The notes under the pieces: model-generated | Databases searched by the model: none | What the model was told of the DNA's origin: nothing | The model's input: only the letters and a program-made list of their open reading frames with translations | Assembly: GCA_021513695.1 (NCBI GenBank) | Contig: CP084166.1 | Span: 2,272,001 to 2,336,000 of the forward strand | Direction of reading: 5' to 3' | DNA length: 64,000 bases | DNA from: Candidatus Heimdallarchaeum aukensis | GTDB taxonomy: Archaea; Asgardarchaeota; Heimdallarchaeia; Heimdallarchaeales; Heimdallarchaeaceae | Shown: piece by piece, positions 1 to 64,000 of the stretch | Numbering within the stretch: position 1 is the first letter of the stretch | How the letters are laid out: each line of letters begins with the position of its first letter | Program-made: the position numbers and the translations under genes

Positions 1-2
1 AT

Positions 3-983
3 ACTCACAAGGATAAAATATATGGTTTCTTCCTTGGAAATGAGGACGGTATTATCTTTAAGCATAGAATTTTCAACAAGGAACTCTGTCCTGAATCAGT
101 GTTGGAAAATGTTGTAAGTTCTGTTTGTTCTTTTTTAAGAGAAACAGATCTCTCTGACCGGGGATCAATTACCTTGTCAAATTCTCTTATTTCATTTATT
201 AGAATTAAAGATGTTACTTATGTAATAAGTCATGGGATAGCAGAAATAAAAGAAGTCTATGAGATTCTGAATGAAATTGCAGACATATTTGAAGATCGGT
301 CTAAACGCCGTTTTCATAGTGGCAGTGAGAATCAGTTATTTTCTGGAGCTTCAGCTTCTTTTTCAGAAGTAGTGGAGGAAGTATTTAGAGAGATAATAAT
401 AGCTCAACAGAGGAAAGTTATGTACGAAGAAACAGTAGAAACAGATGCTGAAGAAATAATTCTTTCTGATCTAGAAATTGTTGACTTTCCTGTTTCTGTT
501 TCAGGAGAATCAAAAACTGAGCAAATTTCAAAAGAAAAAGAAGAAAAAGCAGCTACTGAAGGAAAAGAAGAAAAAGTAAAACCTGTTAGTAAGGAAGATC
601 ACTTGAGATCTATTTCATATAATATATTAAATTCTCTATCTGGAATCAAGCATCTAGTTTTTATCGAACATGCTGATAACAAAGCTAAAATGTTTTTTGA
701 ATATGGTGAGATTGAAGAAAAAATAGTTCAGCAAACGGTATCTATATGTGAAAAATTCCTAAAAGAAATTATAGAACTTATGGCTGATAAAGAAGAAAAA
801 AGTGCGATAGAAGTAAGTAAGAACTATCAGATTATCTTTGTTCCATTAAATGAAACTAATTTTATGTATGCTATCGCCACAAAAAGTATTGACCCTGTAA
901 TTATGGAACCTGTTTTTGAAAGAATTGCAAGACGGATAGTCCAGCTTGTTCTTGACTATAAAAAAGAAAAAAATGAAAGTTAA
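3..983 (+). CDS. hypothetical protein, 5'-partial at window edge; apparent tandem Roadblock/longin-like modules joined by an acidic K/E linker (fold call by eye)
   Basis: Frame is open from nt 3 (THKDKIYGFFLGNEDGIIFKHRIF...) through the listed GTG at 99, so the gene probably starts upstream of the window. Stop at 981-983. Purine-rich coding strand, as in most genes here. Confidence 0.6.
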   Translation, partial: THKDKIYGFFLGNEDGIIFKHRIFNKELCPESVLENVVSSVCSFLRETDLSDRGSITLSNSLISFIRIKDVTYVISHGIAEIKEVYEILNEIADIFEDRSKRRFHSGSENQLFSGASASFSEVVEEVFREIIIAQQRKVMYEETVETDAEEIILSDLEIVDFPVSVSGESKTEQISKEKEEKAATEGKEEKVKPVSKEDHLRSISYNILNSLSGIKHLVFIEHADNKAKMFFEYGEIEEKIVQQTVSICEKFLKEIIELMADKEEKSAIEVSKNYQIIFVPLNETNFMYAIATKSIDPVIMEPVFERIARRIVQLVLDYKKEKNES

Positions 984-984
984 T

Positions 985-1683
985 TTATGTGTTGAAAGCT
1001 CTATCTCCTGCATCTCCTAATCCTGGAACAATGTAACCTTTTTCATTCAGTTCCTTGTCTATGTCTCCCGTGAGAATAATGGTTTCTGGATATTTATCCA
1101 ATATCCTATTGATGCCATATTCAGAAGCTATAGCACTTAATACAACAATCCTTTTCGGTTTTTGCTGGTAAAGATGATCTAGAATGAACAACATCGTTGA
1201 TCCACTAGCTAACATGGGGTCTACAATAATAGCTACATTTGATTCATCTAAATAAGGTATGTTTATGTAAGGGACATCAATTCTGAACTCTTTTCCTCCC
1301 TCCCGAAGCATTTTTCCTCTAGATGCAGAAACAACGCCCATTGAAGCTCTAGAAAACTGATTAATTACGCCCTCTGCCATTGGTAGCGCAGCTCTAAGTA
1401 TAGCAACCACTACAATATTGTCTCTAATCTTTCTTACTTCTGCAATACCTAATGGCGTTTCTACTTTTTCTCCTACATTATCAAAATATCTAGCTGCTTC
1501 ATAAGCTAGGTAAGTACCCAACTTTTGAAGATTAAATCTGAATTCTGCAGGTTCTGTTTCTTTATTACGTAAAGTTCCAACAACTTGAGAAACAAGTAAG
1601 TTTTCGTTACTTATATTTTTATACATCTCAAGAGGACTATAAATTTGAAAGAAGAAAAACATTTCTGAAGATGTAAACTTCAT
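985..1683 (-). CDS. upp: uracil phosphoribosyltransferase
   Basis: PRPP-binding loop IIVDPMLASGST and C-terminal PGLGDAGDRAFNT typical of UPRTase. True start is probably the ATG at 1626 (MYKNIS...) rather than 1683. Confidence 0.85.
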   Translation of the reverse strand: MKFTSSEMFFFFQIYSPLEMYKNISNENLLVSQVVGTLRNKETEPAEFRFNLQKLGTYLAYEAARYFDNVGEKVETPLGIAEVRKIRDNIVVVAILRAALPMAEGVINQFSRASMGVVSASRGKMLREGGKEFRIDVPYINIPYLDESNVAIIVDPMLASGSTMLFILDHLYQQKPKRIVVLSAIASEYGINRILDKYPETIILTGDIDKELNEKGYIVPGLGDAGDRAFNT

Positions 1684-1773
1684 GTCAAGTAAAGTTATCC
1701 TATAAGAAAGAATTATCTTTATTCAAAAAGTAAATTAAGAATAGTGAATATAGTTAATCATTAGATTTACAAG

Positions 1774-2463
1774 TTGTTCAGCATGTATTCGGAGCTAGAT
1801 AAAAAAAATAAAAGAAACTTAATTAAAAGAATAGGGGTTATGCATGGAATAGAGATTACAGATAGAATGATTCAAGCTTTTATTAATGTTCCACGTGAGG
1901 AGTTTGTTCTCGAAAGAGATAAAAATTCAGCTTATGTAGATTCTCCAAGACCAATTCTCGCTGGACAAACAATTTCAGCTATACACATGGTAATTATGTA
2001 TATTTCTCCCTCCCTCTCTGATCCAAAGGAAGGAGATATCGTTCTTGAAGTTGGAGCAGGAAGTGGGTACAATGCAGCACTTTTTGCAGAAATGGTGGCT
2101 CCAAAAGGGTCATCTAACCCTGGGCATGTGTATGCGTTAGAAATTATCCCCGAGCTGGTAGAGTTTGCAAGAGAAAACATCGAAAGAACAGGTTATTCTG
2201 ACAGAGTTACAATAATTCATGCAGATGGAGGTATAGGATATCCCGAAAAAGCTCCTTTTGATATAATCTCTGTTGCTGCTGCATCTAAAGGGATTCCAGA
2301 GCCGTTAAAGGAACAACTTAAGGTAGGAGGAAGAATGATTATTCCTGTTGGGACAACATTTTTTCAAGAACTGATATTAATAAGAAAGGAATCAAGTGGA
2401 AATTTTTCACAAAAAAATATTTGTGGAGTTAGATTCGTTCCTTTGACGGGAAAATACGGGTAA
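1774..2463 (+). CDS. pcm: protein-L-isoaspartate O-methyltransferase
   Basis: SAM motif LEVGAGSGYNAALFA, QTISAIHMV block and C-terminal VRFVPLTG typical of PCMT. Listed TTG start; an ATG lies at 1783. Confidence 0.85.
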   Translation: MFSMYSELDKKNKRNLIKRIGVMHGIEITDRMIQAFINVPREEFVLERDKNSAYVDSPRPILAGQTISAIHMVIMYISPSLSDPKEGDIVLEVGAGSGYNAALFAEMVAPKGSSNPGHVYALEIIPELVEFARENIERTGYSDRVTIIHADGGIGYPEKAPFDIISVAAASKGIPEPLKEQLKVGGRMIIPVGTTFFQELILIRKESSGNFSQKNICGVRFVPLTGKYG

Positions 2464-2495
2464 AAAGAGAATACAAAGACAGCCAATTTCTCTAT

Positions 2496-3530
2496 TCAAC
2501 TAAAAAAGGAGTCTAATCTTTTTTGTTGGAGAATGGATTTTTGTTCTTCTTTTGTTTTTGACAAAACATTTCTTACTCTAGCTTCATCAAAGCCTCTTTG
2601 TTCACACAAGAATTCAACTATTCCTTCAATATCTATCTCTCCAAAACTAAGGTCATAGTCTTCAGTAATTACAGGATTTCTAAAAACTTCGCGTATCTCT
2701 TCATAATCTGCATTTAACTCAATGTTAACATTTTCTAGAACTTTCTCTATAGTACCATACTGCTGAATATATTTGTAAGCTGTTTTTGGTCCCACTCCTT
2801 TTACTCCATCAGGATTGAAATCAGTTCCAATTAGAATGGCCATATCGATAAGTTGATCCGGAGTTAAGTTCAATTCCTTTAACAGATTTTCTCTGCGATA
2901 TATCTCAACATTTACAGTAATATATCGATTACTTCTGGGGAGTTTTCTTCTACCTGAGAGAGTTAAATTTCTAATCAATATTGGAGCTCCAAATAACAAA
3001 CTATCAAAATCTTGTGAAGCTACACCCCATACTTTCCTATGTTGAGCTAGATAAGCAGCCTGAGCTTCTCCTTCTTGTGGAGCTTCAATATAAGGGATTC
3101 CCATTAATCTGAGCAAGTGTTTAGCATCTTTTAACATATCTTCAGTCAATGAAACAGTTCTTTGTGCAACAGTGCGAACACGTTCCATGTCTCCTCTTTC
3201 TCTCGCTTCTTCTAGTTCTTCTCTTGCTTTTTCTTTTAATTTTACTCTTCTTCTTATTTCTTCCTTTTTAAGTTCTGATGGTTTTCCATCAAAAACATAA
3301 ACCAATTTTATTCCATGTTGTAATAGTCTAGCATTGCGGTATAAAAGACCAGATAAATGACTAGTAACCATTCCGTCTATATTTTTTAAAAGAGAACCAT
3401 CCATTCCTCTGATGGAAGCTAAAAATTGGTAGAGAATATTATATGCGTCTACAGCTAAACGCTTTCGACTTAAATCAGAAAGTTCTATAGGTTCTCCTTT
3501 AATGAGGTCTGAAATTTTCTTTACTCCCAT
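2496..3530 (-). CDS. fen: flap endonuclease 1
   Basis: XPG-N/XPG-I acidic blocks (VYVFDGKP, EGEAQAAYL), H3TH GTDFNPDGVKGVGPKTA, C-terminal PCNA-binding PIP box QKRLDSFF. Confidence 0.92.
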   Translation of the reverse strand: MGVKKISDLIKGEPIELSDLSRKRLAVDAYNILYQFLASIRGMDGSLLKNIDGMVTSHLSGLLYRNARLLQHGIKLVYVFDGKPSELKKEEIRRRVKLKEKAREELEEARERGDMERVRTVAQRTVSLTEDMLKDAKHLLRLMGIPYIEAPQEGEAQAAYLAQHRKVWGVASQDFDSLLFGAPILIRNLTLSGRRKLPRSNRYITVNVEIYRRENLLKELNLTPDQLIDMAILIGTDFNPDGVKGVGPKTAYKYIQQYGTIEKVLENVNIELNADYEEIREVFRNPVITEDYDLSFGEIDIEGIVEFLCEQRGFDEARVRNVLSKTKEEQKSILQQKRLDSFFS

Positions 3531-3656
3531 TTAAAACACCATTACTTGTATAACCTATATATTTTATTATTTAAAGTTAATTTCAAATAAAGATCTGAGA
3601 ATAAATGGTCTGAACAGACAAGAATTAAATAAGGAAAGAAAAAAGTTAAACCGCCA

Positions 3657-4898
3657 ATGACTAAAAGTAATGAATATGTATTTTTTAAACTTGGACGGAA
3701 TAAGGAGTTGGCGGAAGTTGAAATTTCCACAATTCTTGAGAAAGTGGGAATAAATAGAAAAATTAGTTATTTTCAGTGGAAAGAATTTCTCTTTGTTAAA
3801 ATAGAAAAAAAAGAAGAACAGAAGGTTCTTCAAAAAATTAGAGAAACTGGAAGTATAGTAAAAGTTGGTAGTTGTTTTGCAAAATGTAATTCTGAGATTG
3901 AAGTTAAAAAAGTGATACCAGACAAAATTAATCAGATAATAGAAAAATTCTCAGGAAAAAAAGAAAAAATAAAATTTTCAATTAACCTTCAAATAGAGAA
4001 AGAAAAACAAAAATCTTTTTCTGAAATAGTGAAGAATGAGATACTAAAAATTGCAAAAGATAAAAGGGTAGAAGTGAAGATAATTCCAAAAAAAGGATAT
4101 TCACTAGAACTTAGCCCTTACCAGTATCACAAAGAAAATATGCCAAAAAGAGGTGTAGAATTAATTATTTTTGGTATAAAGTCAAAGTTGTATCTTGGAG
4201 AAACAAAATGGGTAACAAATCCATTCTTTGACATAAAACTTGATGAAGGACGGCCAGAACGATTATTTACACATGGGACATCAATAAAAATGGCTCGTTC
4301 ATTAATTAATCTCACAAATATCAAGAAAGGTTGTAAAATAGTAGATCCTTTTTCAGGAACAGGAACTCTATTGATTGTAGGATTGTTACAAGGTTATGAT
4401 GTTTTGGGTTTTGAAAAAGATCCGAGATGTGTTAGAGTTGCTAAAACAAATATACGTTGGGCAGTTGATAAATACAAACTTGAGCGAAGTTGGAAAATAT
4501 ACAAGAATGATGCCAGGGATATGCATAAAATAATTAGTGAAAAAGTTGATGCAGTTGTAACAGAACCATATTTAGGGCCATTTCTAAAAACTCTTCCTGA
4601 TTTAGAAGAAGGAAAAAAAATAATCCATGAACTTGAAAAGTTATATGCTAAAGTTTTATATTCGTGTAGTCAAATCTTGAAAGATGATTCTAGAGTAGTC
4701 ATAATCTTTCCTTTTTATGAATATCCAGACAAAACTAAACTTTCAATTAATTTAGAACGTGTAATAAATGGTTTATCGTTAGAACTAGTAGAAAAGACTC
4801 TTCACTTTAATGTTAGTTTTCCTATCAGCATCGGAAGAGAACATAATATTATCTCAAGACAAATTGTTATACTAAAGAAAAATAGTATGAAACAATAA
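3657..4898 (+). CDS. putative RNA (guanine-N2)-methyltransferase, Trm11/UPF0020-like
   Basis: SAM motif I IVDPFSGTGTLL and catalytic-type motif VVTEPYLG (variant of D/NPPY), with a long N-terminal extension that could be THUMP-like. Substrate not determinable. Confidence 0.5.
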   Translation: MTKSNEYVFFKLGRNKELAEVEISTILEKVGINRKISYFQWKEFLFVKIEKKEEQKVLQKIRETGSIVKVGSCFAKCNSEIEVKKVIPDKINQIIEKFSGKKEKIKFSINLQIEKEKQKSFSEIVKNEILKIAKDKRVEVKIIPKKGYSLELSPYQYHKENMPKRGVELIIFGIKSKLYLGETKWVTNPFFDIKLDEGRPERLFTHGTSIKMARSLINLTNIKKGCKIVDPFSGTGTLLIVGLLQGYDVLGFEKDPRCVRVAKTNIRWAVDKYKLERSWKIYKNDARDMHKIISEKVDAVVTEPYLGPFLKTLPDLEEGKKIIHELEKLYAKVLYSCSQILKDDSRVVIIFPFYEYPDKTKLSINLERVINGLSLELVEKTLHFNVSFPISIGREHNIISRQIVILKKNSMKQ

Positions 4899-4931
4899 TC
4901 TTTCAATCTTTGTTTAATTTACTAATCTTAT

Positions 4932-5195
4932 TTAATCTTCGCCAACCGCAAGAAAACTCATATCTTTTGTTAGTTTTTGGATACGTCTTTTAGTTTTAGA
5001 AATCCATGAGACATGAATTAATCCATTAGTTTCCAAAGAGAGTAGAGCTTTGTTTAATTCAGTTTCGGAATAATCGCCATAAAGTTCTCTAAGTGGATTT
5101 TCTAGCTCATTCTCAATAATTACTCCGCCCCGTTTTTCTAAAATTGCGAGAATACAAGATTTTAATGGCGTAACTCTCCATGCTGCAGAGGTCAT
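4932..5195 (-). CDS. small winged-helix-like hypothetical protein
   Basis: 87-aa ORF with purine-rich coding strand. The LKSCILAILEKRGGVI...LETNGLIHVS pattern resembles a wHTH. No family assigned. Confidence 0.4.
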   Translation of the reverse strand: MTSAAWRVTPLKSCILAILEKRGGVIIENELENPLRELYGDYSETELNKALLSLETNGLIHVSWISKTKRRIQKLTKDMSFLAVGED

Positions 5196-5343
5196 CGTAG
5201 AATCACCTAAAATAAAGATGTAGTAAGCTTTTTAGAATGTTTTGTTCCACAAGAAAAAGAGTCGAACTTTTAAATCTAAGAGACAAAATAAATTAGAAAG
5301 ACAAAATTTTTAATATATACTTTTTTTCAAGTTTTTAGTTATT

Positions 5344-5523
5344 ATGAACACACGAAATCGTATATATGTGATTATTACTTTATCGATAGCAATATTATTC
5401 TTAATCATTGCAATTGTTCAATCACAAATTGACAGTTTTAGCGCAATAACGAAGATGACTGAAGAAGAAGTGAAAAATTTCTTGTCGGGATACTTAGCAG
5501 GTTTCCCAAAACCATGGGAATAA
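5344..5523 (+). CDS. small membrane protein (59 aa), not in ORF track
   Basis: ATG 5344 to TAA 5521-5523. MNTRNRIYVIITLSIAILFLIIAIVQ... gives one clear TM helix. Ends 15 nt before the next gene, whose start follows gagagg. Confidence 0.4.
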   Translation: MNTRNRIYVIITLSIAILFLIIAIVQSQIDSFSAITKMTEEEVKNFLSGYLAGFPKPWE

Positions 5524-5538
5524 AGTGAGAGGATTGAA

Positions 5539-6465
5539 ATGACAAAGAACAAAGAAAAAAACATAACATTATCTTTACGTCCGATAACTAATCATAAAAT
5601 TAGAATAGTTAGAATCATTACACAATTAGTAATATTTAGCTTATTAAACGGGTTAATATTTGGGCTAGCTAGAGTAAGTTTAATTTTACCTATTGAATAC
5701 CCTACAGGAGGACCATTTTCTACGGTATGGAGTGGTTTTGAAGCGTTACAGTATGGGCTAACAATCTTTACCTTCCCCTATCTTGTAATAGCTATCTTTG
5801 GATTATTTGGAGCTGTGGCTGGAAAAACAACTTGTGGATGGGCTTGCCCAATGGGATTATTCCAAGATTTATTTAGTTACATCCCAATAAAAAAGAAAAA
5901 AGTTTCTAAACCAACAGAAAAGTCACTAAGAAGTTTCGCCGTGTTCATTATTATATTCGCTTTAGTATTCTCTTTAGTCATAGGAATATCTTATAATAAA
6001 AACGGTTCTGCAGCAAAAGACGCTTATGGAATATGGGGAAATATTCCTTATAGTGTGTTAGATCCCGTAGCAACAATTTTTGCAACTCTGTTTTATTATC
6101 TAAAATGGGGAATCCAAGCAGAAACACTTGGAGCTGAAATGGGTGATTGGAAATTTTGGTTTATTGCAAGAATATTATTCTTAGCAATAATCTTAATCCT
6201 CATAACCTTATATCCAAGAGCTTATTGTAGATGGTTCTGCCCAACAGGATACATATTAGGCTTTTTCAATAACTTTAGTCTATTTGGTTTAAAAATAAAT
6301 AAGAATAGATGTCCAACTGGTTGTAATAAATGTGAAAAAGCTTGTCCGGTTCAAGTACCTATACTAGATTATGATAAGAACATAACACATCCCAATTGTA
6401 CAAATTGTGGAGAATGTATAGATGCTTGTCCTGAAGGAGCTCTAAAAATAGGTTTCAGATTCTGA
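5539..6465 (+). CDS. polytopic membrane 4Fe-4S protein, NapH/MauN-like
   Basis: CGWACPMG and CRWFCPTG membrane-proximal Cys motifs, two ferredoxin motifs (CPTGCNKCEKACP, CTNCGECIDACP) and several hydrophobic helices. Confidence 0.7.
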   Translation: MTKNKEKNITLSLRPITNHKIRIVRIITQLVIFSLLNGLIFGLARVSLILPIEYPTGGPFSTVWSGFEALQYGLTIFTFPYLVIAIFGLFGAVAGKTTCGWACPMGLFQDLFSYIPIKKKKVSKPTEKSLRSFAVFIIIFALVFSLVIGISYNKNGSAAKDAYGIWGNIPYSVLDPVATIFATLFYYLKWGIQAETLGAEMGDWKFWFIARILFLAIILILITLYPRAYCRWFCPTGYILGFFNNFSLFGLKINKNRCPTGCNKCEKACPVQVPILDYDKNITHPNCTNCGECIDACPEGALKIGFRF

Positions 6466-6519
6466 TTATCCAAACTTATTTCATAGAAATTCTTTTTCTT
6501 TTCTCTTTTCTTTTTTGTA

Positions 6520-7773
6520 TTAACTTTGAATTTGTAAAGAATGATGGTATGCTTCTTTTTCTGTTTTTTGAAGAATAGAACTGTAACCTTTTTCTAAATA
6601 ATCCTGAATAATCGAAAGAACTGATTTTGATATGGGAAGTTTAACACTGTTATTAGTTTTCAGTATTTCTTCTATACTCACTTCAAGAGAGTCAAGATAA
6701 AGAGCAGCAGAATAAAGTTCCTTAATAAAGTTGTAATTCTTATGTATAATGAACCCTTTTAAATGAGACATTTTTAATAAAATCTCTGATAAAATTAAAT
6801 TAACCTTATTCGCTTGCTCTGGAATATATCGAATAGGAGAATAACCAAGTTTCATTTCATAATTATATCTAAAAGCTTTAACGCGCGGAAGAACCAATCC
6901 TAATCTTTTGAATGCTTTTCTGTCGAAATCCCCATATTTATCATTGTTTCCGTAAAGCTCTAAATATTTGGCTACCAAATGAGGATAATGTTTTCTAAGG
7001 GTATCAATAAATTCATCTTTATTTCTCCCTGGCTTAAGAGTAAGTCCCCAAGTGATAACATACTCTGCATTAGCTTTTTTTGCTTTGTGAAAAATATTTT
7101 CAATGTTTTCTTTTGTATCTCCAATAAAGGGTAAACATGGATTGAAATAAACCCCAGAATGTATTCCTTCTTTACGTAATTTAGAGATAGCTCGAAAACG
7201 ATCCTCTGAAGAACTAGCACGAGGTTCGAAAATCTTACGAACTGAATCATCCGCGAGAGTGATAGTGAAATTAACACTAGCATAAGTCTGTTCATTAATA
7301 GCTTTAAGCAAGTCAAGATCACGAAGAACGAGAGTGCTTTTTGTGAGAATGAAGACTGGTAATTCATAATCATGTATGACTTGAAGAAGTTTACGAGTAA
7401 GTTGAAGTTCTTTTTCTGCAGGTTGATAGACATCGCAAACTCCTCCACCTACAAAAATAACGAATTTAGAAGGAGAAGGCATCTGAATTCGCTCAACTGT
7501 AGTATCTAAATAGTTGAGTAATGAGTGGGATGAATTAGGAGAAAAAAATCCTCTTTTTTTGAGATATTTCTCCAAGAGCTCTGGAGCATTAACCTTAACT
7601 TTGATTCGATTAGCAAAATCTTCATGCATATAATAGGATTCAGCTTTACCGTCACAATATTTGCAATCGTGCCAACAACCCTGATAGGGATTAAGGTAAA
7701 CTTTAGCCCAAGAGAAAAAAGAAGGTGTTACTTCTTTAATTAACGATTTAGCACGAATACGTTCAATGATCAT
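6520..7773 (-). CDS. radical SAM protein, SplB/COG1533-like
   Basis: N-terminal NPYQGCWHDCKYCDG (CxxxCxxC) as in the 'DNA repair photolyase' radical SAM family. Long helical C-terminal extension. Confidence 0.6.
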   Translation of the reverse strand: MIIERIRAKSLIKEVTPSFFSWAKVYLNPYQGCWHDCKYCDGKAESYYMHEDFANRIKVKVNAPELLEKYLKKRGFFSPNSSHSLLNYLDTTVERIQMPSPSKFVIFVGGGVCDVYQPAEKELQLTRKLLQVIHDYELPVFILTKSTLVLRDLDLLKAINEQTYASVNFTITLADDSVRKIFEPRASSSEDRFRAISKLRKEGIHSGVYFNPCLPFIGDTKENIENIFHKAKKANAEYVITWGLTLKPGRNKDEFIDTLRKHYPHLVAKYLELYGNNDKYGDFDRKAFKRLGLVLPRVKAFRYNYEMKLGYSPIRYIPEQANKVNLILSEILLKMSHLKGFIIHKNYNFIKELYSAALYLDSLEVSIEEILKTNNSVKLPISKSVLSIIQDYLEKGYSSILQKTEKEAYHHSLQIQS

Positions 7774-7876
7774 TGTTTTCCCAATTAATCAAATAGAGTT
7801 TTTTTTATTTATAAAGATAGTTAGGTTGCTAGATTATCACCTTTAGATAAAGAAAAAAAGACATAGAATTAAAATA

Positions 7877-8947
7877 TTAAAACGATAAGGAAAAAAAGTC
7901 ATTGTTATTAAGTTTCGAATGAAACAAATAGCTTTTCCATTCAAGTTTACACGAACAAGAAGGTAAGTCCTGAAGAATATTGGGATCTTGAGAAAGAGTG
8001 AAATCTTTTAGGGCTTGAACAATTGTAGAGTCACAAGAACCACAGTTATGAGCTCCTCTCTTTTTACCTCCTGCAACAGGGTCACAAATGATTCTTAAGT
8101 TGGGATAGAGAGTAGAAAGTTCTCGGCAGATATGTACAAGTGACCATAAGTAGGGGGGACGATAAAGATTCTTATCAAAAAGTGAAGAGAGATAAGTGTC
8201 GCGTTGTATATTTATTGCATTAATTGATACGGTGTCTACCCCTAAAGAAACAACCTGTCTAACACTGTTAAAAACGTCCAACATGGAGTCAAATTCTGAA
8301 ACAAAAGGTGGTTTGAAAAGAAGGTAAGCTTTAATTTTTGCCCCAAAGGAAAAAACACGTTTTGTAGCACGTTCGAAATCTTCCCAAAAGAAACCTTTGT
8401 TTATAGAATCACGAAGAATAGCATTATTCGCACTTTCTAATCCTATAGCAATCTCAACTTTAGAAATATCAAAGTGATCACGGAGAAGTGTTAGTTTTTT
8501 TTCTGTAACATATGAAGGTCGAGACTCTAGTACTAACTCTTTAATACTTGACGAATAAGGTTGAAGTTCATGAAGGATAGAAATTAGAACATGGTTTGGG
8601 ACTTCGAGAGAATCAAGAATGCTACCACTAGTAAATAGTTTTATAGAATAAGAAAGGGACGGATCAATTAAAGAGGATAATTTAGAAGAAAAATCAGAGA
8701 GCATCTCTGAAAAATCTGGTTTTTGAGGGTTATCATAAAGATAACCGCAAATTGAACAACCTCCACTACGAGAAAGAGCCCAAGAACAACCTCTTGTAGG
8801 AAGAATAAAAACAATAGCTTTTGCTGGGCCAGTACGAAGACGATGATCTTCAACCCATGCAACAAGACGACGTGAAGTAGAACGCTTGGAAAGGGCTGAT
8901 TGGCGGTAACTATGGATTATGGAACTAAAAGAAGGGTTTATTTTCAT
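7877..8947 (-). CDS. raSEA: archaeosine biosynthesis radical SAM protein RaSEA (TIGR01210-like)
   Basis: Cys cluster region TRGCSWALSRSGGCSICGY and C-terminal CGSC/CSC cysteines. Its ATG overlaps the ArcS stop (ATGA at 8944-8947). ArcS-RaSEA pairing is known in archaea. Confidence 0.7.
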   Translation of the reverse strand: MKINPSFSSIIHSYRQSALSKRSTSRRLVAWVEDHRLRTGPAKAIVFILPTRGCSWALSRSGGCSICGYLYDNPQKPDFSEMLSDFSSKLSSLIDPSLSYSIKLFTSGSILDSLEVPNHVLISILHELQPYSSSIKELVLESRPSYVTEKKLTLLRDHFDISKVEIAIGLESANNAILRDSINKGFFWEDFERATKRVFSFGAKIKAYLLFKPPFVSEFDSMLDVFNSVRQVVSLGVDTVSINAINIQRDTYLSSLFDKNLYRPPYLWSLVHICRELSTLYPNLRIICDPVAGGKKRGAHNCGSCDSTIVQALKDFTLSQDPNILQDLPSCSCKLEWKSYLFHSKLNNNDFFSLSF

Positions 8948-10872
8948 TTTGTTTCACCTTTTTTGAGTTTGAGTTTTTTCTTTACTATAGCTAAAGAACC
9001 AGATGACATTTTATTCATGTCAACACCAGCAATAAGTGCACGAGCAGTGGCCAAAACACAACCTGAATTAACAATAAATATTTCATCAGATGGAAGAATA
9101 AATTCAGAAGCGTGATTACAACCAGGGGCGTAGATAGAACTACCTGTGATGGTCTCTGCAGCAAAATCTAAGTTGACGAGAGAGTAATCGAGAATCTCTT
9201 GAGCTGCTGCTGGCTGGAGAGAAAGAAAACCTGTACGGGAAAGATATGTGGCTATAAGTTTTTTTTCTCTGAATATCTGGATGTCTCTAGGATATTTACC
9301 ACGAGTGCGAATTGGAGAAGAAAAGAGAATATTACCTGAGCCAGGACCGTATTGGTAATCTGCCGTAGCAATGAGTTTGCGGAGAAAAGGAGATAGATTG
9401 TGAGATGAATTGGAGTCAGTAAGGTCCAAAGAAGAAAAAACTTCGCGTAGGGTTGAAGAAAGATTAGAAAGAGATGAAGAACTAGTTGGACGATCAGATA
9501 TGGAAGTATGATATACAGTCAAATTCAAAGAATTAGAAACACGTTCAACTATATCAGAGTAACCTTGACCATATGTGTGATTAATAAGAATAATGTTTTC
9601 TGGAAACTTAGAAAGAACATCAATGAGAAGAGACGAAGTGACAGCTATTTCTTCTTCTGACCAGAAACCTGAAACTGGTATATCATAAAAACGAGGAGGA
9701 TAAAGAGATTCGAGTTCACGAGGAACAACAGAAAGCGGAGAGGTAATTATTAACTCTGAAAGAAATGGTAAAAAGGATTTTCCTGCTTGACGGAGAGATT
9801 GAATAAAAAGTGAATGAGAGCGAGAAAGAGAATAAGGTTTTCTTGCAGAACAAGGAAAAAGAATTACAACTCGAGTTTGAGGAGATGGATTAAAGCGTTC
9901 TCGAACACGATGTCGGAAAAGTTCAACTTCAGGACGATTAAGCGATGAAGAGCTAGTACAAACTAAAGAAGTAGACTGTTGAGCTGGAAAGCGAGAAAGG
10001 AAGGTAGAGGAATAGTTACGGTCGAAGTAATTGAGAGTCGAAGAAAGAAGGGGTGAAGAATGAACATCGCGTTCTACTAAAGTACGAAGGTTATCAGACT
10101 CCAAAAAGAAACGGATTTGAGAAAGTTTGTTAGCCATGACTTGAAGATTGTGTCCTAGGATGTCGGGAGGAGAAGAGCGGCAGAAAGAACAATAACATTC
10201 TGGATGATTAGAAAGAGGATAAACAGAATCAGAAGTGAGGAAAAAACCTCGTTCTGAGAGATAGTAAGCAAGAGAATCGTCGAAAAAGTCTATACCTGAA
10301 TAGACAAGAAAAGAATAATAGGCGGGGGCAATTGGACCAGGAACATATAGAGCTATATCTGGAGAAAGTCGAGAGCGTAGAGAAACAAATAATTCAGAAA
10401 GTTTACGCTGATTGTTAAAGAGAGAAGAAAGACCAGTAAGAACAAAAAAAGAACAGTCAGTAGATAAAACATCTTCTAATAGAGGAGAATCGAAGAAAGT
10501 ATAAGGTAAAGTAAAAATTTGAGAATGAAGGTCTGGGAGAGATAGAAAAGAGGTAACATATTCAGAAAAAGATGATTCTGACAGAGTAGATGAAACAAAC
10601 GAAGGGTAAAATGGTTGAGATGAAAGTGTAAAAGAAGAAGAAAGAACTCGCTCGGAAAGGTGAGGTGGAAAAGACCATCGTAACTGGAAAGAAGAATCTA
10701 AGTCAGAAAAACGGGGAGGAAAAGAAGAATCAAAAAAACCTGAAAAGCCAAAATTAGAAGGTTTGTTACCAGAATTGAAAGAGAGAAGACCTGGTGCGAG
10801 GATATGAGAAGTACGAGTCTCAGCTAAAAGGCGAGAAAAACCAAAGGCAGAGAGAGGTTGAAAGAAACGCAA
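8944..10872 (-). CDS. arcS: archaeosine synthase ArcS (TGT-like N-domain, DUF5591 core, C-terminal PUA)
   Basis: DUF5591-type block ILFPCSARKPYSLSRSH and PUA-like C-terminus (SSIYAPGCNHASEFILPSDEIFIVNSGCVLATARALIAG). Uninterrupted 642-codon ORF with TTG start. Very Ser/Phe/Leu-rich and divergent. Confidence 0.7.
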   Translation of the reverse strand: MRFFQPLSAFGFSRLLAETRTSHILAPGLLSFNSGNKPSNFGFSGFFDSSFPPRFSDLDSSFQLRWSFPPHLSERVLSSSFTLSSQPFYPSFVSSTLSESSFSEYVTSFLSLPDLHSQIFTLPYTFFDSPLLEDVLSTDCSFFVLTGLSSLFNNQRKLSELFVSLRSRLSPDIALYVPGPIAPAYYSFLVYSGIDFFDDSLAYYLSERGFFLTSDSVYPLSNHPECYCSFCRSSPPDILGHNLQVMANKLSQIRFFLESDNLRTLVERDVHSSPLLSSTLNYFDRNYSSTFLSRFPAQQSTSLVCTSSSSLNRPEVELFRHRVRERFNPSPQTRVVILFPCSARKPYSLSRSHSLFIQSLRQAGKSFLPFLSELIITSPLSVVPRELESLYPPRFYDIPVSGFWSEEEIAVTSSLLIDVLSKFPENIILINHTYGQGYSDIVERVSNSLNLTVYHTSISDRPTSSSSLSNLSSTLREVFSSLDLTDSNSSHNLSPFLRKLIATADYQYGPGSGNILFSSPIRTRGKYPRDIQIFREKKLIATYLSRTGFLSLQPAAAQEILDYSLVNLDFAAETITGSSIYAPGCNHASEFILPSDEIFIVNSGCVLATARALIAGVDMNKMSSGSLAIVKKKLKLKKGETK

Positions 10873-11055
10873 AAATTACACCTAATAAAAGAAAATAAAA
10901 GAAGATTAAAAAGAATACGATTAGAAAGAAAAGAAAGACGGAACATTAGAAATAATTAAAACGATTTATATAAAATTTAAAATAAAAAAGGCTAATACTC
11001 TTGAGAAAAAATCAGTTGTATAATAAAAAAAGCAAAAGAAAAACTTTTCAAAAGT

Positions 11056-11096
11056 AACGAAAATTTTAAAACAGTTAAAAAAGTAGAAGTATCAGA
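11056..11096 (+). promoter_or_regulatory. copy 1 of duplicated upstream module (probable tRNA promoter with TTTTAAAA TATA-like box)
   Basis: 41 nt identical to 11275-11315 (aacgaaaattttaaaacagttaaaaaagtagaagtatcaga). Degenerate similarity continues to the tRNA. Ends 36 nt before tRNA-Lys(CUU). Confidence 0.6.
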
Positions 11097-11132
11097 AAAG
11101 CCTAAAACTTGCGAAAACGAGCGTTTTAGATG

Positions 11133-11209
11133 GGCCTCGTGGCTTAGTTAGGTAAAGCAACGGACTCTTAATCCGTCGATCAGGGGTTCAAATCCCCTCG
11201 AGGTCACCA
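11133..11209 (+). tRNA. tRNA-Lys (anticodon CTT), CCA encoded
   Basis: Hand-folded cloverleaf: acceptor GGCCTCG/CGAGGTC (one G-U), D stem GCTT/AAGC, anticodon stem ACGGA/TCCGT with loop CTCTTAA, T arm AGGGG-TTCAAAT-CCCCT, discriminator A then CCA. Confidence 0.9.
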
Positions 11210-11274
11210 ATTTTTTAGATTGTTCTTTTAAATAAGTTTGAATCCTCTACAATCCATTTTTGATTTTATTCTTA

Positions 11275-11315
11275 AACGAAAATTTTAAAACAGTTAAAAA
11301 AGTAGAAGTATCAGA
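11275..11315 (+). promoter_or_regulatory. copy 2 of duplicated upstream module (probable tRNA promoter)
   Basis: 41/41 identity with 11056-11096. Ends 32 nt before tRNA-Lys(UUU). Confidence 0.6.
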
Positions 11316-11347
11316 CATGCTTAAGACTTGAGAAAACAACATTCTCG

Positions 11348-11455
11348 GGGCTTGTAGCTCAGCTAGGTAGAGCAGCAGGCTTTTAAGCTTTCTGCGAGCC
11401 ATGCAAAAGCGCTGACACCTGTCGGCCATGGGTTCGAATCCCATCAAGCCCGCCA
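11348..11455 (+). tRNA. tRNA-Lys (anticodon TTT) with about 31-nt intron at canonical 37/38 position, CCA encoded
   Basis: Acceptor GGGCTTG/CAAGCCC, D stem GCTC/GAGC, anticodon stem GCAGG/CCTGT, loop CTTTTA|A split by 11386-11416, T arm ATGGG-TTCGAAT-CCCAT, discriminator G then CCA. Intron AAAAGC can pair with GCUUUU of the anticodon region (BHB-like). Confidence 0.85.
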
Positions 11456-11556
11456 AACTCTTTTTACCTTGTTTGAAAAGAAATCAAGAAGAGATACTAT
11501 AAAGTCAAAAATTTTTTTCAACATATTTTAATAATTTATTATTTTCTATATCTTGC

Positions 11557-12606
11557 ATGAAAACTACTCATGAAATTATATACTCCTCTTCTAGCTCTCT
11601 TCCTTCTATTCTTTCAAGTAGTGTTAATATTGTTGTCACTTCTCCCCCTTATCCAATGATTGAGATGTGGGATGAGCTTTTTTTTAATCTTAATCCTGAA
11701 ATCAAAACTTCTTTAACCTCTTATCCATCTTTAGCTTTTGAGCTTATGCATTTAGAGCTTGACAAAACTTGGAATGAAATTGATCGTCTTCTCAAACCTG
11801 GTTCGATTGTTTGCATAAACATTGGTGATGCAACGCGAAAGATTGATGGTAACTTTGCTCTTTATTCTAATAGTTCTCGAATAATCAGAAAATTTCTTGA
11901 ATTGGGCTATTTTTGTTTACCTTCTATTCTGTGGCGCAAACAAACTAACTCTCCCACCAAATTTATGGGGTCAGGCATGCTTCCTCCCGGTGCCTATGTA
12001 ACTTTAGAACATGAGCACATCTTGCTTTTCCGTAAAGGTTCTAAGCGAGAGTTTAATTCTTCCGAATCTAAATTGAATCGTCGTCGTAGCGCTTATTTTT
12101 GGGAAGAACGTAACCTTTGGTTTTCTGATATTTGGGAGTTTAAAGGCGTAAGTCAAAAACTAAATTCTGAAGTTTTGCGCTCTCGTAGTGCTGCATATCC
12201 TTTTGAGTTAGCTTTTCGCCTTATTAACATGTTTTCAGTTCAAGGTGATACAGTTCTTGATCCTTTTTTAGGTACGGGAACAACTACTCTAGCAGCTATT
12301 ACTTCATGTCGTAACAGTATTGGTGTAGAAATTGATAAAAATTTCAAGGCTATTATTCTCGAAAGCATAAGAAAGGTAAAAGATTTTGCAAATGGTTATA
12401 TTGATAATCGTTTGCAGGCACATCTGGCTTTTGTTAAACAAAAAGAAGAAACACATTCCTTTAAGCATCGTAACTCTATTTATGGTTTTCCTGTTATGAC
12501 TGCACAAGAAACTGATCTTTACTTTCCTAAAATTAAAAATGTTAAAATAAAAGATGAATCGCTTTTCGAAATTATTTATAAAAATAAAGAAAAGATTTAT
12601 TCGTAA
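11557..12606 (+). CDS. DNA N4-cytosine/N6-adenine methyltransferase (beta-class), no adjacent restriction enzyme
   Basis: Motif IV TSPPYP near the N-terminus and motif I DPFLGTGTT near the C-terminus (beta-class order). Ser-rich, pyrimidine-rich coding strand. Confidence 0.8.
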   Translation: MKTTHEIIYSSSSSLPSILSSSVNIVVTSPPYPMIEMWDELFFNLNPEIKTSLTSYPSLAFELMHLELDKTWNEIDRLLKPGSIVCINIGDATRKIDGNFALYSNSSRIIRKFLELGYFCLPSILWRKQTNSPTKFMGSGMLPPGAYVTLEHEHILLFRKGSKREFNSSESKLNRRRSAYFWEERNLWFSDIWEFKGVSQKLNSEVLRSRSAAYPFELAFRLINMFSVQGDTVLDPFLGTGTTTLAAITSCRNSIGVEIDKNFKAIILESIRKVKDFANGYIDNRLQAHLAFVKQKEETHSFKHRNSIYGFPVMTAQETDLYFPKIKNVKIKDESLFEIIYKNKEKIYS

Positions 12607-13376
12607 AAATCATCTCTTGTTCCAAACTCTCTTTCTATTGCAGCGATTAGTGTTTCTATATTATGCATAGTTGTCGCGCTTATTGGAAACAGTTCACCTG
12701 TGTTTCTAAATTGTTCTATAGTTTGTATTATGTTCAATCCTAGTTGTTTTGATAATGATATTGTTTGTCCTCTTTCTATTTCTATTCCTATTGTTTCTGG
12801 TTCTTCTATCCATCTTTCTAATCTTTCTTTGTGATCTTTTTTTATTAAATCTGCTTTTGAAATTACGGGTATTTGAGGGAGTTCTAATTGGAATTCTACT
12901 GATAGGCTTAGTAATAATATGCTTGCTAAACCTTCAGGTTTTAGTACTAATGATGGATCTATTAGGAACACCGATACAGGTTCTCTGTTTTCTTTTAACA
13001 TATTAGCGATAAACTTTCCACTGCTTCTATATGCAAATAATTCTATTTGTCCTGGTGTGTCTACGATTAAATATTGAGGGTCAACGTACTCCACTTCTGA
13101 CATCAAATCATGTATTTTAGTTGCTATTAGGTCCATACTGGCTATCATCGCCCCATTTGGACCTAGGTTGTATTCGTTTACTATTTCATTTATGTCTACT
13201 ATATCTCTTACATCTATCGCAGGAGCGTAAGGTATTGTTCTTACACCCGCATCTAAGTTAAGTATACCTACATCTAACTTCTTTTCCGAGAACCAATCAA
13301 ATAATGTCCTTGTCAGAAAAGTTTTTCCTGCTCCCGCAGTTCCAAGTAGGTAAATTATGTATTTTCTATCTGGCAC
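12597..13376 (-). CDS. GPN-loop GTPase
   Basis: Walker A GTAGAGKT, signature LGPNGA, DTPGQIE switch II. Confidence 0.85.
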   Translation of the reverse strand: MPDRKYIIYLLGTAGAGKTFLTRTLFDWFSEKKLDVGILNLDAGVRTIPYAPAIDVRDIVDINEIVNEYNLGPNGAMIASMDLIATKIHDLMSEVEYVDPQYLIVDTPGQIELFAYRSSGKFIANMLKENREPVSVFLIDPSLVLKPEGLASILLLSLSVEFQLELPQIPVISKADLIKKDHKERLERWIEEPETIGIEIERGQTISLSKQLGLNIIQTIEQFRNTGELFPISATTMHNIETLIAAIEREFGTRDDFYE

Positions 13377-13379
13377 TTT

Positions 13380-14165
13380 TTATTCTCCTATTTCTGTTAT
13401 CTTTATTTTGGGTTGATTCTCTTTTATTTTATCCATCAAAAACCTTTTTGCTTTTGCGACTATTTTTTCTCCTTCTTCTCCAGAATATGAAAAATGAATT
13501 GTTATTCCTTTTCTTTCTCCAAATTGAGGATGAGATTTAACATACAGTTTTTTAAATTTCTTCTTTGTTTGATTAATATAAGGTGCTATCTCACTTTCTC
13601 TACAGTTTTCTATCAGTATTTTACATTCTGTTATGCGGGTTTTTATTTTAGACGATAGGTAAGGGTGAATAGCCGTTGTGTATATAGATTTCACCTCCGT
13701 TGGGACACCAGGCAAACAGAATATCTCTGTTTTCTTATATTTTATTAAACATCCTGGCGCTGCTCCCGCACTGTTGTTTAGTATTTTTCCTCCTTCAGGT
13801 ATCATTGCCATCTTTCTTCTCTCTTCACTCATTTCTAATCCATACTTTTCATAATGCTCTTTTATTAACTCTAAGGCTTCTTTATTTTCTATAAGTCTCT
13901 TTCCTGTTACTCTTGATATAACTTCCATTTGTATATCATCATATGTTGGACCCAATCCACCTGTGACAATCAATATTTCTGGTTCTCTCTCTATGACTTC
14001 TTTAATGCACTCGCTTGCTTGTTCTAGATCATCCCTTACACTAGTTATTCTTCTTACTTCTATTCCTAATCTGGTTAGCTGTTCTCCAAGGTAAGTTGCG
14101 TTTGTATTAACAGTAATTCCCATTAGCAGTTCGTTTCCTAAACAAACAATCTCCGCTGTAACCAT
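13380..14165 (-). CDS. CinA-family MoCF-binding domain protein (COG1058-like)
   Basis: N-terminal AEIVCLGNELLMG...TNATYL and VTGGLGPTYDD motifs of the CinA/MoaB-like fold. Confidence 0.7.
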   Translation of the reverse strand: MVTAEIVCLGNELLMGITVNTNATYLGEQLTRLGIEVRRITSVRDDLEQASECIKEVIEREPEILIVTGGLGPTYDDIQMEVISRVTGKRLIENKEALELIKEHYEKYGLEMSEERRKMAMIPEGGKILNNSAGAAPGCLIKYKKTEIFCLPGVPTEVKSIYTTAIHPYLSSKIKTRITECKILIENCRESEIAPYINQTKKKFKKLYVKSHPQFGERKGITIHFSYSGEEGEKIVAKAKRFLMDKIKENQPKIKITEIGE

Positions 14166-14195
14166 TTTTTTTCCTTCTTTACATTTTTCTAATTA

Positions 14196-15272
14196 TTATT
14201 TTGATCTGTTTACTCCCATTTTTGCTATTTCTATGAGATATTCTTTATACTTCTTTTCAAATGCAGGCTCTGCTTTTTCAATAAACAATTTACATGTTGA
14301 GAATAATTCTTCTGCTTTTGCTTTAGCATAATCTAAAGCTCCTGTTTCTCTCATAATGTCTTTTATTTCTTCTATTTCTTCTTTTGTTGCATTTCTTTTC
14401 CCAATTACTTGTTTGAGTTTGTCTTTTTCTTTGTCATTCGCATTTTCTATTGTCTTTATTAGTAAAATTGTTTTTTTTCCTTCTTTAATATCGCTATCTA
14501 CTGGTTTTCCTGTTTTCATTTCATCTCCAAACGTACCAATGATGTCATCTACAATCTGGAAAGCTATTCCCATATTTCTTGCATAGGATGACAAAGCTTT
14601 AAGTTGCGTTTCTTCTGCTTCTGCATAAATTGCTCCCATTTTTGTTGCTTTTTCAAATAACGCTGCTGTTTTTCCATTTATCATTTCAAAATATTGCTTT
14701 TCTGTTACTTCAAATCTCCCTTGCATGTCTGTTTCATAGATGACCCCTTTTACAACTTCCATAAATCCCTTATTAAATTCTGAAGCTGCTTTTATCATTA
14801 TATCTGGTTTGAAATCTACTCTGTTTAGTGCTTTGTATGCTAAATTATAAACAAAATCTCCCCCTAGTATCCCCATGGCTAGGCCATAATCTTCAGGTTG
14901 AACATTCTTTTTGGGATAATTTTGCTTTGAATAATCTCTTAAAACTACATGAAAAGCTTTTTTTCCTCTTCTTGTTTCAGCAAAATCCATTATGTCATCA
15001 TGAATTAAACTAGCATTATGAAGAAGCTCTATCGATAATGAAGCAGGATAAATGGATTCATTGAAGTTAGTGTTTAAACAAGCTTCATAGGAAAGTAACA
15101 TAAGTACTGGTCTTATCCTTTTTCCTCCTGAAAATAGAAAATTATTAACTTCTTGAACATAATATTCTAAAAAAGGATTGTCCTTACATGCAGCAATTTC
15201 TTCGTTTATAAACTGTGTAAGTGCAATATTTACTTGTTCCATTTTTTTAGTGTAGAAACCTTTGAAATTCAT
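14196..15272 (-). CDS. idsA: polyprenyl (geranylgeranyl) diphosphate synthase
   Basis: First Asp-rich motif LIHDDIMDFAETRRG and second FQIVDDIIG. Confidence 0.85.
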   Translation of the reverse strand: MNFKGFYTKKMEQVNIALTQFINEEIAACKDNPFLEYYVQEVNNFLFSGGKRIRPVLMLLSYEACLNTNFNESIYPASLSIELLHNASLIHDDIMDFAETRRGKKAFHVVLRDYSKQNYPKKNVQPEDYGLAMGILGGDFVYNLAYKALNRVDFKPDIMIKAASEFNKGFMEVVKGVIYETDMQGRFEVTEKQYFEMINGKTAALFEKATKMGAIYAEAEETQLKALSSYARNMGIAFQIVDDIIGTFGDEMKTGKPVDSDIKEGKKTILLIKTIENANDKEKDKLKQVIGKRNATKEEIEEIKDIMRETGALDYAKAKAEELFSTCKLFIEKAEPAFEKKYKEYLIEIAKMGVNRSK

Positions 15273-15420
15273 TAACTATCCCTTGATATTTTGAGAGAAA
15301 GGTAATATTATTAATTTTTTTCTAAGAATTTATCCTTATCTGTATTTTCCATTTTTTTAAATTAAAAAATCCTTTATCCCAATTTATTTAAACTCTCTTT
15401 CCTTCCTTTATAAGAATAAT

Positions 15421-16050
15421 ATGCATTCCTATTTAAAAAAATTTCAAGAAGTTGCACAATCAATTGAAACAGAACTTAATAAAAAATCAACTTTAAAGGA
15501 AAAGTTGCTAAAGTTATCTCGTGATCTAGTAAAAACTTCTGGAAAAGTTATTTCAAATGTCCATTCAAAAAGAGTAAACGAAGCAGAACAGTTGCTCTCT
15601 ACTGCTATGTCACTTCACTCTCAGATCTGTGAGTTACTTTCTCAAGATCCGTCTTTTACAGATTCAGGATATATTTTAACAGCTTTACAAGAGTTTACTG
15701 AAGCCCACATTTTCTTCTCTTTGATTTCTAATTCTCCAATTCACTCTCCAACAGAGTTAAATGTAACTGATCAAGCTTACTTGTTAGGAATTGCAGATGT
15801 TATTGGAGAACTTCGGAGGCATATTCTTGAGATATTAATAAATGATAATATTGAGGAAGCAAAGAGGTTTTTTCAATTAATGAAAGACTTGTATGATATT
15901 TTCTTACAAATAGAAATCGACAAATCTTTGATCAGTGACTTTAGAAGAAAGCGGGACATGGCTAGAGTTTTGATAGAAAAAACTCTCTCCGATTTGTTTA
16001 TTGCAATTCAAAGTAAAAGATTAGAACTAAAAATGAAAGACTTAAGCTAA
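15421..16050 (+). CDS. translin-family protein (COG2178-like)
   Basis: All-helical, 209 aa, with YLLGIADVIGELRR block characteristic of translin/TRAX. Confidence 0.6.
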   Translation: MHSYLKKFQEVAQSIETELNKKSTLKEKLLKLSRDLVKTSGKVISNVHSKRVNEAEQLLSTAMSLHSQICELLSQDPSFTDSGYILTALQEFTEAHIFFSLISNSPIHSPTELNVTDQAYLLGIADVIGELRRHILEILINDNIEEAKRFFQLMKDLYDIFLQIEIDKSLISDFRRKRDMARVLIEKTLSDLFIAIQSKRLELKMKDLS

Positions 16051-17423
16051 TCTCTTGTAATAATTAATACTCCCACATCCATTACGTTTGTACCAGTGTA
16101 TCCCGTGATTATTTCTCCATGGAATTTATGGAAAAAACTATTCGTATCATGCTTTTTTAAACTCTTTTTTGCCTCTTTTTTTCTTAGTCTGTTACTAATT
16201 GTAAACGGCCCTACAATTGCTCCAGCTGCCTCAGAATTTCCGTCAATACCATCAGTTCCAAATTCAATAAGATATGCTTTTTTATTCTTTCCTAGCTTTA
16301 ATACAAAAGACAGAGCTAACTCTTGATTTCTTCCGCCTTTTCCAATATTTTCTGTATTTTTAGGAAGTTCTACTGTGGTTTCTCCACCCCACAAAAAAAC
16401 TCTCTCTCGTGGATTTTTTTTCACATATTTTTTAGCTATCCACTTACCTATTTTTGCAGCCTTTCCTTCAATGTTGTATGAAATTATTTCTCCATCGATA
16501 TTGTTTTGCTCTAAAATGTTTTCTCTTAAATGGTTTAGAACTACTTGGTTGCTACCGATTAATACATTATTTACTTTACGGAATTTTTCTCTATCTTTCG
16601 GAGTTTCATAATTTTTTTGTTTATGTCTATCTTGTAGTATCTCTTTTACTTCTATTGGTAATTTCTTTTCAATTTTGTATTTTCTAATTATTCTTTTACA
16701 GTCTTCCCATGTTGTTGTATCCATAACCGTAGGACCTGAAGATATGTTTGTTGGGTCATTCCCTGGTACATCAGAGATAATAAATGAATAGATATTTGCA
16801 GATGTATAGTTAACTATTTTTCCCCCTTTGATTTGAGAAAAGTGTTTTCTTACAGTATTTATTTCATGTATTGTGGCACCACTTGATAATAAAAGTTTCA
16901 TTAACTTTACATAACTATCCATTTTGATTATTGGTAGTTCAAATAGAGATGATCCTCCTCCTGAGATGAGGAAAATGCAAACATCTTGTTCTTTTAATTT
17001 TGACAGTATTTCGATTGTTTTTTTGGCAGCTTTTATACTTTCATCATTTGGTATAGGATGTCCTCCCCTAAAAAAATGACAATTTGGGATATTTTTTATT
17101 TTATCACTTGGTTCATCAGGAGAAGAAATAAGTATCTGATTAAAGGAATAGGGGGCATTTGTTATAAACCAATTAGCCATTGTCTGTGCTGCTTTTCCAA
17201 ATGAAATTAAGTAAAAATTTGCATTTTTGTCAAATACAAATTTCTCTTTTTTGCATATCAAGCTATTTTCTTCAAATTTTATATTTCTATTCAAAAAAGA
17301 ACTCGGTTGTGCAAAATTTATAGCTTCTTCTGCTGTATCTAATAGAAGTTTTACATATTTTCTTTCCTTCTCATCTGAGATTTTTGATAGAATTTCTCTC
17401 TTATTTTTAATCCATTCACTCAT
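16047..17423 (-). CDS. glycerate 2-kinase (MOFRL/DUF4147 family)
   Basis: FGKAAQTMA, LISGGGSSL, WGGETTV, GGRNQELALS and GTDGIDG blocks. Confidence 0.8.
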   Translation of the reverse strand: MSEWIKNKREILSKISDEKERKYVKLLLDTAEEAINFAQPSSFLNRNIKFEENSLICKKEKFVFDKNANFYLISFGKAAQTMANWFITNAPYSFNQILISSPDEPSDKIKNIPNCHFFRGGHPIPNDESIKAAKKTIEILSKLKEQDVCIFLISGGGSSLFELPIIKMDSYVKLMKLLLSSGATIHEINTVRKHFSQIKGGKIVNYTSANIYSFIISDVPGNDPTNISSGPTVMDTTTWEDCKRIIRKYKIEKKLPIEVKEILQDRHKQKNYETPKDREKFRKVNNVLIGSNQVVLNHLRENILEQNNIDGEIISYNIEGKAAKIGKWIAKKYVKKNPRERVFLWGGETTVELPKNTENIGKGGRNQELALSFVLKLGKNKKAYLIEFGTDGIDGNSEAAGAIVGPFTISNRLRKKEAKKSLKKHDTNSFFHKFHGEIITGYTGTNVMDVGVLIITRD

Positions 17424-17426
17424 TCT

Positions 17427-18062
17427 TTACATCCTGATGTTCTTTTGGATAATTTCTTGCATAATTTTTGAGGTTGATTTTCCTGGAACATATTGATTTA
17501 ATCTGATTATCTTTATATGTTCTAATCTATTCTCTTTTAATCTATTCTTTAGATCTTCTTCATTGAATTTTTGGTCATAACCTAAAGCTATAATATCTGG
17601 CATTATCTGCTTTACTGTTAAAATGAAATCTTCTTCATTTCCAATAACTGCCACATCTACATCTTTTATGTGGGCTATTACTTGTGCTCGATCCTTTTGC
17701 GAATTTGTTGGTTCGCGTTTTTTTAATTTCCTAACATTATTATCTGTAGTTATAACTACAACAAGCACATCCCCTAGTAACTTTGCCTGTTTAAGGGTAA
17801 AAATATGCCCAATGTGAATGAGGTCAAATACTCCCCCAGTCATAACTACTGAAATTTGTTTCCTCCCAAATTCTGTCAACGATAAATCATTTTCGTCTTG
17901 TCTTGCCAAAGAACCATTTCTTATTAATTCGTTAACAGTTTCTTGGATAATCTCTACAGGCAGTTCTAATCTTCGAGCAAGGTTTATACTATTCGTCTTT
18001 CTTTTTACTAATATGTCACAATAAGCATGTCTTAGAATCAAATTATCAATTGAGCCTGTCAT
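17427..18062 (-). CDS. ribL: FAD synthetase RibL-type cytidylyltransferase-fold enzyme with N-terminal winged-helix domain
   Basis: GGVFDLIHIGHI (HxGH) nucleotidyltransferase core in the C-terminal ~140 aa. Extra ~70-aa N-terminus (INLARRLELPVEIIQETVNELIRNGSL) looks like wHTH. Confidence 0.65.
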   Translation of the reverse strand: MTGSIDNLILRHAYCDILVKRKTNSINLARRLELPVEIIQETVNELIRNGSLARQDENDLSLTEFGRKQISVVMTGGVFDLIHIGHIFTLKQAKLLGDVLVVVITTDNNVRKLKKREPTNSQKDRAQVIAHIKDVDVAVIGNEEDFILTVKQIMPDIIALGYDQKFNEEDLKNRLKENRLEHIKIIRLNQYVPGKSTSKIMQEIIQKNIRM

Positions 18063-18068
18063 CTTTTA

Positions 18069-18761
18069 TCAACTTTTTTTTAATGAATATCGAATTATTA
18101 TTTCGTCTCCGTCCTTCAAGTTAAATTTTTCCCTAATATTAATGTCACTTACAATTTCTGCTATATTTTTTCCATAATGCGTTCTTCTTGGAACAATAAT
18201 TGCAGCTTTTTCATCAGAGTCAAATAGTTTAACTGAATAGCATAACACATCTCCAAAACTTCTTCCTTCTTCTTTAAAGCCAGTTATTATCTTTGGAAAT
18301 GATCCTCTAATAAGATCTAATTTCTCGACATCATTAGGGTCTATTCTTACATTTAGTGTTCCAGGGTAAGGGACAAAGCCTAGTGTCTTTTTGAAACTTT
18401 TTACATAACTTGGTTGAGACATATAATATTTTCCTTCTCCAAATCCAGTAAAAACTAATCCACGCAACACAAGTTCTGTTTTATCAGGGTGGATAGCTTT
18501 TTCTAGCTCAAATCGAAGGTTATGTAGTGTCTCAATACCCTTATCAGTTAACTGTGCATTAGAACCTCTAGGGCCTGATTCCCATAAAATAAAATCCATT
18601 GCTGCCAGTTTCAATAAGTATCTTGACGCACTTTGTTGAGACATATTGAATACTTTAGCAACTTCTGTTGTAGTAATCTCCACTTTATGATCGATTGCAT
18701 GCTTTTGTGCTATATATATTAGTAATCCAATCTCTCGATTTGATAAATGAAAAATGTTCAC
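18069..18761 (-). CDS. ribK: CTP-dependent riboflavin kinase fused to N-terminal wHTH (RbkR-like)
   Basis: C-terminal GLVFTGFGEGKYYMSQPSY...PYPGTLNVRI matches the archaeal riboflavin kinase fold. N-terminal TTTEVAKVFNMSQQSASRYLLKL is HTH-like. Confidence 0.75.
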   Translation of the reverse strand: MNIFHLSNREIGLLIYIAQKHAIDHKVEITTTEVAKVFNMSQQSASRYLLKLAAMDFILWESGPRGSNAQLTDKGIETLHNLRFELEKAIHPDKTELVLRGLVFTGFGEGKYYMSQPSYVKSFKKTLGFVPYPGTLNVRIDPNDVEKLDLIRGSFPKIITGFKEEGRSFGDVLCYSVKLFDSDEKAAIIVPRRTHYGKNIAEIVSDINIREKFNLKDGDEIIIRYSLKKS

Positions 18762-19024
18762 GAGTTATCAAAAACATAGATATTTGTACTTTCTTAAATT
18801 TTTCAGTTAATCAACTTAATTTTTTTGCATTTTTTTAATCAATTTTGCTCTCACGGACTTTTAAAGGGGTAGAACTGGTCTTTTATTGTACCATAGTAGG
18901 CGGTTGAGTGCCATACAAAAATAATTAGTTGCTTTTATGTTATCTCCTTCTTTTCATCAAAAGTATATTTTTTTGTAATTCGAATAAAAACCTTTAAATA
19001 TCCAGTTAGAAACTGTATAATGGG

Positions 19025-19050
19025 GACTTACATTTTTATGTAAGTCTTTT
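19025..19050 (+). terminator. perfect 9-bp hairpin followed by T4 (terminator-like or regulatory)
   Basis: gacttacat-tttt-atgtaagtc then tttt. Lies 24 nt upstream of the ATG at 19074. Confidence 0.3.
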
Positions 19051-19073
19051 ACATCTGATTGGAGTGAAGAAGG

Positions 19074-19208
19074 ATGTCTCGAAAAGAATCAGTGAAAAAA
19101 ATAGATGAGGAAGTAAAGAAATTGAAAGAGAAATTAGAAAAAGATGGAAAGAAAAGTGTTTCGTCTAGAGAATGGGTGAATTACGAAACTTTCAGTATTA
19201 TTTTTTAG
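19074..19208 (+). CDS. possible small basic coiled-coil ORF (44 aa), not in track
   Basis: ATG preceded by ggagtgaagaagg. Translation MSRKESVKKIDEEVKKLKEKLEKDGKK.... Stop 11 nt before the next ATG. Coding status unproven. Confidence 0.3.
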   Translation: MSRKESVKKIDEEVKKLKEKLEKDGKKSVSSREWVNYETFSIIF

Positions 19209-19219
19209 GAGGAATAAAA

Positions 19220-19516
19220 ATGAAAGAAGAAAATTACAATTTTGATTTATGGTCTGAAGAGCTATCAAAATCAATAAGAAATTGGGTTGAAACAACAATA
19301 TGCAATTTACAGAATGACCTAAAACAATTCCATGGTCCATTGAAACAATTCTCACAAATTTCATCAGAAGGAATACAAACTGCATTGGTTAATTTTACAA
19401 CAAATCTAAAAGAAACAATAACAGAATTATCGGAAGATTTCTTAGATACAATAGAAGATGCTCTTGATGCTATTGAGGATGTAATGGAAGATCTAGAAGA
19501 AGCTGCTGAAGAATAA
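19220..19516 (+). CDS. small acidic hypothetical protein (98 aa)
   Basis: ATG at 19220 preceded by aggagg. The track's 19172 start is probably over-extended. C-terminus strongly acidic (EDALDAIEDVMEDLEEAAEE). Confidence 0.5.
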   Translation: MKEENYNFDLWSEELSKSIRNWVETTICNLQNDLKQFHGPLKQFSQISSEGIQTALVNFTTNLKETITELSEDFLDTIEDALDAIEDVMEDLEEAAEE

Positions 19517-19563
19517 AAAGAGAAATAAAAAAAAGTAAACGGTGAAAAAAATGGAAAGTAAAT

Positions 19564-19579
19564 ATATTGGAATGAATTT
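19564..19579 (+). repeat. direct repeat copy 1 (atattggaatgaattt), candidate operator
   Basis: 15/16 identical to 19624-19639. Lies in the 269-nt gap upstream of the ArsR-HTH gene. Confidence 0.4.
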
Positions 19580-19623
19580 GTTGAAAAGTTTATCAAACTT
19601 AGATAAGGGGATGAGAAAGAAAA

Positions 19624-19639
19624 ATATTGGAATGTATTT
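19624..19639 (+). repeat. direct repeat copy 2 (atattggaatgtattt), candidate operator
   Basis: See copy 1. The two copies are spaced 60 nt start to start. Confidence 0.4.
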
Positions 19640-19785
19640 CCTTTACTTTTCTTCTCTAAATAGAAATTATTTGTATAAGACTTTTAATTGTTTTGAATTA
19701 TCGTCAAACAAATTCTCAAATGATATAGCCTATCTTGTAGCAAATAATTCTTGGAATATCAGTTCTATAGAGAGGAGGATTTTCT

Positions 19786-20916
19786 ATGAGTGATGATGAT
19801 GAATATAAAATAAAGAAGGAATTGGAAGAATTAAAGAAAAGAAATCAAGAATTAGAGAAAATGATTAAAGCTGTATTTAACAGAATGGATAAGATAAATG
19901 GTTCAAGAAAAGAAGATGAAAAAACAGGTGATAATGTCTCTGATAAAATCGAAAAAAAAGAGATTGAAAAGCTTCTTGAAAAAGATCTCAGACGGTTAAA
20001 AAAGGAAAGAATCAGCAACCAACATCATAGACACCACTTCTCTCCTAATTTAGAAGAAAGAAGATTTGAACGTGATGAGAGAGTTCATTCGATACGAAGA
20101 GCTCCTTCTCCTCCTAGCGCTCCTTCTACACCTAGAACTCCTTCCACACCTAAAGAACCTTTACCTCCAGAACATATCGGTCGTCCTCCAAGAAAACACA
20201 TTTTATTGTCTAAAGAAGAGATTGCTCGAGCTAGAGAAGAGATTAAACGTGCAAAGGAAGAGCTTCGACGAGAAAGAGAACGAATGAGACTTGAAGCTAG
20301 AAGAAAAGCTTTAGAATCTGCAAAAAAATCTGATGTTAAGCCATTTATTTTTTCTAAAAATATCGATTTAGATGGTTTTGGAGAAACAATCTCAAAGTAC
20401 GTTGAAAGTATCCTAGAATCTGTTTCAAGAAATATCGAAGAAACTGTAAAAAGTGCTTTTTCAACAGAAAAATCTTCAACTGGTAGAATCTCTGGTTCCA
20501 ATTTTCCCACATCAAATAAAAAGGCTAGTAAATTTTCCTTTCCTTACGATTACAGGAGGATTCCTATAGACGAAATAGAATCCTACCTTGATGAGATATC
20601 TGAGCTTTTATCTGCAATAGGTGATAAGAATCGATTACATATCTTAAAATTGCTTGAACTTCAACCTGAATATCAAAAAGAGCTTTCAGAAAAAACTGGT
20701 CTTCGTGGTGGTACATTTAAGCATCATACAGACATTCTTGCAAAAAATGGACTTATTACACAAGAAACAGTAAGAGGAAGATATCTTATAACACAACTAG
20801 GGATTGAAGCTCTAAAGTTAGCAGAGATATTATATACCAGAAAACAGGACCTGTATTCTTCAGAAGATTCGTTAGATGATGAAGATGATGATGAAATAAA
20901 TATTGATATTAATTAG
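19786..20916 (+). CDS. coiled-coil / proline-rich / C-terminal ArsR-type wHTH fusion protein
   Basis: ggagg RBS. C-terminal NRLHILKLLELQPEYQKELSEKTGLRGGTFKHHTDILAKNGLI is ArsR/SmtB-like. Central APSPPSAPSTPRTPSTPKEPLPPE tract, flanking K/E/R coiled coil, acidic tail. Confidence 0.7.
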   Translation: MSDDDEYKIKKELEELKKRNQELEKMIKAVFNRMDKINGSRKEDEKTGDNVSDKIEKKEIEKLLEKDLRRLKKERISNQHHRHHFSPNLEERRFERDERVHSIRRAPSPPSAPSTPRTPSTPKEPLPPEHIGRPPRKHILLSKEEIARAREEIKRAKEELRRERERMRLEARRKALESAKKSDVKPFIFSKNIDLDGFGETISKYVESILESVSRNIEETVKSAFSTEKSSTGRISGSNFPTSNKKASKFSFPYDYRRIPIDEIESYLDEISELLSAIGDKNRLHILKLLELQPEYQKELSEKTGLRGGTFKHHTDILAKNGLITQETVRGRYLITQLGIEALKLAEILYTRKQDLYSSEDSLDDEDDDEINIDIN

Positions 20917-20930
20917 GGGGAGTTTAAAAA

Positions 20931-21593
20931 ATGACATTGAGTATTAGAAATTCTCCTATAAAAATTAAGAAAACAATTACGCACACCTTTAACAGTAAAC
21001 ATGTCAAATTAGAGTTGAAGAAGGGGTCTTTGCTCTTTCCTATTTTTGATGATTCTAACGATGTTCAAGTGGGTTGGCTGTTCTCTGGAACACTTACTGT
21101 TTTTGGTGATTTAATTGTCCACACTAATGATGGAGCTGCAGGAAAAATCGTTTCACAACAATACTCTAATAGTGTTTTTATGCCTGTAGTTCTTGAATTT
21201 TTATCTTTCAATGCTGTAAGAGAAATTAAACCTTTATCCGATTTTAGTTATTATACGAAGATTATAATGGACTTTAATAAAAAGATAATTTTCACTAATT
21301 TTATAAGAAAAACAGCACCCAACACCTTTATTTGGGGAGATAAACATGGGTCTTTTTGGATGATCTCAAAGGAAAAAACGTTTTTTGTGAATTTACCTGA
21401 AGTACTAGCGAGAGAAAGAGATGATGAATTACTATATCTAGATAAAAAGGGTTTCACTATAGTAAAAGACGGTGTTATTTCCTTCGAAACATCTACATTT
21501 TTATCTGGTCAAAGAATTAGGAAATTCATTTCTGAAATGTTGGATAATGTAAACATCGATACTTTTCTTAAAAATTTTAATATTACTTTTTGA
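20931..21593 (+). CDS. hypothetical protein (220 aa)
   Basis: Starts 14 nt after the previous stop, preceded by ggggga. No recognisable motif. Confidence 0.5.
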   Translation: MTLSIRNSPIKIKKTITHTFNSKHVKLELKKGSLLFPIFDDSNDVQVGWLFSGTLTVFGDLIVHTNDGAAGKIVSQQYSNSVFMPVVLEFLSFNAVREIKPLSDFSYYTKIIMDFNKKIIFTNFIRKTAPNTFIWGDKHGSFWMISKEKTFFVNLPEVLARERDDELLYLDKKGFTIVKDGVISFETSTFLSGQRIRKFISEMLDNVNIDTFLKNFNITF

Positions 21594-21682
21594 AATTTTT
21601 TTCTTTTTTTATTTAAATCATCGAAATTGAATATTTATACAAGAAAAAGTAATTAAGAAGAAATTGTTTTTGAACTTAATTT

Positions 21683-22117
21683 TCAAAACACTTGTTTTAG
21701 TTTTTCAGATATTTCATTTAGCAATTGTTCCAGTTCTAACAATTCCGTTTCTTTCTTTGCTTTTAATTGACTTTCAATATTTTCTTTGAATTGCTTTAGA
21801 TCCCTTAGCACTAAAATATATTGTTCAATTTTTTCTTTCTTTTTTTCTATTAGTTGGGGAATGTCTTCTATTGATGTAACTGAAGATAATAAACTAGGGT
21901 CATTTTTTTCTTTTGCTACTATCAAGTTGCTAATTTCATTATCCAATTTGTCAATATTTCGATTAGTTGCATATATTTTTTGATTGATCTTTATTAAAAT
22001 ATCTTGAGCTCTTTCGATTATAGGCGATTGCTCTTGCTTTTTTCTTAATAAAATAAGCAATAAGGCAATTGAAACTATTCCAATTACACATAAAATTATT
22101 ACTAAAATGGTTTGCAT
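21683..22117 (-). CDS. membrane-anchored coiled-coil protein
   Basis: N-terminal TM helix ILVIILCVIGIVSIALLLILL followed by K/E/L heptad-like sequence. Confidence 0.5.
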   Translation of the reverse strand: MQTILVIILCVIGIVSIALLLILLRKKQEQSPIIERAQDILIKINQKIYATNRNIDKLDNEISNLIVAKEKNDPSLLSSVTSIEDIPQLIEKKKEKIEQYILVLRDLKQFKENIESQLKAKKETELLELEQLLNEISEKLKQVF

Positions 22118-22259
22118 AAGTAAAAGAATCTGTACTAATAAAAAAAACTATTGAAATATAAATTTGATTTATTGATTGATTTACTGCTGAAAGTTCCTTT
22201 TGGCTTGTATCTTTGAAAAATAAATTTTTTTTATAAAAAAAAAAGAATAGTATTAACAG

Positions 22260-23723
22260 TTAGAGTTGTTTGTAATTGATAATTCTAACTGTTAGTGGTT
22301 TTTTTGAAATATCTGCAATTCTTGCACCAATTATAAGTGAGATTCCTTTTGTATGTGCAATTTCAAGTAATCTTTGAGTTACTACTCCATCCACTATCAT
22401 TGTTTGAGCTTTTTCAATATTTTGTAGTTTGTTAAAAATCTCTTTTACTGAACTTTTTAGCACAACATTATAATTTTCATCAAAAACAACAGCTTCAAAT
22501 TGTTGTTTTACATCATTTACAGCTTTTTCTAACTGTTCAGGAAGCCTTATTCTTCTGATTACGCGTCTGGTGTGTTGTTGTCTTCCGCTTTGTGGATAAC
22601 TTCTTTGTTGTCTTCCGCTTTGTGGATAACTTCTTTGTTGTCTTCCGCTTTGTGGATAACTTCTTTGTTGTCTTCCATTCTGTGGATAACTTCTCTGTGG
22701 ATGACTTATTTGCTCTTTTTGTGGAGTGTGTCTATGATGAATCTCTTGTTCGTCTCTTCTTATAGTTTTTGAGGGGCGGAGTTCATGTTCATCTCTTTTT
22801 TTGCGTTTTTTTGGTTCTCCCTTTCTCTTTGTTCTCTCCTTGAACTCTGCAACAGTGATACCTTTATCGCTTCCAGTCAAGAAAATTGCTTTTTCTATCG
22901 GAACAGCATTTTTTAGTGCTTCATGTATCTCTGCCTCTGTGAGGTCTTCTACTTCTTTTCCCACAGGTGCTCTAGCTACATAACTTACATTAGCAACTTG
23001 AATTAGTTCTTTTAAAATTAAGTCTGCTCCCCTATCTCCATCGAGAAAAGCTGTTACTGTTTTATTTTTTATCAATTCTAGTAGTTTTTTAGGTATACTT
23101 GTTCCATTAACTGCTATTGTATTATCTATTCCAACTTTCAATAGGTTTATTACGTCTGCTCTACCTTCTACTAGAATAACCTTAGACGATTTCTCAAACC
23201 CAGGTCCTGCGTTGAATTTTTCATCTGTTAAACGTATCACAGTAGATTCTTTTACTTTTTTTGATGATTCTTCAACTTCTCTTTGAATTGAAGCACTAAA
23301 AGGACTTACCTTTTCATCCCATTGTCTAATAATCTCTGCGGCCCGATTAACAATGGCTTTCCTCTTTTTTATTCTTACATCAGTTATCTCATTCAGTTTT
23401 ATTTCACAATTACAAGGTCCAACCCTATCTACTGTCTCAAGTGTTGCAGCTAAAATCGCTGTTTCAGTTCTTGATAGACTAGATGGGATGATAATTTCAC
23501 CTGTTGTTATTCCCTCTTTGCTTGATATTTTTACATCAATTCTTCCAATCTTTCCAGTTTTTTGTAATTCTCTAATATCTAATTCCTCACTGAGTAAACC
23601 ATCAGTTTGGCCATATAATGCCCCTATAATGTCTGGTTTTTCTACTATTCCAATTACTTTAAAATTTGCATGTATCTCATATTTTGTCGTTGCTGTATCG
23701 GTTTTAGCACCCATTTTCATCAT
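22260..23723 (-). CDS. dnaG: archaeal DnaG primase (TOPRIM) with internal repeat insertion
   Basis: N-terminal TKYEIHANFKVIGIVEKPDIIGALYGQTDGLL typical of archaeal DnaG. TOPRIM ILVEGRADVINL / DGDRGADLI. Basic and Q-rich insertion carries the QRSYPQSGRQ repeats. Confidence 0.88.
   Translation of the reverse strand: MMKMGAKTDTATTKYEIHANFKVIGIVEKPDIIGALYGQTDGLLSEELDIRELQKTGKIGRIDVKISSKEGITTGEIIIPSSLSRTETAILAATLETVDRVGPCNCEIKLNEITDVRIKKRKAIVNRAAEIIRQWDEKVSPFSASIQREVEESSKKVKESTVIRLTDEKFNAGPGFEKSSKVILVEGRADVINLLKVGIDNTIAVNGTSIPKKLLELIKNKTVTAFLDGDRGADLILKELIQVANVSYVARAPVGKEVEDLTEAEIHEALKNAVPIEKAIFLTGSDKGITVAEFKERTKRKGEPKKRKKRDEHELRPSKTIRRDEQEIHHRHTPQKEQISHPQRSYPQNGRQQRSYPQSGRQQRSYPQSGRQQRSYPQSGRQQHTRRVIRRIRLPEQLEKAVNDVKQQFEAVVFDENYNVVLKSSVKEIFNKLQNIEKAQTMIVDGVVTQRLLEIAHTKGISLIIGARIADISKKPLTVRIINYKQL
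22575..22706 (-). repeat. 30-bp in-frame tandem repeat, about 4.4 copies, inside dnaG
   Basis: Plus-strand unit ttgttgtcttccgctttgtggataacttct is identical at 22575, 22605 and 22635, variant at 22665, then a partial copy. Encodes QRSYPQ(S/N)GRQ. Confidence 0.95.
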
Positions 23724-24144
23724 CTCATGTAACTTTTTGTTAAGTCAGAATGGATACAGCGTTTCCTCTAACTCTCCCTACCTACTCTCAACAATAACAT
23801 TATCAAATCTGTTAAATCTTGATTATTCTAATTTATTTATTATGAATTATGATATTGTGATGTGAGTGTGATCGTGATGAGTCAGAGGATAGTTCTATCC
23901 ATACTATTATAGTTATTATTAAGACTCAATTATTTACTTACTGTGTCTGACACTTATTTTTATTATTTCTTATCAGACCTCATGATTAACTCCACATACA
24001 ACATTAAAAAACTTACCATTCTGTACAAACAGTAACTGTTAAACTTCCTAGAATGTAGTTTCTTTAGAGTTGAGGATTGTTTGATGTATTTAAATATTTA
24101 TAGCTGATAAAAAAAACTAAAAGAGAGTTTAACTATTTTATATT

Positions 24145-24801
24145 ATGCAAGAATTCACTTCTCATTTACTTCCTTTTAATGAAAATCACTCTCTTCATTA
24201 TTTAAAAATTGGAGAATCAGAAAATGCTATTATCTTAATTCATGGAGGGGATAGAAAATTCCAAAATGCACAATATTGGACCCCTCTCTTCCATGATTTG
24301 TCAAATAGTTTTACCGTGTTCGCAATTGACCTTTTAGGACATGGTGATTCTATCCCTGGAGAATCTCTAGCACAAAGTCAAAGAGTTCCAATTGAAACTC
24401 AAATAGAGGTTTTGAAAAAATTTAGTGATAAAGTGCTGATAAACTATGAAAAAAAGATTTGGGTTGGTCGGTCATATGGTGCAAATGTAGTTCTACACTT
24501 TACAAATAAATATCCAGAAGTAGTAACTCATCTATCTCTAATAGCTCCAGCTGTTTTTAGTATTTTCGTGGAAAATTTGAGTGATATAGTAAAGAATAAA
24601 CCTTTAATGCTATTTTGGGCAGAGAATGACCCAATTGTTCCTTTTTCCAATAATCATTTCTTTCTTAAACATTTTACTGATTGTAAATTAGTAAATGCAG
24701 GAACTATTACTTGCTCTGAAACAGAAAAATGGAGAGCACATACTCCTGAAATGGAAAAAAAAGATTTATTTCTCTCTTCTTTTTTAGCTTCTCTTCGTTA
24801 A
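24145..24801 (+). CDS. alpha/beta hydrolase
   Basis: HG oxyanion region LIHGG, nucleophile elbow GRSYG, C-terminal His region. Confidence 0.65.
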   Translation: MQEFTSHLLPFNENHSLHYLKIGESENAIILIHGGDRKFQNAQYWTPLFHDLSNSFTVFAIDLLGHGDSIPGESLAQSQRVPIETQIEVLKKFSDKVLINYEKKIWVGRSYGANVVLHFTNKYPEVVTHLSLIAPAVFSIFVENLSDIVKNKPLMLFWAENDPIVPFSNNHFFLKHFTDCKLVNAGTITCSETEKWRAHTPEMEKKDLFLSSFLASLR

Positions 24802-24846
24802 TTTTTTTGACCAAAAAAAGAAAATAGGTGTTGATTAAAAGTTAAA

Positions 24847-25350
24847 TTATACATATTCTATGTAGACTCCAGTTCCCAATATTGATGAAACTGTTTGTAC
24901 TAATACTTCTTCTGATATTGGGAGTTTGTCTTTGTATTTTTTGTTAATCTCAACTTTGTATTCTTTGTCGCTAAAGGGAGGAATATACAAAACAGTAACA
25001 TTTTGTACAGGTGTTGGATCAATTAAGCTTTCTACTAGTTTTTTAGGATCATTTGTCTTCTTTAAGAATCGTATTTTTTTAGCTGCGATATTCTCTAACT
25101 CAGGTAAGATATAATCAGAAGATAAAACTGGAACATCTTGACTTCGTACAACTAGTATTACTAAATCTTCTAATTCAATAGAAGAATAAAAGTGAATATC
25201 ATTAAGTTCTTTATGTGATTTAGCTAGATCTACTAATAATTTTGAAATTTCTATGTCTAAATCGCTGATTTTTCCTTCCCTGTAAAGAACTTTGCATTTT
25301 CTACATAGAGTATTTGTTTGGGCGTCAATACGACATATTGGAAGTTTCAT
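24847..25350 (-). CDS. hypothetical protein with N-terminal Cys motif; possibly Zn-ribbon plus KH-type RNA-binding protein
   Basis: MKLPICRIDAQTNTLCRKCKVLYREGKISDLDIEISKLLVDL resembles the N-termini of small archaeal NusA-like/KH proteins as I recall them. Not verifiable here. Confidence 0.35.
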   Translation of the reverse strand: MKLPICRIDAQTNTLCRKCKVLYREGKISDLDIEISKLLVDLAKSHKELNDIHFYSSIELEDLVILVVRSQDVPVLSSDYILPELENIAAKKIRFLKKTNDPKKLVESLIDPTPVQNVTVLYIPPFSDKEYKVEINKKYKDKLPISEEVLVQTVSSILGTGVYIEYV

Positions 25351-25601
25351 TCTACATCACGTATAGCAAATTATTAGTTTTAAATTTCAAGTTTTATTTA
25401 AAAAACTATTTATGTCTTCAAATTTAACGGACATCTTCTCTTTGATGTAAAATCCTTATTTCTCAAAGAATATGTTGGTTATTATCTTATTCTCTTAATC
25501 TGATAGGTTACGATCTATCTTTTCGATTAAAAAAACTGTGTCCATAGTAATTAAAACTTAAAAAATTGTTTAATAAAAAAAAATGAATTAGGTTTCTGGA
25601 G

Positions 25602-26657
25602 CTATATAAGACCCCTTTCCATGAGAACTCTAAATTCTTCAAGAGATAAACTCTCACCATTCTTATATTTTGTCAGAATGGCTTCAGCTCTTGAATCTAG
25701 AATCTCATCTCTTATTTGTTTAGCTCTGATTTTCCTTTCTTTTCTTCGTGCTTTTAGCTCAATTCCTACTGTTTTTGAAAGGATTTTCATATCTTTTGTT
25801 ATAGAATCTAATTCTTTCTTTATTTCTTTAATTTTAGAGCTAATAGTTAATACTTCTGCGTGTAATGAATCTGCTTCTTCTTTTGCAATTTTAGCTTCTT
25901 TTGTGGCTTCAACCATTCTCTTCTGATGAACTTGTGATTGATTAGCTAGTGTAGTGACGCTTGTATGATATGTTTTAATTTCCATTTGCATTTGTCTGAG
26001 TTTATTTTGCATTTCTTTAATTTCACTCTTTAGTTCTCTGAAAATCTCTAGTTTTTCAAGTGCTCCACTTAATGCTTCTAACTGCTTAAGGGTTTCTCTC
26101 TCTTGATCTTTATCCAGAAAAGGAGTTGTTTCTAGTTTTCTTTCAATAGCTCTTATTTTTTCACCTACTCTTCTATCTCGAGGAGCTCCTACATCTTTTA
26201 TCTTTGAGGATAGCTCTAAAAGTCTATTTTTAATCTTCTCTGCTTCCTCTTTAAGGATATCTCTCATCTGTTTTCTTACTTGTACTTCTTCGTTGATTTT
26301 GTCTCTTTTCTCTTTTTCACTTCTTGCTTCCTGAAAAAGTTTCTTCACAAGTTCATTTTTCTCGTCTCGTAACTTTCTCTTCTCACTTCTTTCTTCTAAA
26401 AGTCTATGTAATTCATTAGAAAGCATACTTCGTCTTTGTCTAAGATAACTTAGTTTCTCTTTCTTTTCCTCAAGACTGAGTTCAGCAAAACGTGATTCTT
26501 CTTTCTCTTTTTGTTCTTCAGTATCTGTTTTTGGGGTAGCTTGTTCCTGTATTAATTCTTGTTTTTGTTCTTGTTCTGGATTAGCTTTGTTTTCCCCTGT
26601 TAATTCAGATTCACTCTCTTCCTCTTTGATATTAATATTTTCCTCGTTCGAGCTCAT
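25602..26657 (-). CDS. long coiled-coil protein (COG1340-like)
   Basis: 351 aa, acidic N-terminus, then continuous K/E/R/L heptad-like sequence. Confidence 0.6.
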   Translation of the reverse strand: MSSNEENINIKEEESESELTGENKANPEQEQKQELIQEQATPKTDTEEQKEKEESRFAELSLEEKKEKLSYLRQRRSMLSNELHRLLEERSEKRKLRDEKNELVKKLFQEARSEKEKRDKINEEVQVRKQMRDILKEEAEKIKNRLLELSSKIKDVGAPRDRRVGEKIRAIERKLETTPFLDKDQERETLKQLEALSGALEKLEIFRELKSEIKEMQNKLRQMQMEIKTYHTSVTTLANQSQVHQKRMVEATKEAKIAKEEADSLHAEVLTISSKIKEIKKELDSITKDMKILSKTVGIELKARRKERKIRAKQIRDEILDSRAEAILTKYKNGESLSLEEFRVLMERGLI

Positions 26658-26749
26658 TTGTCAGCACACTAGAAGTTCTAAATTCTTTTTTAGCAAAGAG
26701 TTTTCCACTCTCTGCGACACAACCTTTGGATAAAGGAGATTATTATAAT

Positions 26750-26908
26750 TTATTTTTTGTCAGATCGTCTCATACGTAGATTCTTTGATCTGCATTTTCT
26801 ACATTTTTTTGCAGTTATCGGGTTAGTAGCTGAGCATTCTCTACAAACCTTTACATCCATCAGATGTGCTCGTGCTATTGCGCGATGTTCGGGATTAGTT
26901 ACTGGCAT
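26750..26908 (-). CDS. rpl40e: 50S ribosomal protein L40e (52 aa), not in ORF track
   Basis: Hand translation MPVTNPEHRAIARAHLMDVKVCRECSATNPITAKKCRKCRSKNLRMRRSDKK, showing the C-x2-C...C-x2-C zinc ribbon and basic tail of L40e. The track's 26757..26993 plus-strand ORF is its antisense. Confidence 0.85.
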   Translation of the reverse strand: MPVTNPEHRAIARAHLMDVKVCRECSATNPITAKKCRKCRSKNLRMRRSDKK

Positions 26909-27305
26909 TTTTTTAAACTCCTATAATTCTCCTTTACGTGTCCTAATTTCTGCTCTGTGTTTGATATTAAAAAAATTTCTATCGGTGTCTTGAACTTTTG
27001 TCTGAAGGAGTATTTATCAAGTAAAATTTAGTGTTGTTGTTTCTCCGTTAAACAACTTGATTTCTGCGTAGTTTTTTGTATGTTGATCCTGCACTCAGAT
27101 AAGCTAATTCAAGAGAGTGCAACTAGCATCTATTAACCTGAGGAGAAGGTTAAGTTTTCTTATATTAATTGGAGCAAAATGAAACAAACTCTTGCTCATA
27201 AAGAGCTGTTAGTATTTATGCTTCTATGTTTTAGAAAGACTAAAAAGTGATAATGTTTTGAATTACTCAAAGCGGTTTAATAATTGTCGAATGGCGGTTG
27301 TAACA

Positions 27306-28523
27306 ATGAATAAAACTATACAAGAAACGCTTAAATGGTTTGAAAATGAAATTTCTTCTGAACTTGCTAAACCTAGAAAAACTGCTTCTAAGCACCTTGA
27401 TGTTATAAAAGATAGGGTAAATGATATTAAAGATACTTCAGAAAGATTTGATTATAGTGATGTTAACGATCCTGATGTTTATCAAAACTATGCTACATCA
27501 ATTTATAAGAAAACTTTAGAAAAAATGAATGAAATTGAATTTCCAGAAGTAATTACATATAAGAATATTGACGATTTTTATAATCGGACTTTAAATATCC
27601 TTAATTCATATATTGAAATTCTAGCGAAGTACTTAACTTGGCTTAAACGTGATCGTTCTTATAAAACTAGAGTTAAAAATTTAGATAGGGCAATTACTAG
27701 ATTACAGCAAGAATTGTATAAACTTAACACAAAAACACTTGATGAATACTTAGAATATGAAAAATATGAGAGCGTGATTGATGATTTAAACTATCTGCAG
27801 GAATTAATTAATAGAAAAAAAGAAATTGAAAATGAAATTGAATCTCACAAAGATGATATTGAGCGATTAGATAAAATCATTGCAGAAAAATCTCGTGAAA
27901 AAGAAGAATTAGAGGGTCACCCGGGTTTTGCACAGCTAAAAGAAAATAAGGCGAAACTTTCACAGATTGAACTTACTATCTCTTCCAAAGTTAATGAAAT
28001 TAAGAAATTATGCTCAAAAATACTTAAAGCTGCTGATACAAGAAAAGTTGAACTTGACGATTATACACGAGAGCTGATTAAATCTATTATCAAAAATCCG
28101 CTAGAAGAGCTTGTTAAGGAAACTGATGGATATCCTGGCATCAAAAGTATGTTAAAAGAAGTTAGAAAGATTAGTGAATCACCAAATATTCAAATGAAAA
28201 AGGAGAAACTAGAAAAAGCTTTTAACAATATGGAGGAAATTCTAAACGATAGTTTACTTGACCTACAAAAAGAAGCTAAATTTTTACTAAAACAAACACA
28301 AGCTATTGAAGAGAAATTCGCTGAATTAGAAATTGATCGGAAAATATCCAAATTAAAACGTGAAATTGAAGACCTAAAAATAGATAAAGATAGAATAACA
28401 TTAGCTCAACGACGCGAATTAGCTGAAATAGAAAAAGAAGTAAACAATCTTTATGAAGATTTAATGAAACGTATAGAAGAATATACTGGAAAACACGTAA
28501 ATATTCTCTTAGAAGCCACTTGA
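27306..28523 (+). CDS. long coiled-coil protein (about 405 aa)
   Basis: Likely ATG at 27306 (MNKTIQ...); the track's 27258 start is a non-ATG extension. Nearly all helical K/E/L/I sequence. First gene of the Roadblock-GTPase string. Confidence 0.6.
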   Translation: MNKTIQETLKWFENEISSELAKPRKTASKHLDVIKDRVNDIKDTSERFDYSDVNDPDVYQNYATSIYKKTLEKMNEIEFPEVITYKNIDDFYNRTLNILNSYIEILAKYLTWLKRDRSYKTRVKNLDRAITRLQQELYKLNTKTLDEYLEYEKYESVIDDLNYLQELINRKKEIENEIESHKDDIERLDKIIAEKSREKEELEGHPGFAQLKENKAKLSQIELTISSKVNEIKKLCSKILKAADTRKVELDDYTRELIKSIIKNPLEELVKETDGYPGIKSMLKEVRKISESPNIQMKKEKLEKAFNNMEEILNDSLLDLQKEAKFLLKQTQAIEEKFAELEIDRKISKLKREIEDLKIDKDRITLAQRRELAEIEKEVNNLYEDLMKRIEEYTGKHVNILLEAT

Positions 28524-28694
28524 TTAATAGCTTTTTTTTTTATTTTTTATAAAGAAATGATATTGCAATTATCAACACAATTTTTAAATGATATGACTAA
28601 ATGATATAAGATAGTAAACATAGAACAACATTTAATATGTTTAACATCATTTAGCATATTAAGGATATGTAAATATATTTGAGGAGAATCAACT

Positions 28695-28994
28695 ATGATT
28701 TCACAAAAACAATTTGAAGAAACTCTGAAAAAGTTAGAAAGCCATCCCAGTGTAAGGGGCGTTATAATAACAAGTAATGATGGCTTACCTATCTCTAGTA
28801 CAAAAAATCTTTCAATAGAAATGCGAGAAAATGTTTCAGCATTAGTAGCTTCATTGGTTGGAAGAGCTAAAGCTGTGGTTAGCGAACTAGAAGAAGGAGA
28901 CTTGAATTTCTTTACTTTAGACACAACAAAGGGTGAGATTCTTGTCGCTCCAGAACAGGATTATGTGTTAATCGTTTTACGTAATAAGCAATAA
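28695..28994 (+). CDS. Roadblock/LC7 (MglB-like) protein
   Basis: 99 aa. [22 protein letters not shown]...[10 protein letters not shown]...[16 protein letters not shown] fits the Roadblock/LC7 pattern. gaggag RBS upstream. Confidence 0.8.
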
Positions 28995-29065
28995 TAGAGT
29001 CATCATTAGTAGAAATTATATATAAAAGAAATAGGTTTCATTAAACAACGGAAGAGAGAGTTAGA

Positions 29066-29632
29066 ATGAGAAAAGATGCCTCAGGAAAGCAACACTTTAA
29101 GATAGTGTTTGTTGGACCTAGTTTAGCTGGAAAAACAACTTTACTTAGAAGACTCCATTCTGATGTCACAGGAATAAAAAAAGGTGGATTAAACAGTATA
29201 GAAGATCCTTCAGGAAGAACAATTTACTTTGATTTCTCACCTTTTATGGCGACATCAAATGTCATTTTGGATATTTACACAGTGGCTGGTCAAAAAAGGC
29301 ATAGACACCAAAGGGCGTTAGTTTTGAAGGGTGTTGACGGTCTCTTGTTTGTTGCAGATTCTTCAAGAGCGATGTTGGCCGATAATGTCGAATCAGCAGA
29401 AGAATTGAAAAAAGAACTTGGAGACAAATTAAACAATGAGATTCCACTAGTTATAGTTCTAAATAAACGTGATTTGCCAGATGCAATGGATAAACGAGAG
29501 TTAATCGATGCTTTAAATCTTGGAACAAATTTACCAGTTTACGAAACAATCGCCACAGAAGGTATAGGTGTTAAACGCGCTTTTCAGTCCCTAGCTAGAG
29601 AAGTTTTATTAAAACAAGTTTATAACATGTAG
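29066..29632 (+). CDS. MglA-family small GTPase
   Basis: G1 GPSLAGKTT, G3 TVAGQ (Thr in place of Ras Asp, as in MglA), G4 NKRD. 188 aa. Confidence 0.75.
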   Translation: MRKDASGKQHFKIVFVGPSLAGKTTLLRRLHSDVTGIKKGGLNSIEDPSGRTIYFDFSPFMATSNVILDIYTVAGQKRHRHQRALVLKGVDGLLFVADSSRAMLADNVESAEELKKELGDKLNNEIPLVIVLNKRDLPDAMDKRELIDALNLGTNLPVYETIATEGIGVKRAFQSLAREVLLKQVYNM

Positions 29633-29653
29633 GAATAATCGTCACATAATAAG

Positions 29654-30994
29654 ATGAACTTGGAGAACAATTTTTTAACCTTTTTTTTAGCTTGTAAATA
29701 TCGTTTTAAAAATTTAAAAGGAGAAAAGCTTCAAAGATATCAAGAAAATCGGTTGAAGAAAATTGTTGATTATAGTGTAAAAAATTCTCCTTTTTTTAAG
29801 AGGTATTATTCTAATTACAACATTAATGATGTTTTCAATTTACCGACTGTAAATAAACATATAATGATGGAAAACCTATCAGAGTATAACACAGTTGGTT
29901 TTACAAAAGAAGAATTAATCAATTTCTGTTTGGAAGTGGAAAGGTCTAGGGACTTTTCTAAGAGATATAAAAAGTATAATGTTGCTATGTCTTCTGGAAC
30001 AAGCGGAAATAAAGGAATTGTAATAACTAGTCCAAAAGAAGAACGATATCTTAAAGCAGCTTTTTTTGCACGATTCCCTTTTCCTAGAACCTTGAAATTA
30101 AATATCGCTTTTATTTTGAGGGTTAGTACTCCTGCATTTAACATTAATAAATTTGGACAGAAACTCACCCATTTCAGTTTGCTTGATCCCCTAGAAGAAA
30201 TAGTAGAAAATCTAAACTCGCTTCAACCAAATATTCTCTCTGCTCCTCCTTCAATGCTCAATCTTCTTGCGGACGAGTACAGTGAGGGAAAGTTATGCAT
30301 TAAACCAAAAAAAATTATCTCTTATGCTGAAATCTTATATCCCGATATTAGAAAAAAAGTTGAAGAAACTTTTGGTATTAGAATTGATGAAATCTACCAA
30401 GCAAGTGAAGGCCCAATCGCTATGACTTGTAAACATGGATCATTACACATAAATGAAGACCTACTTGTTTTACAAACTCTAAACGAAGATGGTAGTCCAA
30501 CAGAAAAAGGAGAACTTTGCCACAAACTTATTGTATCTGATTTATATAAAACATCTCAACCCATAATCCGCTTTGAACTTAACGATATGATTAGAATAAG
30601 AGCTGAAAAATGTACTTGCGGTTCTGGATTTAGAATAATCGATGAAATTGTAGGGCGAACTGATGATTTATTAATTGGGGTTAATTCATCTACTGGTCAG
30701 GTTCATTACATTTTTCCTGATTATATACGCAGAGCTATTATCTCTTCTTCTGAGCAAGTAATCGAGTATCAAGCAATTCAAACCAGTAAAAACAGATTAG
30801 AAATTTCAATTCAATTATCAAAAGATAAAGACGAATTCCAAAACATCAAATCAGTTATCAAAAGAGCTGTAGAACAAGTTTTCAAAACTTACAATTGTGA
30901 GATTCCTGATGTTACAGTGAAAATTAGTCAATCTCAACTTCATCCAGTTTCTAAGAAGTTAATACGCATTCAACGAAAGTTTTCTATTGCTTGA
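29654..30994 (+). CDS. adenylate-forming enzyme, phenylacetate-CoA ligase / F390 synthetase family (COG1541-like)
   Basis: MSSGTSGNKG (SSGTTG-type P-loop), YQASEG, GRTDDLLIG motifs. Confidence 0.7.
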   Translation: MNLENNFLTFFLACKYRFKNLKGEKLQRYQENRLKKIVDYSVKNSPFFKRYYSNYNINDVFNLPTVNKHIMMENLSEYNTVGFTKEELINFCLEVERSRDFSKRYKKYNVAMSSGTSGNKGIVITSPKEERYLKAAFFARFPFPRTLKLNIAFILRVSTPAFNINKFGQKLTHFSLLDPLEEIVENLNSLQPNILSAPPSMLNLLADEYSEGKLCIKPKKIISYAEILYPDIRKKVEETFGIRIDEIYQASEGPIAMTCKHGSLHINEDLLVLQTLNEDGSPTEKGELCHKLIVSDLYKTSQPIIRFELNDMIRIRAEKCTCGSGFRIIDEIVGRTDDLLIGVNSSTGQVHYIFPDYIRRAIISSSEQVIEYQAIQTSKNRLEISIQLSKDKDEFQNIKSVIKRAVEQVFKTYNCEIPDVTVKISQSQLHPVSKKLIRIQRKFSIA

Positions 30995-31046
30995 AGATTA
31001 ACTCTTCTCTTTAAACTTTATATACGAGAGCATTAATTTTCCTTTT

Positions 31047-32309
31047 ATGCGCCGTTATTTATCTATAGATTTTCTTCGAGGGTTAGGCATATTTTTTGTT
31101 GTGTTATTACATCAGCTTGTGTTTCATTACACTAATATTATTGAAGCAATTGAAAATCCCAACATTATTGTAATAATAGTAGGTTTTCTTTTAGAATTTG
31201 GAGGATTATTTGTTATAATCTCATCTATGGCGCATACGGTAACCAACTATGGAAGATTGAGAGACAATACTCAATCTCTCAGAAATATCTTAACTAGTTC
31301 AATTTTTTATGGATTCTTTTTCTTAATAATGAATTACATTTATTTCCTTATTTTTGCTCCTGGTCTATTAGACAGAGGTGTGGGAGAATTCAGAATGTCT
31401 ATTATTCCCGCTTTAATAAGGAAAGGAGTTTTTGTTCCTCCTGACATTGATCGTTATTTCCACGCAACTATTTTGGGAATCATTGGTTGGAGTATAATCT
31501 TTGTGAATATAGTTCTTTATTTCATATTTAGGAAAAATGGTTTACAAAAAGTTAAACGAAATATAATAATCATGTTTACCATAGGGACTCTATTTACAGT
31601 AGCAGGATTATCTCGAATATATCTTTATCCCGTATTTAACGGACTTGTTGACAATTCAAATTATTTTTCTGCGATTTTCCTTGGATTTTTAGTAAATAAT
31701 TATTATCCAATTTTTCCTTATCTTGGGTTCGCTTTCTATGGTTCTATGATAGGGTTAGCAATAGTGTATGAAGAATATAAAAAATATTACTGGAAGTTCT
31801 TTTTTGTTCTTGGTTTTTTCTGGTTAATATTAGGTGTTGCTGGTTATGTCTCTTTTGAAGATACAATGCTTGAGCGAGCTGTTGATATGCATGCTGTTTC
31901 TTTTGAAGCACTAATGTTAGGTATTTTTATTCTGTTATTTCAACTATTCTTTAAACTCATTGATCAAAATGGAGATGATGTTAGCCCAAAAAAAGAAAAA
32001 ACTACTCGTTTCTTTAGAAGATTTGGTGTTGTTTCATTTACAATTTTTATGTTTGAAACTACCTTCTCTGAACTGATCGGAAAAGTATTCGATTTAGTTT
32101 GGGCTGGCTGGAACACAGAAATGTGGTCATGTTTTATATTTTCATTTACAAATCTGATTCTTTGGACAATTATTATTGTTTTATGGGAAAAAACGGGATT
32201 TAAATATGGGTTAGAATGGATGACTGGAAAGATCCTCTATTTACTAGTAAAACGCCCTTCTACAAAAATCTATTTGAAGCAAATTCTATATTTAGAGGAA
32301 ACAAAATAA
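31047..32309 (+). CDS. polytopic membrane protein, DUF1624 / heparan-alpha-glucosaminide N-acetyltransferase-like
   Basis: N-terminal RRYLSIDFLRGLGIFFVVLLH signature and about 10 hydrophobic helices. Confidence 0.6.
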   Translation: MRRYLSIDFLRGLGIFFVVLLHQLVFHYTNIIEAIENPNIIVIIVGFLLEFGGLFVIISSMAHTVTNYGRLRDNTQSLRNILTSSIFYGFFFLIMNYIYFLIFAPGLLDRGVGEFRMSIIPALIRKGVFVPPDIDRYFHATILGIIGWSIIFVNIVLYFIFRKNGLQKVKRNIIIMFTIGTLFTVAGLSRIYLYPVFNGLVDNSNYFSAIFLGFLVNNYYPIFPYLGFAFYGSMIGLAIVYEEYKKYYWKFFFVLGFFWLILGVAGYVSFEDTMLERAVDMHAVSFEALMLGIFILLFQLFFKLIDQNGDDVSPKKEKTTRFFRRFGVVSFTIFMFETTFSELIGKVFDLVWAGWNTEMWSCFIFSFTNLILWTIIIVLWEKTGFKYGLEWMTGKILYLLVKRPSTKIYLKQILYLEETK

Positions 32310-32356
32310 TACTTTTTTCTACCCCTATTATGTAACAAACAATTAATTAACAGGCA

Positions 32357-32833
32357 ATGAGAACTTTTTTTAGATTGAGAATGAGTTTAAAAACAAGTTT
32401 CTACTGCTATGGACATAAAAATGTTTTATGTAAGCATTTAACTACACTTGAATTTACTACAGATGACTTTCTTACATTAAGAGGTGACTGTATAATAGGA
32501 ATAAGATCCAACATGAGTTTGTTTTCACTACCAGAAAAAATGAAACAATTTATCAGAAATGATAATACAAAAATAATTGTCAAGATGGAAGTTGACGATT
32601 TAGTTGAAGAAGTAATAGGCTATGGAAATTCAAAGCTGGAATTATCAGACACACATGCAATGATTATTAGAAAAAGCTCTTACACATGTTCAAGGACTTT
32701 AATGATAGGTGCAAATAAGGCTGCAATTGATATTTCAAGAGAGATTGTTCAAAAAATGAAAAACCCTGATTCTAAAATGAGGGTCACAATTCAAGTGTTT
32801 CCTGCAGATAATAGAAGATCAATACACGCATGA
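32357..32833 (+). CDS. DUF371-like protein
   Basis: FYCYGHKNVLCKHLTTLEFTTDDFLTLRGDCIIGI resembles the archaeal DUF371 N-terminus as I recall it. Confidence 0.45.
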   Translation: MRTFFRLRMSLKTSFYCYGHKNVLCKHLTTLEFTTDDFLTLRGDCIIGIRSNMSLFSLPEKMKQFIRNDNTKIIVKMEVDDLVEEVIGYGNSKLELSDTHAMIIRKSSYTCSRTLMIGANKAAIDISREIVQKMKNPDSKMRVTIQVFPADNRRSIHA

Positions 32834-33864
32834 ATCTCATGTGGAGCACTTTCTCTTATTTTTTGAAAGTGAAGAATTTGCTTTATTCTCCAATTTGTTT
32901 TACTTAACTCGTTTTTTACTAAATTGTAGAGGTCATTTCTTCCTGTTTCATCTTTGACAAAAGAATAAAAGTGTAGAATTGTTCCTTCTTTAAAAATTTG
33001 TGAAGCTAATTGTAGAAATTGGATGGACGTTTTTGGTAAATTCATAATGACTCTGTCGGTTTTAGGTAGGTTGTCTATAATTTCTCTAATATCACCTACA
33101 ATTGGGTAAATTTTTCCTTTAAGTTTGTTTAGTGAAATTGATTTCTTAAGGCAATCAATAGCTTTTTGGTTAATATCTATTCCATAAATAGTAGCTTTTG
33201 TTTTTTTGGCTATATGAAGAGGAAAAGGACCTGTACTTGTAAACATGTCTACAACAATTTCTCCCTCTTTGACTAAATTTGCTATTCGATTATGTTCGTC
33301 TCCTAACCTGGGACTAAAATATGTTTTTTCTACATCTACAAATATTCTTATTCCATATTCTTTATGAATTGTTTCGGTTTTTTTTTCGCCAAATAAATGT
33401 TCAATTTTTCTGAGTCTGTATTCACCTGAGACAGCAGAAGTTTTTCTATAAACACTTTTTATTGAAGGAAAGAGGTTACAAAGCATCTTTCCAATTTCAT
33501 GTTTAAAAGGTGAAAGCGTTTCATCAAATTCGATAATTGCGATGTCACCAATTTGATCAAACGATTTTGGGATAAAATCCACCATATTATTTGGAATAAC
33601 ATTTTTTAAAGCTTCAGCAAGGCTTTTTGGTTTTTGTCTTTTTTTCTTAAAGAAAAATTCTACTATCTCTCCTTGCTCTTTTAGTGGAAAATCATTGATG
33701 AAGGCTTTTTTTTTATCAAGATTTATTTTTAATGGAAAAAAAAGATAGTCTTCTTGTTTTGAAATTTTAAAATTAAAATCCAAATAATTGTTATTAATTA
33801 ACCATTTTCTAGTCTGTTCTCCATATGAACAATGAATTTTTAATGCAATGGAACGAACAGACAT
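32791..33864 (-). CDS. trm5: tRNA (guanine37-N1)-methyltransferase, Trm5/Met-10+ family
   Basis: FSPRLGDEHNRI, VVDMFTSTGPFPLHIAK (SAM motif) and MNLP blocks. Confidence 0.75.
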   Translation of the reverse strand: MSVRSIALKIHCSYGEQTRKWLINNNYLDFNFKISKQEDYLFFPLKINLDKKKAFINDFPLKEQGEIVEFFFKKKRQKPKSLAEALKNVIPNNMVDFIPKSFDQIGDIAIIEFDETLSPFKHEIGKMLCNLFPSIKSVYRKTSAVSGEYRLRKIEHLFGEKKTETIHKEYGIRIFVDVEKTYFSPRLGDEHNRIANLVKEGEIVVDMFTSTGPFPLHIAKKTKATIYGIDINQKAIDCLKKSISLNKLKGKIYPIVGDIREIIDNLPKTDRVIMNLPKTSIQFLQLASQIFKEGTILHFYSFVKDETGRNDLYNLVKNELSKTNWRIKQILHFQKIRESAPHEIHACIDLLLSAGNT

Positions 33865-34023
33865 ACTTTGCTTTCATTTTGTTTTTTTATAAATTTATTT
33901 TTATAGAATGAATTTTTTCTTTTTTATGCGTAAAGAAAAGAAAAAGTGAGAACCAACAAGCGATAAGAGTTTTTATACTAAATTAGCTTACGAAAAATAT
34001 AGCTAATAAAGACAGAATAATTA

Positions 34024-34455
34024 TTATTGTTTAATCTTTTCTTTTTTGACTACTTTGATTTCATCAATTTCTGTAACAGGATACTGTCCATCTTTATCTT
34101 TTTCTAGATATTTTACCATATCCCAGATTGTTGAAAGGAAAATACTTACTCCTACAACTGCTTCCATTTCTACTCCTGTCCGAGCAACAGTCTTTACTGT
34201 TACCTCTACAATTATCTCCTCTTCTTTAATCTCATGATTAAAATCAACGTGTGTTATTGGTATTTGATGACACATAGGAATTAGTTCAGGAGTACGTTTA
34301 ATTGCTTGCATAGCTGCAATTTTTCCTACAACTAATGGGTCACCTTTTTTTATTGTGCGTTCATTTATTTGTTTTATAGTTTCTTTTTTAAGTTGTATTT
34401 TTCCTCTAGCTGTAGCGATCCTGGTAATATGATTTTTATTACTTATATCAATCAT
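34024..34455 (-). CDS. moaC: cyclic pyranopterin monophosphate synthase MoaC
   Basis: MIDISNKNHITRIATARGKI...MCHQIP...GVEMEA motifs. Start moved to the ATG at 34455, giving an 8-nt overlap with the moaA stop instead of the track's 74 nt. Confidence 0.85.
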   Translation of the reverse strand: MIDISNKNHITRIATARGKIQLKKETIKQINERTIKKGDPLVVGKIAAMQAIKRTPELIPMCHQIPITHVDFNHEIKEEEIIVEVTVKTVARTGVEMEAVVGVSIFLSTIWDMVKYLEKDKDGQYPVTEIDEIKVVKKEKIKQ

Positions 34456-35350
34456 AGAAATTTTTTCCTTTGACAAAAAAGGGTCTCCTCCTTTCCATTG
34501 CTTTTTTAAGAGATTTCTCAATATCTTCTTCTATTGGAACTAGGTTGTCAATTCTGTATAAACATGGTTGAAATTGAAAATCGTTTGTTACACGTAAAGT
34601 CTTACAATTCATGCAGAAATTGGTGTTGTGAACTGGATTAACTATTTCTATTTTTGCACCGTTTGGGAGAGTATACTGTTTTCTATGATGTAAATCTCTT
34701 ATTTTTATTTCAACCGCTTCTTTTTCTAATTTTGAAGCAAGATCTTTTAGACTAACATGAAATTTGTTAAAGTATTCTTTGTCTAAATCGATTAATTCAA
34801 TGATTTGCAACATAACATCCTTTTCTGCAGCAAAATTAATCATAGGTTCAATCTCATTCTCATTTATGCCCTTTAGTAAAACCATGTTTAGTTTGATAGG
34901 TGTCAAACCTATTTCTTGTGCAATTGTAATTTGCTTGTCTATTGACTTTAATGATTTATACGAAGGGTTGTAGTGATATGAGTCACAACTGATGTTTACC
35001 CTATCTAAACCTGCTTCTTTTAGCTGTTCTGCATATTTTTCTAATAGAAGTCCATTTGTTGTCATAGATAAATCTTCAATTTTTGGGTGCGATGAAAAAA
35101 TTTTTACTATGTCAACAATTTGGGGGTGAATTAAAGGCTCTCCACCCGTAATTTTTATGCTTGATATTGAATACTTGTCAATAATCGACAAAAGTTTTTT
35201 TATTTGATCAAGAGTTAATTTATTAGAATTATGTGAAGAAAAACCTTCATTGTGGCAATAAGGGCAGTTTAGGTTACAACTAGAAATAACAGAAACTCTT
35301 AATCTTGTTATCTCTCTATTGTATTTATCTATTAGTTTTATAATGATCAC
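34448..35350 (-). CDS. moaA: GTP 3',8-cyclase MoaA (radical SAM)
   Basis: CNLNCPYCHNEG cluster motif, ITGGEPL, and a C-terminal second Cys cluster (CMNCKTLRVT...QPC). Confidence 0.88.
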   Translation of the reverse strand: MIIIKLIDKYNREITRLRVSVISSCNLNCPYCHNEGFSSHNSNKLTLDQIKKLLSIIDKYSISSIKITGGEPLIHPQIVDIVKIFSSHPKIEDLSMTTNGLLLEKYAEQLKEAGLDRVNISCDSYHYNPSYKSLKSIDKQITIAQEIGLTPIKLNMVLLKGINENEIEPMINFAAEKDVMLQIIELIDLDKEYFNKFHVSLKDLASKLEKEAVEIKIRDLHHRKQYTLPNGAKIEIVNPVHNTNFCMNCKTLRVTNDFQFQPCLYRIDNLVPIEEDIEKSLKKAMERRRPFFVKGKNFYD

Positions 35351-35353
35351 CTG

Positions 35354-35800
35354 TTATTTAATAACCTCTATTTTATCGTCAACAGAGATGGTTCCTGTTT
35401 TTATAACTTTAGTAAATATTCCTTCTTTTGGCATAATACAATTTCCCACTAACTTCCTTATTTCACAGCCATGATGGCACTCTTTTCCGATTTGAGTAAC
35501 TTCTAAAACTACATTATTTATCTTTATTTTTGTTCCAATTGGTAGTTCATGAAGTGATATACCTTCTGTCGTTATATTTTCAGCAAAATCACCGTAGTTA
35601 AGGGATAAACCTTGTTTTTTCATCTTGTCAATACTTTCTTTTGCTAAAAGAGAAACTTGTCTGTGCCAATCTCCAGCGTGAGAATCCCCTTTTAATCCAG
35701 TTTGGGTAATTTCACAGCTGTACACATTAGTTTTTTTTGTTCCTTTTCTTTCACTAATATTTACAGCTTTAACCCTTCCTATCATTTCAATAAAAAGCAC
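35354..35800 (-). CDS. MOSC domain protein
   Basis: 148 aa, GDSHAGDWHRQVSLL and a conserved C-terminal Cys region. Sits in the moa operon. Confidence 0.65.
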   Translation of the reverse strand: MLFIEMIGRVKAVNISERKGTKKTNVYSCEITQTGLKGDSHAGDWHRQVSLLAKESIDKMKKQGLSLNYGDFAENITTEGISLHELPIGTKIKINNVVLEVTQIGKECHHGCEIRKLVGNCIMPKEGIFTKVIKTGTISVDDKIEVIK

Positions 35801-35905
35801 CTATGTTCTTTTTTAAATATTTACTATTTACACTTTTACTTGTAGAGACAGAGAGAATCCTTGCCATTTGTTAAAATTTATAAAAGGAGAGACGACAATC
35901 AAAGT

Positions 35906-37114
35906 ATGAGACCCTTTAAAAGATTAATTAGTTTAGATGAAGCTTTAAGAATTCTAGATGAAAATACAACTCCATTATCTGAAACGGAAACTGTTTCTAT
36001 CTTTGAATTATTAGGTAGAGTTTCTGCACAAGATGTCATTGCTGACCTAAATATTCCCCCATTTAACAGATCAGCAATGGATGGTTTTGCTGTGAAAGCA
36101 TCCTCAACTTTTTTGGCTTCTGATAGAAATCCTGTGTATTTGGAGTGTATAGATAAAATACTAGCGGGTGACGTTCCGCATAAAGAAATAAATGAAAATG
36201 AGTGCATTGAAATCGCAACAGGAGCAATGCTTCCTAGTTCTGCAGATGCTGTAGTTCCAGTGGAATATACTAATAGAGAAGGAAATAAAATTGAAATTAT
36301 CAAAAGTTTTCCTCCTAACGCTAACGTTTCCTTAGAAGGTGTTGACATTAAAAAAGGAGAAAAAGTTATTGAAAAGGGAATGGTTCTAGTTCCAGGAAGA
36401 ATAGGTGTGTTAGCTGCCTTAAATATCTCTTCTTTAGAAGTTTACCGGAAACCAAAGGTTGCAATTATTCCAACAGGAAGAGAGATTGCTCCTTTAGGTG
36501 GAGAATTAAAATTAGGACAAGTCTATGACATTAATACTTATACAATTACCTCTTTAATAAAAGATATTGGTGGAGAACCAATTGTTTTTGATATTGTAGA
36601 AGATAAATTCGAAGATCTGGAAAAAGCAATTTTAGAAGCATTAGAAAAAGCAGATTTAGTTTTGATACTAGGCGGAAGTTCTGTTGGAGAGAGAGACATT
36701 AACATTGACGTATTAGAAAAACATGGTACTATACTTTTTCACGGAATTCAACTTAAACCAGGAAAACCGAATTTATGTGCAAAAATTAATGGAAAATTAG
36801 TTTTAAATCTTGCAGGTTATCCTACGTCTTGTCTTACTAATGGCTATATTATCGTTTCTCCAGTTTTAAAGAAAATGGCTCGCCTTCCTCAAAGACCAAA
36901 ACAGAAAATCAAAGCAAAGTTAGGAAGAAAAATTGTTTCAAACCTTGGAAGACATCAGTTTTTCACTGTACGTTTAGAAGGTGATATCGCCTATCCCGCA
37001 TTCAAAGAATCTGGTGCAATTACAAGTATTGCTTTAGCTGATGGTTATATTGAAATCCCCTATAATGTAGATTTGATTGAAGAAGGGGCAGAAGTTGAAG
37101 TAACATTATTTTAG
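35906..37114 (+). CDS. moeA: molybdopterin molybdotransferase MoeA
   Basis: PPFNRSAMDGFAV, IATGAMLP and GGSSVGERD motifs. ATG at 35906 preferred to the track's TTG at 35861. Confidence 0.85.
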   Translation: MRPFKRLISLDEALRILDENTTPLSETETVSIFELLGRVSAQDVIADLNIPPFNRSAMDGFAVKASSTFLASDRNPVYLECIDKILAGDVPHKEINENECIEIATGAMLPSSADAVVPVEYTNREGNKIEIIKSFPPNANVSLEGVDIKKGEKVIEKGMVLVPGRIGVLAALNISSLEVYRKPKVAIIPTGREIAPLGGELKLGQVYDINTYTITSLIKDIGGEPIVFDIVEDKFEDLEKAILEALEKADLVLILGGSSVGERDINIDVLEKHGTILFHGIQLKPGKPNLCAKINGKLVLNLAGYPTSCLTNGYIIVSPVLKKMARLPQRPKQKIKAKLGRKIVSNLGRHQFFTVRLEGDIAYPAFKESGAITSIALADGYIEIPYNVDLIEEGAEVEVTLF

Positions 37115-37122
37115 TGATTAAA

Positions 37123-37650
37123 ATGAATGAAACTCCCAAAGAGAAACATACGGTTAACAAAAACATTTCAATAAATGTTCAGCTTATAATGGTAAGTGAT
37201 TCTTTATCTAAAGCAGATGATATAACTAGAAAAAGAAACGATAAATCTGGAAATATAGCTAAAGATATGCTTGAAAAAGCAGGGATTTCTCCAGGAACTA
37301 TAATTTATGTAGAGGATAGCCTTGCAGAAATTCAGAAAAAAATAAAGCTAGCAGTTGAAGAAGGCAAAAATTTTATTATAACTATGGGTGGAACCGGAAT
37401 TAGCTCACGAGACGTAACTATTGAAGCAGTAAAACCTTTATTAACAAAACAGCTAGATGGTTTTGGAGAACTCTTCCGATCTCTAACATTTGAACAAGTA
37501 GGTACAGTTTCAATAATGACCCGTGCACTTGCAGGAATAATAAAACAATCACTTGTTGTTTCTCTCCCAGGTTCTCCAAATGCAGTTAAATTAGGAATAG
37601 ATATTATCTTAAAAGAGCTGATGCATATATTGAATTTAATTAGTAGATAG
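37123..37650 (+). CDS. moaB: MoaB/Mog-type molybdenum cofactor biosynthesis protein
   Basis: ITMGGTGISSRDVT and LPGSPNAV motifs. Alternative GTG start at 37114 overlaps the moeA stop. Confidence 0.8.
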   Translation: MNETPKEKHTVNKNISINVQLIMVSDSLSKADDITRKRNDKSGNIAKDMLEKAGISPGTIIYVEDSLAEIQKKIKLAVEEGKNFIITMGGTGISSRDVTIEAVKPLLTKQLDGFGELFRSLTFEQVGTVSIMTRALAGIIKQSLVVSLPGSPNAVKLGIDIILKELMHILNLISR

Positions 37651-37662
37651 TGAGATGAATAA

Positions 37663-38070
37663 ATGAGTAAAAAAAGAGCAACAAGTTACGAACGAAATCT
37701 GGGTGATAGATTTTGGAAGGAGGGATTCGCTGTTATGCGTGCCCCTTCTTCTTCAGGAACCTCTGTTTTTCCTAGGCCTGATCTACTTGTAGGGTCATCA
37801 AAAAAGAAGAAAATCTTTGCTATCGAACTTAAAACAGCAAGACAAGATACTTTTTACGTTACGAAGAAACAAATAAATGGATTAACTAAATTTTCTGAAA
37901 TCTTTGGGGCAATTCCTATTTTAGCTGTTAAATATGTGTCAAAACGTCTTCCTTTTCTTTTTCTTAAAATCCCTGACGATTTGATTGAAAGTCGAGGAGA
38001 GAGCTACGTCATAAATATAGAACATGTTACTAGGGTTGGAAAAAAATTGGAAGAACTAATTAGTGATTAA
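37663..38070 (+). CDS. hjc: Holliday junction resolvase Hjc
   Basis: SYERNLGDRFWKEGFAVMRAPSS...PDLLVG...AIELKT gives the E...PD...ExK catalytic pattern of Hjc. Confidence 0.8.
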   Translation: MSKKRATSYERNLGDRFWKEGFAVMRAPSSSGTSVFPRPDLLVGSSKKKKIFAIELKTARQDTFYVTKKQINGLTKFSEIFGAIPILAVKYVSKRLPFLFLKIPDDLIESRGESYVINIEHVTRVGKKLEELISD

Positions 38071-38179
38071 GTTAGTTTTTCTCTTTTCTTTTTATACTAA
38101 TTTCTTTATTAAAAAACTGACCAACCACTAAATTTAAAACAGTCTTTATGGCGAGGATTTAACCAGAGAAACAGAACGG

Positions 38180-38464
38180 ATGAACACTATGATTACAATA
38201 AAACGAGAAATAAAGTCACCTTTCAGTAATTACGGTTTTGAGAAAACCAGTAGTCAATACCAGGTGATTTTAACTTATTTAGAAACCAATGATGCAGAAA
38301 AGAGAAGAATTGGCTACGCACTTTCTATTCCGAAATTTGATGAATTACCAGATGGGCTTAAAGAAATAGTACGCCAAAAATGGTTTTCCGAACAAAAAAA
38401 AGAAAACTTTGAAAAAGAATTTTGCGCTTTATGTGACAAAGTTTTTCGTTTTCAACCAGAGTAG
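38180..38464 (+). CDS. hypothetical protein (94 aa)
   Basis: ORF only. No motif recognised. Confidence 0.35.
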   Translation: MNTMITIKREIKSPFSNYGFEKTSSQYQVILTYLETNDAEKRRIGYALSIPKFDELPDGLKEIVRQKWFSEQKKENFEKEFCALCDKVFRFQPE

Positions 38465-38523
38465 TTTGTATTCAAAGAACTTATATTTTTCCTCTTAGTT
38501 TTTTGATAAGGTGTGAAAAATAC

Positions 38524-39603
38524 TTGAAAATTCTAAGGCAAGATTATCGTCATGGCTATCTTGAACTAATTCCTGAAACCATAGATGATCTCTATGCTAT
38601 CTATCGTATTCTAAAACCAGGAGATAGAGTGCGTGCTTCAACAAAGAGGAGAATACGTAAAGATTCTGAAGATAGCCGAGCAGATTCTGGGGAAAGAGTC
38701 AAATTAGTTTTAGAAATTAAGGTTGAAAACATTTCCTTTGGAGATAACCTTAGTATTAAAGGACCTATTGTCGCGGGAAATGAAAATCTTATTTCCTTAG
38801 GTGAGTACCACACCATTGCTTTAAAAGAAATGGAAAAAGTCATAATTTATAAGGATCACTGGAATACTTCGGAGAAGCAGATAATTAGCGATATAGAAAA
38901 AGAATCTCGATTAGCTAAAATAGTAATTATTACTCTTGATGAAGGAAGCGTGTGTGTTGCTTTAGTTACACAATTCGCGGTAAAAATTGTTGCTGAAATT
39001 GATCATTCTATCACTCGTAAATTTTCTGATGCAAAACAGCATTCTTCTGCTTTAGGAAAGTTTTTCCAAGAGGTTCTTGAGATCATCAAAGAAGTCTATG
39101 AACAACACAATCCTCAAACGATTATTCTCGCTGGACCTGGCTTTACTCCAGAAAATTTTCTAGATTTTGTTAGAAAAAGAGATAATAGTTTAGCTCAAAA
39201 AATTCAATTTGTTCATGCTAATACTGGAGGACGAGTAGGTTTACATGAAGTTTTGTCCCGCAACCTTCCTGAAAAAATAGCTGAAGAACAAAGAGTAGTT
39301 TACGAAACCAGGTTACTTGAAGAATTCTTTAAGCGTGTAGGTAAAGATACTAACACTGTAACATATGGTTATGACAATGTAAAAAAGGCATTAGAAATGG
39401 GTGCTGTAGATACGTTAATGATTTCAGATGATAAATTGCGGATCTATGACGAAAAAGAGCGAGAAAAAGTTGAACAGCTTATAGAGCTTAATAGACAAAT
39501 GGGTGGAAAAACTGTGTTTTTTTCGACACAACATGAGACAGGAGAAAAGTTAAAATCATTGGGCGGTATCGTAGCGCTATTACGTTATTCAGTTGAGATA
39601 TGA
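38524..39603 (+). CDS. pelA: Pelota (Dom34) mRNA surveillance factor
   Basis: LKILRQDYRHGYLELIPETIDDLYAIYRIL matches canonical Pelota N-termini (MKIL...). TTG at 38524 is therefore favoured over the track's TTG at 38503. eRF1-like C-terminal domains. Confidence 0.85.
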   Translation: MKILRQDYRHGYLELIPETIDDLYAIYRILKPGDRVRASTKRRIRKDSEDSRADSGERVKLVLEIKVENISFGDNLSIKGPIVAGNENLISLGEYHTIALKEMEKVIIYKDHWNTSEKQIISDIEKESRLAKIVIITLDEGSVCVALVTQFAVKIVAEIDHSITRKFSDAKQHSSALGKFFQEVLEIIKEVYEQHNPQTIILAGPGFTPENFLDFVRKRDNSLAQKIQFVHANTGGRVGLHEVLSRNLPEKIAEEQRVVYETRLLEEFFKRVGKDTNTVTYGYDNVKKALEMGAVDTLMISDDKLRIYDEKEREKVEQLIELNRQMGGKTVFFSTQHETGEKLKSLGGIVALLRYSVEI

Positions 39604-40706
39604 CTTTTTTCAAAAAGGGGATCAAGGTAAGTAATAAACCCATTTTCCATAGGATATTGTTCAATTATAGCTATTTGGGATATCTTATCCTCAAATTTAT
39701 TTTTTAGAATTTCAGCTGTCTCTTTTATTATTAGTGAACTAGTGTAAATTGCCTTTTTTTCTATTTCAGCACTGAGCATGTCTTCAGAAACATATAACTC
39801 ATTTTTCATGTATTCCAATATATCTTTAATATCCTCTTTTTTATCTACAATTATTCTTCCTCTGACAATTAATCCTTCTTTTGTTATCCAGTCATGCTTT
39901 TTAGCATAGTTCTTTGCTCGTCGAATAAATCTATTACGCAGTTGTATTCTGTCTTTATACACTGAAGAGCAAAAATGTAAAGTGATGTTACTCTTTCTAA
40001 ATTTTTTTAATATCTTCAAAGCTAGTTCCTTACTTCCTTTTACTGCAGATTGTGTGTTAGAAACTGGTCTAAAATCCTTTTTCCTTAAGTTCTTGAAATT
40101 TGTTTCAGCAAATTCGAACTCATTTAAATTTACAAAATCTAACTTATTTTTAATTGCAAATTCTACAATATGTTCTATTTCTAATTTCTTTCCCGGTATA
40201 GCTGGTATCTCTATACCTACTTTCCAATTGTGTTTTGCAGCTTCTTTAATCGATTTTTCTATCTCTTCGCTTTTTTTTAATTGAGGAAAATGAAAACGAA
40301 TCTCATCTAGTCCTACACTATAAAGCATTTCCAGTTCTTCATTAGGTATGGCTCTTGCTGTGTAGAGGTGTATATGAAATTCTTTTCCAAATTCTTCTTT
40401 CAATCTCTGAATATAATTTAAAGTCCTTTCAATTTTGAGTGTTGGTTCTCCCCCAGTAATACTCGCTCCTAAAGCATTGATTTGTTTTGCTTCATCTATT
40501 GCTTCCTCCACTGCATCAATTTTTTGCTCATTAGCAAAAATTACGTCTGCTTTTCTTTGTGTACTGACAGGACAATAGTAGCAATTGAAAGGGCATTTAC
40601 CTGTAATAAAAATCACTAATTTAGAACCTAATGCGCATAGTTGACAACCTAAAGGGGGCTTACCCACTATTTTATTCTTTTTTGACCATGTTCGGACTTT
40701 TAACAT
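39585..40706 (-). CDS. radical SAM protein (PflA-related, COG2108-like)
   Basis: GKCPFNCYYCPVS cluster motif and ITGGEPTL. 19-nt convergent overlap with pelota. Confidence 0.65.
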   Translation of the reverse strand: MLKVRTWSKKNKIVGKPPLGCQLCALGSKLVIFITGKCPFNCYYCPVSTQRKADVIFANEQKIDAVEEAIDEAKQINALGASITGGEPTLKIERTLNYIQRLKEEFGKEFHIHLYTARAIPNEELEMLYSVGLDEIRFHFPQLKKSEEIEKSIKEAAKHNWKVGIEIPAIPGKKLEIEHIVEFAIKNKLDFVNLNEFEFAETNFKNLRKKDFRPVSNTQSAVKGSKELALKILKKFRKSNITLHFCSSVYKDRIQLRNRFIRRAKNYAKKHDWITKEGLIVRGRIIVDKKEDIKDILEYMKNELYVSEDMLSAEIEKKAIYTSSLIIKETAEILKNKFEDKISQIAIIEQYPMENGFITYLDPLFEKSHISTE

Positions 40707-40795
40707 CTGTTAAATAACAAACTTGGACAATATTATAAAGTATAGGATTTGTTTCTTCCAAAAAAGACTTATTGGTATCCTCCTTTTTTTCCTTA

Positions 40796-41743
40796 ATGAA
40801 ATGTACATTTTGCGGGACTGATGAAGTTGTCTACGTTCGTCCATATGATAAAATTGCCTTGTGCAAAGAACATTTCAACGAGCAGTTTGAAAGGAGAGTT
40901 AAGCGAACAATTAATCGTTATAAAATGTTTCAACGAAAAGACAAAATTGCAGTAGGAGTTTCTGGAGGAAAAGATAGTATAGCACTTCTTGATACACTTG
41001 TAAAAATCGAAAAGAATTTTCCCGAAAGTGAAATTATTGCTATAACAATAGATGAAGGTATTGAAGGATACAGAGAAGAAGGTTTGTATTACGCTAAAAA
41101 ACACGCAAAAAGGCTTAACGTTGAACACCATATCTTTTCTTTTGAAGAAGATTTTGGTTATTCTTTAGATGAAATTATAGCCATTTTAGGAGAGAGAGGA
41201 GGAAAAAACCGCGCTTATGGAGCTTGTTCATATTGTGGAATTTTACGAAGAAAAATACTTAATGCCGCAGCTAAAACAGTTGGGGCAAATGTAGTCGCAA
41301 CTGGACACAACCTTGAAGATGAAGCTGAAACAGTTCTTTTGAATATAATACGAGGAGATGTCAATCGTTTAAGCAGACAAAGTCCTTTCCCTAAGAAAGT
41401 TCACAAGGATTTAGTTCCAAGAGTGAAACCCTTTAGACTTACTCCTCAAGCAGAAATTGTAATGTATATGATTGTTAATGAATTAGAATATCAGGAAGTT
41501 GCATGCCCATATGCAGTTGAGGCATATAGAGGAAATGTTCGTGATTTTATATTTGAATCACAAAATTCACAACCCATGCTTTCGTTCAATATTGTGAAAG
41601 CTCAAGATAAACTAGTTCCATACTTAACAAGAAATAGAGATGAAACTAAAGCAAAAATTAAAAGTTGTAAAATGTGCGGTGATCCTTCTGCTAGTGAAAT
41701 ATGCAAGGCATGTAGCCTGAAAGAACAATTGTCTAATCTTTGA
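40796..41743 (+). CDS. tRNA 2-thiolation PP-loop ATPase (TtuA/Ncs6 family)
   Basis: PP-loop GVSGGKDS with N-terminal (CTFCG...CKEH) and C-terminal (CKMCG...CKAC) zinc fingers. ATG at 40796 preferred. Confidence 0.8.
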   Translation: MKCTFCGTDEVVYVRPYDKIALCKEHFNEQFERRVKRTINRYKMFQRKDKIAVGVSGGKDSIALLDTLVKIEKNFPESEIIAITIDEGIEGYREEGLYYAKKHAKRLNVEHHIFSFEEDFGYSLDEIIAILGERGGKNRAYGACSYCGILRRKILNAAAKTVGANVVATGHNLEDEAETVLLNIIRGDVNRLSRQSPFPKKVHKDLVPRVKPFRLTPQAEIVMYMIVNELEYQEVACPYAVEAYRGNVRDFIFESQNSQPMLSFNIVKAQDKLVPYLTRNRDETKAKIKSCKMCGDPSASEICKACSLKEQLSNL

Positions 41744-41762
41744 GAAAAAAATAGAAAAGAAG

Positions 41763-42404
41763 TTATCCTAAAGGAGCTCCGCAATTTGCACAAAAACTGT
41801 AAGAAGATTTTTGTTTTGCTCCACAATTGTCACAATAGACGAAACTTTCTGTTTTTTTAACAGTCTTTGAGGTGTAGGGTTGTGCATAAGCTGAAGAACT
41901 TGTGGGCGCGCTTGATACTCCAGTTTTTGCAGCTCCACCGTAAGGCTGGTATCCAGTGCTTTCATAATTCGCTGCTCTTATTACAGAACGAATAATTGAG
42001 CCTGCAATTATAAATATGAAAATAAATACAATAATTGGTACTATAAATGAAGTTTCATAAGATGTCGCAAGTGTGGATACAATTATTATTATGAAAATAA
42101 ACGCAATGAACATAAATATAGGCAAAAAGCAGAATCCACTGAAATAATGTCCGTGTCTATAGTGTCTTCGTCTATAATAGGGATAGATACCCCAACCTGC
42201 TCTGTGGTAGTGACGACTACTTGTATGTCTTCGTGTACTTCCAGCTCTTATTAATGAACCACTGGAGCGATGAAATGATCCTCCTCCTCTTGTTATTGAT
42301 CTTCCAAATGAAGAAGAACCTATTCGACTAAACGATCTACCACCAAAGCTTCTAGCTCCGCTGAAGCCTCCACCTGTTCTTGATATTCTTGGCATAACTA
42401 CCAC
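41763..42404 (-). CDS. membrane protein with N-terminal Arg/Gly/Ser-rich low-complexity region and C-terminal zinc ribbon
   Basis: RISRTGGGFSGARSFGGRSFSRIGSSSFGRSITRGGGSF..., two hydrophobic helices, and C-terminal CDNCGAKQKSSYSFCANCG. Confidence 0.55.
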   Translation of the reverse strand: MVVMPRISRTGGGFSGARSFGGRSFSRIGSSSFGRSITRGGGSFHRSSGSLIRAGSTRRHTSSRHYHRAGWGIYPYYRRRHYRHGHYFSGFCFLPIFMFIAFIFIIIIVSTLATSYETSFIVPIIVFIFIFIIAGSIIRSVIRAANYESTGYQPYGGAAKTGVSSAPTSSSAYAQPYTSKTVKKTESFVYCDNCGAKQKSSYSFCANCGAPLG

Positions 42405-42505
42405 GATACTATTTTTTTTGGAAGAATATAAAGTCTTCTAAATAGATTGACAAAAATGATAATTATAAAAGAATATTTAATATGGTAGAAAACAAAATCA
42501 TAATG

Positions 42506-42513
42506 TTTAAAAT
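42506..42513 (+). promoter_or_regulatory. TATA-like box (tttaaaat) for SRP RNA
   Basis: About 29 nt upstream of the first paired nucleotide of the SRP RNA, which fits archaeal TATA-to-TSS spacing. Confidence 0.4.
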
Positions 42514-42541
42514 CTCTTTACTTTTTCTAACATAAGAAGAT

Positions 42542-42873
42542 GCTGAGCTGATAGCAACAGCTAAAGTGGGAAGCTAGGGCTCTCCTGTAACCGGAAACGC
42601 TCTATATGCCGGGCTGAAAACTGCTGCTGAGGGCTCGTCGAGGAAGATACGCTCTGTCTGGAAAGCGTCGAAGCATCGCCCCATGAGATTGTGCACACCC
42701 GAGGCGCCTTTGGAGGAAGGTGTTAGAAGGGTTGAGATCAAAAAGGGTCAGGCACGGAAGTGAGCAGCCCTAAGATCGATGCATGATGCCCATGGCAAGC
42801 GGTGTGGAGCTTAAGGGCAGTAAAACGGCTTCCAAAACGGGTTCGAACAGCAGGCTGCTAAGATTAGTTCAGC
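42542..42873 (+). ncRNA. signal recognition particle (7S) RNA
   Basis: Sharp GC-rich island. Helix-8 motif GGGTCAGGCACGGAAGTGAGCAGCCCTAAG matches the universal SRP RNA core. 5' GCTGAGCTGAT pairs with 3' ATTAGTTCAGC (11 bp, 2 G-U). T6 run at 42883-42888 follows. Confidence 0.85.
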
Positions 42874-42977
42874 AGTCTTGTATTTTTTATTTAAGGAAAG
42901 AGTAAAATTAATTCTTTCTACAGCAACCAAAAAGTTATTTTATTAATATACCTTAACCTATCAAAGAAGAAAATAAG

Positions 42978-44132
42978 ATGGTCGTTATGAGTGGATATAG
43001 CCCTACTTGGACTTCAAAAGGCTCTGACAAATTAAGGATCCTTCAAGTCACAAAGATACTAATGAATATAATAGATAGATTGATCAATTCGATTGACGTA
43101 ACTGATGAAAAAACAAGAAATATGGTTGAAGGAATAATAGCGAACACAATTTATAATTATTTTACACCAAACAAAGATTTAGCGATCGAAAAACAGTATG
43201 AATATCTACTAGAATTCTTAGGTTGGAAATTAATTTCTATCGAAAAAAAAGATGATGATTCACTCTCATTAAGTTTAGGTGCAAATCGTTTTATTGATGA
43301 AGAAACAGATAATTTAGCATATAACGCAATTGTTTTAGGCATTGCAAAATCTATTGGATATTTCATTTTCAATAAAGATGTTAAAGTAGAATTGATGGTA
43401 AGTCAGTTTGATTCGACTCAAATAACTGCTCTAATTGAGCGAACTGATAAAGAAATAGCTGTTGAAACTCAAGAAAAGTTAGGTATTCAAATCTCAAAAG
43501 AAGAAGGAGAATTAGGAATCGAACAGAAACAAGCTCCAGCTACCAAAAAAACTCCTGCAATTGAAGTTAAGCCTGAATTAGAATTAGATGTTAAATCTAT
43601 ATTTTCTCCTATTCTTCAGAATTATCCACCCACATCAATTTTGCCTGTATTTCATAAAGTTTTATCTGAAATTGTTACAAGCTTCTTTTCAGAGATTGAA
43701 GACAGTCAAGTAATTAATGCAAAGGCATCGTATTCCGAAATAAACACCGTTTTCTTAATAGAATTTATACTTAGAACCTTACCAACTATTGGAAAAGATG
43801 TGAGTGAGATTGCTACTCTCGCAGGGCAATATCTAATTAAAGCTATACTTACAAAAACACCTGATGATATCATAAAATATTTACCAAAAGAACTTCTTTC
43901 TGAAATCTCTAGACGTGTATCTTATGTTGAATTTGGTGCGCGAGATTATTGTTCTTATGCTCCAGGAGAACGATGTGTTGAAGGGAAAAGAGATTTATGC
44001 GACTTTGTTCTATTTCTTTGGCAAGGAATGTTAGATTCTCTCATTCCTGAAAAAAAATTCAAACTTGGAGAACGCATTCCGGCAACAAGAAGAGGAAAAT
44101 TCTGTTTGGTGGAATTTATAAAACAACAGTAG
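42978..44132 (+). CDS. hypothetical protein with C-terminal V4R-like (TRAPP/Bet3-related) domain
   Basis: C-terminus YCSYAPGERCVEGKRDLCDFVLFLWQGMLDSL...RRGKFCLVEF follows the V4R pattern (C...C-x-F..G...G...G..C..E). The N-terminal half may hold a second degenerate copy. Confidence 0.5.
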   Translation: MVVMSGYSPTWTSKGSDKLRILQVTKILMNIIDRLINSIDVTDEKTRNMVEGIIANTIYNYFTPNKDLAIEKQYEYLLEFLGWKLISIEKKDDDSLSLSLGANRFIDEETDNLAYNAIVLGIAKSIGYFIFNKDVKVELMVSQFDSTQITALIERTDKEIAVETQEKLGIQISKEEGELGIEQKQAPATKKTPAIEVKPELELDVKSIFSPILQNYPPTSILPVFHKVLSEIVTSFFSEIEDSQVINAKASYSEINTVFLIEFILRTLPTIGKDVSEIATLAGQYLIKAILTKTPDDIIKYLPKELLSEISRRVSYVEFGARDYCSYAPGERCVEGKRDLCDFVLFLWQGMLDSLIPEKKFKLGERIPATRRGKFCLVEFIKQQ

Positions 44133-44142
44133 GTGTGAAAAA

Positions 44143-44604
44143 ATGGGTAGAAAAACAATAAAAAAAACATATAAGGATACATATGCAAGAGGACAAGTTG
44201 ATAAAAGTGAATTTCAAGGTAGATATTTTGTTAAAATAGAGCTTGTATCTCTGAAGGTACTGGAAGATAAAGATTTACTTGGAAATGAAAGTGAATTTTA
44301 TTTTAAAGTGGGAAGAATGTTACACAAGCATCGAATTCCTCAGAAAGGTACTATTAATTTAGAGAAAAATGAGGTTTTTCAGCCAACAGATGGGTTGACT
44401 TTATATACACAATTTATTCATAAACCTGAAAGGGGAACAATTGTGGTTCCTTTTCGTCTACGCGAAAGAGATCCATTGAAGGTGGATGACCACATTATTA
44501 AAACTAAGTTATCTATTCCTCTAGGATCTTCTGATTATATAGTTCTGGTAGAAAAATCTGTAAAAGTAAAACTAAAAATTTCAGCTTTGGAAACTCGATA
44601 CTAA
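44143..44604 (+). CDS. hypothetical protein (153 aa), probably all-beta
   Basis: Starts 10 nt after the previous stop, preceded by aggtg. Alternating hydrophobic pattern. No family recognised. Confidence 0.45.
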   Translation: MGRKTIKKTYKDTYARGQVDKSEFQGRYFVKIELVSLKVLEDKDLLGNESEFYFKVGRMLHKHRIPQKGTINLEKNEVFQPTDGLTLYTQFIHKPERGTIVVPFRLRERDPLKVDDHIIKTKLSIPLGSSDYIVLVEKSVKVKLKISALETRY

Positions 44605-44616
44605 AATAACAAATTC

Positions 44617-45828
44617 TTACCATTTATTTTTTTTAAAAATAAATTTCAACCCTGTTTTCATGAAGAAAGGCCAAAGTTCTAATTTTGTTAATAACTTCCA
44701 AACTATGGCCTGTTGATTATCTACATCTCCTTTAGATGTAAATATTTGTTTATACTTTGGTTTATTGAATATTTTTAGTAGATTATCGATGTCTTTGTCA
44801 TCTAAAGAATCTAAATATTGTCTAACAAGCTTCATTATGAAAAGATTTCTAGCAAATTCCTTTTTCCACCTTTTTTCATACTGCTTTAGGAATGATTTTT
44901 TATAATTTTCTTCGATTATTGCTTTTGCAGCTATCTCTCCCGCAATTCTGGCTGCTATACCCCCTAAAATTACACCGCCCCCTGTCGTAGGTTTCGTCTG
45001 TCCTGCTGCATCTCCAACAACTAAGATATTATCAGTATAGCTTCTGTTAATATAAGATCCTAATGGTATCGCTCCACTCATTTCTCTCAAAATTTTTGCA
45101 GAATAAAATCTCTCCTTCAATAGTTCGCTATTTATAAAATTTCTCAAATATTTTTTTGCTGGTCGATATCTAGTTCCTATTCCTACCTTTGCCACACTAT
45201 TGTCTATTGGAATAATCCACCCAAAGAAACCTGGGGCATATTTTGATATCTGATATAACTCCACATATCTTTTATCTAAATTTTCTATACCATCAATTAT
45301 AAATTGCGAAGCAAAGATTATCTCATCAGGATTAGATAATCCGACTTGAGAATTAAGTTTAGGAAATCTTCCTTCTGCTAGAATCGAAACTTTAGTTGTT
45401 ATTCTACTCTCTTTAGCTTGTTTTCCTAACACTAATTCAATATTTTCTGATTTTCTGTGTATATTTTTAACCCTTGAATTTGTTCTTATTTCTATTCCAT
45501 TATCATGTGCAATTGATGCCAAATATCTGTTAAACTTACTTCTATCTACTACAAGTGCATGATTTGAATTTTTTTCAACTACTAACTCTGTTCCATTAGC
45601 AGAAAATATTTTGGCTCCTATTATTTCCTTGTTTTGAATAATTTCTGATGGTAATTTGTTGAGACCTATTTTTTCTAACCCTTCTATACTTAGTAATCCT
45701 GCACAGTGTTCAGTAATTCCTATTTCTTTTTTGGATTCAAGTACTAGAACATCTACATCATATTTACTCGCTTCAATTGCAGATAGTAGTCCAGCTGGTC
45801 CTCCACCAATAACAACGATTTTTTTCAT
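44617..45828 (-). CDS. geranylgeranyl reductase family flavoprotein
   Basis: N-terminal VVIGGGPAGLLSA dinucleotide fold, VVGDAAGQTKPTTGGG. Length typical of archaeal lipid GGR. Confidence 0.8.
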   Translation of the reverse strand: MKKIVVIGGGPAGLLSAIEASKYDVDVLVLESKKEIGITEHCAGLLSIEGLEKIGLNKLPSEIIQNKEIIGAKIFSANGTELVVEKNSNHALVVDRSKFNRYLASIAHDNGIEIRTNSRVKNIHRKSENIELVLGKQAKESRITTKVSILAEGRFPKLNSQVGLSNPDEIIFASQFIIDGIENLDKRYVELYQISKYAPGFFGWIIPIDNSVAKVGIGTRYRPAKKYLRNFINSELLKERFYSAKILREMSGAIPLGSYINRSYTDNILVVGDAAGQTKPTTGGGVILGGIAARIAGEIAAKAIIEENYKKSFLKQYEKRWKKEFARNLFIMKLVRQYLDSLDDKDIDNLLKIFNKPKYKQIFTSKGDVDNQQAIVWKLLTKLELWPFFMKTGLKFIFKKNKW

Positions 45829-45881
45829 TAAGAATGAAGAAAACTAACTATTCAAAAATAATGTTGTCCTATTATAAAAAA

Positions 45882-46805
45882 TTAAAAAGCTAGTTCTAAC
45901 TCATCTACAGCTTTTATTTCATTTTGTTTAATGATGTGCTTTTCCCATGTTTCTGTGTCGATAGCCAACTTTAGAACTTCCTCGAATTCTATTCTTTTGT
46001 TATAGTCTTGAAATATCTCAATAGCTTTGTTTTCATTTTCTTTAATCCACTCGTTAGAAAAATTAGATAGAAATTCAGTAAATATCTGGTAAGCTTTTAT
46101 TTTTTCTTTATTTGTTGTTAAAACGATTGTAAACGCTTTTTCTATTTTTCTAATGAGGACTATGATGTGCTCTGATTCTATTTCAGTTAAATCTCCTAGA
46201 CCATATTGCTGACTCATGTTCAGTATTGCAGAAATAAAAGCGACTAATAAAACAGCATCATAAGGTAAAGATTGGGTAATTAGCAGATACAAAGGTTGTC
46301 CATCTTCATTTGCAATCAATATGTCTAAATCCTTTAGAACCAAGCCAAACGATGTAAATATTTTTTCGTTACCAACTTTTATTTTTTCAATATTTGTTCT
46401 TTTGTTTACAACTAAATTTAGTGATCTCGCAAAATTACTCACTTGCTTTCTCTCATATTCTATAGTCTTTTTATCTTCCATTATGTCATTTATAGAACTA
46501 CTTTTGACCCATGCAAATTGTTGACGAAAGATTTTTACTACTTTTTTGACTACTGTTGAATAATAATCCTTTTTCTTGACGATAACTAAAAAATAATCAT
46601 TTACTGCTTCATAAATAACTTCATTTTCTCCAAAAATGACTTTTTTTGGTATTTTTTCTCCTAATTCTGTAGTAAGTGTTGTCACAGCACTTATGAAACT
46701 TATAAGGGACGCTTTGATTTCCCTGTTAGACCAGGTTCCATGATAGATTCTGTAAAACCTACATGAACCGTTTCTTTTTAGTATCAAAATGGCCTTGATT
46801 AACAC
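45882..46805 (-). CDS. hypothetical protein with two Roadblock/longin-like modules (fold call by eye)
   Basis: MLIKAILILKRNGSCRFYRIY...YFLVIVKKKD and DILIANEDGQPLYLLITQ...AFTIVLTTNKEK resemble the strand-helix-strand pattern of longin/Roadblock domains. Confidence 0.45.
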   Translation of the reverse strand: MLIKAILILKRNGSCRFYRIYHGTWSNREIKASLISFISAVTTLTTELGEKIPKKVIFGENEVIYEAVNDYFLVIVKKKDYYSTVVKKVVKIFRQQFAWVKSSSINDIMEDKKTIEYERKQVSNFARSLNLVVNKRTNIEKIKVGNEKIFTSFGLVLKDLDILIANEDGQPLYLLITQSLPYDAVLLVAFISAILNMSQQYGLGDLTEIESEHIIVLIRKIEKAFTIVLTTNKEKIKAYQIFTEFLSNFSNEWIKENENKAIEIFQDYNKRIEFEEVLKLAIDTETWEKHIIKQNEIKAVDELELAF

Positions 46806-46913
46806 TGTTTTTCACTTTGTTTTATTTTCTTTATTTATCACTTTTTTTATAGTCTCAGTTTTTATGTGCGCAGTTTAAAAAAGTATAAATTGGTTTTTTC
46901 TAATTATAACTAA

Positions 46914-47990
46914 TTAATCAATAATATAAACTGATGAAGCTTTGAAGATTGCGCATATTTCTTTTCCTTTCTTTATATCTAACTTTCTTTTTGATGTTCT
47001 CGTAATTACAGATGTAATCTCTATTCCACAATCCAGTACTACTTTCACATTTGATGATAAGTTTTCAATGATTTCAACAACTTTGCCCTCAAAACAATTT
47101 CTTGCACTGGTGAAATCCATTTTTTTAGGAGAAAGTATAATGTCCTCTGGTCGTATTGTTATAGTTATTTTTTGATTCGGTTTGAGTTTAAGATCATCAG
47201 ATAAAAATATCTTAATTTTCTTATTAGCATTTTCTGGAATAAAAAAAGTGAGATTCTCTTCATGATAAATAGTTCCTGAAAAAATATTCTCAAAATTAAA
47301 AAACTCTGCAATAAATTGAGATTTAGGATCCTCTATTATATCTTCAGGAGTGGCAAATCGTTCTATTTGTCCATTATTTAGTATTATGACTTTATTTGCT
47401 AATTCTGTTGCATCACCAATATTATGAGTAACATAAATAATTGTTTTATTGTAAACCTCTTTCGCTTTTTTAAGTAGTTTTATTATCTCTCTAGCTTTTC
47501 TTCTATCAACTCCAGAAAGAGGTTCATCCAATAAAATCAGTGGAAAATCAAGAATTAAAGCTCTGGCAATCGATATCCTATGCGCTTCTCCTCCAGACAA
47601 ATTTTTAGGTAATCGATTCCTCTTTTCTTCTAATCCCATGAATTCAAGAATGTCGTTAATTCTTTTTTCTCGTTCTTCTTTTGGAAAGTGATTAAGAATA
47701 AGTGCATATTCAAGATTTTCCTGAACTGTCATGTGAGGAAATAGTGTCGGTTTTTGTGGTACATAAGCTATTTGCCTTTTATTTAGAGGAAGGTAGGTGA
47801 TATCTTTCCCTCTGTAAACAATAGTCCCTTCGTTAGGAGAATAAATACCAAGGATAGTTTTTAGTAAAGATGTTTTTCCACTTCCAGAGGGCCCCAAAAT
47901 AACTATTGAATCATTTTTGGAGGCAGAAAATGTTATATCCTTTAACTCAAATTTTCCTAGAGTTAATCTAATTGAATTCACTTTTAACAT
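46914..47990 (-). CDS. molybdate/tungstate ABC transporter ATPase with C-terminal TOBE/Mop domain
   Basis: Walker A GPSGSGKTS, signature LSGGEAHR, Walker B LLDEP, and a C-terminal TOBE-like beta domain. Confidence 0.85.
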   Translation of the reverse strand: MLKVNSIRLTLGKFELKDITFSASKNDSIVILGPSGSGKTSLLKTILGIYSPNEGTIVYRGKDITYLPLNKRQIAYVPQKPTLFPHMTVQENLEYALILNHFPKEEREKRINDILEFMGLEEKRNRLPKNLSGGEAHRISIARALILDFPLILLDEPLSGVDRRKAREIIKLLKKAKEVYNKTIIYVTHNIGDATELANKVIILNNGQIERFATPEDIIEDPKSQFIAEFFNFENIFSGTIYHEENLTFFIPENANKKIKIFLSDDLKLKPNQKITITIRPEDIILSPKKMDFTSARNCFEGKVVEIIENLSSNVKVVLDCGIEITSVITRTSKRKLDIKKGKEICAIFKASSVYIID

Positions 47991-48806
47991 TTATCTGTCC
48001 TCCTTCATCATAATTCTTGCTCCTACTCTTGCTAAGGCAAAAAGAATTGTACTTATAATAATGATAAAAACAGCAACAGGTCTAGCTGCATTTGTTCCTT
48101 GAGAGTTGTATAAATCGAAAACAATTACTGGAGCTGTTAAGGGATAATATGCCATGAAAACCACGGCACCAAACTCTGATGCTGCTCTTGCCCAACACAA
48201 AATAGTACTTGCTAAAATACTTTTTCTCGTTTGAGGAAAAACCACTTTTCTAAATGTGGTAAAAGATGATGCACCTAATATGTGCGAAAAAATTTCAAAA
48301 TCTGGGTCTATTAGATCAAATGTCTCTCTTGCACCTTGTATTAAAATGGGGGCGCTAACGAATAATTGAGCTATTACTATTCCTAGAATTGACCTTGTAA
48401 ATATAGTACCATACTCTGATGGGAATATTTGACCGATTAAACCATATCTACCAAAAACAGATAATAAAGCAATACCAGCAACACTATGGGGGAGAGCTAA
48501 AGGTAAATCTACTAATGTAATAAGAAAATTTTTTCCAAAAAACTCTTTTCTTGAAAAAATATATCCTAAACTAATTCCAAAAAATATTGAGACTATTGCT
48601 GTAATTGTAGCTGTAAAGAAAGTTGTCAGTATTGCTAGTTGCACTTTCTCAATCTTTAGAATCTCAATAAGACTTTGAGGTTTTTCTGAAAAAACCATCC
48701 ACAAAATAGGAATCACTAAAAGAAATAGGGCTAACATACTAAATAAGTAAAGAATAAGATAAAAAAGAGATATTTTTTTGGTAAAATGTTTTATTTTTAC
48801 TTTCAT
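47991..48806 (-). CDS. molybdate/tungstate ABC transporter permease
   Basis: Six hydrophobic segments and an EAA-like loop (ARAASEFGAV). Abuts the ATPase gene with no gap. Confidence 0.8.
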   Translation of the reverse strand: MKVKIKHFTKKISLFYLILYLFSMLALFLLVIPILWMVFSEKPQSLIEILKIEKVQLAILTTFFTATITAIVSIFFGISLGYIFSRKEFFGKNFLITLVDLPLALPHSVAGIALLSVFGRYGLIGQIFPSEYGTIFTRSILGIVIAQLFVSAPILIQGARETFDLIDPDFEIFSHILGASSFTTFRKVVFPQTRKSILASTILCWARAASEFGAVVFMAYYPLTAPVIVFDLYNSQGTNAARPVAVFIIIISTILFALARVGARIMMKEDR

Positions 48807-48809
48807 AAT

Positions 48810-49844
48810 TTACAGCTCTACATTAGCTATAACTTTATCTTTTAATTTTTCTGGTAATAAACTTATGTTTTTTGTTTGTGGAGGATTAATAACCGGTTGG
48901 TAAGCTTGTTCGCTAATTATTCTTAATCCTTCTTCTGAAAGAATAAAACTAACAAAATCAACGGCTTCTTGGAAATTGGGTGCATTGTTTGGGATTGTTA
49001 ATCCGTACCATATTGCTTTACCTGTTTTTTCAGTAATACCTGGGCCTGTTGTATTTACAACTTCTCCAGTTATCGAGTTAAAGTAAACTGTTGCCTTACT
49101 ATAATAATCATTAAACGATTGGTTTGCGAGATTAATGTGTTCATCCAATTTGATATATGATAAATTATACTGAAGAGCCATGCTTTCATAAAGAAAAGCA
49201 TAGTCTATTTCTCCGATTTGTAATGGCCCCACAAGCTGTGCTTCATTACTTGTCCAAGGGTTTTTGAGTGTGGGGTGATTTATGTAATTATTCCACAGAC
49301 TACTATCATTATAAAAGAATGAAGCAAGTTTAAGAGTAATAAGTGTTCTATATCCACATGGATCATCTGCAGGATTAGATCTAGTTGTTATCACAGATGA
49401 TCGATTTGCATATAGGTACCAATTTGAAGCGTTTATCTCCGATGAAAATTGACTTTTTGAAGTGTAGGCTAAAACTATTGCATTTCTGGCAAAAACAACA
49501 CTCCAATTTGCCCATTTTGGTTGTGTTTCAACCATCATAGTATCAATTAGTTTATAATCAGAACTGAAAAGGATATCAGCTAATCTTCCTTCCTCAGTTA
49601 TTTTTCTTATTGAAGCTGCGCTCCCTGCTGATTCATGTTCAATAACAATATTAGGGTGTTGTCTTTCATATTCTTCTGCTAATTTTTCGATAGGGTAACT
49701 CAAGCTTCCTGCATGAAAAATAACAAGATGTGTTTTTTTATCACGTAAAAGTATCATACTAGCTGAAAATATAAAAGCTACGATAAAAAGACCGATTAAG
49801 ATATTAATAATGATCTTTTTGCTATTCATTATCTTCGAGAACAT
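48810..49844 (-). CDS. tungstate/molybdate substrate-binding protein (WtpA/ModA-like)
   Basis: N-terminal anchor helix, then VIFHAGSLSYP...ESAGSAASIRKI...ADILFSSDY, typical of WtpA-type binding proteins. Confidence 0.7.
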   Translation of the reverse strand: MFSKIMNSKKIIINILIGLFIVAFIFSASMILLRDKKTHLVIFHAGSLSYPIEKLAEEYERQHPNIVIEHESAGSAASIRKITEEGRLADILFSSDYKLIDTMMVETQPKWANWSVVFARNAIVLAYTSKSQFSSEINASNWYLYANRSSVITTRSNPADDPCGYRTLITLKLASFFYNDSSLWNNYINHPTLKNPWTSNEAQLVGPLQIGEIDYAFLYESMALQYNLSYIKLDEHINLANQSFNDYYSKATVYFNSITGEVVNTTGPGITEKTGKAIWYGLTIPNNAPNFQEAVDFVSFILSEEGLRIISEQAYQPVINPPQTKNISLLPEKLKDKVIANVEL

Positions 49845-50118
49845 CTACAAGATTTAAAAAAATATTTGTTGATATATGGACTTAATTTCTTATAAAATCA
49901 AGCAATAGAGCTTGAGAGATGTTTATCGACACAATAACATTAAATCAAATAGTGGTTATCAAATTGTCGCTTGTAATATATTATGAAGACAGTAAAACAA
50001 CCTTTAGCTTGTTTATCAATTAGAAATAACATATTACTATTTTGTTCTTATTTTCTAATTTTTAAATTAAAAGAGATTTTTTTGTTGTTTTCTCATCTCA
50101 TTAATTGTATCAAAAAGT

Positions 50119-50571
50119 CTAAATTTTTACCGAAGCTATTACAGTTTCAAAGTTTATGTCTTCGAATTTATTAATAATTGAATATCCTTCACTATTAATT
50201 GGTAAGTTTGAAATAAATAAAGCATGTATTCTTCTTCCTTCTGGTTTTACTCTTGTAATACGTTCGATGAAATCTTTTATGTCTTCAATAGGAACAAAGC
50301 TGTCTCTATAAAACCTACATTCACCTAAAATAAGTTTTTGTTCATTAAAAGCTACAAAATCAAAAATGAGTATCTCGTTCAGTGTCCAACTTACCCATTG
50401 ATATCCATCGTTTTCATAATCATACATAGGGATATCGAAACCTGATTTTTTTAATTCCTCAACACATAGTTTTACAACATCTGGATGAGCCTTACCAGGG
50501 ACAAAGTAACTTAATTTAGGTAATATATTTGATATTTTTAGTACTAGTTGTGTTGTGAGATTCATCCTCAT
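50119..50571 (-). CDS. hypothetical protein, possible PD-(D/E)xK nuclease-like fold
   Basis: 150 aa. FDFVAF...LILGECRF could be a D...ExK/R-type motif. Weak, by eye only. Confidence 0.3.
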   Translation of the reverse strand: MRMNLTTQLVLKISNILPKLSYFVPGKAHPDVVKLCVEELKKSGFDIPMYDYENDGYQWVSWTLNEILIFDFVAFNEQKLILGECRFYRDSFVPIEDIKDFIERITRVKPEGRRIHALFISNLPINSEGYSIINKFEDINFETVIASVKI

Positions 50572-50752
50572 TTTTTATATTGGAAAATAGTATAAGAATA
50601 TATTCATCATCTTGATTTTCGTATATTTTTTTCATTCTCTGTTGTTACTTCATATTTTGTCCTATTTCATTCATTTTTTTCATTTTCTTCTTTAGTAAAA
50701 GGTCTTTATCTCTAAACTTAAATATAATAGTAAAAATCTCGATTTAGTTAAA

Positions 50753-51625
50753 ATGAGTTTCGAGATTCTGGATACACGAGAGTTAAATTCCGAGAATACT
50801 TGGATGAAAATTAAAGCTCCTTTAATTGCTGAAAGATGTAAAGCAGGACAATTTGTTATTATACGTGCAAATGAAAAAGGAGAACGAATTCCTCTAACCA
50901 TTGCTAATTGGGATAAAGAAGAAGGTTCTTTTGAAGTTGTTTTTCAAAAAGTGGGTGCAAGTACATTAGAATTAGGCACTTACAAAAAAGGAGATCTATT
51001 GCTCGATGTTGTAGGTCCTTTAGGAATACCCACACATACAGAAGGAGCGGGAAATACCGTGGTTATTGGTGGAGGATTAGGAATTGCAATTGCTACTCCT
51101 GTTGCACGAGCTTATAAAGAAGCAGGAAATAAAGTACATGTTATTATAGGGGCTCGAACAAAAGAATTGCTCTTTAATATTGAAATTTTAGAATCTTTTG
51201 CAGATGGACTAACGATTTGTACAGATGACGGTAGTTTTGGTATTAAAGGCTTTGTGACCCAACCATTACAAGAAATGATCGATAAAGGAGAAAAAATTGA
51301 TACTGTATTTTGTGTTGGCCCCCCCATAATGATGAAGTTTATTTCAAAAATAACAGAAAAACATGGGATTCACACTGTTGCTTCTCTCAATACTATTATG
51401 TTAGATGGAACAGGTATGTGTGGTGCATGTAGAGTTACTGTTGGTGACGAAATTAAATTTGTTTGTGTTGACGGTCCTGACTTCGATGCACATTTAGTAG
51501 ATTGGGATGAAATGATGGCTAGAACACAAGCTTATAGAGAAGAAGAGAAAATAGCATTAGAGCACTACCATAAATGTAGAGCTGAAAAGGCTTTAGAAGA
51601 GCAAAATGCTCAAGAAAATAAGTAG
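50753..51625 (+). CDS. NfnA/SudB-type ferredoxin-NADP+ oxidoreductase small subunit (PyrK-like)
   Basis: FAD/NAD-binding fold (RIPLTIA, GGGLGIA) and C-terminal 2Fe-2S motif GTGMCGACRV...CVDGP. Confidence 0.8.
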   Translation: MSFEILDTRELNSENTWMKIKAPLIAERCKAGQFVIIRANEKGERIPLTIANWDKEEGSFEVVFQKVGASTLELGTYKKGDLLLDVVGPLGIPTHTEGAGNTVVIGGGLGIAIATPVARAYKEAGNKVHVIIGARTKELLFNIEILESFADGLTICTDDGSFGIKGFVTQPLQEMIDKGEKIDTVFCVGPPIMMKFISKITEKHGIHTVASLNTIMLDGTGMCGACRVTVGDEIKFVCVDGPDFDAHLVDWDEMMARTQAYREEEKIALEHYHKCRAEKALEEQNAQENK

Positions 51626-51637
51626 AGGTAGAAAAAG

Positions 51638-53104
51638 ATGGGTTCCGAAGCAAAAAAAAGTAGGGGTAGAAAGCCATTAGTAAGAACAAGATTACCTATG
51701 GCTACACAGAGACCAGAAGATAGAGTAAAAAATTTTAATGAAGTTCCTTATGGTTATAATGAAGCAGAAGCAGTCCTTGAATCACAAAGATGCCTTCAAT
51801 GTAGAAACGCTCCTTGTGTTAAAGGATGTCCTGTTGAAGTTCCAATTCCTCAATTTATTAAATTGGTTCAAGAAGGTAAATTCGTTGAGGCTGCAGAAGT
51901 AATAAAAACAAAAAATAGTCTTCCTGCTATAACTGGAAGAGTATGCCCACAAGAACTTCAATGTGAAGCACGTTGTGTTATGGGGAGAAGATATCAACCT
52001 GTATCAATAGGTAATCTTGAACGTTTTGTTGCTGATTATGCAAGAGAACATGGTGAAGCGTTACCTGAACTCCCTGAACCAACTGGAAAAAAAGTGGCTG
52101 TAGTAGGTGCAGGCCCAGCAGGATTAACATGTGCAGGGGATCTAGCTTTACTTGGACATGAAGTAACAGTTTTTGAAGCTCTTCATGCTCCTGGTGGTGT
52201 TTTAATATATGGTATTCCAGAATTTCGTTTACCTAAAGATATTGTCAGATATGAAACTAATTACTTAAAGAAATTAGGTGTAAAGATTATACCCAATTTT
52301 ATTATTGGGAAAAATAAAACCGTTAAAGAGCTACTAAATGAATTTGATGCAGTTTTTATAGGCACTGGTGCAGGTTCTCCAAGATTGCTAAAAATTCCAG
52401 GAATAAACCTAGTTAATGTATATTCAGCTAATGAATACCTAACCAGAGTAAATCTGTTGAAAGGTTATCTGTTTCCTGAATATAAAACTCCAGTGAAAAA
52501 AGGAAAAACTGTTATTACAATTGGAGCTGGAAACGTAGCTATGGATGCGGCACGAACCGCAAAAAGACTTGGAGCAGAGAACTCAATAATAGTTTACAGA
52601 AGAAGTAAAAAAGAATGTCCAGCTAGAGTAGAAGAAGTACATCACGCAGAGGAAGAAGGTATAGATTTCAGATTTTTAACTAATCCAATTAGAATAATAG
52701 GCGATGAAAATGGACGTGTAAAGGCTTTAGAATGCCTGCGTTACAAACTTGGCGAACCAGATGAAACAGGAAGAGCTAAACCTATTCCTATTGAAGGTTC
52801 AGAGCATATAATCGAATGTGATGTTGTTATAATTGCAATTGGAAACAATCCTAACCCCATTATTCCTCAAACTACACCAGACTTAGAAACTAGTAAGTGG
52901 GGAACAATAATCACTAACTCGAAAACAGGAGAAACTAGTTTACAACGAGTTTATGCTGGAGGAGATATAGCAACAGGAGCAGCAACAGTTATTGCAGCGA
53001 TGGGAGCAGGAAAAATAGCCGCAAAAAGCATCCACAAACAATTAATGGGTCACGAAATCGATGAAGAAGAACATAACCTCGAAGTTGGCAAATGTGACTC
53101 TTAA
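51638..53104 (+). CDS. NfnB/SudA-type subunit (glutamate synthase small-chain-like, GltD family)
   Basis: CLQCRNAPCVKGCP Fe-S region, VAVVGAGPAGLTCAG and a second dinucleotide fold TIGAGNVAMD, YAGGDIATG. Confidence 0.85.
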   Translation: MGSEAKKSRGRKPLVRTRLPMATQRPEDRVKNFNEVPYGYNEAEAVLESQRCLQCRNAPCVKGCPVEVPIPQFIKLVQEGKFVEAAEVIKTKNSLPAITGRVCPQELQCEARCVMGRRYQPVSIGNLERFVADYAREHGEALPELPEPTGKKVAVVGAGPAGLTCAGDLALLGHEVTVFEALHAPGGVLIYGIPEFRLPKDIVRYETNYLKKLGVKIIPNFIIGKNKTVKELLNEFDAVFIGTGAGSPRLLKIPGINLVNVYSANEYLTRVNLLKGYLFPEYKTPVKKGKTVITIGAGNVAMDAARTAKRLGAENSIIVYRRSKKECPARVEEVHHAEEEGIDFRFLTNPIRIIGDENGRVKALECLRYKLGEPDETGRAKPIPIEGSEHIIECDVVIIAIGNNPNPIIPQTTPDLETSKWGTIITNSKTGETSLQRVYAGGDIATGAATVIAAMGAGKIAAKSIHKQLMGHEIDEEEHNLEVGKCDS

Positions 53105-53177
53105 ATTTCTAAACCTTTTTTTAATTCCCTTTCAATCTTTTTTTGGTAAAAAAGTCTTAATCCAGTATTGATCTTAT

Positions 53178-53657
53178 CTATAAGATTAAACGATAAAGAT
53201 AGGCATTTTCTCCATCTTCATAATATTTTCGAATAGTTCTGATTCGCTTAAAACCCATTTTTTCATATAGATTAATTGCATAATTATTAGTTACTCTTAC
53301 CTCGAGTTTAATCGAACTAAAACCTAGTTCTTTTACTTTAGTTACGAAGTATCTAAGCAGCATTTTTCCGTATCCTTTCTTCCTAAAATTTCTATGAATT
53401 GCTATAGAAAGTATATGTGCTTCAGACTTAAATGATGATCTTCCACCAAGAATGAAACCTATTATCTTGCTATTAGAATTACTATTATCCAATAAATTAA
53501 CATCTGTTTCTAAAACAAAGCATAGGTCAGGATTCTGAAAGAAAATTAAGGAAATATACGATTCAGGGAAAGGAAATGCAAACGTGATTCGCTCTAAATC
53601 ATAAACATCAATAATATCTTCAGCTTGCATTTCCCTTATCTGCACCATAAGTTTCAC
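53178..53657 (-). CDS. rimI: GNAT N-acetyltransferase (RimI/Ard1-type)
   Basis: IREMQAEDIIDVYDLE..., acetyl-CoA motif RNFRKKGYGKMLL, NNYAINLYEKMGF. Confidence 0.75.
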   Translation of the reverse strand: MKLMVQIREMQAEDIIDVYDLERITFAFPFPESYISLIFFQNPDLCFVLETDVNLLDNSNSNSKIIGFILGGRSSFKSEAHILSIAIHRNFRKKGYGKMLLRYFVTKVKELGFSSIKLEVRVTNNYAINLYEKMGFKRIRTIRKYYEDGENAYLYRLIL

Positions 53658-53764
53658 AATTAGTAGTCATTGATTACAACCATAGTTTAGTAGAAAAAAA
53701 CTTTGTGTTCTATTAAATAGTTTAAAATAGGGAAAGTTAAATAAGACTTTGAGTAGATTCTTAT

Positions 53765-53998
53765 GCCTTCTATCGAGGACTTGCTAGAGGTTGTTTATGA
53801 CAAACGATGAAAGCAAGAGCAAAAAGAAGGCTACAGCCTATCATATACGGGCTCTTTACCAAGTTGAGTGTGTCACTCAGAACAATGAGGTTGAGTCAAC
53901 CCTGATAGGCTACATTGGGTTCTCCTGAGGAGCTCTGCTAGCAGATGTGGGGTTGTCCCAAAGATGAAGCTTAGTGTTAGCCTTAGGGGAACCCTTTA
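53765..53998 (+). ncRNA. candidate structured ncRNA of unassigned family (strand inferred from neighbours)
   Basis: GC-rich island with no ORF. Hairpins ttgagtg/cactcag (53864-53880), ggttg/caacc (53889-53901), ctcc/ggag (53922-53932). Long-range agcctatca (53835-43) pairs with tgataggct (53903-11); gctagc (53937-42) pairs with gttagc (53976-81). Confidence 0.5.
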
Positions 53999-54057
53999 GT
54001 TATATTGAAACAGAAAAATTAAAAATAGGTTGGAATTAAGCAATTCAGTAGAAAATA

Positions 54058-54132
54058 GGGGTAGTAGTCTAGTGGTATGACAACGCCTTCACGCGGCGTA
54101 GGTCGCAGGTTCAATTCCTGCCTACCCCACCA
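54058..54132 (+). tRNA. tRNA-Val (anticodon CAC), CCA encoded
   Basis: Acceptor GGGGTAG/CTACCCC, anticodon stem ACGCC/GGCGT with loop TTCACGC, T arm GCAGG-TTCAATT-CCTGC, discriminator A then CCA. Confidence 0.9.
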
Positions 54133-54155
54133 CTAACAATTTGTTGAGAAATCAA

Positions 54156-55121
54156 ATGTCAGAATCAAATACTGATCACGGATTTATTGACCTTTTTTCG
54201 GGAGCTGGAGGTTTTAGTTCTGGGTTTAGACTTGCTGGCTTTAAAGAATTACTCGCTATTGAAAGAGATCCCTCTGCCTTAAGAACATACAACTTGAACC
54301 TGCCTGATGCAATTTGTATAAATGATGATATACGAAATATTCATTCCTTAGAAATAGAACAAAAATGTTCTCAAAAACCAACAGTTATATTAGCTTCTCC
54401 TCCTTGTGAACCATTCACTGCTGCAAATACAAAACGAAAGGAAACTGCGTGGGAAAGGTTTTTTGAGGACCCTCAAGGTGATTTAATTTTTCATGCAATA
54501 AGGATAATCAAAGACTTGAATCCCGATTTTTTTGTTATTGAAAATGTTGTGCCTATTATAGATGGTGAAGGAAAAGATATTATTCTCGAAGCTTTTGCAG
54601 ACTCCAAATTCCAAGACATCCATTTTAATGTTATTCGTGCAGAAAAACACGGTTCTCCTTCTTCTAGAAAACGTGTTTTTATTTCTAACATTAATCTTAA
54701 TTTAGAGAAAAAAAAGACTGTTACTGTTGGTCAAGCTTTATCTGGTCTTCAGGATCCTTCCTATCCAAATGATCTTCCCAATCATTTTTTATCTCCTGTT
54801 CCTGATAAGATTCAAAAAAGAATTCATCAAATCAAGCCTGGGCATGCAGCTGTTTACTTTGAAGGAGCTTTAAGTGAAAAAGTAAATTGGGTCAAGCTTG
54901 ATAAAGACAAAGTTTCCCCTACTGTGATGGGGAAATCTCGATTTATTCATTTTCATCAAGATAGAGCCTTAACTGTACGTGAACATGGACGATTGATGAC
55001 CTTTCATGATGATTTTAAATTTACTGGAACGATTGAGGAAATGTATAACCAAGTTGGAGAGGCAGTTCCTCCATTAATTTCTTATTTGATCGCAGAAGAG
55101 ATAAAAAAACAAATTAGTTGA
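54156..55121 (+). CDS. dcm: DNA (cytosine-5)-methyltransferase, no adjacent restriction enzyme
   Basis: Motif I DLFSGAGG, motif IV SPPCEPFT, motif VI FFVIENV, motif X QVGEAVPP. ATG at 54156 lies 23 nt after the tRNA-Val 3' end; the track's TTG at 54141 would be 8 nt after. Confidence 0.85.
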   Translation: MSESNTDHGFIDLFSGAGGFSSGFRLAGFKELLAIERDPSALRTYNLNLPDAICINDDIRNIHSLEIEQKCSQKPTVILASPPCEPFTAANTKRKETAWERFFEDPQGDLIFHAIRIIKDLNPDFFVIENVVPIIDGEGKDIILEAFADSKFQDIHFNVIRAEKHGSPSSRKRVFISNINLNLEKKKTVTVGQALSGLQDPSYPNDLPNHFLSPVPDKIQKRIHQIKPGHAAVYFEGALSEKVNWVKLDKDKVSPTVMGKSRFIHFHQDRALTVREHGRLMTFHDDFKFTGTIEEMYNQVGEAVPPLISYLIAEEIKKQIS

Positions 55122-55174
55122 AAGTATCAATTTTTCCAAAACATTTAATTTTTCTATAGTAAATTTCTTTTAGA

Positions 55175-56227
55175 ATGTCTTCGAGTAAATCATCTAGTAA
55201 AGCGAAAAGGATAAATTTTTCCACTCTTTTTAAAGGAATAATTAAAGCTGGTTATTGTGCTTCTTGTGGAGCTTGTGTAAGTGTCTGTCCTGTTAATAGT
55301 ATTGAAATGCAAAATGATCTTCCAAAACTTGTTTCTACATGCATTTCTTGTGGAGCTTGTGTAGATGCTTGTTATCGTTTCCAAAAACGAGAGAAACAAG
55401 AACAAGCAGCAATGGATCCGAATGAAATTTTAGAAATATATACTGCTAAAGCTAAAGATGAACGTATTTATACTCAAGCACAGAATGGGGGTGTTGTTAC
55501 AACTCTTCTAGTTCATGCATTTGAGGAAGGGCTAATTGATGGGGCTTTAGTTACGGATAAGTACTCTAATCTTTTTGAACCTAAACCTATCCTAGTAAAT
55601 ACCTCAGAAGGTGTTATTCATGGGGCTGGATCAAAATATGTTATTAGTAATAGCTTAACAAAATTAGATGCTGTTCGTACTAGTCATAAAAAGAAAGCAG
55701 CAATTGTTGGTGTTCCTTGTCATATTGAATCTCTTACACGAATCATGGAATTTGGATATCTGGGACTTGATCATAGGGTTGCTTTGAAAATAGGTCTATT
55801 CTGTATGCACTCTTATGATAAAAATCTGCTCAAACAATTTGTTGCTGATAAATTTAACATTACTCCTGAACAAATAATAAAGATGGATATTGATAAAGGT
55901 AAGTTCATTTTTGTTACTGAAACAGAGAAATACAAAGTAAAGTTATCAGATATAGATTCCGCTTTCTACAATGGATGCCACTTTTGTTCAGATTTTACTG
56001 CAGACTATTCAGATATTGCTGTAGGTAATATTGGTGTAGACACAAAGAGCAATGTTGTTTTAGTTCGCACTCAGAAAGGCAAAGAATTGTTTGAATCTGC
56101 AATCGAAAAGGGACTTCTTGAAGTAACAAAAATTGATTCTTCAGAATGGGAGACAAAATTTGGGCTTGTCTTCAAACTTGAAAAAAGAAAGAAAAAAGAG
56201 GCTAAAGCCCTTCCCGCTCTAGACTAA
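55175..56227 (+). CDS. FrhB-family (coenzyme F420 hydrogenase/dehydrogenase beta-like) Fe-S flavoprotein
   Basis: N-terminal 2x[4Fe-4S] motifs CASCGACVSVCP and CISCGACVDAC, then an FrhB_N/C-like body (VGVPCHIESL, CHFCSDFTADYSDIAVGN). Confidence 0.7.
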   Translation: MSSSKSSSKAKRINFSTLFKGIIKAGYCASCGACVSVCPVNSIEMQNDLPKLVSTCISCGACVDACYRFQKREKQEQAAMDPNEILEIYTAKAKDERIYTQAQNGGVVTTLLVHAFEEGLIDGALVTDKYSNLFEPKPILVNTSEGVIHGAGSKYVISNSLTKLDAVRTSHKKKAAIVGVPCHIESLTRIMEFGYLGLDHRVALKIGLFCMHSYDKNLLKQFVADKFNITPEQIIKMDIDKGKFIFVTETEKYKVKLSDIDSAFYNGCHFCSDFTADYSDIAVGNIGVDTKSNVVLVRTQKGKELFESAIEKGLLEVTKIDSSEWETKFGLVFKLEKRKKKEAKALPALD

Positions 56228-56235
56228 CCATTGAT

Positions 56236-57000
56236 TTGGTGATCTCTTCATTGAAAAAAATTGAACTTTTTTCCATTCCTTTTCCTATTGTTAAAAAAGG
56301 AGATAATATCGCTGAACTGATTCTAAAAGAATTAAGTGAAAACAATATAGAAATTCAAGATGGAGACATTTTTGTTATTGCTCACACTATTATTTCTCGC
56401 GCAGATGGAAATGAATACTATCTACCAACAATTTCTCCTTCTTTTCTTGCTGAAATAATTTCTCGTAAAACAGGAAAAGACCCTTCTTTAGTTCAATTAA
56501 TTCTAAATGAGTCGTCTTCTCTAGAGAAAGTTCAGAATAACATTATTATTAGTAAACATCGTCTAGGGTGGATATCTGCTAATGCCGCAGTTGATCAGTC
56601 CAACTCTCTTCCTAACCATGCTGTTACGTTACCTACTGATCCTGAAAAAACTGCTAAAAAAATTGGCTCTTATTTACAATCCAAATTAAAGAAAAAGATT
56701 TCAATATTGATTTCAGATACTCATGGTCGTGCTCTTAGGAGAGGAGCAATTAACATAGCAATTGGTTCTTATAATTTTTCAGTAATTGATGATGCAAGAG
56801 GTCGCAAAGATATTTTTGGCAATGAACTAAAATCCACTCTTGTGGCATTAGCTGATGAAGTTTGTTCTGCTGCAGAGTTATTAATGGGACAAGCTGACGA
56901 AATGTCTCCGATTGTTATTATAAGAGGATTTACTCAACGTTCACCTGTTTCTTCAATTTATGAATTGCAATATGAAGATGATAAACGACTTTTTAAATGA
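56236..57000 (+). CDS. cofE: coenzyme F420-0:L-glutamate ligase CofE-like
   Basis: GDIFVIAHTIISRADG, ISANAAVDQSN, ISDTHGRALRRGAINIAIG blocks typical of CofE. Non-ATG (TTG/GTG) start. Confidence 0.7.
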   Translation: MVISSLKKIELFSIPFPIVKKGDNIAELILKELSENNIEIQDGDIFVIAHTIISRADGNEYYLPTISPSFLAEIISRKTGKDPSLVQLILNESSSLEKVQNNIIISKHRLGWISANAAVDQSNSLPNHAVTLPTDPEKTAKKIGSYLQSKLKKKISILISDTHGRALRRGAINIAIGSYNFSVIDDARGRKDIFGNELKSTLVALADEVCSAAELLMGQADEMSPIVIIRGFTQRSPVSSIYELQYEDDKRLFK

Positions 57001-57063
57001 AAAAAGAGTAAGTTTAAATAATAACCAAATTAATTCAATCAACAAAAGCAATTCGCTTGTAAG

Positions 57064-57795
57064 GTGTATTATGTGTTTAAACGTTCAAAACGCTCAAAGC
57101 TTGAAGAAGCTAATATACTCTTAGGAGAAGCAAAGGTTCTAGGTCAGCAAAGGAAATATCAAGAAGCCACTGAAACAATTGAAAAAGCAATAGCACTTTT
57201 TACACAGGAAAATGATAGACAAAAACTTGATCTGTCTAAAGCTCTATTTTATGAATTCAAAGCTGAACAATCTATAAAGTCTAACAGAGCTTTAGAAGCT
57301 TCTAACTATCTCGGGAGAGCCGGAGGATTTTACATGCGTTTGCATATGGTTAACGATTTAAACCGGGTTTACAAGAAACAAGCGGACATTTTACTTATTC
57401 TAGCTAGACAAACTATGAAAGAAAAACATTTTATTGAAGCAGCGTCTTATTTTGAGCAAGCCGCTATGGCTTATCAAAAATTAAAAAATAAAGAAATGGA
57501 ACTTGATTGTAAAGCTAAATCTTATGTTTCTCGTGCAGCTGCAGAAAAAACTATATCTGGAAGGAAGGTTTATCTTAGAAAAGCAGTGGAAATAATGCAA
57601 GAAACAGGAACTGATAATCCAATAATAAAGGGCCATCTAGCTTATTATAATGGTTTATTTATTAAGGAAGAAAAGAAAGAGGAAGCTCTTCGCTATTTTA
57701 GTGAAGCTTTACAGAACTATCAAAAAGCTGGAATGTCAAAAAGGGTAGAAGAAATAAAAAAGATGATTAATGACCTAGTTTCAAGCCAGATCTAG
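57064..57795 (+). CDS. all-helical TPR-like repeat protein
   Basis: Repeated A/Y/L patterns (KYQEATETIEKAIALF; HFIEAASYFEQAAMAYQKL; EEALRYFSEALQNYQKAG). GTG start. Confidence 0.5.
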   Translation: MYYVFKRSKRSKLEEANILLGEAKVLGQQRKYQEATETIEKAIALFTQENDRQKLDLSKALFYEFKAEQSIKSNRALEASNYLGRAGGFYMRLHMVNDLNRVYKKQADILLILARQTMKEKHFIEAASYFEQAAMAYQKLKNKEMELDCKAKSYVSRAAAEKTISGRKVYLRKAVEIMQETGTDNPIIKGHLAYYNGLFIKEEKKEEALRYFSEALQNYQKAGMSKRVEEIKKMINDLVSSQI

Positions 57796-57847
57796 TTTCA
57801 AAATAGTAGAATTGTTCTGACTTACTTTATTAGAGATGAATAAAATA

Positions 57848-58441
57848 CTATCTAATGTATATCTCTCTAAATTTCAAAACCTTTTCTTCACTTTGGATAG
57901 CTAATCTTGCAGCATGAGAAAAAAGTTTTTCAACATTTTCAGATGATAATGCAGATGTTTCTATATAATCAAAATTATTTTCTTTTGCATATTCTTCTGC
58001 TTTTTCTCTGTCTACAGCTCTTGCATTTTTTAGATCACTCTTATTTCCACATAAAATAATTGGAATTTCTGAACATTTTTTCTTTATTTCACTAACCCAA
58101 AAGGATACATCATCAAATGTTGACGTTTTAGTAATATCATAGACTACGATAGCAACTTTAGCTCCTAGAAAATATTTTTGTCTAACAAATCCAAAAATTT
58201 CTTGAGCTCCTGTATCCCATAAACTAATTCTAACATTAACATCATCGGTGAGTATATTTTTAGACAAATTTTCATTTAATTCGTCCTTTGTTAAGGAAAG
58301 ACTTTTCGTTAACCAACTCACACCCATTGTTGGGATATAAGAATATGAGAAAGTGTTCATAGCATATCTTCTTGCCAATGATGTTTTTCCTACAAAAGCT
58401 GAACCAATTGTTATAATTTTATACAAATGTCGTTCTATCAT
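57848..58441 (-). CDS. Rab/Ras-like small GTPase with variant G3 motif
   Basis: G1 GSAFVGKTS, switch I YIPTMGVSW, G3 WDTGAQE (canonical DTAGQE), G4 GNKSD, G5 ETSAL. No C-terminal Cys. ATG at 58441 preferred, 2 nt after the upstream gene's stop. Confidence 0.8.
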   Translation of the reverse strand: MIERHLYKIITIGSAFVGKTSLARRYAMNTFSYSYIPTMGVSWLTKSLSLTKDELNENLSKNILTDDVNVRISLWDTGAQEIFGFVRQKYFLGAKVAIVVYDITKTSTFDDVSFWVSEIKKKCSEIPIILCGNKSDLKNARAVDREKAEEYAKENNFDYIETSALSSENVEKLFSHAARLAIQSEEKVLKFREIYIR

Positions 58442-58443
58442 TT

Positions 58444-59292
58444 TTATCTCCAAAATATTTCTATTAGTTTTCTTTCTATGTTGATACTGCTTAAACGCCT
58501 CCAATCATCGAGAATCAAAGGCTTTGTATTCGTATTGATTAATTCTCTAAACTGTTCTGGTTCAAAATACTTACTAGTGATATCAACAAATTCTGAAATG
58601 AAATTAAGGAATGTCTCCTTTATTTGGCTATAATCTTCAATTTCTGTTATTTCTGTTGAGTTTACTTCATCTCTTATAAAGAACCCTTCTTTGTCAAAGA
58701 AAAATAACTCGTCAATTTTTTTGTAATCATTTATTAATTTATTAACATCATTTCTTAGTAACTGATTAATTTTTTTCCTTTTCGATTGATCTTCCACAAC
58801 TTTTTGTATTCCTGAACATACTGAATTTATTATATTCTCAAATATTTCTAATAAATTTCTGAACTCAATATCTTTGATGTGATTAGATATAATAGCGTTC
58901 ACTTTGAAAACTTCGGAAATCACCATAGATGGCGATAAGGGTTTTTTTACTTGTTTAATTTCATCAAGGAAATTTTTAGCAGTTTCTTTATCATAGATGT
59001 CAAAAGAGTATAGAAAGAGATTCATTAAAAAGAATAATTGAGAATACGCCATTCCTTCTTTTTGCTCTTGGGAGATTAGTACAAATATGAAATCATACTT
59101 CTTTTCAACTAAAACAATTGTTTTCTTAAAAATTATTTCTCTTAATGGTCCTAATTCTCTTTGTTCTCCCATCTTTATGAATTTTAATAGTTCCGCAAAT
59201 TGGTCAGGTTTAAGAATTAAATTTTCACTATTAGGCGTGTCTGTAAAGATAGTATCGTAGTTATTTTTGTTGAGTATGTAAAAATTAACCAA
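58444..59292 (-). CDS. hypothetical protein, N-terminal longin/Roadblock-like module; candidate GTPase partner
   Basis: 282 aa. MVNFYILNKNN...KTIVLVEKKYDFIFVLISQEQ...SQLFFLMNLFLYSF. Tightly coupled to the downstream GTPase. Confidence 0.5.
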   Translation of the reverse strand: MVNFYILNKNNYDTIFTDTPNSENLILKPDQFAELLKFIKMGEQRELGPLREIIFKKTIVLVEKKYDFIFVLISQEQKEGMAYSQLFFLMNLFLYSFDIYDKETAKNFLDEIKQVKKPLSPSMVISEVFKVNAIISNHIKDIEFRNLLEIFENIINSVCSGIQKVVEDQSKRKKINQLLRNDVNKLINDYKKIDELFFFDKEGFFIRDEVNSTEITEIEDYSQIKETFLNFISEFVDITSKYFEPEQFRELINTNTKPLILDDWRRLSSINIERKLIEIFWR

Positions 59293-59419
59293 TTAGTACA
59301 CCTTTCTATAATTACTTTTAAATAAATTTAAACTTATTCCTTCTTTAGATTCTGCGTTAACTTTGCCAGTTTCTATTTTTCTTCTATAAATTTTAAAAAG
59401 TATAAAAAAAGATAGAAAC

Positions 59420-61612
<2,193 letters not shown>

Positions 61613-61780
61613 TTATTTCCTCTGATGAAATTCATTTATTATTCCTTGATTCAAAACCTTAATTGACCTTTATTAAGGTTATTTTTTGACAGCATTTTAT
61701 TAACAAATGGGAAATTAGTATTTATATTATATTTTATAAAGAACAAAGAAAAAAGAAACAAAGAAAAAGAAAATGTACTT

Positions 61781-63499
61781 TTAGCAACCCGGAGTGAAGT
61801 AAGGCTTAAGTTCTCCAATATGAGAATCTTCTTCGAGAGTTGCTATCTGATAAATTTTATACCCTCCAGTTAGATTTCTTGGATCAAAACCATGTTGCTT
61901 TAGAATTCGGTATGCGAGATAAGAAGTGAATCCAGTCACACAATGTAGATATACTGGCTTATTTTTTGGAATCTCATCTAGCCTTTCTCTTAATTGACCA
62001 ATAGGTATGTTTATCGCACCTGGAATACAACCTTCAGCATGTAATTCTGGTCCTCTTACGTCAATAATTGTCGCCCCTTCTTCTTTTAATTTCTGTGCTT
62101 CATTCCAATGCCATATCTTCACTTCTCCCCTCATTACGTTAGAAGCAACAAAACCAGCCATATTTACACAATCTCTGGCACAACCAAATTGTGGAGCATA
62201 GCACAATTCAAGATTTTCTAAATCATATACTGTCCCCTTAAAGTTTATAACTGTTGCAATGACATCTATCCTTTTTTCTGTTCCTGGCCCACCTACTGCT
62301 TGTGCTCCTAATATTCTGCCATTTTTAGAGTCAAAAATCAGTTTCATTGATATTTCTTGGGCATCAGGGTAGTAACTTGCATGATTTTGGGGATGAACAT
62401 AGATTTTCTCATAGTTAGTAATTCCTAATGATTTGAGTTGTTTCTCGTTTAATCCAGTTTGAGCAACAGTTTTGTCAAAGACTTTAAGAACAGCCGTACC
62501 TATTGAGCCTTTGTAAGTTGTATCTCTTCCAGCAAGATTGTCAGCAGCTATTCTCCCTTCTCTGTTAGCTGGACCAGCAAGAGGAACAACAGTCGGCTTT
62601 TCAGTAATGAAATTTTTAATCTGAACAGCATCACCTACAGCATATATATCAGGGTCAGAGGTTTGCATGTGTTCGTCAACTATTATATATCCTCGTTCAG
62701 TTAGTTCGAGACCACAATCTTTAGCTAAATGTGTGTCTGGTCTAATCCCTATACTCAAAATGACAAGATCTGTTCCAATTTTCCTTCCGCTTTTAGTAAT
62801 AACTTTGTACTTTCCTTCTCCATCTGTAGACTTCTCAATGCCTACAACCCCATCTCCTAAAATAAGTTTGACCCTATTGAGTACAAGTTCATTATGGATA
62901 AATTGTGCCATCTCTCTGTCTAATGTAGGTAAAACTTGGTCTAAAAGTTCAATTACTTTTACACGAATACCTCTTCGACTAAGATTTTCGACCATTTCTA
63001 ATCCTATATACCCTCCTCCTATTACTGTTGCTGTAACAGGGTTGTTCTTCTCAATAAATTCATATATTTTTTCTGTATCTGGAATATTACGGAGAGAAAA
63101 AATAGGTATATCATCCATTCCTCTGAAAGGAGGACGAATTGGCTCTGCACCAGGTGCTAAAACAAGCTTGTCATAAGAAAGTTCATACTCTTTTCCCACT
63201 TCTCTGTCAATCACTTTAACTATTTTCCTTTCTCGATCGATTGAAATAGCCTCATTCAAAACTCTGACATCAATATTGAAAAACTGTTTAAATTTTTCAG
63301 GTGTCATTAAAACTAGTTTTTCGCGGTCTTGTATCACTTTTCCAATATAATAAGGAAGACCACAGTTTGCAAAAGAAACATATGGTCCTCGTTCTAGTAT
63401 TATTATTTCCGCAAATTCATCTAATCGCCGATATCTAGCTGCTGTGCTTGCGCCACCAGCAACACCACCTATTATTATTATTCTCTTTTTCAATTTCAT
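61781..63499 (-). CDS. CoA-disulfide reductase / NADH oxidase family flavoprotein with C-terminal rhodanese domain
   Basis: IIIIGGVAGGAS, redox Cys SFANCGLPYY, second dinucleotide fold VIGGGYIGLE. C-terminal rhodanese with LHCVTGFTS active-site loop. Confidence 0.85.
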   Translation of the reverse strand: MKLKKRIIIIGGVAGGASTAARYRRLDEFAEIIILERGPYVSFANCGLPYYIGKVIQDREKLVLMTPEKFKQFFNIDVRVLNEAISIDRERKIVKVIDREVGKEYELSYDKLVLAPGAEPIRPPFRGMDDIPIFSLRNIPDTEKIYEFIEKNNPVTATVIGGGYIGLEMVENLSRRGIRVKVIELLDQVLPTLDREMAQFIHNELVLNRVKLILGDGVVGIEKSTDGEGKYKVITKSGRKIGTDLVILSIGIRPDTHLAKDCGLELTERGYIIVDEHMQTSDPDIYAVGDAVQIKNFITEKPTVVPLAGPANREGRIAADNLAGRDTTYKGSIGTAVLKVFDKTVAQTGLNEKQLKSLGITNYEKIYVHPQNHASYYPDAQEISMKLIFDSKNGRILGAQAVGGPGTEKRIDVIATVINFKGTVYDLENLELCYAPQFGCARDCVNMAGFVASNVMRGEVKIWHWNEAQKLKEEGATIIDVRGPELHAEGCIPGAINIPIGQLRERLDEIPKNKPVYLHCVTGFTSYLAYRILKQHGFDPRNLTGGYKIYQIATLEEDSHIGELKPYFTPGC

Positions 63500-63664
63500 C
63501 CCTTAAAAGTTATTTAGTAGAGACTCCTAAATAGAAATATAAAATTAAAGGTATAACTATATTATATCTAATACTAAAAAATATCCAGCAAACTAATGTT
63601 TTTTACATTTTTAGTTAATAGAATTTTGGAAAAATATTAACATATAAAAAAAGAGAAAGTGCAT

Positions 63665-64000
63665 TCACTCTATTTCTTCTAATTCTTCTAACAAATAGCG
63701 AGTACTAGTTTGTTTCATTCGTGAATCTTGTTCTTTTTCTCTTTCACTAATAATATCTCTTTCTATTCGGTCTAAGGCAATAGCAAACGCTCCAAATAAT
63801 CCATAACCCTCTGAGCGAGAGACATAAGTTTTTCCTTTATTTGTTGTTATTCTTAATCTAATCTGATACAAACTGTATCCTCTAAATTTCTTCTTTGGAA
63901 TAGATTTAATATGGATATAGAAATGTCCTGCATTCCCAATCATCAAAGAATATTTATCAATGAACTCTGAAGATAAATCAAAAAGTTGCTTTAAATCTTC
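63665..64000 (-). CDS. hypothetical protein, 5'-partial at window edge
   Basis: Reading frame stays open from the listed start (63946) to nt 64000 (…EDLKQLFDLSSEFIDKYSLMIGNAGHF…), so the gene probably starts beyond the window. A faint resemblance to ribosome-hibernation-factor folds is unverified. Confidence 0.45.
   Translation of the reverse strand, partial: EDLKQLFDLSSEFIDKYSLMIGNAGHFYIHIKSIPKKKFRGYSLYQIRLRITTNKGKTYVSRSEGYGLFGAFAIALDRIERDIISEREKEQDSRMKQTSTRYLLEELEEIE

What the first reader, a model, noticed from the sequence alone, without database searches (positions are those of the whole stretch)
54058..57000. tRNA-Val abutted by an orphan C5 DNA methyltransferase and an F420-related gene pair in one tight co-oriented string
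The dcm-type gene's ATG is 23 nt after the tRNA 3' CCA (8 nt if the TTG is used), leaving no room for a normal promoter. This implies co-transcription with the tRNA, and perhaps with the upstream GC-rich RNA, or a promoter inside the tRNA. There is no restriction enzyme. The FrhB-like Fe-S flavoprotein and CofE follow after 53 and 8 nt. This is the second methyltransferase in the window sitting beside a tRNA gene and sharing the T-rich coding bias. The FrhB-like/CofE pairing suggests F420 polyglutamylation linked to an unidentified F420-dependent redox partner.
Basis: partly seen in the sequence, partly recalled or inferred. Interest (0 to 1): 0.5.

Follow-up and report, generated by a model that had tools for sequence, protein, structure and literature searches.

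The report
tRNA-driven orphan cytosine methyltransferase gene
In this Heimdall-group archaeon, a housekeeping DNA cytosine methyltransferase gene starts 23 bases after a valine tRNA gene and has no room for its own promoter. That arrangement is kept across the group, so the enzyme is probably made by read-through from the tRNA gene, while the F420 genes behind it are a separate unit placed there by a rearrangement.

Summary
tRNA-Val(CAC) lies at 54058-54132, a C5 methyltransferase (MTase) ATG follows 23 nt later, then an FrhB-like gene and CofE.

The string is three separate units, not one.

1. The upstream "GC-rich RNA" is a three-hairpin H/ACA guide sRNA (HgcG/Pab40-like) with its own BRE/TATA.

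2. tRNA-Val and the MTase form a likely dicistron. In 13 of 14 Heimdallarchaeia loci (MTase only 53-61% identical) the same tRNA lies directly upstream. The spacer is 20-41 nt in 11 of them. A conserved promoter sits upstream of the tRNA, and no oligo-T terminator follows it. Both flanks differ between lineages.

3. FrhB-like and CofE are a conserved pair elsewhere in Heimdall genomes, without the MTase. They carry their own conserved promoter. Their position here is lineage-specific.

The MTase very probably belongs to the known "persistent" orphan archaeal m5C family (REBASE group HG2: M.SuaII and M.Asp7I, which methylate CCWGG). It is not Dnmt2, not part of a restriction-modification pair, and not on a tRNA-integrated element.

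The second MTase/tRNA adjacency in the window is not conserved (0 of 62 relatives).

One point is unexplained. The whole family has Glu at both positions that line the AdoMet methyl pocket (HhaI Gln82 and Asn304).

The parts
53733..53745 (+). BRE/TATA-like promoter of the H/ACA sRNA (AAAGTTAAATAAG). The TATA centre lies about 26 nt before the first stem.
   Evidence: The motif is conserved at the same distance in 13 loci. That it acts as a promoter is inferred.
53760..53998 (+). Three-hairpin H/ACA guide sRNA, HgcG/Pab40-like.
   Evidence: Rfam HgcG scores 50.5 bits, E 7.9e-13, below the gathering score of 77. nhmmer finds homologues upstream of tRNA-Val in 13 of 14 Heimdall loci. RNAalifold predicts 47 pairs, 17 with compensatory changes. 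ACA/ANA boxes follow hairpins 1 and 2. No ORF of 50 aa or more lies here.
54011..54028 (+). BRE/TATA-like promoter of tRNA-Val (CAGAAAAATTAAAAATAG). The TATA centre lies about 34 nt before the tRNA 5' end.
   Evidence: An ACAGAAA(A/G)AATAAATA-type motif is conserved 25-35 nt upstream of the tRNA in most relatives. A similar AACAG-plus-A/T-rich element precedes the two other tRNA genes of the window. Function is inferred.
54058..54132 (+). tRNA-Val(CAC) gene with encoded CCA
   Evidence: ARAGORN. Rfam tRNA 70.7 bits.
54133..54155 (+). 23-nt tRNA-MTase spacer with no TATA-like element. The longest T-run is 3.
   Evidence: Sequence. Spacer lengths in relatives are 23 nt (5 relatives, 6 loci counting the window), 20, 29, 30, 31, 41 and 135/136 nt. 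The other two tRNAs of the window are followed by T6 and T5. In L083, where the MTase is not adjacent, the tRNA is followed by T7.
54156..55121 (+). Orphan C5 cytosine methyltransferase (321 aa) of the archaeal PPCE / PSxRxR / GE(A/S)VP family
   Evidence: PF00145 3.3e-46 and TIGR00675. AlphaFold pLDDT 94.5, with best folds the prophage MTase 3g7u, MET1/DNMT1, HaeIII and CmoX. 43-44% identity over the full length to Acidilobus and Acidianus proteins. The signature is present in all loci.
55131..55153 (+). T5 run followed by a BRE/TATA-like promoter (CCAAAACATTTAATTTTT) of the FrhB-like/CofE operon. The TATA centre lies about 26 nt before the ATG, which implies a leaderless mRNA.
   Evidence: Sequence. 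The same motif sits at the same distance upstream of the FrhB-like gene in L087, where the upstream gene is a CBS protein, not the MTase.
55175..56227 (+). FrhB-family Fe-S flavoprotein (2x[4Fe-4S] domain plus FrhB_FdhB_N and FrhB_FdhB_C). It is not FrhB proper.
   Evidence: Pfam. The TIGR03289 frhB score of 202 is below the cut-off of 331.5. Heimdall homologues are 42-48% identical.
56236..57000 (+). CofE, the F420-0:gamma-glutamyl ligase
   Evidence: PF01996 1e-66. TIGR01916 scores 228 bits, above the cut-off of 180.65. It lies directly downstream of the FrhB-like gene in 3 of 3 other Heimdall loci.

Best explanation
The region holds three independent transcription units that lie head to tail.

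(1) An H/ACA pseudouridylation guide sRNA is expressed from its own promoter.

(2) tRNA-Val(CAC) and the MTase form a dicistron. RNA polymerase starts at the BRE/TATA about 30 nt upstream of the tRNA. It is not stopped after the tRNA, because the usual oligo-T terminator is missing, and it runs on into the MTase ORF. RNase P and the tRNA 3'-end nuclease then release the tRNA and leave an MTase mRNA with a processed 5' end and a leader of about 23 nt. MTase output is therefore tied to tRNA-gene transcription and to how much polymerase reads through. The enzyme is a housekeeping ('persistent') orphan DNA m5C methyltransferase of the archaeal family whose crenarchaeal members M.SuaII and M.Asp7I methylate C(m5C)WGG. 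It is not a defence gene.

(3) FrhB-like and CofE form a separate operon, probably leaderless, for F420 polyglutamylation together with an F420-linked Fe-S flavoprotein. A rearrangement in this lineage placed it behind the MTase.

Shown: the anatomy, the conservation of the arrangement, family relatedness, and intact catalytic motifs. Inferred: the promoters, the read-through, the processing steps, CCWGG specificity and DNA as the substrate in vivo.
For: - tRNA-Val(CAC) lies directly upstream on the same strand in 13 of 14 Heimdall loci. The spacer is 20-41 nt in 11 of them, and MTase identity is only 53-61%.
- Both flanks differ between the window and the other lineages. The c4 and c6 neighbours of other lineages lie 33 kb away in the window, yet the sRNA-tRNA-MTase triad stays intact.
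- A promoter motif is conserved upstream of the tRNA and upstream of the sRNA. None occurs in the spacer.
- The terminator is absent. The longest T-run after tRNA-Val is 3, against T6 and T5 after the other two tRNAs of the window, and T7 in L083, where two genes separate the tRNA from the MTase.
- Family evidence: at least 550 archaeal loci carry the gene. The signature is invariant. Identity to Acidilobus and Acidianus proteins is 43-44% over the full length. The taxon pattern matches REBASE group HG2 (PMC10609329).
- The fold and the sequence are closest to DNA MTases, not Dnmt2.
- FrhB-like followed by CofE recurs in 3 of 3 other Heimdall loci, with a shared promoter motif and no MTase. 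No FrhB-like or CofE gene lies beside the MTase in 80 other loci.
Against: - There are no transcript data, so read-through and processing are inferred from sequence alone.
- L082 has a T6 run in its 41-nt spacer. L004 and L005 have 135-nt spacers that could hold their own promoter, so coupling may be partial or may vary between lineages.
- The encoded CCA could hinder tRNase Z cleavage (established knowledge of tRNase Z; not tested here).
- CCWGG shows no depletion and no deamination signature in the window (observed/expected 0.94). That fits low methylation or efficient repair, but gives no positive support.
- I could not compare directly with the M.SuaII or M.Asp7I sequences. HG2 membership rests on taxon pattern and on homology to proteins from the same genera.
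Confidence: 0.65

Rival explanations
1. The MTase has its own promoter hidden inside the 3' part of the tRNA gene, in the T-arm region. It is transcribed independently, and the adjacency only reflects genome compaction.
For: A TSS near 54140-54156 would need a TATA centred near 54114-54130. The T-loop sequence TTCAATTCC (54111-54119) faintly resembles the TTCAAGATA / TTCAATACA element that occupies the TATA position of the sRNA promoter in relatives. The fixed 23-nt spacing in 6 loci would also suit a promoter at a fixed position.
Against: No A-rich BRE precedes the T-loop. The segment is GC-rich stem sequence constrained by tRNA function. Spacer length varies from 20 to 41 nt. The tRNA terminator is specifically missing where the MTase follows, which an independent promoter would not require.
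Confidence: 0.17
2. The enzyme works on RNA (tRNA or rRNA) in vivo, as Dnmt2 does. Its link to tRNA and H/ACA sRNA genes would then reflect an RNA-modification role.
For: The gene neighbours a tRNA and an rRNA-modification guide RNA. In other phyla the family sometimes abuts tRNA-Ser(GCT), SRP RNA or RNase P RNA genes. No m5C was detected in native S. acidocaldarius DNA although the gene is present (PMC5809426; PMC10609329). The active site carries unusual substitutions.
Against: Two family members methylate CCWGG in E. coli DNA (PMC10609329). Sequence and fold are closest to HaeIII, CmoX and DNMT1. Dnmt2 matches only weakly and only in the N-terminal half (E 8e-8), and is absent from the top 50 fold matches. 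No CFT motif is present. Outside Heimdall, stable-RNA adjacency is only 6 of 66 loci against a 4.2% background.
Confidence: 0.06
3. The MTase is the remnant of a mobile element or restriction-modification island that integrated at the tRNA-Val gene.
For: tRNA genes are common integration sites and MTases are common cargo (general knowledge). Viral polyproteins carry related MTase domains.
Against: No partial tRNA duplication exists in 64 kb. No integrase or restriction enzyme lies within 10 kb either side. GC content is unremarkable. The gene is conserved at this position across Heimdallarchaeia and is present in at least 550 archaeal genomes as a single-copy, ~320-aa gene.
Confidence: 0.03
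4. tRNA, MTase, FrhB-like and CofE form one functional operon that links DNA methylation to F420 metabolism.
For: All four are co-oriented with short gaps of 23, 53 and 8 nt.
Against: The juxtaposition occurs only in this lineage (window and L001). None of 80 other MTase loci has it, and 3 of 3 other FrhB-like/CofE loci lack the MTase. A T5 run and a promoter motif shared with L087 lie in the 53-nt gap.
Confidence: 0.03

Closest known systems
HG2 'persistent' orphan m5C DNA methyltransferases of archaea (M.SuaII, M.Asp7I; REBASE survey, PMC10609329)
   Same: Proteins of ~320 aa matching PF00145 with no restriction partner, vertically conserved within large taxa. The taxon pattern is the same (Desulfurococcales, Pyrodictiaceae, Acidilobales, Sulfolobales, Methanopyri). 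Identity to Acidilobus and Acidianus proteins is 43-44% over the full length, including the target-recognition region.
   Different: Heimdall and other Asgard members were not in that survey. CCWGG specificity is untested here. The tRNA-coupled gene arrangement has not been described for the family.
tRNA-mRNA co-transcription and 'tRNA punctuation' (E. coli thrU-tyrU-glyT-thrT-tufB operon; mitochondrial transcripts; plant dicistronic tRNA-snoRNA genes; Haloferax t-elements processed by RNase P and tRNase Z, bioRxiv 10.1101/2021.05.11.443588)
   Same: A tRNA upstream of another gene product in one transcript, with tRNA-processing nucleases defining the ends.
   Different: Here the downstream product is a DNA methyltransferase mRNA in an Asgard archaeon. 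Co-transcription is inferred, not shown. The first three examples are cited from general knowledge.
Dnmt2/TRDMT1, the tRNA cytosine-38 methyltransferase with a DNA-MTase fold
   Same: The same catalytic fold and motif order. Dnmt2 substrates include a tRNA-Val (general knowledge).
   Different: Similarity is weak and confined to the N-terminal half. The CFT motif is absent. Family members methylate DNA.
CmoX (PDB 8YF3), the phage DNA C5-carboxymethyltransferase (PMC12783734)
   Same: It is the best solved-structure sequence match (E 2.8e-27, full length). In both proteins the residue at HhaI Asn304 is replaced.
   Different: CmoX has Arg350, which binds the carboxyl group of Cx-SAM. This family has Glu302, which would repel that carboxyl. 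No cmoA is seen nearby.
HgcG / Pab40 three-hairpin H/ACA sRNA of Pyrococcus (Rfam RF00064)
   Same: Three hairpins, ACA boxes, GA (K-turn-like) motifs, and a full-length model match.
   Different: The score is below the Rfam gathering threshold. The targets are not determined.

Membership tests
C5 cytosine methyltransferase (PF00145 / TIGR00675) | Profile score above the curated cut-off | tested here: met
   PF00145 scores 158.7 bits against 22. TIGR00675 scores 146 against 100.65.
C5 cytosine methyltransferase (PF00145 / TIGR00675) | Catalytic motifs I (FxGxG), IV (PC), VI (ENV), VIII (RxR), IX and X in canonical order | tested here: met
   DLFSGAGG, SPPCEPFT, ENV, PSSRKR, TVRE and GEAVPP are all present. 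Three conserved polar residues differ from the consensus: Q to E, Q to S, and N to E.
C5 cytosine methyltransferase (PF00145 / TIGR00675) | Two-domain MTase fold | tested here: met
   pLDDT 94.5. Foldseek TM-scores 0.71-0.80 to 3g7u, HaeIII, CmoX and DNMT1.
HG2 persistent orphan m5C MTases (M.SuaII / M.Asp7I) | Sequence homology to the characterised members | tested here: inconclusive
By proxy, identity is 43-44% over the full length to the Acidilobus sp. and Acidianus sp. proteins. Pyrodictium homologues were found, while Pyrodictium delaneyi has a single RM gene, which is HG2.
HG2 persistent orphan m5C MTases (M.SuaII / M.Asp7I) | No cognate restriction enzyme | tested here: met
   Neighbours are a GNAT, NfnAB-like genes, FrhB-like, CofE, a TPR protein and a Ras-like GTPase. 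The conserved downstream gene of other lineages (c4) has no defence hit and lies 33 kb away in the window.
HG2 persistent orphan m5C MTases (M.SuaII / M.Asp7I) | Persistence, meaning vertical conservation across a taxon | tested here: met
   Present at a syntenic position in all Heimdall loci examined, and in at least 550 archaeal loci.
HG2 persistent orphan m5C MTases (M.SuaII / M.Asp7I) | Methylates C(m5C)WGG | not testable with these tools
   Only indirect evidence is available. CCWGG observed/expected is 0.94 in the window, with no deamination signature.
Dnmt2 / TRDMT1 | CFT motif in the target-recognition domain and closest similarity to Dnmt2 | tested here: not met
   No CFT motif. The Dnmt2 match is E 8e-8 over residues 7-178 only, against 2.8e-27 for CmoX and 5e-25 for HaeIII. 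Dnmt2 is absent from the top 50 fold matches.
H/ACA guide sRNA (Rfam HgcG RF00064) | Score at or above the Rfam gathering threshold | tested here: not met
   50.5 bits against 77, E 7.9e-13, over the full model length.
H/ACA guide sRNA (Rfam HgcG RF00064) | Hairpin-pocket-hairpin units supported by covariation, followed by ACA/ANA boxes | tested here: met
   Three hairpins, with 17 of 47 pairs showing compensatory changes. ACA/ANA boxes follow hairpins 1 and 2, and GATGA/AATGA motifs occur in each apical region. The box after hairpin 3 is unclear.
CofE (TIGR01916) | Equivalog score above the cut-off | tested here: met
   228.4 bits against 180.65.
FrhB, beta subunit of the F420-reducing hydrogenase (TIGR03289) | Equivalog score above the cut-off, and adjacent FrhA/FrhG genes | tested here: not met
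   202.3 bits against 331.5. No hydrogenase subunits lie beside it here or in L087-L089. It belongs to the FrhB/FdhB domain family only.
tRNA-integrated mobile element | Direct repeat of the tRNA 3' end (att) and an integrase | tested here: not met
   No second copy of the tRNA 3' end allowing up to 3 mismatches. No integrase in the 16-kb gene table.

The most novel reading that the evidence does not exclude
The pan-archaeal 'persistent' MTase family may not be a plain DNA methylase in vivo. It is expressed in Heimdallarchaeia as the 3' cistron of a tRNA gene beside an rRNA-modification guide RNA. Every member carries Glu at both residues that line the AdoMet transferable-group pocket (HhaI Gln82 and Asn304). 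It may therefore act on RNA, or use or transfer something other than a simple methyl group. That would explain why native crenarchaeal DNA shows no m5C. A milder version is that tRNA-coupled read-through is the sought-after 'tight control' tying DNA methylation to growth rate.
Probability: 0.07. Interest if true: 0.8.

Novelty: new variant of a known kind. Interest (0 to 1): 0.36.

Why it matters
The 2023 REBASE survey flagged this orphan m5C family as a puzzle. It is almost universal in Crenarchaeota, including hyperthermophiles where m5C should be mutagenic. It is active when cloned, yet its mark is undetectable in native Sulfolobus DNA, so 'tight regulatory control' was proposed.

This analysis extends the family across Asgard archaea and finds a concrete, conserved regulatory arrangement in Heimdallarchaeia. 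The gene has no promoter of its own and sits behind a tRNA gene that has lost its terminator. That makes the control question directly testable with existing metatranscriptomes and 5'-end mapping.

It also adds an Asgard example of tRNA-punctuated mRNA production.

It corrects the annotation of the neighbourhood as well. The 'GC-rich RNA' is an H/ACA sRNA, and FrhB-like/CofE is an independent F420 module.

Tried and rejected
1. MTase linked to FrhB-like/CofE: tblastn of the window's neighbours against 80 MTase loci found no FrhB-like or CofE gene. Rejected.

2. att-like tRNA fragments: none found.

3. Hidden restriction partner: the conserved downstream gene c4 of other Heimdall loci has no Pfam or PADLOC hit, and its homologue lies at 20931-21473 in the window, unlinked from the MTase. 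Rejected.

4. Link to eukaryotic DNMTs: the long proteins (up to 2643 aa) among the representative hits are viral polyproteins with several MTase domains plus a ligase and an XkdF protease. The literature finds no Asgard-eukaryote DNMT sisterhood (PMC12344493). Rejected.

5. CCWGG depletion or a deamination footprint: not seen. Uninformative.

6. General association of the family with stable-RNA genes across archaea: striking single cases exist. Examples are SRP RNA, then RNase P RNA, then the MTase in L059, and tRNA-Ser(GCT) abutting the MTase in L014, L032, L035 and L077. Overall it is only 6 of 66 loci outside Heimdall against a 4.2% background, too weak to claim.

7. The second MTase (N6_N4) beside tRNAs as a repeated pattern: 0 of 62 relatives have a tRNA upstream. 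Rejected.

8. The bacterial sigma-70 and terminator scan does not apply to an archaeon and was ignored.

9. Cluster-name look-up to tie the hits to M.SuaII directly gave no Sulfolobus names.


Full report
**Source and anatomy**

The window is AT-rich (about 31% GC). It comes from a Heimdallarchaeaceae (Asgard) genome: the exact MTase sequence lies on a metagenomic contig, and its 99%-identical cluster is named Candidatus Heimdallarchaeaceae.

- ARAGORN and Rfam place tRNA-Val(CAC) at 54058-54132 with an encoded CCA.
- The next ORF has TTG at 54141 and ATG at 54156, which are 8 and 23 nt after the CCA, and ends at 55121.
- It encodes a 321-aa C5 cytosine methyltransferase (PF00145 3.3e-46; TIGR00675 above its cut-off).
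- An FrhB-family Fe-S flavoprotein (55175-56227) follows after 53 nt.
- CofE (56236/56239-57000; TIGR01916 above its cut-off) follows after 8-11 nt.

**The upstream 'GC-rich RNA'**

The segment 53709-53998 matches the Rfam H/ACA family HgcG (Pab40) over the full model. The E-value is 7.9e-13, and the score of 50.5 bits is below the gathering score of 77. Homologues found by nhmmer lie at the same place in 13 of 14 related loci. A 10-sequence alignment folds into three hairpins, and 17 of 47 pairs are kept through compensatory changes. ACA/ANA boxes follow hairpins 1 and 2. This is a genuine three-hairpin H/ACA guide sRNA. It has no ORF of 50 aa or more.

**What the methyltransferase is**

Homologues are about 320 aa long and span several groups:
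- Heimdallarchaeia, at 53-61% identity.
- Other Asgard lineages (Thor, Hel, Hod, Baldr, Wukong, Loki).
- Thermoproteota (Desulfurococcales, Pyrodictiaceae, Acidilobales, Thermofilaceae, Nezha-, Geotherm-, Culex- and Methanomethylicia groups).
- Hydrothermarchaeota, Methanopyri and Thermoplasmatota, at 41-48% identity.

At least 550 genome loci encode a relative.

A 2023 REBASE survey describes an orphan m5C family, HG2, with exactly this taxon pattern. It is present in 99 of 100 Crenarchaeota, in most Methanococci, in Pyrococcus and in Methanopyrus. Two members, M.SuaII and M.Asp7I, methylate C(m5C)WGG when cloned in E. coli (PMC10609329). The window protein is 43-44% identical over its whole length, including the target-recognition region, to the Acidilobus sp. 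and Acidianus sp. proteins. Pyrodictium, in which HG2 is the only RM gene listed, has a clear homologue.

I could not obtain the M.SuaII or M.Asp7I sequences themselves. Membership in HG2 is therefore very probable, not proven.

The AlphaFold model is confident (pLDDT 94.5). It is closest to DNA MTases: the prophage MTase 3g7u, HaeIII, CmoX and DNMT1/MET1. Dnmt2 matches only weakly and only over the N-terminal half (E 8e-8). No restriction enzyme, integrase or att repeat is present.

**The tRNA link is the real finding**

- All ten Heimdall loci from the genome scan that have upstream DNA carry tRNA-Val(CAC) directly upstream on the same strand.
- Three closer relatives were fetched separately. 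Two of them also have the tRNA directly upstream. In the third (L083), two minus-strand genes separate the tRNA from the MTase.
- The distance from the tRNA 3' end to the ATG is 23 nt in six loci. The other loci have 20, 29, 30, 31 and 41 nt, plus 135/136 nt in one pair.
- The genes on both sides differ between the window and the other lineages. Elsewhere the order is a Toprim protein, Tyr/Trp-tRNA synthetase, sRNA, tRNA, MTase, then c4 and c6. In the window, the c4 and c6 homologues lie 33 kb away. The triad has therefore survived rearrangement as a block.
- A BRE/TATA-like motif (ACAGAAAAAATAAATA type; window 54011-54028) is conserved 25-35 nt upstream of the tRNA. Another is conserved upstream of the sRNA (window 53733-53745). 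Nothing comparable occurs in the spacer.
- The other two tRNA genes of the window are followed by T6 and T5 runs. tRNA-Val is followed by at most T3. In L083, where the MTase is not adjacent, tRNA-Val is followed by T7.

An archaeal promoter needs about 35-40 nt upstream of the start site (established knowledge). The simplest reading is therefore read-through from the tRNA promoter, with tRNA-processing nucleases releasing the MTase mRNA. In most relatives the sRNA is followed by a T4-T5 run and has its own promoter, so it is probably a separate transcript.

**The F420 pair is a separate module**

None of the 80 other MTase loci contains an FrhB-like or CofE gene. Conversely, the FrhB-like homologues in three other Heimdall genomes (42-48% identity) all sit in the order CDC48, orf282, Ras-like GTPase, CBS protein, FrhB-like, CofE, TPR/HEAT, with no MTase. 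In the window the Ras-like gene and orf282 are inverted downstream, which marks a rearrangement.

The 53-nt gap after the MTase contains a T5 run. It also contains the motif CCAAAACATTTAATTTTT, centred about 26 nt before the FrhB-like ATG. L087 shows the same motif at the same distance, behind a different upstream gene. FrhB-like and CofE are thus a conserved, probably leaderless, operon.

The flavoprotein is not FrhB proper. It scores below the equivalog cut-off and has no hydrogenase subunits nearby. A more distant homologue lies beside Mtd and a CofE-like gene in L091, but the Nezhaarchaeal one does not. The literature already credits Heimdallarchaeota with a full F420 biosynthesis gene set (PMC8498797). 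A role in reducing dehydro-F420-0 is only a speculation of mine.

**The 'second methyltransferase beside a tRNA'**

ORF 11557-12606 is an N6_N4 DNA MTase. It lies 104 nt downstream of an intron-containing tRNA, but a T5 terminator and an AT-rich promoter-like spacer intervene. Among 62 relatives with enough upstream sequence, none has a tRNA within 400 nt. That adjacency is coincidental. It also serves as a negative control for the tRNA-Val/MTase link.

**Wider association with stable-RNA genes**

In some other phyla the MTase abuts other stable-RNA genes:
- tRNA-Ser(GCT) in L014, L032, L035 and L077.
- SRP RNA, then RNase P RNA, then the MTase in L059.
- tRNA-Val(TAC) in L072.

Counted over all loci outside Heimdall, this is 6 of 66, against 4.2% for other ORFs in the same loci. 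It is suggestive but not strong.

**An unexplained active-site signature**

Every member carries PPC-E, P-S-x-R-x-R and G-E-(A/S)-V-P. Canonical C5 MTases have PCQ, QxRxR and GN(A/S)V. Among 148 representatives at the 50% identity level, 109 have PCQ and 24 PCE, while 79 have GN and 17 GE.

HhaI Gln82 and Asn304 line the pocket around the transferable group of AdoMet (PMC3526304). In the phage carboxymethyltransferase CmoX, which is the best solved-structure sequence match, the Asn304 position is Arg350 and selects carboxy-SAM (PMC12783734; alignment). Two glutamates at these positions are compatible with methyl transfer if M.SuaII and M.Asp7I share them, as their genus-mates do. Their purpose is unknown. 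Native S. acidocaldarius DNA shows no detectable m5C (PMC5809426). This leaves a small opening for an unconventional substrate or chemistry. CCWGG is neither depleted nor flanked by deamination products in the window (observed/expected 0.94).

**Verdict**

- The MTase is a new (Asgard) member of a known persistent orphan family.
- The new element is its deeply conserved placement as the apparent 3' cistron of a terminator-less tRNA-Val gene, next to an H/ACA sRNA.
- The F420 pair is an ordinary, independently conserved module.
- Interest is moderate. The arrangement offers a testable answer to how this enigmatic family is controlled, but all transcriptional steps are inferred.

Noticed in passing
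window 54156-55121 and all loci L001-L086: A family-wide active-site signature: PPC-E, P-S-x-R-x-R and G-E-(A/S)-V-P. Both residues that line the AdoMet methyl pocket (HhaI Gln82 and Asn304) are Glu. In phage CmoX the Asn304 position is Arg and selects carboxy-SAM.
   Followed up: partly
window 11557-12606 (+), with tRNAs at 11133-11209 and 11348-11452: An N6_N4 (SPPY-type) DNA methyltransferase lies 104 nt downstream of two tRNA genes. One of these tRNAs contains an intron and was found only by Rfam. The two tRNAs are each preceded by an identical 39-nt promoter-like repeat (11058-11096 and 11277-11315). The MTase/tRNA adjacency is not conserved in 62 relatives.
   Followed up: yes
window 8944-10872 (-) and 7877-8947 (-): An ArcS-like archaeosine tRNA-modification protein (DUF5591, TGT_C2 and PUA domains) with a long Ser/Phe/Leu-rich N-terminal region. 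An adjacent 356-aa protein has no Pfam hit. Both lie next to the tRNA-Lys gene cluster.
   Followed up: no
window 42554-42861 (+): Archaeal SRP RNA (114.8 bits), 11 kb upstream of the finding.
   Followed up: no
window 50753-53104 (+): An NfnA/NfnB-like pair (a DHODB Fe-S-binding subunit plus a GltD-type NADPH oxidoreductase, TIGR01316 above its cut-off). In L004 and L005 the same pair lies in inverted orientation 3-5 kb upstream of the triad.
   Followed up: partly
window 20365-21473 (+): Homologues of the two genes (c4, function unknown; c6, an HTH_5 protein) that flank the MTase downstream in other Heimdall lineages. In the window they lie 33 kb away, which shows a rearrangement.
   Followed up: partly
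L059 5174-6942 (Infirmifilum sp.): SRP RNA, RNase P RNA and the MTase homologue lie head to tail on one strand, with about 50-85 nt between the RNase P RNA and the MTase.
   Followed up: partly
L014, L032, L035, L077 (also L042, L050, L057, L073): tRNA-Ser(GCT), often together with SRP RNA, recurs beside or near the MTase in Helarchaeota, Culexarchaeia and other lineages. This may be an old neighbourhood.
   Followed up: partly
proteins P0248 (2643 aa) and P0260 (2041 aa): Giant virus-like polyproteins with up to four C5-MTase domains (some with PCE) plus an ATP-dependent DNA ligase and an XkdF-type protease. They rank among the closest non-family relatives.
   Followed up: partly
L091 3501-6280: A distant FrhB-like homologue lies convergent with Mtd (the F420-dependent methylene-H4MPT dehydrogenase) and a CofE-like ligase. 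This is a second, independent FrhB-like/CofE neighbourhood.
   Followed up: no
window 57848-59292 (-), and L087-L089: A Ras-family small GTPase and a conserved 282-aa protein of unknown function travel together. In other Heimdall genomes they sit next to CDC48 and the FrhB-like/CofE module.
   Followed up: no
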